This document shows, piece by piece, positions 1 through 64,000 of a stretch of 64,000 nt of DNA. Position numbers and translations under genes: made by a program. Source of the DNA: Ginglymostoma cirratum. Taxonomy: Eukaryota. The notes beneath the pieces are model-generated. The model did not search any database and was not told where the DNA came from. It saw only the letters and a program-made list of their open reading frames with translations. The stretch is from positions 10,953,263 through 11,017,262 of the forward strand of contig JAHRHZ010000002.1 of NCBI GenBank assembly GCA_024137785.1, read 5' to 3'. How positions within the stretch are numbered: the first letter of the stretch is position 1; each line of letters starts with the position of its first letter.

Positions 1-518
1 TCCTCGCATGAAGCCAACTTTGGATCCAACTTGCCAAGTTACCCTGGATCCTATGTGGCTGTACTTTTTTTGTTTTAAATCAGTCTTCCTTGTGGAACCT
101 TTGCTGAAATCCATACAATCGAATCATCTATAAAAATCCTCATGTACACGCCTGGTTACTTCCTCGAAAATTGTTAGGCATGACTGCACTCTGATCAAGC
201 CATGACGACTATCCCTAATCAAACCTTTCCCTTTCAAATGAAAATTAAATTTCTCCTTCAGAATTCTATTCAATAGATTTCTTACCACTTGTATGACAGT
301 CAGGTGTGGGTGTTTGAGAGGCTGTTACGGAGTGAGTTCCCTGATTTTGACCCAACATCATATATAATTTATATTATTCCCTCACTTCGATTGGTTTCAT
401 TCTGTGCCAATATTCAACTTTATCAAAGAGTGTCCATACCCTGAACACCTTCAATTAATAAAATAGTTTCCTTCCGAACCATGACTTTACCTGTGGGATA
501 GCTCGTATAGTTCATTAA

Positions 519-731
519 AAACCGAAAGAACTGAGGATATTGTAAATCAGAAACAAAAACAGAAGTTTTGGAAAATCTCAGCAGGTCTGGCAGCATCTGT
601 GAAGAAAATATTCAAGTTAACATTTCGGGTACCGTTCTCAGGAAGGTCACTGAATCCGAAATGTTAACTCTGATTTTTTTCTTCACAGATGCTGCCAGAC
701 CTGCTGAGCTTTTCCAGCAACTTCTGTTTTT
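519..731. mobile_element. Fold-back (inverted) pair of Penelope-type terminal fragments
   Basis: aaaacagaag...cagcaggtctggcagcatctgtgaagaaaa...gttaacatttcgg is followed by its reverse complement (633-731). The paralogous site at about 34100-34120 is empty. Confidence 0.75.
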
Positions 732-1231
732 CTCGCACATTTCGTCATCTTTTGAATAATTTCAATCTTGTTGCAAATCATTGTCTTTTTATCACATGAA
801 ATAAGTCAGATGGCCTGGTGGCTCAGTGGTTAATACTGCTGCCTCAAAGAACACGTGTCTGCGTGGATTTACTCCCACAGTCGAAAGATGTGCAGCTTAG
901 GGCGATTGGCTATGCTAAATTGTCCTTAGTTTCCAGAGATGTGCAGGCTAGGTAGATTAACATGGAAAATGCAGGGTTCTGGGGTGCATTGGGATGCTCT
1001 TCAAGAAGTCAGTGTGCGCTCATTGAGCCAAACGGCCTGCTTCGACGCTGCAGAGATTCGATGGATTAATTGCGCCTTTTGTTTTTATTTCGTTCGTTTG
1101 AAAAACAAGCAATTACTACATGTTCTACAAACAGGATTTAAAATCTAATATTTACCTCGACAGCTTTTTCTACTTCAAGCTATTTTATGGTCTTGAAACG
1201 ATATAATAATTTACACCTTTTTAAAATTTAG

Positions 1232-1280
1232 GAAACAACATACAATAACACTGTTTGCAGTAACAGTAATTACAGTTTAG
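1232..1280 (+). pseudogene. Decayed paralog of NCR3-like exon 5 (rest of gene would lie upstream of the window)
   Basis: ttag|gaaacaacatacaataac aligns with ttag|gaagcaacgtacagtaac at 34601. A 2-nt frameshift and TAC>TGC remove the Tyr motif. A SINE fragment follows. Confidence 0.6.
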
Positions 1281-4200
1281 GAAAGGAAAATGTCATCCTT
1301 ACTTGGTCTGGCCAACATTTGACTCCAGACGCACAGCAATGGGGTTGACTCTCAACTGTCCTCTGGACAATTAGGGATTAGCAATAATGCCTAGCCAGCG
1401 ATGCCCTCATCCCGTGAATGAATAAGGAAAAAATGCTTCCTCGTACTCAGACAGTTAGCGCCCAGCTTCTGAATCTGAATCAAAGCAAATCCCTTCCTTG
1501 GTCTTGTTTTTATTGGCATCTCACAGCTAATAAAGTGTTCTGTTCTGCCGTCATTTATTATGTCTTGAAGCAACCCTTGTAACAGCTGCATGTGTTTAGA
1601 CGTAAAATGTTTTCAAAGACAAAACAAAATCTATTAGAAATCAGCTTGGGGTATTCAAATGAAACATTTCACTGTTCTTGTCATTTAATCACTCTATAAA
1701 CTTATTCTAAAAGGCTATCACCTACGACGATGTCCAGTCAATAAATTAATATATTTCTCATCTTCAAGATAATAATTGAGTTAGTTATTAGGTCGTTTTC
1801 ATGCTCTTCAACAATTCCTCAACTTTAGGGTGTCAATTCTTGATTGAAAACGCTGACTAAGAACAATTTGCAGTGGAAACAGAAAAGAAGATGAACCCAC
1901 TAAGTGACTATATCGACGGCATGCATATATACTTATGTATTCTTCGATTTATTTGTATCCACTTTGTTAACCATTTTTGTCCACTTGGTATATTTTGTAA
2001 TGTATTCTATTCATCTTCAACCAGGGAAATGGAGAAGATACGGTGCAATATTGCACACTGGACTTTAAAAAAATGGAGCGAACATTCTTAGAGAAAGATA
2101 AGGTGGTATACAATTTGTTGAAAGATTTATATTCATGTTACTTGCCTTGATATCACAGAATTATATCCGAAATTACGCAATAAGGAAGCATATCATTCAA
2201 ACTTTCTATTTCATAGTCCGTTTGTATCCACCTATCCTTCATAATATTAATATTAATATTAGAAATCACACTGAAAAATTCATCAGAATCATTACATGGA
2301 ATGCTCAAAACTGTTATGGTCACTTAATATATTCTGATGGCTCCAAGACACTGAATTACCAATGATGTAATTCAGCGTTGGTTGATGAATATGGTTATGT
2401 TATAGAACGTGGAGATCAAGTTCACTGATCAATTAATTAGAGTAAGCAAGTGCATCGTTCCGGGTAGCTGGTTAATTACAAGTTATCTATTTTCACGTTT
2501 GAATTCTAAACAATCGCTGCTGGCTTGAGAAAAAAAATTACTCAAAACCAATTGAACACAAAACATGGCAATGTACCATGGGTTCTTCAATGTACAAAAA
2601 GCAAATTGAAGTTTAGCTGGAGAAACACACAAAACAAATACTGTTGAATTCGTAATTGAATATTGTTGAAATAATAGTGTGTGATCCTAATTACGTTCAT
2701 ATTTTACTTTCCTCAAACGAATAGGTGCAGAGGACAATTTACAATATTGATCATTAAAATTAAATGAAAAACGTGAAAACCAGCACGTCTGAAGATCAGA
2801 ACAAGCGAAGATTACGTTGGATTTGTGAAATTATGTCACAAACTTGAAGTCGCTCTATATTTTTATCTCCAAAATAATTGCATATTTTAAAGATATTCAA
2901 TTCAGCATATCTATCTATCTGTCTATCTACCTATCTATCATACGAGCCATATAAGCCATTCAGCCCCTCCAGCTTGCACTGACAGAATAAGTGACGGTTG
3001 GTCATCCGTTGTCATAACACCACCATATCCCCATGCCCCTTAATACCTCTAGAGAACAGAAATCAATCGACCTCTGCCTTGAACTAACTTAATGACTGAC
3101 CTTTCAGAGCCCTCTGAAGTATAGAATTTTACAAATTCATCACCTCCCAGTGAAGAAGATTCTTCTGAACACTGTTCTATATCGCTTGACCTTTATTCTA
3201 ATACTGTGTCCCAAGGTTCAACACCCCATGGCTAGCACAACCGTCCTTTTTCCATTTATTATATTGCGTGAATAATTTCATATGTTTCAATGAGTTTGAC
3301 TCTCTTTCTTCTAAACTCCGTAGAGTACAGGCTCAGTCCCCTCATCAGTCGCCAGAGGATAGTCCCAACATCCCAGTGGTCAGTTTAGTGAGCATTTCTT
3401 GCTTTCCCTCCAGGACAGGTGTGTCCATCCGCATGATAGGGAACGACATACACATGCAATACTCCGGAGGCAGTCTCATCAGTGTCACATATAACTGAAC
3501 TTCGGTTTCTTTGCTCCTGCCCCGAATCTCCTCTTGTGATGAAGGGTAACATATCTTTTGCCATCTGAGTCTCTTGCTGATGCATGTGCAGGCTAACTTT
3601 CAGGGATATATGGACATGGGCACCGAGATTGCAGTTTTAACGATCAGTACATGCTGACTTTTTTTTTAATTGTTTACCTGAAGGTATAATCTATTCATTT
3701 GTCGTAATGATTCTTATTCAGTACAGAAAACTGGTCGTTGCTTTCTATCAATATGGGTACGAAAATCCGTAACATTGGGGACGTTGAGATCATTTAAAAG
3801 TCCTTAAGTTTTGTGATGATTCCGGGAATAGCAGGACTGTATTCCCAGGGTGCTACTCCAGCGAGCGGCGACAACTCTATCAGATTTGGCAGACAAAGCT
3901 AGGTTGCGGGGGGCAAGCTTGGGGGTACAACCAGCTCGAGGTTTGTATGTTGAAAAAAGTATAAATCAGAATTCCAGCACCTTAACTACCAGCCAGTGCC
4001 TGAGTATATGCACTTTACACATCCCCGGTATGGCACCAGTGAATGGTGTTGGCGTGATCGCATTGGATACTTTGAACCCCGCTCATGACCCCATTGGCAA
4101 TTACTCCCTCAGCAAAGACACACAGCAACACCCATCACAGAAGACGATGACACAACCCAAGAAGACCCTGGAGAAGTTCTAACCTTACCTGGGAGACCCA

Positions 4201-4699
4201 TCTTCATGGAAGAGAGCTGGAGCCACACCAGACAGGAAGGAGATTTCAATGGCTCAGCTCAAACTCGCAAATTGATGCAAGTATTATCCTTTCTCAGACA
4301 GATAGAGCTTAATATAGAGTAAATATGTGGGAATTCGGGAAATGTTCACATGATGTTAACAAGGAATAATTTTGCTAATAAAATTGTATAGAACTGCAAA
4401 CTAAGTTATGTGTCCCTTTGTCCACCTCACAGAAGGGAGTACAGGGGTAAAGTGCTTTTAATACATGAACATGTCCAAGTGCCCAAAGTACGGATAACAT
4501 GACGAACACATTTTTGACAAGATACGATGGCTCACTTTATTCATATAGTTGCCCAAGCGGATTTAATAAGTAATACCAATACTAAAGTAATTGAATTAGG
4601 AACTCAGGGCAGAATGATTGGCAGAAAAGGTTTAATTGGTGGGCACTTAGCTTTCTGTCATTGAATATAGTATGATCGAACAAGTGGTAGAGCCAACCC

Positions 4700-6130
4700 C
4701 AAGTGGAAAGGCATCAAAACAAAGTGGTCAGAAGGCAACGTTCAAACACTACTCAAGTGCTGTTTGACAGCACTGCTGATTAAGAGTAGACGGATTGAAC
4801 AACACTTGGTTAGGTTAGATTTGTACTGTTTTTTTCTTTTAAATACAGAGCATGCAACAGCAATTGTTGGAGACATGTCAATATTTTTGTTGTGCTGGGA
4901 CAGCGCAGCTAGAAGTGTGGCTAATCCCACATCACAAATTTTCAGTGTTATTGTCGAAACGTTGTCAAAGCCCATATCCTTTGAAGTATCCATTGCTTTC
5001 ATTCGTTTCTTGATGTCACATTGAGTGAATCAAAAGGCTGAAGACAGTGATTTGTGATGTTCCTAACTTCTGAAGGAAGCTACGATGAATTATTCCCTTT
5101 GCATTTCTGTTTGAAGATGGTAACAAATACTTCCCGTTTTTCTATCCATTTTGTGAGAAGTGGGCATCACTGGCTGGCCAGCATTTCTCACCTAACCCGG
5201 TTACCCTTGAGAAGGTGGTGGTGAGCTGCCTTCTTGAACCACTGCAGTCCACCTGCTATAGGTTGACCCACAATGCCATTAAGTCGGGAATTCCAGGATT
5301 CTGAGTCACAGTGGAGTCACAGATATATCTTTCCAAGTCATTATCTTTTATATCGATGTGTTGGGCTTGCCATCATTGAGGATGGAAATACTTTTGAAGC
5401 CTCCTTTCCTTGTGAGTTATTTGTGTTCCAACGTTCGCGGTTGGATGTAGCAGAGCTGCACGTCTTAGGTCTGATCCCTTTGTTGTTCAGTCACTCAGCT
5501 CTGTCTATCACTTCTTTCTTGTGCTGTCTGCCATAGAACTAATCATGTTTTGTAGCTTCAATGTATGATATCTCATTTTAGCAAACCTGCTTCTATCCAG
5601 ACATCTACTCCTGAACTCTTCATTTGAATCAAGATTGATCCCTGATGTTTTGGTCATGACAGAGAAGTTGATATTCCAGGCCGTACGGGGCACATTGTGT
5701 TCGATTACAATTTTGCTGTGAGTGATGGTCTGTAGCGTCTCAGAGAAACTGAGTACTGAGCTGTTTGATCTGATCGATGTCTATTACATTTAGCATGGTA
5801 ATAGTACCAAACAAAATGATGTGTGCACTCAGTGAGAAGTTGAGACTTTTTCGAATAATGACCATGAGGTCATCACTTTTACTTCTACTGTCATGGACAG
5901 GTGCGCCTGCAACAGGCAGGTTGGTGAAAATGAGGTCAAGAATGTCTTCACTCCCTTTCTTTTGTTCTCTCACCACCTGCTGCAGACCCAGTTAGCAAAC
6001 ATGCCCTTTCAGACTCGATCAGCTTGGTCAATAGTGTTGCTGTCGAACCAATCCTGGTGATTCACTTCGAAGGCCGTTACCATAGAGTACATTCTGTGCT
6101 CCTGACATCTTTAGACCTTCCTACAAGCGG
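4700..6130 (-). mobile_element. Fragments of a second CR1/L2-group LINE family (endonuclease end and RT start)
   Basis: ILDLIFTNLPVAGAPVHDSRSKSDD and DTSKDMGFDNVSTITLKIC...KSNLTKCCSIRLL motifs. Paralogous copy at 35400-36370; related pieces at 40820-41520 and 63890-64000. Confidence 0.75.
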
Positions 6131-6965
6131 TATTCAACATTGATGAGTATTGGTTCGTCAGCAAAAGAAATGAGCAACGAAGTTGTCAGCAGATTTCATT
6201 CTCCATGTTTCCAATTACAGCCACCATTTTACTCGATGTTTTGCGAATTAATGGACAAGTCAATGATAAGAACTCCTGTGGAAACGTCATCCCGGCTGTA
6301 TGCTGGGTCTGTCTGCCGTTAGAGCAGAGCCGCATTAAAAGAGGAAATGTGAGAAGCACCCAAATGTGCAGGATGATTTCCTTTGCGGCATCAGTCGCTC
6401 CTGCTTCAGGGCCTCTATCTGAAATGTTAAACAAACTGCTTCTCCCTCCCCGCTGTCAAAGCCATTCGGCCTTAGAACTTCGCGTAAAAACTTCCTCCAG
6501 GGCGGACTTGGGACGCACCACTCCGCAGAGTCGCCGAGCAGAGGCTGAGACCCAGTTTCGGTTTCCATCAGGAGGGCCTCAACCGGGATCTTGAGTTCAT
6601 GTCGCACTGCAGGTGACCCTGCAACACTACACACTCTGGCATAGACTCACGCAAAAACACCCAAACACACATACTCACACATTCACATCGACACTCTTTC
6701 ATACAAACACTCTCCCTCACACACGCACACGCATACTCAATTGACACACACTCTCTCGCAAGCACACACACACAAACTCATACAAACACACAATCTCTCC
6801 CCGTCGCACGCACACACAAGCACACAAACAACCATACGCCCACAAATATATAAACGTATGGGGTGCATTTGCACATATATTCTATTTTGTTCAGAAAGCA
6901 CACAATTTGTAGACAGCCAATGTGGCATTTTATCAATCTCTACTTTGGAAATTAAACAAGTCTGA

Positions 6966-7140
6966 TTTATTTAACTTATTTATTTATTTAACCCATTTAA
7001 CTTCGTCAGAAAGACATTTAGATGATGCTCTTTCCCCACTGAGCCTTGGCAGCAGCTGCCCCGAGCTTTCGTGCGTCCCACAGCACGTGGCTCTGTACTT
7101 TCCTATGTGCCAGTCTTCAACACTCGGTCGTGGTCATCTA
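6966..7140 (-). mobile_element. Old Tx1-like 3' relic (duplicated at about 10060-10240)
   Basis: - strand RLAHRKVQSHVLWDARKLGAAAAKAQWGKSII*; A/T-rich tail at 6966-7000. Confidence 0.65.
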
Positions 7141-7994
7141 AAATCGCAATGCCACTTCCCTGATTTTACTAATCGAAGCGGTTCTGGTGCATACGCTATT
7201 CAGAGGCCGGGGCCACGACGCTGGGAACAGGGATCCCGCACCTATCAATAGTCCAGTACTGAAGTTCGGCGAATCACTTACCTCCCACCGTGAGGCATGT
7301 GCCTGCTCCATGCTCCTCTCCTGCGCAAAGCAGCCGTAAACTCATCCCAGAAACGTCCAGCCTATCATCTTTTATTTTCAGGGTAAAGATAAAAAAAACT
7401 TCTTCCCTTGATCAAAATATTCCCCGTTCCCCCACCTCCAACCCTGTTTTCTACCATCACACGAGTAACCTTATTTACCACGGGCGTATCTTTGCCTCAG
7501 GACAGGCATTGGCTGTGTGGCTACAGGGGATGAGCATTGATGCCCAGTAAACGCTGAACTCCTCAGCAGACTCTGAATAACAGTTGCCATAACTCGGGAG
7601 AACTATGAAACAAAACCATTGGAGATGGGGACAATGAGATGCGGGATGACGGCAAGAGATCCAATTATCCAATACGAAGAGTTTTTTTTTGTTTTGTCAA
7701 CGGACGCAATATATTTTATTTTAATAGCCACGAACGGAGTAACAGACCAAAAGAGATTTGCTTTCCACCGTCAGCTATTTTTAACACAGAGCACACAGCC
7801 TCATGTAAGAACTGAATTGAGTGAAGTGAAAGAAAGCACTTCGCGTCTCAAATGTTCTCTCGTCACAGTGACATTTTGCTCCCGCTGATCACAGTCCCGC
7901 CGCCGAATATTGGACTTGCCCAAGAGGTTATAAAAGCGAATGCACATCCTCCTCTGCTTCATCTTTGTCCTGCCATACTCTTCCCTCACAACTA

Positions 7995-7996
7995 CA

Positions 7997-8034
<38 letters not shown>

Positions 8035-8035
8035 C
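7995..8035. repeat. (CA)n(GA)n microsatellite; paralog (CTCA)n(CA)n at 20005-20050
   Basis: Seen directly. Confidence 0.95.
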
Positions 8036-8452
8036 GCACACGTACACACACCCATAGAATCTCTTGCTTCGGAGCAAGAAACAATTCAGTTAGTCACAAA
8101 AGCCTGCTCCGTTTCAGTGGCCCTCCACATTTGGCCTCTTCATGTTGCCATGCAGTTTCTTTTTCTAAAACGATTACCGGTTGCGCTGGTCCTCAAGTCC
8201 AGCGAGTAACTGACAAGTTCGATATTTGCCGACTCCTCCGCGGGAAGATGGCGCTCCGATGTTGCCGTCATGGACTTTGAGACCCACTTGTTTCAGGATA
8301 AGCCTCTGGGATCGTGGGTCAATTCCTACCGGGCAGCCAGCGAAATTTACAGGCAAATAAGTAATGTAAAGATGTTTTTTAGGCTCTGCGGATCATGGAA
8401 CAATCTTGGCACTATTTGTTCTAATACAGGTAGTGACCCTGTCGGGAGGGAA

Positions 8453-8537
8453 ATAACAAGGTGTAGAGCTGGATGAACACAGCAGGCCAAGCAGCATCAT
8501 ACGAGCAGGAAAGCCTGAAGTTTCGGGACTAGACCCT
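8453..8537 (-). mobile_element. 85-bp Penelope-derived insertion
   Basis: Perfect 14-bp TSD CTGTCGGGAGGGAA (8439-8452, 8538-8551); absent from the paralogous site at about 20440-20465. Confidence 0.85.
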
Positions 8538-11002
8538 CTGTCGGGAGGGAAGTTTGCTATTCCTATCCAGTCTACCATTCTTATGTAGCGAAACCACAGC
8601 AATGTGTAATTGCCTGCTGAAATGGCTCTCCAAGGATCTCAGCTCTAGGTCACTTAGGGATGTGCAGGCAACATCCCACGAAAGAACTAACAGAAACAAT
8701 CCGTAGCCAGCAGTGATGTATTTTTTTAGTTCCGCGTAAGATCTTATTTTGGGATATGCTCCAAGTGCAGATGGGAGTAATGCATTCTGGGACTTATTTC
8801 AATCCTCTCCATCCATCACTGACACGATATCACAGAGAATTCGAGACTCTTACCTCTCACAGTGAGCTGTCTCCCATATCAATCACATGAATTTCACCCT
8901 ACACTAATACACCCGTCATCGCTCACGTTCAACTCCTTCATTAGAATCGAAGTACCTTGGCCGTGTAAAATAGATCTTTAGGGATCTGTGGGCATGGACA
9001 CCACTGGTATCACTGCAGTTATTGTGCCATGTATAAAACCTTACGAAAATACAATGAGAAAGACGATCAGGAATAGGCATTTCGGTCCCTCAAGCCTGCT
9101 CTGCCATCCAATAGAAATATGGTACATCACACATTCCTCATATCCACTTTTTTACGTTTTCCCCATAACCTTTGATTCCCCTGCTTCTATCAAATTCTAT
9201 CAATCCCAGCCTTAAATGGAGACAACTACGTTGACGCCACAGGTGTCTGTGTTAAGGAATTCCAAAGACCTCAGAACCCTCTGAGAGAGGAAATTCCCCC
9301 TCATCTCAGTCTTGAATTGCTACCCCTTTATTCTGAGGCTACACCCTCTGGTCCTTCTGAGGGCTGTCGGCAGCCCACTAAGTGGTTGACCACTAACTGA
9401 CCTTCCACCTGCAGAATCCTGCAAAATCCATTCATTTTGAGGCTCCCAATCCAACTCCTGCAAGTCAGATGAGAAAAAGGAAGTAGGACATTTGAGAGTC
9501 AATTAGCCAGAATAAACAGCAGGAAACGTGTGCAGCAAGCATGGAAATGACAAAAAATGAAGTAGTGCCAATGCTGAGATCTTAAATTCAAACAGAAGCT
9601 ACTGTAAATTATCCATAGGTCTAGCAGCATCTGTGGAGTGGGAAATAGAGTTAAGGCTCCAAATCCAATTAGACTGTTTTCCAGAATGGAAGAGAATGGG
9701 ATGGAAAAAATTTTCTTCAAATTCTCTGTAAACGTTCTGCTCTTCACCTTAAAAAAATGCCCACTTATTATTGATTCTTCAAGTAAGAACAGGTGCTTCC
9801 TATCAATCTGGGTGATGCCCCTCATAATCTCATTTCAGTCAGATCTTACTTCAGCCTTCACACAAATCACACAAACACATACATTCTCTCTTCCTCGCAC
9901 ACGCACAGAAACACTCACACAATCACACGCGCACAAATATATAAATCTATGGGTTGCATTTGCAGATATGTTCTATTTTGTTCAGACAATGCGCAATTTG
10001 TAGACAGTCAAGGTGGCATTTTATGGATCCCTACTTTGAAAAAAATCAAGTCTGATTCATTTAACTTTTAACTTATTTATATAACTCATTTAACTTCGTC
10101 AGAAAGACCTTTAGATGATGCTCTTTTCCCACTGTTCCTTGGCAGCAGCTGCGTCAAGCTTTAGTGCGTCACTCAGCACATAATTCTGGACCTTGGAATG
10201 TGCCAGTCTGCAACACTCGTTCGAGATCAACTGAAGTCGCTATGCCACGACCCTGATTTTACTAACTGAAGCCTTTCTAGGACACGGACTGTTCAGAGAA
10301 AGGGACCACGACGCTGGGAAAAGGGACCTTCACCTATTGGTTGTCCAGTACTGACTTTCAGCGAATCATTTACCTCCCACCTTGAGACATGTCCCTGCTC
10401 CATACTTCTCTCCTAAGCATAACAGCAGTAAATACATCCCAGAAATGTTCAGCCTCGCATCTGTTATGGACAATGATAAAGAAACGTTCTTCTCTGGGTT
10501 AAAATATTGCCCCTCACCCCACCCCCAACCCTGTTTTCTACCATCCTATGAGTAATCTCAGCTACCACCAGTGTATCTTTGCCTCAGGACAGACATTGGC
10601 TGTGTCGTTACAGGGGATGAGCATTGATGCCCAGTAAATGCTGAACTCCTCAGCAGACTCTGAATAACCGATGCCTTAACTCGGGAGAACTATGAAACAA
10701 AACCATTGGAAATTGGGACATTGAGAGGCGGGATGACGTCAAGAGATACAAACATCCAATACGAACACTTGGCGTTTTTTGGAGATAGCAGGAACTGCAG
10801 ATGCTGGAAAATCTGAGGTAACAAGGTGTAAAGCTGGATGAACACAGCAGGCCAAGCAGCATCAGAGGAGCAGGAAGGCTGACGTTTCAGGCCGAAACCC
10901 TTCTTCAGAAGACAGTATTGTATATTGCAATTTCCCCTATTGATTGAGCTGACCCTTGGAGCCCAGGTGCCTCAAAAGCAGTTCTATTCAAACTCACATA
11001 CA

Positions 11003-11200
11003 GACAGAAAAAAACTGCAAATGCTGGAATCCAAGATAGACAAGCAGGAGGCTGGAAGAACACAACAATCCAGGAAGCATCTGGAGGAGAGCAGAAGTCA
11101 ACAGCAGTCCTGAACAAGGGTAATGCCCAAAATGTTGGCTGCTCTTTTCCTCCACATGCTGCCTGGTCTGCTGTGTTTTTCCAGCCTCCTGTTCGTCTAC
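11003..11200. mobile_element. Second fold-back pair of Penelope-type terminal fragments
   Basis: tagacaagcaggaggctggaagaacac...gcatctggagg is mirrored by cctccacatgc...gtgtttttccagcctcctgttcgtcta. Confidence 0.65.
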
Positions 11201-11469
11201 TGAAACTCAGATCGATTGTTCCACCTGAAAGCATGCAGCATTGTCTCATCAACACCTGTCCAACCATCAATCAAGGTGAATGACTCGCATACCTGTCTGG
11301 TTTGATCCGAGTTAATGTTGCAAACTCCTGGCTTAATATCTCAGTTCCACTGTGACATGAACACGTACTCAATGTAATCAATCAAGGCAACCATTTGTAC
11401 ATCTATCTGAATGGCCTGATCCAATTCCCAGCATGTTGTTCAGTTGGCCAGTTTTCCCAGCATGACCTT

Positions 11470-12240
11470 CAGTTGTCCAAAGTTGCCTCCAGGGTCCCAA
11501 ATGAGCTGTTTTTTTTATTTATTTCAAAGAGACATTCCAATACCTACAAAAGAGTACAGAAGGTTCCAGAAATTTCATTACCCACCTCCTTGAGAAATCT
11601 CGGACAGCGCCCATCAAATACTGTGGATTGGTCTGCTTGAATGATTTTTAAAACAGCCAACACCTCCTCCTTTTTTATTTTGAAGTGTCCTGGAGTATCA
11701 ACATACCTCTCCCAAAACTCAACATCCACCATGTCCTTCTGATTTGTGAATACTGATGCAAAGTATTTGTTAAGGCCCTCACTCATTTCCTCTGGCACCA
11801 CGCATAAATTCCCTCCATTGCAGTTGAGTGGACCTACACTTTGCCTAGCTACCCTCTTGGTCCGTATGTCTTCAAGAAACGCATTAGGGGGTTCCTTAAC
11901 TCTCACTTGACAAAGATAGTTCACCGCCTGTTTTACCCCTCCTAATTCCTGCTGGGGTTCTTGCCTGCTATTTTTGTATTCTTTGAGTGCTCTGTCTGTC
12001 TTCAGTTTCCGAAACCTAATGTTTGTCTCTTTTCATATTTGACTGACCTCTCCATTTCTCTTGTCATCCAAGGCTCCTGAATCTTGCCGTTCTTATCCTT
12101 CATTTGCACAGGAGCTTGTTGGTCCTGAACTCTAATGAACTGGCCTTTAAAAGATTCCCGCATGCCAGATGTGGATTTACCTACAAACAGTCGCTCCAAA
12201 TCTACATTCTCCCCTTCCTGCCTAATACTGTGGTATTTAG
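11470..12240 (-). mobile_element. CR1-like LINE internal fragment
   Basis: EEMSEGLNKYFASVFT and EPWMTREMERSVK motifs, frameshifted. Confidence 0.85.
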
Positions 12241-13132
12241 CCTCTGGCGGTGGTACCAACAACAACACTGGGATGAGCCTGACACGTCTCCACCGCAGCC
12301 CGGCATCTCCCAGGGAGCGATGACCAGGTCCCGAGCTGACAACCCCGGCAGGGACTTATACGCTAGGCCGAGGCTCTGCAGCTAGGCCCGGGCACCTGAA
12401 GGAGTGGAAGCATTGGCCAGAGGGAGGAGAGGTGGATCGGATGCAGCGTCTGGAGGGGCCTAGGATGGGGGACAAGAGGTTGGGAATCCACTCATCCTCA
12501 GGCTGCAGGGCTCCAGTTCGCACGCGGTGCCTGTCACACAGACCGTGGCCGACGTCAAGCAGCGAGTGGAGGAGCAGAGGAAGAGGAATGAGAAGGTGAA
12601 AGAAAGATAAACTCAATTGTGGTAAAATCTTGCATGACATTCAGTGTGACAAGATGGTACCAGAGCATGGCAACATTTTGCATATAATGCGTAAAAATTC
12701 ACTTTTCTCTGTTTCTTTATCTACATGTGACAATAAATCTAAATCTAATCTGCTTGTGAAGGGAGTGGGCATGGGTAAACCTGTGCTGCCACACCATCTT
12801 CCTGGTGGTCAGGCAAGATGGCGGCTTTAAGCTGGTCGACAAGGGCCTCAGGCTGTCCCAAGCAAAAATAGTGATTGCTGGACTCTTTCAGCAGGTCTGG
12901 CAGCATCTATAGAGAGAAATCAATATTCATGTGTTGCTCGAGTGACCTTCCTTAGAATGGTTCTCCTGTTTGCTACAAATGCAGAAACCAGAGTTTCTGT
13001 TGCGGGTCTGCACCCTATACTGGCTGTTCATAAAACTTCCAATCAGTGCCAACACCCCTTTTCTCCAAGTTTCCACTGTTTTTATCATATTACAGTCTGT
13101 ACCTCCTGCCTGTTACAACTGCCTGCCTGTGT

Positions 13133-24218: not shown

Positions 24219-24391
24219 GTGGTTGCAGTAAATCTTAAGATAAATGAAACGAAAGAAGTTAAAGAAAACTTAAAACATTCTTGCGCAAAAAACATTAAGA
24301 AGGACCACTTCCGGCAGATTCTTACATCTGAAATATTTGTATTGATTCCTTAAAGAGAGAACGATGCATTGATGTGCTTGAAAAAGTGAAA
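24219..24391. promoter_or_regulatory. Candidate immune enhancer/promoter: RUNX-like, IRF/ISRE-like and ETS motifs
   Basis: gtggtt (24219), aaatgaaacgaaag (24242), ccacttccgg (24305), aaagtgaaa (24383), about 2.2 kb upstream of the NCR3-like ATG. Confidence 0.35.
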
Positions 24392-24494
24392 AAAATCTTG
24401 TTTCCCACATTACTTTTCCTCTTTGGATGTCTCCCTATAATCAATTTTAACCCTAATCCTACCTAACCTCATTTGGGAAAACATGCTTTAAGAC

Positions 24495-25870
24495 ATAGAG
24501 TCATAGAGATCGACAGCACAAAAGGCCCTTCAGCTCATTGAGTATGAACTGATCAAAAACATACACCTAACTATTCTAATCCTATTTTCCAGAATTTGGA
24601 CCATAACCTTGCATGCCTTTGCATTGCGAACTAATATCTAAATACTTGCAAATGTAAGGAGGATTTCTGCCTCCGCCATCCCGACAGGAAGTGACCTCCA
24701 CTTTCTCACCACCTTCTGGGTGAAAATAAATTTCCTCCTATTATCTCTGAACCTCCTATCCCTTGCATTATATACACAGAGAGAGAGAGAGAGACACACA
24801 CAGACACACACACACACGTACATCGGTAAAAACACATGTCAATCATACACCCTCTACCCTCTGCCATATCGTCCAGTGTCCAACAATGTAAGGAAAACAA
24901 CTATGGTTTGTCTAACATCGTTTCAGAAGTAAAATTTGCCAGCCCAGGCAACATCCTAGTAAATCTATTTTCTACTCACTCCAGTATAACCACTTTCCTC
25001 CTATAATATGGATTCCAGACCTGCACACGATACTCCAGCTGTGCTTTACAAGAAAGTTTCAACATAACTTCCTTGCTCTTAAGCTCAGTGCCTTGCCTCA
25101 TAAATGAAAGCATTCAATCGCCTTCTGAATCACTTTAGCTACCTGACGCACTACATTAAGGGATCGATGTACATACACACCAACGTACCTCTTGATACTC
25201 TGCTTCCCAAGGGTCTACCGTTGTTTATACAATCCCTTGCCCTGTTTGTCCTACCCAAGTGCATCAACTCACACCTATCTCGATTGAATTCCATTTTCCA
25301 CTGATTAGTCCACCTGAGCATATTCCTGTAATCTAAGGCTGTCCTCTTCATTATTTAACAGCCCCATAAATTTTTGTATGATCCATAAACTTACTCGCCA
25401 ACCCTCCAACATTCAAGTCTAAATGTTTATTTGTACCACAAACAGTAACGGCCCCAAAACCGATCACTGCAGAACCACACTCGAGACAGATTTCCAATCA
25501 CACGAAAACGGTCAACCATCACTCTCTGCTTCCTGCCACTCAGCCAATTCTAGATCCAACTTGCCAAATTTTCTTGGATCCCAAGTGCTCCTCGCTGTCA
25601 GTCACTCATGGGGGATCTTATCAAAAGCCTTGCGAAAGTCCAAGTAGATTATGTCAAATGTATTTTCCTCATCTGCACACCTTTTCAGCTCTTGGAAAAA
25701 TTCAATCAAGTTAGTCATGCATGACTTTCCCTTCGCAAAATCATGTTGTCTGTTCTTTATTAGTCCATGACTCCCCAAAAGCAGATTAATTTTGTATCTC
25801 ACAATTGCTTCCAATAGCTTCCCCATCACTGAGGTGAGGCTGAGACCACTAGCATGCAGTTTACTGGTTT
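24495..25870 (-). mobile_element. CR1-like LINE RT/3' fragment with embedded (GA)/(CA) microsatellite
   Basis: QHDFAKGKSCMTNLIEFF...DIIYLDFRKAFDKIPHE; WKMEFNRDRCELMHLGRTN. Confidence 0.9.
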
Positions 25871-26492
25871 ATCCCAGTCGGATAGAGGATGTAAAATAAT
25901 GATTGAAGTCGAGTGACAGTAGGTTTGTGATTCTGGAGCAAAACAGGCGGGCGTTCCATGTTCCATGTCAGAAGATTTCCTTGCACCGGTGGTTAAGATC
26001 AGAGGCAAGTCTCCTCGATTTTCTATTCTTTATTCCGAATCGACAGTAATAGCAGATTCTCCTGATCTTTTGGATATAGCTCTGGATGCAATTTCCTCAC
26101 TCATTCCTGGCAGGAAGATTAATTTCCGGTCTCACGATCTGGGTGCTCTTTGATAAGTCATTATTTCAAAGTGGTTGTTAATATGAAACAAATGCGTTGT
26201 AAAGACTCGAAGCTCTGAGGTCCCACGAGTGCACATTATTGCATGATTGTCATCATTGAGTTTCTTTAAATCTATATTTCAGAAACTGTCAAAGACGAAT
26301 GTACGAAAACCTCAAACCAGTGGAAACAAGCCATGCTGAACGGTCTCTGCACCAAGAGGTGAACAAAGAAGCTTTGATAATATTTTCCATTGTGTCACAT
26401 GCTGTCGGTGTCATCTTAAGAGTTGTAATGCTCTCTCACCAGTACCGTGTACAATCTGCATATAACACCATTCCATTCGCACAGCGGCAAAA

Positions 26493-26535
26493 ATGGGTTC
26501 CGGTGCTATGTTCTGCATTCTTAGTCTTGGCTTTG
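26493..26535 (+). CDS. Exon 1 (signal peptide) of NKp30/NCR3-like VJ-type Ig receptor gene
   Basis: gcaaaaATGG strong Kozak context. Encodes MGSGAMFCILSLGF+G and ends at G|GTAAGA (phase 1). Joins the V exon in frame to give MGSGAMFCILSLGFAVTA-ENINVLQ, a plausible cleavable leader. Confidence 0.75.
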
Positions 26536-27783
26536 GTAAGAAGTCTAATTAATACACTTATTGGAATTAAATGGAACTCCAGGCAAACGTTGAAATGTAT
26601 GAGGCTTGTATTTGCTGTGGCACGGAACATGTCATATTAGCAATTTATCACTGGGTATGTATTTACCTAGTTATGCTATTTTATTAAAGGTGGCTAGTGA
26701 GTGAACATCCAAGCGTTCATTAATTTACGGACGTGCATGTGTTCACAGATCAACTCCATTTGCCTTCACTAAATCTCTACTCTACAGCATACCCAAGCTG
26801 GGAGTAATGGGAAGTAATAAAAAGAATTATTTCGCTTCCTTTATTTCAGTTTCTGAACCAATAGTTCCCCACTGATGACAGCATGCATATAAGAAAAAGT
26901 ACCTCAGCAAAGATGTTGATGTCTGAATCTGTGGCACAGCGTGAGACTTCAAGTCAAGCCAAAAGACTTTCTGCTTTAAGTATTGAACTAAACAGCATGT
27001 CATGGGAAATGTCAAAAAACAAAATAGAGCAAGGTTTATCACAGATTTTTCAAAACGTCGTAAAATGTTTGCTAGGTTATGTGGGGCCGGGCGGGAACCA
27101 AAATCTCTTGATACAATTGGAAGCAAACAGGTGAGATATAGACTTGCTAGTTTTAAATCGGTTCTTTTACGGTCGTGATTTAGCACTAAAACGTGCCTTG
27201 AAAGTTGACATTTGGCTTAATTTCTGTCAATTACTTGCAGTTGACTTTGAAATCACGGGACTTCAAGAGCAATGATTAATGTTTTATATCAATTGAAAGA
27301 TTTTAATAACCTTGTAATTGGTGCGCTTTCATAATATATGACTGTAACATCAACTAAATCATCACGTCGTGAAAAATACGCTGTAGTTTTGGTTTTGCAA
27401 TGGAAGGATCGCACAGTACGCCATATACTTTTGAAATTCATTATTCAATGTTCGACAAAACTGAATAAGATCAAAGATTAATATCTTCAAAAGTGAATTA
27501 ACTCAATGGCGCGATTATCCTCCATCATCTTCATCAAAGTAATTTCATCTGATTTATAAATCTATCACAAAATGGTAAAGTCGTTGAATCAAATTTCCTA
27601 TAGTGGAAGAGCTAAACACTTCATTTTGGTGTGTCAATGTCTGCACAATCTTTGGACAAATACACGAGACTGCTCCGTCGTTTGAATTCCAATAATTGAT
27701 TTTAGCAAGAATATTTCACGCAGACACCTCAATGTGGGATAAATGTCTGATTTCAGTATGAAACGTTGTTTGTTCTTTTACAG

Positions 27784-28122
27784 CAGTGACTGCTGAGAAC
27801 ATCAATGTTCTTCAAAGCCCGGCATTTGTTAATGTAACCGAGGGGGCGACGGCCGCTATGCACTGTGCTTACGAAGGATCTGATGGACCGAGTGTCTTCA
27901 AGTGGTTCAGGAACAGTACAGGCGGAGCCGAACTTTGTAACAGCACAGCACAATACAGAGGCCGGGTCATTGGGCCAAACAGGGAGAAAATCGACGAAAG
28001 GACGGGCGCCTGGATTCAACTAACAAAGGTGACATTGAACGATGAGGCGACCTATTATTGCAAAGTGGAATTTGTCTCAAGCAGTGAACATTATGGACAA
28101 GGAACAACACTTTTTGTTACAG
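27784..28122 (+). CDS. Exon 2: single-exon VJ-type Ig V domain, natural cytotoxicity triggering receptor 3 (NKp30)-like
   Basis: Pyrimidine tract + CAG acceptor (tandem CAGCAG), AG|GTGAGC donor, phase 1-1. Has B-strand Cys (AAMHC), C-strand Trp (FKWFR), NSTAQYRGRV, DEATYYC and J-like G strand YGQGTTLFVT. No RSS seen. Family assignment is from motif recognition, not a search. Confidence 0.9.
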
Positions 28123-28399
28123 GTGAGCTTGCCACACGCTGCTACTTTTAACAATGAAGTAGCAAAATTGTATAATTGAGGAGTCTTTTCGTTCACACTC
28201 CCTCTCAGATGTCAATCTTACACTAGCAGAGGTCCTACAGACCCAACTTCGCAAATTAAGGCATTAGAAAACCAGATATTACAAACGCTGAGATGTACTT
28301 CGCTAATTTATCCCACCATATTTCTTGAATGTTGTCTCACAACTCGAATAATTATTTTGATTCTATCTTCGACATAGAGGCTACAAGGAACATTGCACC

Positions 28400-29400
28400 A
28401 ACAGCTGTAGATTAGGAAGTGGGAAAGAAAGAGACGCGTTTGAAGTTACAATCACCAGGGAAGCGAGCTGACACGTCCCCAGGTCCTGATCGAACTCTCA
28501 TGCCTTCTTAAAAGAAATGGCCACATATCCCATAAATACATTGGTGCTAACTTTCCAAAGTTCGCTGGATTCTGGGAAGTTTACAACAGGCAAGAATGTG
28601 ACAAATCGATTCAAGAGGGAGGGAAGCAGAAATCCCCAAGTTAAAAACCAGTACACAAGTCGCATGTCGCCAGTAATCGATCAGCAATCTGAGTTTTAGT
28701 TGATAATGTAGCAAATCTGAAAATCGTTAGGAAGTATCAGAGTGGTGTTTTAGAAAAGTAATGATGTTCAACAGTTTACCAGAGTTCTATGGACGTACTG
28801 CGCTTGGACTTCCAAAAGACATTTGCAAGGTACCATGTTCTTTCAGAAAATATGTCAGGGGTACATTATTAGTACGGATAGATAGACATCAGCTGTCTGG
28901 CTGGTAGAAAGCGGAGAGTATGTGTGAATAATTCCGTTTTGTTTGGTAAGCTGTGACGACTGGCGTCCAACAAATGTCTGTTCTGGGGCCTATCTTTTTG
29001 CAAAGTATATCAATGACATGAATGAACCGACCGAAAACAAACGTTGATGTTAACAGATTACTCAGAAATCTGGCAGATGGAGTTCAATGAGGGAAAATGT
29101 GAATACAACAGTCAGCGTCTTACCTAAATGGCAAACAAATGTAGGATACAGAGGTGGAAATAAATCTAGTGCAAAAATCACATGAGTTCGCGTGCAGGAC
29201 AGAAAGCAACTAAAACAGAGATGGTTGAAGAAACTCAATAGTCTGGCAGCATCTGCGAGAAAGAAACAGAGTTAACGTTTGGAGTCCACTGACCCTTCTT
29301 CAGAAATTAATTCAGTTGACCAATGCAATGCCATCTTTTAATGCCATATGATTGATAATAAAAGTAAGTACGTTATGCATCAGTTGTATTTGTGATATCA
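28400..29400 (+). mobile_element. Highly degenerate CR1-like RT fragment in intron 2
   Basis: ttggacttccaaaagacattt (LDFQKxF) and tggcagatggagttcaat (WQMEFN) remnants. Confidence 0.7.
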
Positions 29401-30123
29401 CATCATTAATATTGTATAAACTCTCCTTCCAATTGCAATTTAAAATAACTAAAAACCCCGGAAGTACAATACATATCTAATATGCCAACGGCATGCGGGG
29501 AATTAGAATTGTAAACCATCTCGCCTTCAGGTTTAATCTGAGGTCAGAGGATACATAGATTTGAAACGACCTGATTCGATTCTTCCACGGTATCAATCCT
29601 GTCACTTTCATGAATTTAGCATCTGATTGCATGTTGAATTAATCCAATACCCAAGCTCTCTGACCATTCCAGCCAAGCCCTTCCTTGAGGCGTGCGTGCG
29701 CTCTGCAGGAATAAGTGGTCGCCGGTGTCTGTTTTAAACAGATTTCACTGCACAGAATGTGTGTCTGTCAAATGTTCGCTTGGCCAGTCCTTTGAAAATT
29801 GATAACATCGCCAAACGGCGCCAAGGCCTGCTCCGTTAAAGTCAATGGAAGAAATAGAGAGTCATCGTGGTCTGTTTGTTCCTGACCAGTTCTAGGTAAA
29901 TTCACTGAACAACGAGAGCGTGACGTCGGTATGGATCCAACCTTGTCCGAAATATTTCCTATCCGCATCAGGGCGGCCTTGTGCTACTCCGTTTTGGTTT
30001 ATAGAAAACTAATCGTTTAAAGGCTAGTATTAAGAGTCAAAAGTTGGATAAAGGGAACACGTTTCTTGAAGCAAAATGGAATCTGAGAATATCAATTTAA
30101 ATTAAATTGCATGGCGGGAAATG

Positions 30124-30480
30124 GGAGAGGAGAGGCAATGGTCTCATGGTATTATCGATACACTGTTAATTCTGAGAATCAGCTAAAGTTCTGAGGATCC
30201 GGTTTTAAATCCTGCAATGGCATTTGGTGGAATTTGAATTCAATACAGAATTAACGGTCTAAGGTTTTGTTATCAATCATGAATCCATTGTTGATCGTTG
30301 GAAAAACCCATCTGGTTAGTTAATTTCCTTTAAGGAAGGAAATCTGCCATCTTTACCTGGTCTGGCCTACAGGTGACTCCAGACCCACAGCACGTGGTGG
30401 ACTCTTAACTGTCCTCTGGGCAATTAGGGATGGGCGATAAATGCTGGTCTAGCGAGACACGTACATATCCTGTGAGCAAT
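30124..30480 (+). mobile_element. DeuSINE/SacSINE1-like SINE
   Basis: tRNA-like head, ggtggaatttgaattcaat, ggaaatctgccatc...tggtctggcctac...gactccagacccacagca. Relatives at 33700-33985 (-), 46988-47270 (+), 39215-39350 (-) and 1285-1430. Confidence 0.65.
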
Positions 30481-30893
30481 TTTTTTTAATGCATTCTGTT
30501 CGCTGGAATACTTCCCAGTAATCTGCCTGTGCTAACTAGCAATGCAGTCAGTTTAGAAGAATTCAAAACTAAGGAGCATAACACTCAGGTGAGAGGTGAA
30601 AGACTTAAAAGGGACCTGGAGGGCAACTTTTTCACACAGTTCGTATGTGGAATTTCCTGCCAGAGGAAGTGGTAGGTTACAGTAACAACATTTAAAAGAC
30701 ATTTGGACAGGTACATGAATAGAAAAGGTTTAGAGGGATATGGGCCAAATGCAAATAAGTCACTCTCGTCTAATTTGGGAAAGTTGGTTGACATGGGCGA
30801 GTTGGACCAAAGGGTCTGTTACCGTGCTGTCTGACTCTATGAGAGCAGGCTAGGGCAAAAAGAAGATCAATGACATTTGTTTCCTTCCGGCAG

Positions 30894-31025
30894 CGAGGAG
30901 CAGAAATCATACATCGATCATTTCCAAGGGTAGACGGACAGCCCTGGTTGTAACAACGGTGGGATTCCTACTGACCGCACTCTCAGTGGTAACTATTGTC
31001 ATCTCATGCCGAAACGAAGCGAAAG
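30894..31025 (+). CDS. Exon 3: stalk + transmembrane segment of the NCR3-like gene
   Basis: tttccttccggcag| acceptor, phase 1. Encodes (A)RSRNHTSIISKGRRTALVVTTVGFLLTALSVVTIVISCRNEAK with a roughly 23-residue hydrophobic stretch. Donor AAAG|GTGCAC is weak. Confidence 0.8.
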
Positions 31026-31140
31026 GTGCACATCGCTTCATTGTATAATCTCAACCCTTCCATATTGCTAGTCATGTCGCGGACATTCTAATGTATTTGT
31101 GCTCGGACTGTATGTTAAGTTATATATTTGGAATGCCCAG

Positions 31141-31213
31141 CTCTCCGACGGCGGAATCAACAACAATTACAGATCAGGAACGTAAAGGGACCGTTTTCCT
31201 CGTCTTCAGGCAG
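31141..31213 (+). CDS. Exon 4: membrane-proximal cytoplasmic exon of the NCR3-like gene
   Basis: cccag| acceptor after a 115-nt intron, phase 1. Encodes (A)LRRRNQQQLQIRNVKGPFSSSSG, a basic stop-transfer-like segment. Ends AG|GTTTGT (phase 2), matching exon 5. Confidence 0.6.
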
Positions 31214-32464
31214 GTTTGTTTTGAATCGATGGCAACGTTTAAAGCCTGGAATACGTTCAGTGTTTCAGAAAGGGAAGAGAAATTGGGGGAAACACAGAAA
31301 CGTAGCAAATGGGAGTAAGAGTAGGCCACTCATCATCACGCTGCATAGGTCAATGCAATCGTGGTTAATTCTCTACCCCAGCGCCTCACACGCTTTTTCC
31401 CCACCCAGTAAGTGAAGATTATTGTTCCCCTCAGTTTTAGCCTTATAGGTCCTATTCTGTAAACTGAGACTGCGAAACCTTTTTCCAGGCACCACTGTTG
31501 TTCCTGTTTGAAAAAAAAATTCTTTTTCTCACAGTTTTGGGTACCATTTCGAATTCTTAACTCCAACCAACAACGAAAGCTATCCCTGACTACTCGCCAC
31601 AATACAGCTACATGTTTCCGTCCCTGCTGACTTAATTGTACCCGTACCCATTTCTGATGGGTTTTTTTTCTCCTCCCTACACATCGTACAGAGAAATTTC
31701 ACAGACGACCATTGAGCAGAATTGAGGATCGGGTATATAGCATCCCAGAATAACTGAGCTTGTTTGCATCTCTTCAGCACTGTGATACCTGTTGGCTTCG
31801 TTGATGTCTATAACCCGCAAAACCAAAATGATTCCTGGAGTGTTCACCCATTTAATAGCAGGGAGCAGATGTAAAACCCGCAAGCAAGTAGATAATAACT
31901 ACAAACTCACCTGGTGATTGAAATGCAAGACAGTTCTGAACATCATACCTCATTTTAATGTTCCTTTACGAATATTTCTCGTGAATCATTCATTGGACGG
32001 TCCAGGCTAGCATTTATTGCCCACTCGTACTTGCCCTTGAGCAGTTGGTGGTGAGCTACATTCTGGAACTGCTGCAGTTATCGGGGTAGAGTCAGAACCA
32101 TACAGTAGAGAGGAGGTGTTTGGAACCCAACAAGACTCCGTTGTCAAAAACTACTCCAAATACACACAAGTCCCACTTTCCAACACTTGGCTCATGAATG
32201 TTATGACATTTCAAGTGCTTATCCAAATACTTCCTGACTTAATTGTACCTGTACCCTGCGTATCACAGCAAATTTGTAACTCAATATTCCAATCACATCA
32301 ACTCTCCATCCCAACTTGGCAAACGTTTTACGATTAATCTGTTACTACAAGAATAAAACTACAACATGTATGGATAGAATACATATCCATGTATGTATTG
32401 TATGGTTCTGACTCTACCCCGGTAACTGCAGCAGTTCCAGAATGTAGTGCACCACCAACTGGTC

Positions 32465-33600
32465 AACAGGTTTCCTGCCTCAACTGCCCTGCCAGGTAGT
32501 GCGCTCCAGATTTCTAACACCCCCAAGATGAATTTTGTTTTCCTCAACTCTCACCTAAGTTCTTTTTACCTTAAAATTACAACCCTTTATAGCTAACCTT
32601 TCAAATAAAGAGAACAGTTGCTTTCTATCTATCCCGTCCATGTGCCTGATCATTTTTTTACCCATCAATAATGCCCTCTCTTAGCCTTCGCTGCTGCGCT
32701 GAAAACAACCCAAGCTTATTCAGCCTCCATTCATAGCTAAACCACTCCACTTCAGGCAACATTTTTGTGGCTCTCCTCTGCATACCCTCCAGCACATTGA
32801 CATGCTTCCTTTAGTGACACAGAAACGTAACGGGTTCAACATATCTTCTCTGCTTTTATAATCTATGCCACGCCTGATAAAGACTAAAGTCCTTTATGTT
32901 TTCTGAACTATTAAAATCCTATCACCTCCAGGGATCTGTAGACAAGCACTCTAAGATCCCTCAATTCACCTGAGCTTCCTAGTGTCCTGCCATTCATTAC
33001 ATACTCTTTGTCTTTTTATTTCTCTGAACTGCACCAGCTCACATTTATGAAGGTTAAATTCCATCTGACATCAATCTGTCCATATGACCAATCTTTCTAT
33101 ATCCTCCCGCAAACGAGGACTTTCTTCCTCACTGTCGACCACCTGGTTAACCTTTGTGTCGTCCGTAAACTTAGTTATCATCCGTCCCCACCCTCACATA
33201 TTTGCTTCCATATCATTTGTGTATATCACAAGCAATAAAGAACTAAGTAATGACCTCTTTGGTACACCACTGAACGCAGGCCTCCAATCATACAAGTAGA
33301 TTTCCAGCACGACCTTCTATCCCCGAACAGCAAGCCAATTTTGGATCCGCCCTTGTCAAGTTACCCTGGATGCCATGGGGCTACGCGTTTTTTTTAATCA
33401 GTCTTTCCTGTGGAACCTTGCCAAAGGCCTTGCTGAAATCGATATAATTGCCACCAACAATACTATCCCTGTCAATTTTTTTTTAGGCATGACCTCTCTA
33501 AAGTCCACGATGACAATCCCAAATCAAACTTTGCCTCTCCAAATGGAAATTAAATTTCTCCTTCAGAATTTTATTCAACAGGCTCCTTGCCACTGATGTT
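32465..33600 (-). mobile_element. Degenerate CR1-like LINE fragment (paralog at 1-290)
   Basis: tgtggaaccttgccaaaggccttgctgaaatc (reverse of DFSKAFxKVPH) and CR1 3' region remnants. Confidence 0.75.
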
Positions 33601-36600
33601 TGAGTGGTAAGAGGCAGTCATGGAGTTAGTTCCAGAAATTTGACCCAACATCATGTATAATTAACATAATTCTCCCACTTTTAATCATTCATACATAAGG
33701 GGCATCGCTGGCTATGCAGCTTTTTTTTCCAGGGGGCGGTTAAGTGTCAGTCAAATTGTTGTGGGTCTGGACTCAAATGTAGGGATGGCAGTTTCCTTCC
33801 CTAAAGGACGTTAGTGAACCAGGTAGGTTTTTTTAAGCCAACAATCGGCAAGGGATTCACGGACAAGATTAATTACAGATATTTATTGAATTCAAATGCC
33901 ACCATTGAAGCCAAGTCCCCAGAATGTTAACTGGGTCTCTGGATTAACAGTCCAGTGATAATACCACTAGACTATCACCTCCCCATCATTATCACTCTGT
34001 GCCAATATTCAACTCTGTCAAAAAGTCTCAATAACCTGATCAACATCTTCAATTGTTAAAATGGTTTCCTTACAAACCATGTCTTTACCGTTGGGATAGC
34101 TCGCATAGTTCATTATCTTCTGAATCATTTCAATCTTGCTGCAAATCACTGTCTTTTCATCTCACGCAGTAAGTTGGGTGGCGTGGTGACTCAGTGGTTA
34201 GTATTGCCGTCTCACAGAACACGTGTCTGCGTGGATTTCCTCCCACAGTCCAAAATTGTGCAGGTTAGCGGGATTGGCTGTGCTAAATTGTCCATTGTGC
34301 CCAGGGATGCGCAGGCTAGGTGGATTAGCATGGTAAATGCAGGGTTACAGGGGTAGAGTGGATGTTTTTCAGGAAGTCAGTGTGCACTCGATGGGCCAAA
34401 CGGCCTGCTTCCACACTGTCGAGATCCTACGAATTAATTGCACCTTTTGTTTTTATTGCGTTCATTTGAAAAGCTAACTATTCCGTTATGTTCTACAATC
34501 CGGAAGTAAGCCCTAATATTTACCTTGATTTTTCTTTTCGTCTTCAAGCTACTTTATGATCTAAAGAATGACCTTGTAATAAATTACACCTTCTTACAAT
34601 TTAGGAAGCAACGTACAGTAACTATTTACAGTAACACTAATTATAGTTCCGAGGACTCAGACAGTGAACCCCCAACTTCGGATTCTGTGGTCAATAGAGC
34701 GCTATAAGATTCTAACTAAGTTAATATATTTCACGTCTTCAGGATTGTAACTGAGTTTAGTTAATTGTACTATTATCGTGCTTGTCAACAATTCCTCAAC
34801 TGTAGGGTGTCGATTCTTGACTAAAAACGCTGACTAAGAACAATTTGCAGAGGAAACAGAAAAGAGATGCACCTACTCTGTGAATATACCGAAAGCATAA
34901 ATATGTATTTATAACTCATGGTCCTTCAGTCTATCCATCTATCCTTCATAACATTAATGCTAATAATATAAACCACTCTGAAAAATTCATCAGAATCATT
35001 ACATGGAATGTTCAAAACCGTTATTGTTCCTTAATATGTTATGATGACCCTAAGACACCAAATTACTAAACTACCCATGATGTATTCTTCAATTTAGTTG
35101 TGTCCACGTTGTTAACCATTTTTGTCCACTTGGTATATTTAGTGGTGGATTCTATTTATCTTCAACCAGGGAAATGGAGAAGATAAAGTGCAATATTATG
35201 CGCTGCACTTTTTAAAAAATGAGCGAAGATCCGAAGAGAAAGACAAGGTGGCATGCAATTTGTTGAAAGATTTATATTAATGTTGATTACCTTGATATCA
35301 CTGAATTATATATGACTATGAGCAATATGGAAACATTTAATTCAAACTTTGTATGGTCCTCGGTCTATCCACCTATCCTTCATAACATTAATGCTAATAG
35401 TATGGCTGGCCAGAATTTTGCGCCCATCCCAGTTACCCTTGAGAAGGTGGTGGTGAGCTGCATTCTTGAACCGCTGCAGTCCACCTGCTATAGGTTGACC
35501 CGCAATGCCATCAGGGAGGGAATTCTAGGATTTTGATCCAGTGAAGCGAAGGGATGGAGATATATTTCAAAGCCATTATCTTTTATATTGATGTGTTGGG
35601 CTTGCCCATCATTGAGGATGGAAAAAGTTTTGAAGCCTCCTTCCGTTGTGAGTTATTTGTGCTCCAACGCTCATGATTGGATGTAGCAGGACCGCAGATC
35701 ATAGGTCTGATCCCTTTGTTGTTCAGTCACTCAGCTCTGTCCATCCCTTGTTTCTTGCGCTGTCTGCCATAAAAGTAATCATGTTTTGTAGCTTCACCGG
35801 ATTGAAACCTCATTTTAGCTATACCTGCTTCTGATCGAGGCATCTACTCCTGCATTCCTCATTGAATCAGGACTGATCCCTGACAGTTTGGTAATGCTGG
35901 AGAAGTTGATATTCCAGGCCGTGAAGGGCACATTGCATTTGAATACAATTTTGCTGCGGGTGATGGTCTGTAAGGTCCCAGAGAGACTGAGTCCTGAGTT
36001 GCTTGATCTGATCGATGTGTATTACATTTAGCACGGCAATAGTACCAAACAAAATGATGCATGCGCTCAGTGTGAAGTTGAGATTTTGGTTCGAATAAGG
36101 ACCATGAGGTCATCACTTTTACTTCTACAGTCATGGACAGGTGCATCCGCAGCAGGCAGATATGTGAAGATGAGGTCAAGAATATCTTCACACCCTTTCC
36201 TTTGTTCCCTCGCCACCTGCTGCAGACCCAGTTAGCGAACATGCCCTTTCAGACTCGATCAGCTTGGTCAATAATGTTTCTGTCGAGCCAATCCTGGTCA
36301 TTCACTTTGAATACCGCGACCACAGAGTACATTTTGTGCTCCTGACATCTTTAGAACTTCCTACCAGTGGTATACAGCATTTATGAGTATAGAATAGTCA
36401 GCCAAGGGAGTGAGCAACGAAGTTGTCAGCAGATTTCATTCTCCATGTTTCCAAATACAACCACCATTTTACTCGATGGTTTGCGAATTAATGGGGGTGT
36501 CAATGATAAGAACGCCTATGGAAACTTCATACTGTCTGTATGCCTCTGAACAACCACCTCTGCTGGGTCTGTCTGCCGTTGGGATAGAACCTCATTAAGA

Positions 36601-37257
36601 GAGGAAATGCCAGAAGCACTCAAATGTGCCGGATGATTTCTTCAGCGGCATCAGCTGCTCCTGCTTCAGGGCGTCTATCTGAAATTTTAAACAAACTGCT
36701 TCTCCCTCCCAGTGGGGGGACACTTGAGTGGTTAAAGTCATTCGGCCTCAGAACTGCAGGTAAACGTCCTCCCAGGCGCACTTCGGGATAAACAACAAAG
36801 CAGAGTCACCAAGCAGAGGCTGACAGCCAAGTTCGGTTCTCATGAGGATGGCCTCAACCGGGATCTTGTGTTCATGTCTCACTACAGGCGACCCCACCAC
36901 ACGAAACACTCTCACTCACACACTCTCATACAAACACTCTCTCACACACTCATATACGCACACAAATACACTCAAACACATATGCTCACTACTCACATGG
37001 GCGCTCTTTCATACACACACTCTCCCTCAAACTCAATTGGCACACACTCTCAGCCAAACACACACACACACACACAAGCTTTCTCTCTCCCTCGCACGCA
37101 GAAAAACGAACGCACACAAATATATAAATCTATGGGGTGAATTTGCAGATTTGTAATTGCAGATGTTTTCTATTTTGTTCAGAAAGCACACAATTTGTAG
37201 ATAGTCAATGTGGCATTTTATAAATCGCTACTTTGGAAATAAATCAAGTCTGATTTC
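33325..37257 (+). repeat. Segmental duplication paralogous to about 1-6965
   Basis: Same order of CR1 relic, unique spacer, SINE, exon 5, 3' flank, LINE relic and CA-rich tract; copy-specific indels. Confidence 0.9.
34605..34707 (+). CDS. Exon 5: terminal cytoplasmic exon with tyrosine motif
   Basis: ccttcttacaatttag| acceptor, phase 2. Encodes (R)KQRTVTIYSNTNYSSEDSDSEPPTSDSVVNRAL*. The five exons total 690 nt = 229 aa + stop. Acceptor is conserved in the paralogous copy at 1231. Confidence 0.6.
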
Positions 37258-40200
37258 AAATTGATGCACAGCCAGATTCCAAACAAGGCCTCACAGCTAA
37301 AATGCATTGTCTGACCTGGGATGTCACCTCTGGTATACTGAGGGAACTGCTAAAACCTTTGGTGATCTTGGGCAGTGACTTGAAAGAAATACGGAAATTT
37401 GCACATTAATATTCTCTAACTGATTAAAGATTTAAGTGCCATTTTTTGGTTTGTTCAACACCACATCAGTTCTTTGACTCTTTGTTCTTAAAATTATAAA
37501 TTTTGTGTCCGATGCAACCTGTCTCGCTGGCACCTGAAGGAGTGAGATTCCGAAAGCTTGTGTCTTCAAATAAACCTGTTGGACTATAACCTGATGTCGT
37601 GTGATTTTTTGACCTTGTCTTTTCCGTTGATGCTAATCCAACCTGTACAACATTCTCAGCATTTCCTGTTTTGTTTCCGGATTTCAGCATTTGTGTTTTA
37701 CGAGCAGATAAACAGGCAAATGGAACATATGAACTGGAAGCAAATGGAGGCCACTGGGTCCCTCCAGTCCTGCTCCCCCATTCAATATGTTCATGCATTT
37801 GATTACTTCACACGCTCACCTATCCCTGATGGACTTCCACCCACGTGCTAATCATAAATCTTTCTGCCTCCGCCTTGAAAGACCTTCAAACTCTCTGCCT
37901 CCGCCATCTTTTGAGGATGATAGTTCGAGATACTAATTAAACCCTACAAGAGAAAAAAAAAACTCATCTCCATCTTAAATGGTGAGCCTTCTTTCTTTTA
38001 GAAAAAACCGCACAATGATGCATTATGCTTGGTTCTATCACAAGCGGTAACATTGTCTCTAAATCCATCCTGTACATATTCATTTCACGTAAACTATCTC
38101 TTACACTTCTAAACTCCAGCGGATATAAAACAAGCTTGCCCTATCTTTCCTCATGATACAATCTGCTGATTCCAGACGAGTAAATATTTTCTGAATGGCT
38201 TTTATGCATTTACATTCTTCTTCAAACAAGGACAGCAATAGGATACACCTTTCTCCAAGAAAGATTTCACCAGTGTCCTGCAGAAATTATTACTTTTATA
38301 TTCGATTCCTCTGACAATAAACAATAGCATTAAATTAGCTTTCCAATTAGTTGCTGCACCTGCATACTTTCTTTCTTTCGATTCATGCACTGGGATACGC
38401 AAACCACTCGATAATTCAGAACTTAGCGTGCGTAATAGAAAACAATACATTGCAGCCATGAAGAAAGAATAAAAATAAATGTTCAATGTTAGGCAGTTAA
38501 GCCAGATCTACCAAATAGACGACGAGAAAGTATTAAGCAATTTCTTCCATTACATCACATCCTGGGTCACGGCTGTTTTCACATAAAAGATGAGCGGTCA
38601 TTTTCTCTGCACGCTTTCATGTTCTAGTCGAATGCACCGGTCATCAGACAGAAATAGCTCTGAGTATAAATATCTAGGCAGCGATTCTGCATTCTGGCAA
38701 CAACGTTTTCAATGCATTTTATTTATCTGATTATGTCCGAATATATTGTCCATTGTTAGTTGCTAGCAGGACCCCATGCAAAATAACCATTGGGAATTTC
38801 ATTCATTTTGTAACGTAGCATTTAAAATTCCAGACGGTCCTTGCTGTGAACGCAAGCTAATGTGTTTATCTGATTCCCATCGCTATTGTGTTTAAATTCG
38901 AATTTCGGCATCGTTACAGCAAACTCTTGTTTCCCTTCGTAATAAGCAATAAGAGGAAGGTCAATCACTGAAGGAGTCAAGAGCATTTTTGTGTAGTCAC
39001 ATGTTATAAGTATTATTCAAACGTATTGTGGAGGGCTTGCTTATCATGATCACACCGAGTGAAAAATTGTTCTTTAGATAATTTCAGAATCTAGTGGTAT
39101 GATGCAAATTTTCTCTCTGGCCTAGGCATCATAAGCATGTATGGAATACATGGTCCAGTATCTCTAATTCACAACATTATGCAACACGACATTTCATATA
39201 ATTACATGTTCTTTTTTTCTTTATTCATTCACGGGATGAGGGCGTCCTGGATAGACAGCATTTATCACCCATCCCTGATTGCCCAGAGGACAGCTGAGAG
39301 TCAACCACATTGCTGTGGGTCTGGAGTCATATGTAGCTGCACCAGGTAAGCTGCACCAACTACTTGTAAATATTTATGACGTAAATTATCATTTCAAGTT
39401 AGATAAGGTAGGTATTGATTGAAAATGAAACCTATCTCGGCAGTAAAGTTGCCATCGTACAGTGACCACGTGTAAAGTAAGTAACTGGATTATAGCACAA
39501 ACAATTAATCTTTACTTACACTACTAACTATGTGAAATGCGGAAATAACATTGCCCCACTTCTATGTTTTATGCTCACTTTTGTTTTGTTCATTTATACA
39601 TTGGCTTGGAGGTTTTATGCTGTCAGAAACACGCAGCAATGGTTACACTCCAATTCATCGTATGCACCAGTTAATCCAAAGTTGGTTAGAAGCAAAAATA
39701 TTGCGATGGCAGAAAATGATGCGGAGCAAGCTAATTGACTACGCATTTTAGGATAGGGGGAAAAACCCGATTTGGAATAAATATGGTGTCGTTTTAAGAA
39801 TAAATTTAACACTAGAAAGTCAAGAATACACTCTTGGTCAGAAGGAGAGAACCTGACTAGTCATGTGTCAACACAAACTTGACACAAGTGAAATGTTTTC
39901 TTTATGTCAATTGACCAGGCCAAGCATCCTGGTACTCTACACCCTAACATTTTCATCCTTTAAAAGTAAGTTCCATTCTGGATGTGATTCAATTGGTCAA
40001 ACTACCAGATTTGAAGGAAAATACACTTCAATCATACAACAAATGTATTTTAACAATAGTTAAAATACAACAAAAGAAAGAAGAAATTGGAATAACCTAA
40101 CTCGATTGGAAAACTTAACAGAATAATAGATCATTCAACTAATAAACAGTAACTTCGAAAATAATAACATTCCACAAACATATCCTTGACAAAAGACAAA

Positions 40201-41689
40201 TTCAATATAACAGATTATCTCACATGCAATTCTAGCAGCAGTAGGAAAAATATTAAGAGAATACTCTGAGATAGAGAGAGTAGCAGGGAGAGATGTACTG
40301 CAGCTTTCATCCAGCTTCAAGACCCTAGTAACTGCAAATGAAAAAAATTAAAACTAAAAATCCTGATTCTGTGGGAGCTTGCTCCACTCATTCAGGCTGC
40401 TTCTATTGTTTTTATTTTAAATAAAACTCAACGCCTCATCACCTGTTTACTTTATTGAATCTAAAGAGACAGCTCTGTGCCTCTGTCCTAAAACCTCTCT
40501 TCAAAATGACAAAACAGCGACCAAATGCATTTTTAAAGCCAAAGTGTCATTACAAGTTAAAGGTAGCCAATACGTCACAAAACAAAGGCAAATGCCACAA
40601 TTAATTGCGGGTTACTCGAGGAAATAAGGCAAATGTTATTTGTTCATCAGGAGTAGATAAATACTTTTATTTTTTTTTCTTGTGGTTTGACGTCAATGCT
40701 GCCCAGCCCAGAATTTTTTGCTCATCTTAATTTTATTTCAGAAGGTGGCCATGGCCAACTTTCTGGAAAAGTTGCACTTCATGGGATGTAATAGCAATCA
40801 TAGCAACATTTGGAAGGAAGTTCAGTATTTTGGGACATCAACGGTGAAAGAACAGTGGTATGGTTTGATGTGAAGATGTTGTGTTACTCAAAATTGAACC
40901 TGCAATTGGTGTTGTTAATGTATGTTCTGGTAGCGATCATCTTGAAGATGCAGTTGAAAGAGGTGCTCTTACTGGATGCACTGCATTTTGTAAATAGGGC
41001 ACACAGTATGGTGGAGAGAGTGAATACTCAATTGTGTGGTTAGAATGCCAAACCTGCGAGCAGTTTGCCTTGGAAATGTCCAGTTTGTTGAGTCGCACAC
41101 ATCCAGAAAAGCGGATATTAATCCATTGCACTCCTGACTTCAACTGAAATGGTGGACAGACGTCTCGAAATCAGGAAATGAACATTTTAAAAAAAAATTT
41201 TGTGGGACGTGGGAGTCACTAGCTAGTCCATAAGTGGCAGAATTCCCAGTCTTGACGTGCTCCAGCAGCTGCAGTATTAAGATCATAAATCAGTTCACTT
41301 TCTGACCAGGGTAATCCCCTGCCATTGCCCTGCATTAGGTGACACGAATGCCGCCTATCAGTCCAGTCTTGAATGTTTCTTAGGTCTTGTTGCGTTTGGA
41401 AAGAAGCTGCTTTTGTATCTGAGGATATGTGAATGGCTTTGAACATTGATCAATGATGAGTGAAGACCCGCATTTCTGACCATACGATGGTGGGAATGTC
41501 ATTGATTAAGCATTTGAGTGTAGTTCTATTCATCGAAGAACACTATACTGTAGTACAGTGATTAGCCACTCGGTTTCAGGAACATGAAAACTTCTACCAA
41601 AATGTTTTTATTTTGATTTTACACAAGATATCTCTCCAGTCTCAATAGAAATTTCGTGTCGAGGTCTGTTATCTTCATGTCTTCATTAG

Positions 41690-42270
41690 CAGATGTAAAG
41701 TGTTTAAGAACTGGGAGGTTATACTGAAACTGTGTAGAATGTGGTTTATGCCACAGCTAAAGTATTGTGTGTCGTTCTGGAATTCACATTATAGGAGGGA
41801 TGTGATTGCCCTGCGGAGGGTACATACGAGATGCACAAGGATGTTGCCTGGCTAGAGAGTTTAAGTTCTGAACAGAGATTGGTCGGACTGAAGTTGTTTT
41901 CTTTAGAGTAAATGAGATTTAGAGGGCGCGATGGACTTGTATAAAATTATGAGGGAAGTAGGAAGGGTAGATGGGAAGAAACGTTTGCCCTGATGGAGGG
42001 GCCAAAAACCAGGGAGTAAAAATATAAGGTAAGGGTGAGAGGTTGAGAAGAGACGCAAGGAAAAACTTCTTCATACAGAGAGTGGTCAGAACATGGAACT
42101 CATTGCTTGAAAGGATTGTAGAGGCAGAAACCCTCATGGCATTTATCACTTCTGATGTTAAGGTTATAGCGAAAATGCTCGAAAATTAGAATTGTTCAGA
42201 GATTGTTTCTCAATGGCAGTCTTGATGGCCAAAAGGCCTTTTTCTGTGCTTAGAACTGTATGAATCTACA
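41690..42270 (+). mobile_element. CR1-like LINE 3' fragment
   Basis: aggatgttgcctgg, ttcttcatacagagagtggtcagaacatggaactc, CR1-type tail. Confidence 0.8.
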
Positions 42271-43339
42271 CATTTTAAAGGTTTAGAAACTGTTTGGAGG
42301 GAGGCTTTGAGATTGATTCTTAACATCAAAAATATCAGTAAACCAGTGAGTGGGTTTTATTTCCCCAGTTTTTTGAGGAAAAAATAGATTTATTGGAAAA
42401 TTTCACCACCATTTATCTTTAAATGGAGAGATTAAATTGCGTTTAAGTGGATGGTTCTACCTATCAGGTTAGGAAGAAAAAAGGCGACATTTTCTGTTTA
42501 CGTGAGAACACAAATAGCACCTGTGTTCAAAGTTTCTACTTTCCTCTGGAATAGTACACCTTTGACACTGCTCGGTGGCTCATTCAATGTTTCACTGAAC
42601 TATTTCATGAATTGGCAGGACTTAAATGGTTATAAGGTCAAATGCAGGCAAATGGGACTAGATTAATTTAAGTTATCCTGTCGGCATGGATGAGTTGCAC
42701 TGAAGAGGCTGGTTCCGTGGTGAACAGTTCGATGACTTTATGAGGGGGGCTTTGTTTCAGGGCAGATATAAATGTCGTTTCAGGCTGGGGTAGAGGTTAT
42801 CTGAAACCAGAGGTCGATTTGTTTTAATAGCAATGGGGGTTAAAATAATTTGATCCACTATTTTTGACATTTTCCAGATATTTCATTTTCCATGAAGCAG
42901 TTGAATTTGTAATTACTTTTATCACCTGTGCTACTTATTCAATTATCTCGGGTGGGCAGGTATGAGTTAGGACGCATGAGGAACCGTGGCTGCAGGGTTT
43001 TGTAGTCAATGTGAATCAATAGAAAACTGAGGAGTGTCGAATCTGAAATTATCAGTAGCGTGATAGCACCCAGGCTTCAACTGTAAGAAGAATTTTGGAA
43101 GATCCAAAATATTTACCTAAGATGGAAAGAATTTAACTGCATTAAAAATTGATAACTAATTATATGTAATATATATCATACAAGATGTTTGCATATATAT
43201 TGCTTATATTTCAATATAATACCAGGTATGACGAAGTAGTTCACAATCTGATCAAGACAACGTTCTAGTCAACAATTGCTCATATTTCTCTTTTTTTTTA
43301 AACAAAATTTTTAATCCAAGATATTTTCTGATTCACAAG

Positions 43340-43674
43340 GACAACCATTTGGGAACATCACAGTGATCCGGTGCCCACCCTCGATTATTACAAGTGAAGG
43401 TGTAACTGTACTTCTTCGCTGTATGTGCAATGGGCCAATATAGATAGGTGCATACAAGTGGCACCTCAATGTCATAGGGGACACTGAAGTGTCCAACAAA
43501 ACAGCACAATACAGAGGGTATGTGTCCTTTCCAGACAGGAAGACCTTCCTGTTGACAAAAGATGCATTGTTAAAAATTGCTGACACCAAAATAAGTGATT
43601 CTGAGATCTATTATTGTGAAATGGAGTACACGACTTATGGAACAAAATATGGGGCAAGAGCAAATCGTATCTGA
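43340..43674 (+). pseudogene. Pseudo-exon: VJ-type Ig V domain, NCR3-like
   Basis: GNITVIRCPPSIITSEGVTVLLRCMCNGPI*IGAYKWHLNVIGDTEVSNKTAQYRGYVSFPDRKTFLLTKDALLKIADTKISDSEIYYCEMEYTTYGTKYGARANRI*. In-frame TAG at 43441, degraded GxGT motif, no donor site. Shares TAQYRG with the exon at 27784. Confidence 0.85.
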
Positions 43675-44329
43675 CAAATGATTTTTTTTTTACTAGGCTA
43701 ACAAACAATTCCTAGGTGAATCATAAAAACATGCAACTTGGAACAAAGTCTTTTTTTCATCAATGGAATTTTAGAGTTTTAAAAACTCAAAGCTGCTTCT
43801 TATGCCAAGATGTTCAATGCAGGATGACCTGACAGTACAAGAAAGAATAACAAAGGACAGGTTAAGTTAAGTAATAGTTGATCGACTGATTAAAAGTTTG
43901 GAGAATGATAGTTTATAGTTTGTACAGGAGGAAGTAGGACTGAGGGCAGCAAGCAGATTTACATTTTTGCATTAGATGCAAATTAGATGAGGGCACCTCA
44001 TAGCGGAAATTTGTAATATCTTTGAAGATATTACAAATGGGGTTACTAGATGGAGCGCCTTTATACTCAATGTCTGGTATTCAGATCCATTACGTTACAA
44101 TTAGCTATCAGACACTGACTAGAACTAGCGGTCAGTTCAAAACTATCAGGCTCATGCCACTTTCTTCGATCACTTTCAATACAGGAAATATCCAAATCCG
44201 ATCAGCAGAACTACTTGCAGAATGAGGAAATGAGAGGAAGAAGTGAATAAGAATGGCAGTCAAGATCGAACGTGAAACAAATGCAAGCAACGTTGGGAAA
44301 TTGCCCAGTTGTGTAACATATAGACAGAA

Positions 44330-44980
44330 TGGTTAAAAGGCATTTAGCATGCTTGCCGTCATAGCTCAGTCCTTTGAGTGTAGGCGTTTGGAAGTCATGT
44401 TGAGGTTGTTCAGGATATTGGTGAGACCCCTTCTGGAGTACTGTATCCAGTCTGATCGTCCTGTATAGGACGGGTATTGTTAAGCAAGATAGGGTTCAGA
44501 AGAGATTTACCAGGATGTTGCCGGGTATGGAAGGTTTGAGTTATAAGGAAAGTTTGGATATGCTCGGACTTCTTTAGCTGAAAATGGGAGGTTGAGATTT
44601 GACCTTGTAGAGTTTCATAAAATCACGAAGGGAAAAGATAGGGTTAACAGTTGGTGTATTTTCCCTAGAACAGAGGATTTCAAGACATGGGGACACATTT
44701 TTAAGGTGAGAGATGAGAAACTTTAAATAAAAGACATGAGGCAGCGTTTTCTTTACCCATTGAGGGTACTCACGTGTGGAATGAACTTCCTGAGGATGTG
44801 GCAGATGCAGGCACAGTTGCAGCATTTAAAAGGTATTTAGATATGTATATGCATAGGAAATGTTTGGATGGATATGGGCCAGGAGCGGGCAAGTGGGACT
44901 AGTTTAGTTTGGGACTATGGTCGAGATGGGCTCGTTGGATCGAAGGGCTTGTTACTGCGCTGTATAACTCTATGACTCTA
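44330..44980 (+). mobile_element. CR1-like LINE 3' fragment
   Basis: gttcagaagagatttaccaggatgttgccggg; terminal actctatgactctat repeat. Confidence 0.85.
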
Positions 44981-44999
44981 TATGCCTTCTCATTCACTT

Positions 45000-46240
45000 T
45001 ATACACCTATCATGATGTCTTAAGGGACAGTTGTGCATGCACATCAAGGTCCTTCTGATCCTCGATGCTAACCAGAGACCTACCATTCATCAGGCATTCC
45101 CTTGCCTTAATTGTCCTTCCCAAGTGCATCACGTTATATTTGAACGTCATTTGCCGCTGATCAGCCTGATTGACGACCCCGCTTATATTTTCTATATCTA
45201 ACTCTATCCTCCTCACTGTTTTCCACTCCTGGCAATTACTCGTATGATCCCTTCCACGCTCAGTCAAAACCATTGATACAAACCACAAACAGCAAGTATC
45301 CTAACCCTAACCGCCGAGGAATCTGACTGGACACAAACACGCAGTTGGATTCTACGCTCTATTGGTCTCCCATATGGGATCTCATCAAAAGTATTGCCCT
45401 CTTCTACACAAAAATTCGGTTAGGTTTGTCAGACATGACTTCACCTTAACAAAACGGTGCTGAGTGTTCTTGATTAACACCTGCCTCTCCAAACGCAGGC
45501 TAATATTGCCCGAGATAACATGATGTAGAGCTGGATGAACACAGCAGGCCAAGCAGCATCAGAGGAGCAGGAAGGCTGACGTTTCGGGCCTATACCCTTC
45601 TTCAGAAATAATGCCCCTTGGAATTGGTTCCAATGTTCTTCCCACCAGTGAGGTAAGTCTGGACGGCCTGTGGTGGCCTGTAGTTTCCTGGTTTATCCTT
45701 TACTCCGTTCTTGAATAATGGTACAGCATTAGCTGTCCTCCAAAAACTCTCCATTGGCCAGTGAAGAAATAAAATTCTTTTTCAAGCATTCCTGTTATTT
45801 CCTCCCTTGCCTCACTCAACAACCCACGATACATTTTATCCGGCTGTGGAGGTTTATCTACTTTTAATCCAGCCAGATCATCAAAGCCTCGTCAGTGTCT
45901 GTGCTAGCATCTTTAACTGTATCATACACCTTCCCTCTGATTTCTCGGCCTATATCATCCCTCTTACTCGTAAACGCCGATCTAAAATATTCATTTAGAA
46001 CCGGACGTACATCCTCTGGTTCCAAGCCCAAATTACCACTGTGGTCCTTGATGAACCTTACTGCTTTTTTCATTATCCTTTTACCCTTATAGTACCTGCA
46101 AACAATTGACGTTTTCCTTTATTTTACCTGCTAGTTATTCTTCATGTCCCCTTTTAGCTCCCCTCAGCTATGTCTTACGTTAACTCTCATATATTCCATA
46201 CTCGTCTGAGGTTTCTGCTGTTTTGAACCTTATCAGGAAA
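45000..46240 (-). mobile_element. CR1-like LINE internal fragments
   Basis: EDVRPVLNEYFRSAFT and YNVMHLGRT motifs on the - strand. Confidence 0.8.
45513..45608 (-). mobile_element. Short Penelope-derived cassette with hammerhead core, inserted in a CR1 relic
   Basis: - strand TTTCTGAAGA-A-GGGT-ATAG-GCCC-GAAACGTCAG; imperfect flanking repeat aata(t/a)tgccc. Confidence 0.7.
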
Positions 46241-49119
46241 CAAATGAGACGAGGGAAAAAATGACTTGCTAGCAAAGTCTGCGAACTGAAATAAAATGAG
46301 TCTAATTGACGAGGCGAAAGAAATAAACTAACCACAATGTTTACACGATTGGGCCTGAAAAAACTCACAATTCTTCTCGTCTAATGGAGTAGTTATTTTC
46401 AGTAGGAAAACCAGACAGTCTCTGCATAACATGATTCCCACAAGATCTAAAGTGCAAGTATTAAACGAGTCATTTCTTTTTTTCGTCTTCTTTTAGAGAA
46501 CTGCTACAACTTGTCAGGAAATCTCCCAAAGTAAGGGCTTCAGTTTAATGGATTAATATAAGGATGACACATACACATTGTTTATCTACAATCCCACGTA
46601 ACAATATGTTTCAGTTGTGATGTATGCCGACAACGGATAGTGTTACGCTGTGTGAATTAATTCCGAAAACTTATATTTCAAGTTTTAAGCCAATTTTCGT
46701 TTCTATGTAAATATATTTCATATTCACTGATCACAGAGTGAATAGAGCACGACAACTATAAAGAATATAATGATAATATAGGGATGTAATTTCCTTTCAT
46801 TTGTTTTAATCCTTCACCCACATCCCTTCAGAATAAGCCTATGCCACAAATATCCTTTTGACCATCATTGCAGTGATAATAGTTGGATTGATCCTCACAG
46901 CGATTTTGTTCAACCAATGCAACTGCCCCATCAAAGGTACGAACACTGAAATGAAAGAGCCCGAATTCGACATTCATATGTACACAGGGGAGCCCATGGA
47001 CTGATGCTATTATCATTAGACTCGTCCCTGTACCCAGGTAATGTTCTGGGGAACTCGGTTCCAATTCTAGCACGACAGATGGTGAAGTTCGAATTCTATA
47101 AAAAGTCTAGAATTAAGAGTCCACTGATGACCACAGTGACCTTTTATAGCTCTTATCCGGATCAGACTTACACGTGAGTCTAGGGCCACCGTAATGTGCT
47201 TGACTCTTGAACTCCCCTTTGAGCAGTACATGTTGGCTCAGCCAGCAACATCCACGTCCTGCGAATGAATTTAATCAAAACAAAGGTAATCATAAAATCA
47301 CACTCAGAATGCACACTTCACGAGACGGAAATCGACTTTTAGATATGTTTGTCCTTTTCAGAATGAAATTCAAGTTATATTTAAACTTTAATTTAATATT
47401 TCTTTCCCACTTCCATTTCAACGCTCAATTCATTGGAGAGTTCACCTCCAAAGCTGAGGTTGGCTAATAACATATCTGATTGCAAGAGATCCTTACAAAT
47501 ATTAATTTTAATTTCTTGCACTTCTTTTCTCTTTTTATTTCAGATGCACAGCCAAAATGTGAAGAAATTATTTTCACTGATGGGTGACCAATCCTTAAAG
47601 TCAAGTTTGCTTCATTTTAGTTTTTAGTATTAAAGGGGCTTGCTTTTGCTTTGCTGCACTGAGAGGTTTATTTCATTCAATTTGCCCCTATATTCTGTTT
47701 TCTCCGTTGGTAAAGGCTTAAAAAAGGATTGCTTCGTTAAGCTTGGAACTGAGACAGATTTTGGGGGAGACGGATTTTCTGATTTTCCCTGCCTCCGTTT
47801 CCATTGTGTACAGCTGTGAGATTCTGGGGACAGTTTTATTTTGTGTCTATGGTTGGCTTAGTCGTATGTCTTAGAATATGTACAGAATTAGCCAGTTCAG
47901 CCTTTTCTAAGGATCATTGTTAACAGTGCCCTAACTCCACCGAACTACCACGGTTCTGTAACAATCAAAGCCCTTCCCAAATGGAATGTGTCTCAGTTTT
48001 GTATCTTCCAACTCTGTTCTCTGAAGGAAGGTAATGCTTCGGATTTTCATTGGCCTTTGCATGAAGAAGTGCTTTTTGACAATTTCACTGAATTCTGTAA
48101 CTATAATTTCCAGATGGCTGTTCTCAGATGCCACTCTGAAGTCTCCCAGTAAAGGGTTTATTTTACCGTATGTGAGATCAGATTCTTCAATCGCATCGAT
48201 AACTCAATTAGATGAGTAGTTACTCAAGAGAAAGAGTGCCTAGACTGGAAAAACCGTTCCCATAACATAACCCAACTTGCTAGTGTCATTCCGCGATAGC
48301 TGCCTTGTGGCTCCTCCATGGTCGCCATATCCTTGCTGGCTGTGCTGTACAGAATGGACTTGAACCCAGAGCTCCGTAAGGCGTCGGATTGATGTTCGAG
48401 TTTCTGGGTTAGGAAGTGAAATAACCACGTTCTGACTGAGAAATAAAATGCCTAGAACTGGGCCACTGTGATCAGGTTAACGAAGTAGAGCTTTATAAAT
48501 ATTTAATAGTACTCAATCTCAAGATTTTTTTTGTCTGATCTGTAAACTGAGCCATTGCAGTTCGCTCAATCAGATAGAGTGCTAATGAAATATTCCAACG
48601 AATGATTCTAATGAATGATCTAATGTACATAATTTTATTGCGTTTTAAACGGGAGGATGGGTGGACCTACTGAGTTGTAGACCTGTTGGGGTCCACCGAA
48701 TCAACATCTGGAAGAACTCCAGTCAAACATTTTCACCCAATGTAAATGAAGGCGTTTCTGAGGAACGCTGAATTCGAAACTAGTACAAAGCTTCTGGCTG
48801 CAGAAGAACGAGCTGCAAGCACTCACGAGACGAGCCCTTCTTTGGAGCTACACAGTCAAAACTTTTGCATCCATGCCGACTCGTGGCTTTTTTGTTAAGC
48901 TGGTTTTTGGGTGCTAGAGGCCATGGTACAAACAAATAGCCTGTTGATTGGTCACTTCCCCGTCAAACCAGTTGTATTGCAATAGTCAATACGAACAGGG
49001 ATACTTTTAGTTCTGATGAAGGGTCACTGGACTCAAAAGTTTCACTGTAGTTTCTTTTCCACCGATGCAGCTAGACCTGCTGAGTTTCTCCAGCAATTTC
49101 TGGTTTTGTTTGACCCTGT

Positions 49120-49267
49120 TGAGAGGCTGCGCTTGCCGACGCATGCGTACTGTGCGCCGCGTAACTCGCGTGCGCCGATTCGGTGGGTGAACGCCTCGGT
49201 TTCGAACGATGTCACATGCGCGTGCGCAGAGAAGAAGCACGGTGGTTTGAAACGGTGTTCAGTGGAA
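49120..49267. promoter_or_regulatory. CpG-rich promoter-like patch with NRF1-like motifs
   Basis: Dense CpG in a CpG-poor window; acgcatgcgt and catgcgcgtgcgca; followed by |GTGAGA and a G-rich tract on the + strand. Confidence 0.55.
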
Positions 49268-52200
49268 GTGAGAGAAGAGTGAGGATGGGCAGACCCAGGA
49301 CCGAGGCTTGGCTGGAAAGTTGGGGTGGGCGTACACATGACAGGGTGAGAGAGGCTGGAGGTGACACAGGACATGTAGTGATAGTGGGGGGCACCCAGGA
49401 CACGGGATATAGAGGGTGGTGGTCATGCAGGACGGGGAGTGGGGCTTATTGGTGATGATCGGGTGACCCAGGACAAGGGGGAATGATAATGGGTCACCTA
49501 GGATAGGGGGAACGAGGGAGTGAGAGCATGAGGGGACCCAGGACATGGAGGCCCAATGAAGGTGGAATGGCGGGCAGAGAGGATGGGAGCAGTAAGGACA
49601 GGGAATATTGTCCGCAAGGATGGGGGAGAGAGGACGTACAGGCCGTTTAGGAGAATGGGGGAGTGAAGATGAGGAGGTTGTGAGGGCGGGAAGGCTATGA
49701 AGGAGGATTGGAGAATTGAGGGTGCGGTGGATGTCGCAGGAGGTCAGATGGGGGTTTCGTTATAATGAGGACAGGAAGGATGCGTGGATGAGGTTGTTGT
49801 AGGACGGAGGTAGAGTGAGGACTGTGGATGGTAAGTGAGAACAGGAGTGGAGGTGCGCTAGACCGAGCAGGGTGCGGGAATACCGGAGGTCTGTGTTGGA
49901 ATCCCACTTGCTGTGCAAGTGTATAATAACTTCTCTGGACAGTTTCATGAAAAGTATTAGGTTGGTTAATTTACCCCTGTTCATCCCACAATCACATTCC
50001 AGTCCCACAGATGGGAAAATAAAAGTGCTTGATACGCTGCGCCACTAGTGCCATAGTGGAAAGGATTGTGTCCAGCCAAAGCTTTTACAAAGGAAAAGGC
50101 TATTTACTGGCACACTGCACCACCGAGTCCCAATTGACGAACATGAACATGTGGAAGAATTACTTCAATTAGTCCCAGAGTGGGAAATGGCCACCTCATT
50201 AAATACTCAGAACTAATGGCAGGGGGATGGATGAGTCTCACAACGTTTTCCATCAGTCTGGGGAGAAAGGGGCAGCGTCAGATCCATTGTCCCATTTGTC
50301 CCCGAAAGAGGAAAAAATACACTTTCTGGATTATAGCACAGCCACCGTCAGATATGGAAAAAAAGTTCATCTGCGCATTGCAATAATCAGAGAAGACAGG
50401 AAAGTACTTGATCTATCCATAAGAGCAAAGTATGAACAGGTTGGGACTTTACACTGTGGAGTTCAAAAGAATGAGAAGTGGCCTCATTGAAATATGTAGG
50501 ATTGTTAAGAGTCTCAGCAGGGTAAATGCTAAGAGAAATTAAAACAGCAATTGCTGGAGAAACTCAGCTAGTCTGGCAGCCTCTGTGGAGGGAACTAGAG
50601 TTGACGTTTTGAGTCCAATGATCCTTTTCTATTCAGATTTGAATCATTCGCAATTCTTTGTTTTATTTAAATGCTGAGAGGATATTTCTCCTGGTGGGAG
50701 GCTGTAGAACCACAGAACGCAGTCTCAGAATAAAGAAGCGCGAATTTAAGATTACGATAAGAAATCTCTTCTCTCAAGGGTGGCGAGTCTTTGCAGTTCC
50801 TTGCCACAGAGAGCTGTAAGGAGTGGCGGGGTTGGGGGAAGGGGAGTGGAGTGCAAAGTCCTTATGTATCCTTAAAGCTGAGACAGATAAGTTCTTGGTC
50901 AGGAGGAGGAGGGGGCAAGAAAGTAGGTGTGAGGAGAATCAGACCTGCAGTAATCCTATGGAATGGTGGAGTACTAAAGTTTGTGGATATATTTTGTCCG
51001 GTAGAACTAGGCAGTAACTGAATATGCAAGGATAGCTCCTGACTGTATTTTAAATAAAAAAACAGCAACCATGGGTAGAAAGAAAAAAGCCTAGGAAATG
51101 ACATCTATTAGGAAATAGTCATTGCAGTGTGTTAGATTAATTGAGGCACTTGAAGCAATTAAACAAAATGGGGGCAAAGAAGTCAAAATATTAATCATGA
51201 TGGTCTGGAAACACATAACATATCTTAGAGAAATGGGCAAGGATTGCATTATGTAATATCATTCAAAATTAACAAGTATTTATGCATTAACAGCTATCAG
51301 AAGGACGGTTCTGCAAATAATTGGCGTCAAAGGGAAGGTATCAGGGTCTAATGGGAGGGCGATGACATCGGTGAATGTCCATCATCCTCAAGGGCCAATC
51401 ACAGATTGATCACACATCCTTTGATCAAATTAAGCTTTGGCTTCGCCTCAACTAGTCCAATCAGAATGTAATAAAATCATTAACATACAGTCGATTTTGA
51501 CCTCAAAATAGTTACTAAACAGCAACTTTCGGTGATTAAAAAACAATCTGAGAACTTGAAACTAAAGTTTGCGCGACCGGCAGCCCAATGAGAGATGGAA
51601 GACAACAGAAGTGTCGTGGAGAGACATGAGACCCAATGTTGCCTCATGAAGTCTAAACTGAACCGAAAATCAATGACTGGAGTACACCCATACAGTCTTT
51701 TCTCTGTTTTGTTAAATACTACTTTAAAAATTAAGCTTTCTGAATCTCATGTTACTTGAATAGTTAAAATTTCAAACGTATAAATAGGTATTGGGATTAA
51801 GTTTCCGGTTAAAACCAGAACTTACATCTCTTTGCACATTTTCCTTTGTGAGAATTACGTTTGTTGCATGTTCGTTACACAGCCATTCATTTTTTTCTCA
51901 TCCTGATTCAACTGAAATTGAGTATTTCATGAAATTCATATATTAAAGCAATCCAAGGATTTAAATGTTAACTGAAAGAAATTCTCCTCGTGAGAAACCT
52001 ACAATACAAAAGTATGAGGAAATGCAATTGAAATGGACCAGCCATATCTTCGAATTTGGCCTGCTGTGCAATACAGTCAGTGCTGAAAATTTATCATACT
52101 TCACTTGCCCACAAGCCCTCCATATCCTTTGATTATCTGAGAAATTAATAAAATCTGACCATGCCTTCAATTGATATGAACGATGAAGAATTCATAATTA

Positions 52201-52509
52201 TTTGGGGTAGAGAATTTTAAGTATTCTGAAGTCTCTGAACAAAGAATTTTTCCATCTCTCAATTCTAAGTGACACTGCATATCCTGAGAGTTTACACACA
52301 TATTATGCCAGACAGGGGAAATTACCACTCACTGTTTATCTTAACAAGCACTTTCAGTGTCTTCCTTATTATTCGGATCACCTCTTATGCCTTGAAAGTC
52401 TAGAATTTTCAAGAGAATTTAGTAAATCTGTTATAATATCAAACATTCAGCACAAAAAAAATCAATGCAATGAACCTCCCCTTTCGAAACATAAACAAAA
52501 ATTGCTGGA

Positions 52510-53330
52510 CCCAGTGGTCCTTCTTCAGAACTGATCGTAGCTCGGAAATGATTGGGATATGTGCTGAACATGGAATGGGAGGAAGAGGAAAGAGTAAACG
52601 ATAAGTGAAGATGGAGTCCAGAGAAGGAGAACAACATTTGGACAAGCAAATGGGTAGTAGTCATCCCGAGAGAATCAATAGCTGCTCATGGGGACCAGTA
52701 GTAGCTGACAATGGCTTGATTGTGGTAGCCGTCCATGTGGTGTGTGGGTGTTGGGGTGAAGGTATGGGAGAAGGCGTTCAGGTCCTAAAGTTGATGAACC
52801 CGATATCGAGTCCGAAAGGTCACAGAGTCCCAAGCAGAAGATAAGGTACTGTTCTTTCAGTTTGTGCAGAGCTTTGCTGGAATATTGCAGCATGCTGGAG
52901 ACAGAGATGCTGACCAGGGAGTTTGGTAGGTGTTTTGAAGTGTAGGCAACATGAAGCTCAGGGTCATTTTTGTGGATGGAAATTAGGTGCTCTGCAAAGT
53001 GATTGCCAAGTCTGAGTCTTGTCTGACCAATGTAGAGACCACTTTGTGAGCAGCGAATAAAGTAAGACTCGAATGAGTGATGTGCGCGTAAATCCCTGCT
53101 TCATCAGGAAGGCATGTCTGCTGCCTTGGATATTGAGGAGTGAAAGATTAAATGGGAAGGTGTTGCACATTCTGCGATTGCATTGGAACGTGCCGTGGAG
53201 GTGTGGGACGAAGATATCCTGGAGGGAATGTCCCTGGCATTGTCTGACAAGGGAGGGGCAGGGAATATGTGGTGGCTTCGGTTGGAGGTGGCAGAAATGG
53301 CGGCTTATGATCCTTAATGTTAGGGGTCTG
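52510..53330 (-). mobile_element. Degenerate Penelope-like element fragment
   Basis: HGTFQCNRRMCNT and HKLKEQYLIFCLG motifs on the - strand; terminal repeat remnant near 52515-52530. Confidence 0.8.
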
Positions 53331-53491
53331 TATCTTGAAATGGTCAATGCTGCATTTTGTTGCCATATTCTAAACAAAAACATAAACCGAATTCGAGTAT
53401 TTTTACCGGCCTGACTCATAAATCAGTTCAGGAAAAATAATTTATGTCTCACTGACTCCTGCTCGGCACCCTGGAAAGAAGAATACGTCAC

Positions 53492-53786
53492 TCATAGAAT
53501 CCCTACAGAGCGGAAATAGGCCCTTCGGCCCGACCAGTCCGCACCGGCCCTCACACCCAGACCCATCCCCCTAATCTACACACCCCTGGACACTATGGGA
53601 CAATTTAGCGCAACTAGACCACCTAGTCTTTGGACTGTGGGAGGAAACCGGAGCACCCGGAAGAAACCCACGCAGACACGGCGAGAATATGCAAACTCCA
53701 CACAGACGGTCGCCCAAGGGTGGGATCGAAATGGCGTTCCTGGCGCTGTGAGGCAACAGTGCTGACCACTGAGCCACCGTGCTGCC
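53492..53786 (-). mobile_element. tRNA-derived HE1/V-SINE-like element
   Basis: - strand ggcagcacggtggctcagtggtcagcact (A box)...tgtgtggagtttgca...ccggtttcctcccacagtccaaagac (V-domain-like core), CR1-like tail. Deleted relatives at 810-1070 and 34177-34430. Confidence 0.8.
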
Positions 53787-55766
53787 ACTTTATTTCTCTG
53801 TGTGGAGATCAGAATGGAGAGGGAGATCGCCTATCTCCTTGACCTCCAAGAGACAGCAACCTTTTGTGAGTTGCTGCACCATACTGACTGCAGTGACTGA
53901 AAGACTCGTGTTATCTTCTAAGAAGACCATGGGGGTCAACAACCAGTGTCCACTTCTAAAGAATGAATAAGATGCATGCAGCCGCTGGGCGAGCCAACGA
54001 GCGAATTCCATGCCATGGTTGTTCGGCGGGATGTTTAAGGCAAGAGGAAGCAACGACCATTGTAGGTAACGATAAATTTGCAACAGGCATATTTGGTGAA
54101 GAGAAGGATTTTTCACAAGGCTTGAATGTTCAATATTTATCGTGTCTCCTCGTTGAAGAAGCATTCACCAAAATAAAAAGCAAAAGGACGATTATTACCT
54201 AGCTTGTAATCATACCCATAGCTAATCAATATCAAGTTTAAGATGTAATACCACTACCTTACACAATTGAGATGTCTGTGTCCAGTTGACAATGCCTGAT
54301 CCTTTCAAAAACACATGGCCAAAACTATTTTTCTGGAGGATATGAGAATTCCTGAGATTGAGAGAATGATGCTGCTGAACTGGAGAATAGAGTTCACCAA
54401 ATCGAGTGATAGACACAGTGGGGTCCGTTTACTCCAAAGGTGTGAATGGAGTTCTGCCAAGTGTTCCGTTCCTGAGAGAGCAGAAATATCTTTCTTGAAT
54501 GATTAACTTCATGATATAATTGTTACGAACATTACGTAGTTCTATGGTTGCTGGCTTCAATACGGTTACACATGTTTCTGGAATATATATGTGTGCAACC
54601 AGGCAAATATTCAGCCTATAGCTTCCTGAATAAAATCTGTGCTTTTACAACATTTGCGAAACCAACAGCACCGGAGATGTGCTAACTTGCTGTCAAGCCA
54701 CAAATTCCACTTGACAATTCTTGCTGATGTGTAAACTTGTGAAATCAGGGTCAGGTTAAATACAAACAGCCTTTCGTATTAAACGGAATGCAAACCAATT
54801 GTATTCTGCATATACTAAAAGCGTAAATTAAAGACAGACGAAATAAGGATAAACACTCAGTCGGTGAGGCAACAGCTGTAGAGCAAGGACATTCAGTTAA
54901 TAACGCCCAACTGAACTGGAAGTCATGAGAGTTGAAACATTTTTGCAAGAGTGAAGGGAAGTGAGATCTGAGGCAGGGAAAAGACTCAAAAGAAGTCTGT
55001 GTTATGTCAGTGAGTGCCAAACGGCCACTTACTTCTTGGAACGTGTAACACTCTTAAAGTAATCGGATTACTGTTGACTTCCAAACTCACAATTGCTTGA
55101 CGAGCTTTGTGTTTGGGGCTTGTCAACGTATTGGATTAGCATATGCAGTAAAGAAGATGCATCTTGGTGGATCTTATTTGAATAGTATTGACTTTTGCAT
55201 GCTGTTTCCAAAGTGGTCCAAAACCAGTTTATTCAAAATGTATATTTTCTCATTTTAGTGTATACTTTGCATGGCTTTACATTTGTTTCCCTCTTTCAGG
55301 AATTGATATAAAAAGCAGATAGCTGAAACTTTCTATTTGTTCCTCTCTCCTCAAAGGCACTGCCAGATATGCTAAGTATCCTTTATTCTTTAACATCATC
55401 ATCTGGGAAAATGCGTTGCACTAATTGTAAAATAATTGACTCGTACCTACTGCTTTTGAATAGAATTTGACATCGCTCCTTCGTTGGAATTGGGAAATGT
55501 GTTAACACACATCTCTGCTGAGTTGCCCGGTTGTGATTTTCAGGTTACAGCCCCTCATTCTAGACTGTCCATCATTGGACAAATAAAGTCTTCTCCATAT
55601 ATCCTACCAATAGCTTTAAACAGAAAACTAAGAATCACTATTAAATCACACCTTAATTGCAGCTATTGAAAGGAACTCTATGTTAACGAGTTCCCTTAAA
55701 ATTTAACGCACTTTGCCCAAACTTAATTCATATTTTCCCCGGTGTAGGTGAAACAATATTTCAGAT

Positions 55767-55860
55767 ATAACAAAGTGTGGAGATGGAAGAACACAGCAGG
55801 CCAGGCAGCATCAGAGGAGCAGGAAAGTTGACGTTTCGGGTCGGGACCCTTCTTCAGAAA
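55767..55860 (-). mobile_element. Short Penelope-derived cassette with intact hammerhead core
   Basis: - strand TTTCTGAAGA-A-GGGT-CCCG-ACCC-GAAACGTCAAC; near-direct repeat ca(a/g)tatttcagat on both sides. Confidence 0.7.
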
Positions 55861-56479
55861 TAGGCTGTATTTCAGTATTTCAGATGTTTTCCGAACACGA
55901 CTTACATCAGTGCCCTTTATTTCGAGAGGAGACTCGTTACCCTTAACTTCTTTATTCAAACAGTTCTGAAAATGTCACCTAAGCAGCTCAACGATTTAAC
56001 TAATCAATGGGCTTTATGTCACATATTAATTACTCTCTTGAACTCCACGTAAGCTACATCGATAGGCATTCTCTGGTCCCCTAATTTATATACTTCCTCA
56101 AAAAAGGTTCAACTGTTTTGTGAGATATAACTCAACCTTTACGAATCCACGTCGATGTGTTGTAGAAACCACAATGATCTGAGTGCAGTCATCCTGTCCG
56201 TCAGCACATATTGCAATAATTCAACGTTTCTCCATAACAACGCCGTTCATTTTCTACCAGCATCATCAAAAAAAGAATCTGACAGCAATTCCACCAGTCA
56301 ACCCTTACTACTGGGTACCTATTTCCTCAACGTTATCAGTGGTTTCATCCTGTGTTTGGTAGAATGGATTTCTACGGGATATTCTGAATAACGGCTCAAA
56401 TGAATAACACGGTATGGTTCTCTTTGACATACCTAGAATTACTATGATAAAAATTTAGGGACCTGTGTAATGCATGTGC

Positions 56480-58010
56480 GAAGCCAGCGGACATTGGCAG
56501 AGTGTTAAATGAATACTTAAACACCTTTCTTTATTGAGGAAAAGGGTATGTAAGTACAGAATTCCAGAAGATGCACTGTGAAGTGCTTGAGCAAACTAAG
56601 AAGCAGGGAGGTTTTGAAGGTTTTTGGCGGGTTTAAAAGGAGACAAATCCCTAGGTCCGAGTGATTTGTATTCTAAGCTACTTTGGGACATGAAGGAGGA
56701 AAGTATAGCGGCCCTAACCCAAACTTTTAAATCGCCCCTTGCCACAGGGGAGATACCAGGGACCCAGAAGACAGCTAATGCAGTTCCACTTCACAAGAAG
56801 GGTGGTAGGGGTAGACAAGGGAAGTGCAGACCAGCAAGTCTAACATCGTTGACAGGAAAATTATTGTAGAAAACAGTGAAAGTAAAATTAATCTCTGTTT
56901 AGAAAGGCAAGGATTGTCAGCATGGTTTTGTCAGAGGGAGTTCATGCCAAACAAATCGGCAGAATTTTTCAACGAGGTGTTTAGGTGAGAGCAGGGCTGA
57001 TGATATATTATATTGATTTTAGCAAGGCCTTTTACAAGGTCCCATGTGGGAAACTGATAAGGAGGATAAAAGCTAATTAATCCAAAATTGACTTAATGGG
57101 GCGACAAAGTGAATGGTAGAAGGCTGTGTGGCTGCAGCCTGGTATGCAGTGGTGTACCACGGGGATCATTTCTGGATGTTTTATCGTTTGTGATATTAAC
57201 TAATGATGTAGATGTAAATATGGGTGGGATGACAAGTAATTTTGCGGATGACACAAAGTTTGGCTAAGTTGTTGACAGTGAGGAGGAAGTGTGAGAATAT
57301 AGGGGGATATAAACGGATTAGTCAGATGGGCAGATCAATTGGGCAAATGAAATGTAACTCTAATAAATGTGTGGTGATGCACTTTCAAAGCAGGAGCAAG
57401 ACAAGTGAACACTCAATGAATGACAGGATACTGGGAAGTTCAGAGGAAGAGAGAGAGATCTTAGGGTGCTTGTCAACAGACCCGTGTTGGTGGTAGGACA
57501 GGTTAACAGGTTAGTTCAGAAGGCACTTGGGATGTTTATCTTTATCAGTCGTGGCAGATTACAAGACGAGTGAGTTATCTTAAGCTATACATAACTTTGG
57601 GAAGGTCACAGATGGAGTGCCGTGTGCAGTTCTGGCCACCACCCTATGGGAAGAATGAGATGGACTGGAGTGGCGAAAAGGAGATTCACCAGGATGTTGC
57701 CTCGGATGGAGCATTTTGGCTGAGAAGGAAGGCTGGAAAAGCTCTGGTTATTTTCTTTGGAACAGGGAAGGTTGACCTGATATAAGATAATGAGGGGTGT
57801 GGAAATGGTAAATAGAAATCACATGTGAGTTGAAGGGTCAATAACAAATTTAACGTGGATGGCAGGAGATTTAGAGGAAAAACGTTTTCACCTGGAGGGT
57901 GGTGAGAGCGTGAAATGCACTGCCTGGGAAGGTAGTTGAGACGAGGGTAGTTACGACTGATCAAAGACAATAAAGGGAATACACTTGTGGAGACAAAGGG
58001 CATGGGCAAG
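56480..58010 (+). mobile_element. CR1-like LINE RT fragment, degenerate
   Basis: KSLGPSDLYSKLL, TANAVPLHKKG...CRPASLTS, tttgcggatgacacaaag (FADDTK), CRVQFWPP. Confidence 0.9.
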
Positions 58011-59419
58011 ATATCCAATGAACACTTTTTTCCCCAAAGATGAGGACCCTACCAATATAGCAGTAAAAATGTACATAGGTCGAGTTAGTTCATGCCGTGG
58101 CTCCCAAAATAATGGCAGTTCTTACATGAAAAGAAAAGTATTTTAAATGAGAGGCTTCGGGAGAGTCAGAGAGGTGAAGGTTTCAGAAGTTGATCATGTT
58201 ATCATCCATAACTTCAATATCTAATTTTTCGAGGGAATGTTTGAAGTAACTTTGGGCTGTCTGTATGCAAACGTTTTTGAGGCAGATGGTATGTATCCAA
58301 GTTTCATGACTTGGGCAGAAGTTGAAATTCCCTTGGGGTCAACTGCAATCTTTCAATACAACCTTGTCTGTGAAGTGGCTGCGGTTCTGCACATTGCACA
58401 CCCTTGTTTCGTTTTTGCTTTAACCACGAGTCTAAATCCACGAGCTAATTACAATCGGGTGAGGGAAAGGAATTGCAGTCAATTCTCCGCAACAAACATA
58501 GCCAACATTTCGGGATGGTATAGGCTAATAAATAAAATCTGCACGGAATTGGAGAAGAAAAATTGTGTTTTACTAATTGGCTAAATTCATCGACATCACA
58601 GAGAGGATTGATGAGGACAGTGAAGATGTCATTGTACAAATGGACTTTCAAATGCATCAGTTGGAAGATACTGCACAATATGCCTGTTGGCGAAATTAAT
58701 GCCCATGGCACATTTCGTGCGCTTTCTGCATTACCTAAATTATATCTCATTAGCAGAAAGCATACTTTATGCCTAGTTTTCAGTACTTGTAAGTTTACGC
58801 ACCAAAGGGTTGAAATTAGCCCCGTCTGCAGAATCCACTTTGTCCATAGCACCTGAAAACAAAGAAAACTTGAGATTTTAACAACGAATCAAGGGGGTTG
58901 CGATATATTTAAGTAAGTGAGGAAACTGGACAACACCGCACGGGATGAAGGGTAGAAATTAGAATTACAAATTAAGAGGAAGCATGCAACTTTAGCTGCG
59001 CATAATCTTTATTGTCACAGTCCATATTTTTGCCTGTGAAATGTATTTGATTATTAAATGAGACAAAATTAAAATTGTTTATTTACTTACAGTAAAAAGC
59101 GAAATGGCACAATAATTGAAATGTATGTGAACAAGAGTGAGTTATTCTATTATCTCATTAACAAGAACCATAGGTTCAGTGCAACATACAACTGAAAGGT
59201 TTCCCTTTATTGCGGATTAGCCTATTGATGTATAACACCACATGCTTAAGTTATATTCCTCAGGAAAAGAAATTTGTCATTTTTGGTTTGCCTGTCGCTC
59301 TAAACCACACAATAATGTTGTTATCTTTTAACGGCATCGGCGATATGCCTAGATACCATACATTTTAACACATACCAGGCTAATTAAAGTCAAATTGACG
59401 CGTCATATGTTGCAAATTA

Positions 59420-60730
59420 TCTCAGAATACAATGGAACCTGGATCAAATAGGCCAATAGGCCGAGGAGTGGCAGATGGAGTTTAATTTAGATAAACGTGA
59501 GGTGCTGCATTTTGGTAAAGCAAACCAGGGGAGGACTTAAACAGATAATGGTGCCGAACAGATATTCCTAGAGGTACAGATGCTAAATTGCTTGAAAGTG
59601 GAGTCGTAGGTAGCAGGAGTAGCGAAGAAGGCGTTTGGCACTCTTGCCTTCATTGGTCAGTGAATTGAGGATCGGAATTGGGATGCCATGTTGCGGCTGT
59701 ACAGGACATTGGTGAGGCCACTTTTATAGTATTGTTCAATCCTGCTGTAGGAAACATGTTGTTGTACTTGAATAGGTTCATAAAAGGTTTACAAGGACTT
59801 TAACTGGACTGGAGGGTTTGAGCTATAGGGAGAGGTTGGATAGGCTTGGCCTTTTTTTGCCTGGAGTATGGGTAGATGAGTGTTGACCTTATGGTGGCTT
59901 ATAACATCATGAGGGGCATGGATGGGATGAATAGAAAAGGTCTGTTTCCTAGGGTAGGATGTCCAAAACTAGAAGGTATAGGTTTAAGAGATAAAAGGTA
60001 CTGCAGATGCTGGAGAATCCGAGATAACAAGCATGGGGCTGGATGAACACAACAGGTCAAGCAGCATCATAGGAGCAGGAAAACTTGACGTTTCGGGCCT
60101 AAACCGTTCATCAGAAAAGGTATAGGTTTCAGATGAGAGGGGCAAGGTTTAAAAGCACCCTGAAAGGTAGCTTGCTCACGCTGAGGGTGGTGAGTGTGAA
60201 TGGAATAAGCTTCCAGATGAGAAGGTGAAGGCTGGTACAATTACAACATTTAAAAGGCATCCTGAATGGGTGTATGAATAGGAAAGATTTAGAGGGATAT
60301 TGGCCAAATGCTGGCAAACGGGACTAGATCAGTTTAGGATTTCCGGTCAGCGGACGGGATTGACGCAGGGACTGTTTCCTTTCTACATAAATTTATGACT
60401 TTTTTAATTCATTAACGGGATGAGGGCATCGCTGACCAGGCAGCATTTTTAAGGTGCGAGGAGCAAGGTTTAAAGGTGATGTACGAGGCAAGTTTTTTAC
60501 GCAGAGGGTGGTGGGTGCCTGGAACTCGTTACCGGGGGAGGTAGCGGAAGCAGATACAGTAGTGACTTTTAAAGGGCGTCTTGACAAATACATGAATAGG
60601 ATGGGAATAGAGGGATATGGTCCCCGGAAGGGTAGGGGGTTTTAGTTGTGACAGGCAGCATGTCGGTGTCGGTGCAGGCTTGGAGGGCCGAAGGGCCTGT
60701 TCCTGTGCTGTAATTTTCTTTGTTCTTCGT
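59420..60730 (+). mobile_element. Two adjacent CR1-like 3' fragments with nested short insertions
   Basis: tggcagatggagtttaat (WQMEFN); RGKFFTQRVVGAWNSLPGEVAEA...FKGRLDKYM. Confidence 0.85.
59990..60116 (-). mobile_element. Short Penelope-derived cassette inserted in a CR1 LINE
   Basis: TSD aaggtataggttt at 59973-59985 and 60117-60129; CTGATGA...GAAACGTC core on the - strand. Confidence 0.75.
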
Positions 60731-62974
60731 TCTATAATGGCTGCAGAATTCGGACTCAGTTGAAAAACGAATGGAGGCACTTCGAAATTTGACTGGGAAG
60801 GGTGAAACAAGAAAACCCTGAAAGTGGGAATACGGCAAAACTGTCAGGTCTAACCGTCCTGAACTGTAGCACACGTATCTCCTGGACAGCACTTTCCAAA
60901 TCCATCAAAAACGTAGGAGTTCAAGGGCAGTAGCGGCGTAGAAACACGACCATCTGCGAGATCCCTCTAAACCATGCTCCATCCTCATTTGGAAATATAT
61001 CGCCGTTCCTTCACTGGTTCAGCGACGTTCCTCCGTTAATCACTGTCATTCTGCATGGGCCATCGTCGAAGGATACGGAGTAGGCTCTTTAGGACAAAGT
61101 TGAAGCGAAATTTCTTCACGCAGAGAGTGGTGAGCCTGTGCGTTCCTCTCCAAGGAAAATAGTTGATGCCAACTCGTTGATCATTTTCGACAAGGACTTA
61201 TTCAAATGAGGTCTTAGGACTAGGAAGTGGGGGAAAAGTAGGAACAGGGTGCAGAGTTGAATGATCAACCAAGATCCTATCGGATGTCGGCGCAGGCGTT
61301 TAAGGCCCAGTGGTCTATTCTTCCTTCTGTTTTCTATGTGCTATACCAGCACCTTATGGAGTGTAAATATTGATGAGGCTGCTGGCGAATTCTAAATCGA
61401 CCCTCCTCAAGACTTCGGCAGCTTTCTACTGTCCTGAACGGCTTACAGTTTCATCAGCTGATTCGCCATTCGGTCCGAATGCTGTGACTAAATTGGGACC
61501 GCTTTCCCAAAGGTAAAACCACGATTTCAGACCTGTCCCACAGGCCTGGACGTTCCACGGTCTTTCCCTGATATTTATGGGGACCAGAAAGGACGTGAGT
61601 GGATCAAATTTGGGACAGGAAATAAAATGCAATGATCGTCATTGCGGCCTCGTTGACTGAATATAAATGCAACACTTGGAAGCTAAAATAAGAAACCCGT
61701 TGCTTGTTTATGCTGTCATGACAAGAAATAGAATAAAACATGTATGCTAGTGACAATGTTTTTTGAGTTAAAAGTCTTCCGTTCTGTGCGTCAATACCTA
61801 ACACATAGCTAGGACTCCACAGAAAAGTGATGAGTTCGTAGAAGATCTCAGATTATTGAAATTTTAGACTCATTGAAATAATTTTTGGAAGTTTTAGGAA
61901 ACATTACAGACACCTCTGAGACAAATCCAGGTGTAACGATGCAAACTTGCTTCATTATCTTGGGAATGAACTGTATGTGGTGAAATATTGCCACTTACTG
62001 GTGCGGAGACGCATGACACAAACAGAATGCGCAGTCAGAATGCTCAACTGTTGGAGGCGCCATCTTTAAGATTTGACATTGAACAGGAACCCTTCCTCTT
62101 CCCTTTCATGTAGCAAATTCCACGGTGCAACTTGGAAACCCAGCCAAGTTCTCTTTGACCCGGAAAATATTTATCCCTCAACTGACGCCGACAATAAAAA
62201 ATAATATCCCGTCATCAACACGGGAGTTTGTAATGAATAGACAATGAACAAATATAGTCCTCCATGTCTTAAGTTGCAAAGTTAAGTATTATTTGAAAGT
62301 ACTTCATCATCTCTCAAGCTATTTGCAATATTGCGGTCTTCGATCGAAGATGCTGTTTAAATTCAAGTCTATCCAATAATCCCAGAACTGATCGAACAGA
62401 GCTAGAGTTATCTTGTGATACAGTGGATATATTATCTCTAGACCAAGAGGCTGGCGCTCCATCTCACTAGCTCCAAAGTTGTGTTATATAACATTTCTGC
62501 GCAAGTTGTTGGGGGAATGTATCTAGAATCAGAGCCACCTAAGAGGAATGATGAACTATTTTATTGTGACATATACTTGGGAAAATACAGTGAGAAGTGT
62601 TTTGTCGCCACAATCCGGCACCATTTTGGATTAAAAAATGAATTAAAAAAATTACTTAATTCGAGCTTCATCTTGCATTCAATTGACAGAAAAATATAAG
62701 GCAGAAACGTAAGAAATAATGTCCAACTTTACAGTCCTTCTTGTGAGGCACTAGTTCAGGTTTTCTTAAGGTCTACGGGGTTTCTGTAAGGTGTTCCAGT
62801 CTCCGGTCAGCAATGAGTCTCAGTTCCATGTCCAATCAATGCCCCAGGAGGTCCCGACTCCGCTTCCAATGCCTCGTTGACGTCGCTAGGAGTCCCGTTC
62901 CGGGCCATACAATCAGTAAATCAGCTTAATTTCAAGGTAAGTGGCGGCATTTTGTGTTAGCAAAGTCAATATCA

Positions 62975-63400
62975 TTGGGCCCCACACCTCAGGAAGGACA
63001 TACTGACACTGGAGCGTGTCCAGCGGAGATTCACACGGATGATCCCTGGAATGGTCGGCCTAACATACGATGAACGGCTGAGGATCCTGGGATTGTATTC
63101 ATTAGAGTTTAGAAGGTTGAGGGGAGATCTAATAGAAACTTACAAGATAATGCATGGCTTAGAAAGGGTGGACGCTGGGAAGTTGTTTCCGTTAGGTGGG
63201 GATACTAGGACCCGGGGCACAGCCTTAGAATTAGAGTGGGTCAATTTAGAACTGAAATGAGGAGACATTTCTTCAGCCAGAGAGTGGTGGGCCTGTGGAA
63301 TTCATTGCCACGGAGAGCAGTGGAGGCCGGGACGTTGAATGTCTTCAAGGCAGAGATTGATAAATTCTTGATCTCGCAAGGAATCAAGGGCTACGGGGAG
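62975..63400 (+). mobile_element. CR1-like LINE 3' fragment, relatively intact
   Basis: MIPGMVGLTYDERLRILGLYSLEFRRLRGDLIETYKI; FFSQRVVGLWNSLP. Confidence 0.9.
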
Positions 63401-64000
63401 TGCGGGGAGTGTCTTATGGTCTTATGGTCTAATACCCCAGGACAACCTTTGAGAAAGGGGCCTACTACAGGGGCATTTGAGTAATCTTGGACACTCCACT
63501 TCCCCTCCTGCTGAGCAGGAAAACTGGTGTGTGACACTGCAGCTGCAATATGCCTTCAAGCCTTTCCTCAGGTTGTGGTTTCACAACATGGAGGCAGCAT
63601 TCACTCACAATACTGTACAAGACACCCTCGAGGGACTGGGGACACCTTCTGGAAAAGTGACAAATAGATCTGGCGAGGAACAGTTTACACTTCAGTTGAT
63701 CCACTAATGCATCTTCAAACGCAGGTAATGCTTCACATCAACAGAATTAATTCACTTCAACATGGACGTTAGGTGGCAGTCGAAGCTCACAGACATACCG
63801 GGATCCAAGTGAATGGAATTCCTCAAACGTTGAAAGCTAGTATTTGTGTTATCTATTCATGGGATGACATTTTCACTGGCTCGATCAGCAAATATGTGCC
63901 ATCGCGACTTGCCCTTGAGAAGGTGGTGGTGAGCTGCCTTCTTGAACCGCTGCAAACAATTTGATGTAAGTCGGCGCACAGTGCTGTTCAGAAGGGAGTC

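What the first reader, a model, noticed from the sequence alone, without database searches (positions are those of the whole stretch)
26493..34707. Intact NKp30/NCR3-like VJ-type receptor with a self-contained tyrosine-motif tail
Seen: five phase-compatible exons giving a 229-aa type I protein with V and J-like segments in one exon and no RSS. Established: mammalian NKp30 signals through an intramembrane Arg pairing with CD3zeta/FcRgamma. Here the hydrophobic span has no internal charge (KGRR lies at its outer edge), and the tail of about 60 aa has VTIYSNTNY. This is a YxN Grb2-type (ITT-like) motif as in DNAM-1/TIGIT/CD28, overlapping an imperfect ITSM, followed by an acidic Ser-rich run. Inference: a family member with adaptor-independent, co-receptor-like signalling, relevant to the ancestry of antigen-receptor V domains.
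Basis: partly seen in the sequence, partly recalled or inferred. Interest (0 to 1): 0.7.

Follow-up and report, generated by a model that had tools for sequence, protein, structure and literature searches.

The report
Shark NKp30-family receptor with inhibitory tail

Summary
Exons 1-3 are right: leader, an unsplit VJ exon and an uncharged transmembrane exon of a shark NCR3/NKp30-family gene, one of 19 related V exons on a contig that also holds MHC class I exons. Exons 4-5 are very likely wrong. Two overlooked exons, 31692-31732 (41 nt) and 35170-35280, give a 221-aa protein collinear with white shark, catshark and horn shark proteins, with a canonical ITIM (VQYYAL). Both keep splice sites and frame in the two open paralogues and lose them in the two broken ones. 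Likely an inhibitory, SHP-recruiting receptor; no splice junction of either tail was seen. Contigs of three runs (one study) cross the V-exon donor unspliced for 1.1-1.3 kb, a hint of a soluble V-only form. This copy has lost the second ITIM exon. The scan found ITIM-tailed shark NKp30 genes before in other genomes. Ordinary: new member of a known family.

The parts
26493..26535 (+). Exon 1, leader (43 nt, phase 1)
   Evidence: same exon in 4 of 4 paralogues; GTG for ATG in one; donor 26535 used in contigs of X3 and X4, joined to 26850
26850..27130 (+). Cryptic 281-nt exon in intron 1; its inclusion puts stops in front of the V domain
   Evidence: GT..AG joints 26535->26850 and 27130->27784 in contigs of X3 and X4; translation
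27784..28122 (+). Exon 2, single unsplit VJ-type V domain (339 nt), NKp30-like
   Evidence: acceptor 27784 used in contigs of X3 and X4
28123..29394 (+). 5' part of intron 2 held unspliced with the V exon in contigs; frame ends 9 codons after the donor (stop 28149-28151), AATAAA at 29159 and 29357; candidate last exon of a 136-aa soluble form
   Evidence: contigs 27967-29368 (X3), 28040-29394 (X4), 27847-29249 (X5), one study. May be unspliced precursor
30894..31025 (+). Exon 3, stalk and uncharged transmembrane span (132 nt)
31141..31213 (+).
   Evidence: weak acceptor; donor reads TT in 3 of 4 paralogues; crossed unspliced at 31213 by one X3 contig
31692..31732 (+). True exon 4 (predicted): 41-nt juxtamembrane linker, phase 1 to 0
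   Evidence: best of 171 open AG..GT candidates against three orthologue linkers, score 49 against 24 for the next; same 14 codons as the orthologues; AG, GT and length kept in paralogues B and D
34605..34707 (+).
   Evidence: 2-nt indel against 4 of 4 paralogues, Tyr codon is TGC or AGC there, SINE inserted inside in 4 of 4; no similarity to orthologue tails
35170..35280 (+). True exon 5 (predicted): 78-nt phase-0 ITIM exon (ITIM VQYYAL, codons 35188-35205, Tyr194) read through its donor at 35247 to the stop at 35278-35280
   Evidence: tblastn with orthologue tails; white shark isoform P0002 ends by the same read-through
35402..35403 (.). Breakpoint of a deletion of about 2.9-4.1 kb against the paralogues; it removed the second ITIM exon and 3-7 poly(A) hexamers

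Best explanation
This is a shark NCR3/NKp30-family gene whose membrane form is likely a 221-aa inhibitory receptor, spliced from 26493-26535, 27784-28122, 30894-31025, 31692-31732 and 35170-35280. Shown: the exons, their splice signals and frame, one VJ domain with an NKp30-like predicted fold, an uncharged membrane span, an ITIM (VQYYAL), and collinearity with proteins of three other shark orders. Inferred: the V domain binds a cell-surface ligand (a B7-H6-like protein, by analogy with human NKp30); a Src-family kinase phosphorylates Tyr194; the phospho-ITIM recruits SHP-1/SHP-2 and damps NK- or T-cell activation, set against sister genes that carry an Arg or Lys in the membrane span and short tails. 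This copy keeps one ITIM where the family has two, so inhibition would be weaker or need dimers. It lies in a cluster under birth-and-death evolution.
For: Tail: corrected tail against white shark P0002, catshark P0004 and horn shark P0007 scores 84, 80, 62; 0 of 2000 shuffles reach any; the ITIM exon was found by tblastn with those tails, not chosen by motif. Linker exon is the best of 171 candidates and has the orthologues' length. In the two paralogues with open V and TM exons (B, D) both exons keep AG, GT and length 41/78; in the two with a stop in the TM exon (A, C) both acceptors are lost and the ITIM exon has +1 nt. pN/pS of the two tail exons is 0.65, 0.45, 0.20 for the three pairs of open copies (39 codons). 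Family: V groups with those three orthologues and the paralogues at 100/99; family profile ranks human NKp30 first in PDB, 91-93 bits against 72 for SIRP; Foldseek ranks NKp30 1, 3, 4 and 6 (TM 0.79); 25 of 28 MHC class I matches lie on the same contig, the nearest about 1.0 Mb from the gene. ITIMs occur in 14 of 28 picked relatives scanned. Sister genes with a membrane charge: G000:C2:10281583 (Arg; V 77% identical) and G000:C2:19296831 (Lys; identical to nurse shark NCR3 QTT61904.1).
Against: No transcript shows the tail spliced, so the model rests on homology. Nucleotide identity of the two tail exons to paralogues (79-88%) is no higher than intron identity (81-83%). The second ITIM exon and the nearby poly(A) signals are deleted; the next hexamer lies 1991 nt past the ITIM donor. 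The spliced contigs seen at the 5' end are non-productive: one includes a stop-bearing exon, one skips the leader. Contigs of three runs cross the V donor unspliced. A narrow profile ties SIRP (51.5 bits) with NKp30 (49.1), the single V sequence ranks antibodies above NKp30, and the deep tree is unresolved. The Arg-bearing sister gene lacks the first Ig cysteine and may be dead. An ITIM need not inhibit: the NKp44-1 ITIM did not recruit SHP-1/2 (PMC6514059, passage).
Confidence: 0.72

Rival explanations
1. The gene's working product is a secreted 136-aa leader-plus-V protein made by reading through the V donor and polyadenylating in intron 2; it would act as a soluble decoy for the ligand, while the membrane exons, which lost their last exon and poly(A) sites, are little used.
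For: Contigs of X3, X4 and X5 run unspliced from the V exon to 29368, 29394 and 29249 (0, 0 and 13 other letters), two of them ending 6-32 nt past the AATAAA at 29357; the same runs hold GT..AG joints, so they contain spliced RNA. The read-through frame closes after 9 codons. The 3' deletion removed 3-7 poly(A) hexamers.
Against: One study only; the runs' kind is not on record; contigs cannot show ends, strand or level; other intron stretches are also held unspliced, so these may be precursors. The V donor is strong (8 of 9). The hexamers are kept in 3-4 of 4 paralogues, about what 82% intron identity gives by chance. The tail exons are open with pN/pS under 1.
Confidence: 0.15
2. The locus is a young, still open pseudogene: transcribed, mostly mis-spliced, and making little or no protein.
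For: All three spliced joints seen belong to non-productive forms; 2 of 4 tandem paralogues are broken; second ITIM exon deleted; tail exon identity equals intron identity.
Against: All five exons are open with intact splice sites; V pN/pS 0.46-0.58 against the open paralogues; canonical Cys, Trp and J motif are kept and the model folds at pLDDT 91.
Confidence: 0.09
3. One reading: exons 31141-31213 and 34605-34707 are used, giving a newly made YxN tail that binds Grb2 and co-stimulates without an adaptor.
For: Open frame with GT-AG ends; donor 31213 scores 7 of 9 and acceptor 34605 has 11 of 16 pyrimidines; the acceptor AG at both places is kept in 4 of 4 paralogues; YxN is a real Grb2/GADS motif in the CD28 family (PMC11599192, passages).
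Against: No similarity to orthologue tails; Tyr absent, frame shifted by 2 nt and a SINE inside in 4 of 4 paralogues; donor absent in 3 of 4; weakest acceptor at 31141; YxN arises in 7 of 53 chance frames here; an X3 contig crosses 31213 unspliced; it needs two conserved exons to be skipped.
Confidence: 0.04

Closest known systems
White shark XP_041069021/22 (P0153, P0002; labelled SIRP-beta-1-like), catshark XP_038673433 (P0004) and horn shark XP_067865381 (P0007) (both labelled NCR3-like)
   Same: Leader, one VJ domain (63, 55, 61% identical), uncharged membrane span, 14-codon linker exon, ITIM exon with VQYxxL; same clade at 100/99
   Different: ITIM reads VQYYAL, not VQYCTL/VQYSAL; the second ITIM exon of P0153 and P0007 is deleted here; five tandem copies in this genome
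Nurse shark NCR3 family (QTT61898.1 = P0021, QTT61904.1 = P0049; Kinlein et al. 2021, Immunogenetics 73:333, title seen only)
   Same: Same multigene family of VJ exons; the V and TM exons of one gene in this genome are identical to QTT61904.1; MHC-linked
   Different: Window V is 36-39% identical to these two; no database protein identical to this gene was found. Whether it is one of the paper's subtypes, and whether the paper describes ITIM tails, I could not see
Human NKp30 (NCR3; PDB 3NOI, 3PV6, 6YJP)
   Same: Single VJ-type domain, best fold and profile match, MHC-linked
   Different: 27% identity; human NKp30 has a membrane Arg that pairs with CD3zeta/FcRgamma and no signalling tail (PMC6514059, passages); this gene has no charge and an ITIM
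Paired activating/inhibitory Ig receptors (KIR, SIRP-alpha/beta1, LILR; recalled)
   Same: Works like the inhibitory partner: ITIM tail, uncharged span, sister genes with like ectodomain and a membrane Arg or Lys
   Different: Other family and locus; one V domain and no C1 domains; the closest activating-type sister may be broken
YxN co-receptors (CD28, CD28H; DNAM-1 and TIGIT recalled)
   Same: Single V domain type I receptors; NKp30 is counted near the CD28 family (PMC6514059)
   Different: The conserved tail here has no YxN

Membership tests
Shark NCR3/NKp30 multigene family | V and J-like segments in one non-rearranging exon | tested here: met
   339-nt open exon with YGQGT; only weak RSS look-alikes, none at the V/J border
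Shark NCR3/NKp30 multigene family | V domain closest to NKp30 among solved structures | tested here: met
   Family profile: NKp30 top four; Foldseek rank 1. Narrow profile ties with SIRP; single sequence does not discriminate
Shark NCR3/NKp30 multigene family | Groups with shark proteins labelled NCR3 | tested here: met
   Clade with P0004 and P0007 at 100/99; labels are database names
Shark NCR3/NKp30 multigene family | All NCR3-like V domains form one clade apart from SIRP and TCR V | tested here: inconclusive
   Backbone unresolved; one clade of 40 rows not rejected, p-AU 0.14. No human NKp30, CD28 or CD226 row was available; SIRP-like and TCR-like rows were labelled by eye
Shark NCR3/NKp30 multigene family | Linked to the MHC | tested here: met
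   25 of 28 MHC class I matches on contig C2; nearest 79 kb from the first NCR3-like V exon and about 1.0 Mb from this gene
Mammalian-type activating NKp30 | Arg in the membrane span for CD3zeta/FcRgamma | tested here: not met
   No charge in residues 144-164; not filed under this type
Mammalian-type activating NKp30 | Binds B7-H6 | not testable with these tools
   No shark B7-H6 sequence was fetched; no binding test run
ITIM-bearing inhibitory (paired) receptors | Cytoplasmic S/I/V/L-x-Y-x-x-I/L/V in frame behind an uncharged span | tested here: met
   VQYYAL in the corrected model, conserved position in 3 orthologues and paralogues B and D; consensus recalled
ITIM-bearing inhibitory (paired) receptors | Intact activating sister gene with a like ectodomain | tested here: inconclusive
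   G000:C2:10281-10285 kb: 77% V identity and membrane Arg, but first Ig Cys is Arg and no last exon was found
ITIM-bearing inhibitory (paired) receptors | Recruits SHP-1/SHP-2 and inhibits | not testable with these tools
   Needs an experiment
YxN (Grb2/ITT-like) co-receptors | Conserved cytoplasmic YxN in the expressed tail | tested here: not met
SIRP family | V domain followed by C1 domains | tested here: not met
   No further Ig-like frame between V and TM exons; orthologues join V to the stalk directly

The most novel reading that the evidence does not exclude
One shark NKp30 gene makes both a membrane ITIM receptor and a secreted V-only decoy by choosing between splicing and intronic polyadenylation after the VJ exon, the same switch that makes membrane and secreted antibody heavy chains; loss of its last exon and poly(A) sites has tipped this copy towards the secreted form, an inhibitory receptor turning into a soluble decoy.
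Probability: 0.2. Interest if true: 0.5.

Novelty: new member of a known kind. Interest (0 to 1): 0.24.

Why it matters
It corrects the sign of the predicted signal: inhibitory, not co-stimulatory. It adds to the picture that NKp30, a single activating receptor in mammals, is a cluster of on- and off-type receptors in sharks, and gives exact junctions to test. It says nothing new about the origin of antigen-receptor V domains. If the soluble form is real it would be a decoy of the NKp30 family made by an antibody-like membrane/secreted switch.

Tried and rejected
RNA: no RNA holder listed for the stretch. In 8 of 12 listed runs laid, no joint was listed for 26535->27784, 28122->30894, or any tail junction of either model, and 35103-35400 had no cover; X7 laid nothing and the raw reads of X6 (24% of the run) fell on repeats. 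These blanks are no evidence either way; small-share runs X1 and X2 gave only short pieces in intron 2. Alternative tails built and rejected: 41-nt exon 31141-31181 plus the ITIM exon (my first fix; replaced by 31692-31732, which scores 49 against 10), a GC donor at 31209, skipping exon 4, TM read-through. An early idea that 34605 is a decayed ITIM exon was dropped when the real one was found at 35170. A conserved in-frame cassette at 31141 was rejected: paralogue D would carry a stop, A and C a frameshift; an occasional cassette is not excluded. Protein searches: V exon found 1 longer relative and none of its own length. Literature: Kinlein 2021, Flajnik 2012 and Ohta and Flajnik 2015 are not held; seven searches listed no paper that by title or abstract start describes shark NKp30 tails, which does not show that none exists; the elephant shark supplement had no hit for NKp30/NCR3/B7H6. 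No complex was predicted: no ligand sequence was in hand.
Full report
OBSERVATION. The V exon is a V-set domain with the J-like motif inside it and no credible RSS. The membrane span has no charge. So the sequence facts hold. The question is whether stretches 4 and 5 are exons.

SETTING. The window is G000:C2:10953263-11017262 of a 4.36-Gb genome. The V exon finds 20 matches, 19 separate exons, all on C2: 14 at 10.05-11.00 Mb and 5 at 19.17-19.35 Mb (a lower bound). Four upstream tandem copies (A 10780 kb, B 10854 kb, C 10877 kb, D 10946 kb) share the whole gene region. MHC class I exons lie on the same contig (25 of 28 matches), the nearest 79 kb from the first V exon of the cluster. One gene of the far cluster is identical in V and TM exons to nurse shark NCR3 QTT61904.1, so the organism is that shark or a close relative.

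FAMILY. The single V sequence does not discriminate: antibodies rank above NKp30 in PDB. A profile of 21 shark family members ranks four human NKp30 chains first (91-93 bits; SIRP 72); a profile of the 8 closest ties SIRP and NKp30 (51.5 and 49.1). The predicted structure (pLDDT 91) has NKp30 at Foldseek ranks 1, 3, 4 and 6, by a thin E-value margin but with the best TM and rmsd. In a tree of 50 V domains (36 picked from about 150 hits, 14 from this genome; broken and a few near-duplicate exons left out) the gene sits at 100/99 with white shark P0002, catshark P0004, horn shark P0007, bamboo shark P0001 and its paralogues; P0004 and P0007 are labelled NCR3-like, P0001 and P0002 SIRP-beta-1-like. 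The backbone is unresolved and one NCR3 clade is neither shown nor rejected (p-AU 0.14). With the single-V layout and MHC linkage I file it in the shark NCR3 family, not as a mammalian-type activating NKp30.

THE TAIL IS MIS-SPLICED. The three closest orthologues have, behind the membrane exon, a 14-residue linker and then an ITIM exon with VQYCTL or VQYSAL. It is a phase-0 exon, so a phase 1-to-0 linker must precede it. Of 171 open AG..GT candidates between the TM and ITIM exons the best match to the orthologue linkers is 31692-31732, 41 nt, score 49 against 24 for the next, with 12 of 16 pyrimidines at the acceptor. The resulting 221-aa protein aligns end to end with the orthologues; its tail scores 84, 80 and 62 with 0 of 2000 shuffles reaching any (the linker was chosen by this likeness, the ITIM exon alone already gave 74, 54, 48 with 0, 0, 1 of 1000 shuffles). 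The paralogues act as a natural control: B and D, whose V and TM exons are open, keep AG, GT and length at both exons; A and C, which have a stop in the TM exon, have lost both acceptors and gained a base in the ITIM exon. YxN appears in 7 of 53 chance frames in this region. Against my reading: tail exon identity to paralogues (79-88%) equals intron identity (81-83%), and pN/pS (0.20-0.65) rests on 39 codons.

THIS COPY'S DAMAGE. The paralogues carry a second ITIM exon about 0.6 kb further on (open ITIM LQYCSL in B and C, altered or broken in A and D). The window copy has lost it in a deletion of 2.9-4.1 kb at 35402/35403 that also removed 3-7 poly(A) hexamers; the next hexamer is 1991 nt past the ITIM donor. 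The frame therefore reads through the donor at 35247 to a stop at 35280, as white shark isoform P0002 does.

TRANSCRIPTS. Contigs of X3 and X4 (study P3, kind not on record) hold GT..AG joints 26535->26850, 27130->27784 and, in X3, 26358->27784. They show the leader donor and V acceptor in use, but in forms that are non-productive. Contigs of X3, X4 and X5 cross the V donor unspliced, with 83 or more letters on each side, and reach 29249-29394; AATAAA lies at 29159 and 29357. Leader plus V read-through would give 136 aa ending 9 codons into the intron. Contigs cannot give ends, strand or level, and other intron pieces are held too, so this is a hint of a soluble form, from one study. What was not covered is told under Tried and rejected.

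MECHANISM. Shown: exon anatomy, uncharged span, ITIM, orthology. From established knowledge (recalled, except as cited): ITIMs are phosphorylated by Src-family kinases and recruit SHP-1/2; human NKp30 signals by a membrane Arg and CD3zeta/FcRgamma and its tail has no signalling motif (PMC6514059, passages), and the NKp44-1 ITIM failed to recruit phosphatases (same paper), so the motif is not proof. Inferred: an inhibitory receptor for a B7-H6-like ligand, paired with charged-span sisters: the gene at C2:10281-10285 kb (V 77% identical, membrane Arg, but first Cys lost) and the QTT61904.1-identical gene (membrane Lys, tail of a few residues). Among 28 relatives that I picked, 14 have an ITIM by the pattern, so the tail type is common in non-mammalian members.

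WHAT IS KNOWN. NCR3 as an MHC-linked single-exon VJ gene is published (PMC12227049 and PMC10751288, passages seen); the first paper places UrIg2, not NCR3, closer to Ig/TCR. YxN as a Grb2/GADS motif of CD28-family tails: PMC11599192 (passages). Kinlein et al. 2021 on the shark NCR3 family was seen only as a title in reference lists; that it reports eight subtypes and MHC linkage is my recall, and its text and supplements may already describe this subtype and its ITIM. PMC12272517, PMC10450919 and PMC12863176: reference entries only; PMC3964593: supplement searched, no hit. After I had reached this reading, the scan's index showed five notes on ITIM-tailed or paired shark NKp30 genes in other genomes and none for this place or sequence; they are unchecked leads, not support.

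VERDICT. Real gene, wrong tail. A likely inhibitory member of the known shark NCR3 cluster; the striking YxN co-receptor claim falls. Interest 0.24; the one open oddity is the possible secreted V-only form.

Noticed in passing
window 43354-43653 (+): Second NCR3-like V exon in the window, 32% identical, with an in-frame stop and a broken J motif: pseudogene.
   Followed up: partly
window 26358 and upstream: An upstream exon ending at 26358 is spliced straight to the V exon in an X3 contig, skipping the leader; an alternative start without an in-frame ATG.
   Followed up: partly
window 555-9859 against 34100-37256 and 19718-21759: The start of the window holds the 3' end of paralogue D (ITIM exon at about 2025-2102, broken second ITIM exon at about 2721), about 80% identical to the gene's 3' region: the tandem duplication unit.
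   Followed up: yes
G000:C2:10854307-10864500 (paralogue B): Open copy with an 18-nt deletion in the stalk and both ITIM exons with intact acceptors; the best candidate for a two-ITIM receptor in the cluster.
   Followed up: partly
L002, L003, L004 (paralogues D, A, B): The Tyr of the J motif is Cys in the paralogues (HCGQG), next to a Cys at the C' position (ELCN) shared with this gene; a possible extra disulphide or free thiol.
   Followed up: no
window 28123-28151: The V read-through ends in a Cys near the stop in all five copies, which recalls the secretory tailpiece of antibodies (recalled); may be only intron similarity.
   Followed up: no
G000:C2:10807735-10814871: Three V exons of another subfamily at 3.4-kb spacing, likely a multi-V receptor like horn shark and ray proteins P0006 and P0011.
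   Followed up: no
P0001 and G000:C2:10281-10285 kb: Activating-type genes (membrane Arg, short tail) share the V clade of this ITIM gene at 100/100, closer than its ITIM orthologues in other orders: an ectodomain shared across opposite tails in carpet sharks.
   Followed up: partly
   Followed up: no
window 27874-27952: One X5 contig has 13 other letters, most in this part of the V exon: an allele, a paralogue or a chimeric contig.
   Followed up: no
window 12831-14322: Long pyrimidine-rich tandem repeat giving spurious 311-329 aa frames.
   Followed up: no
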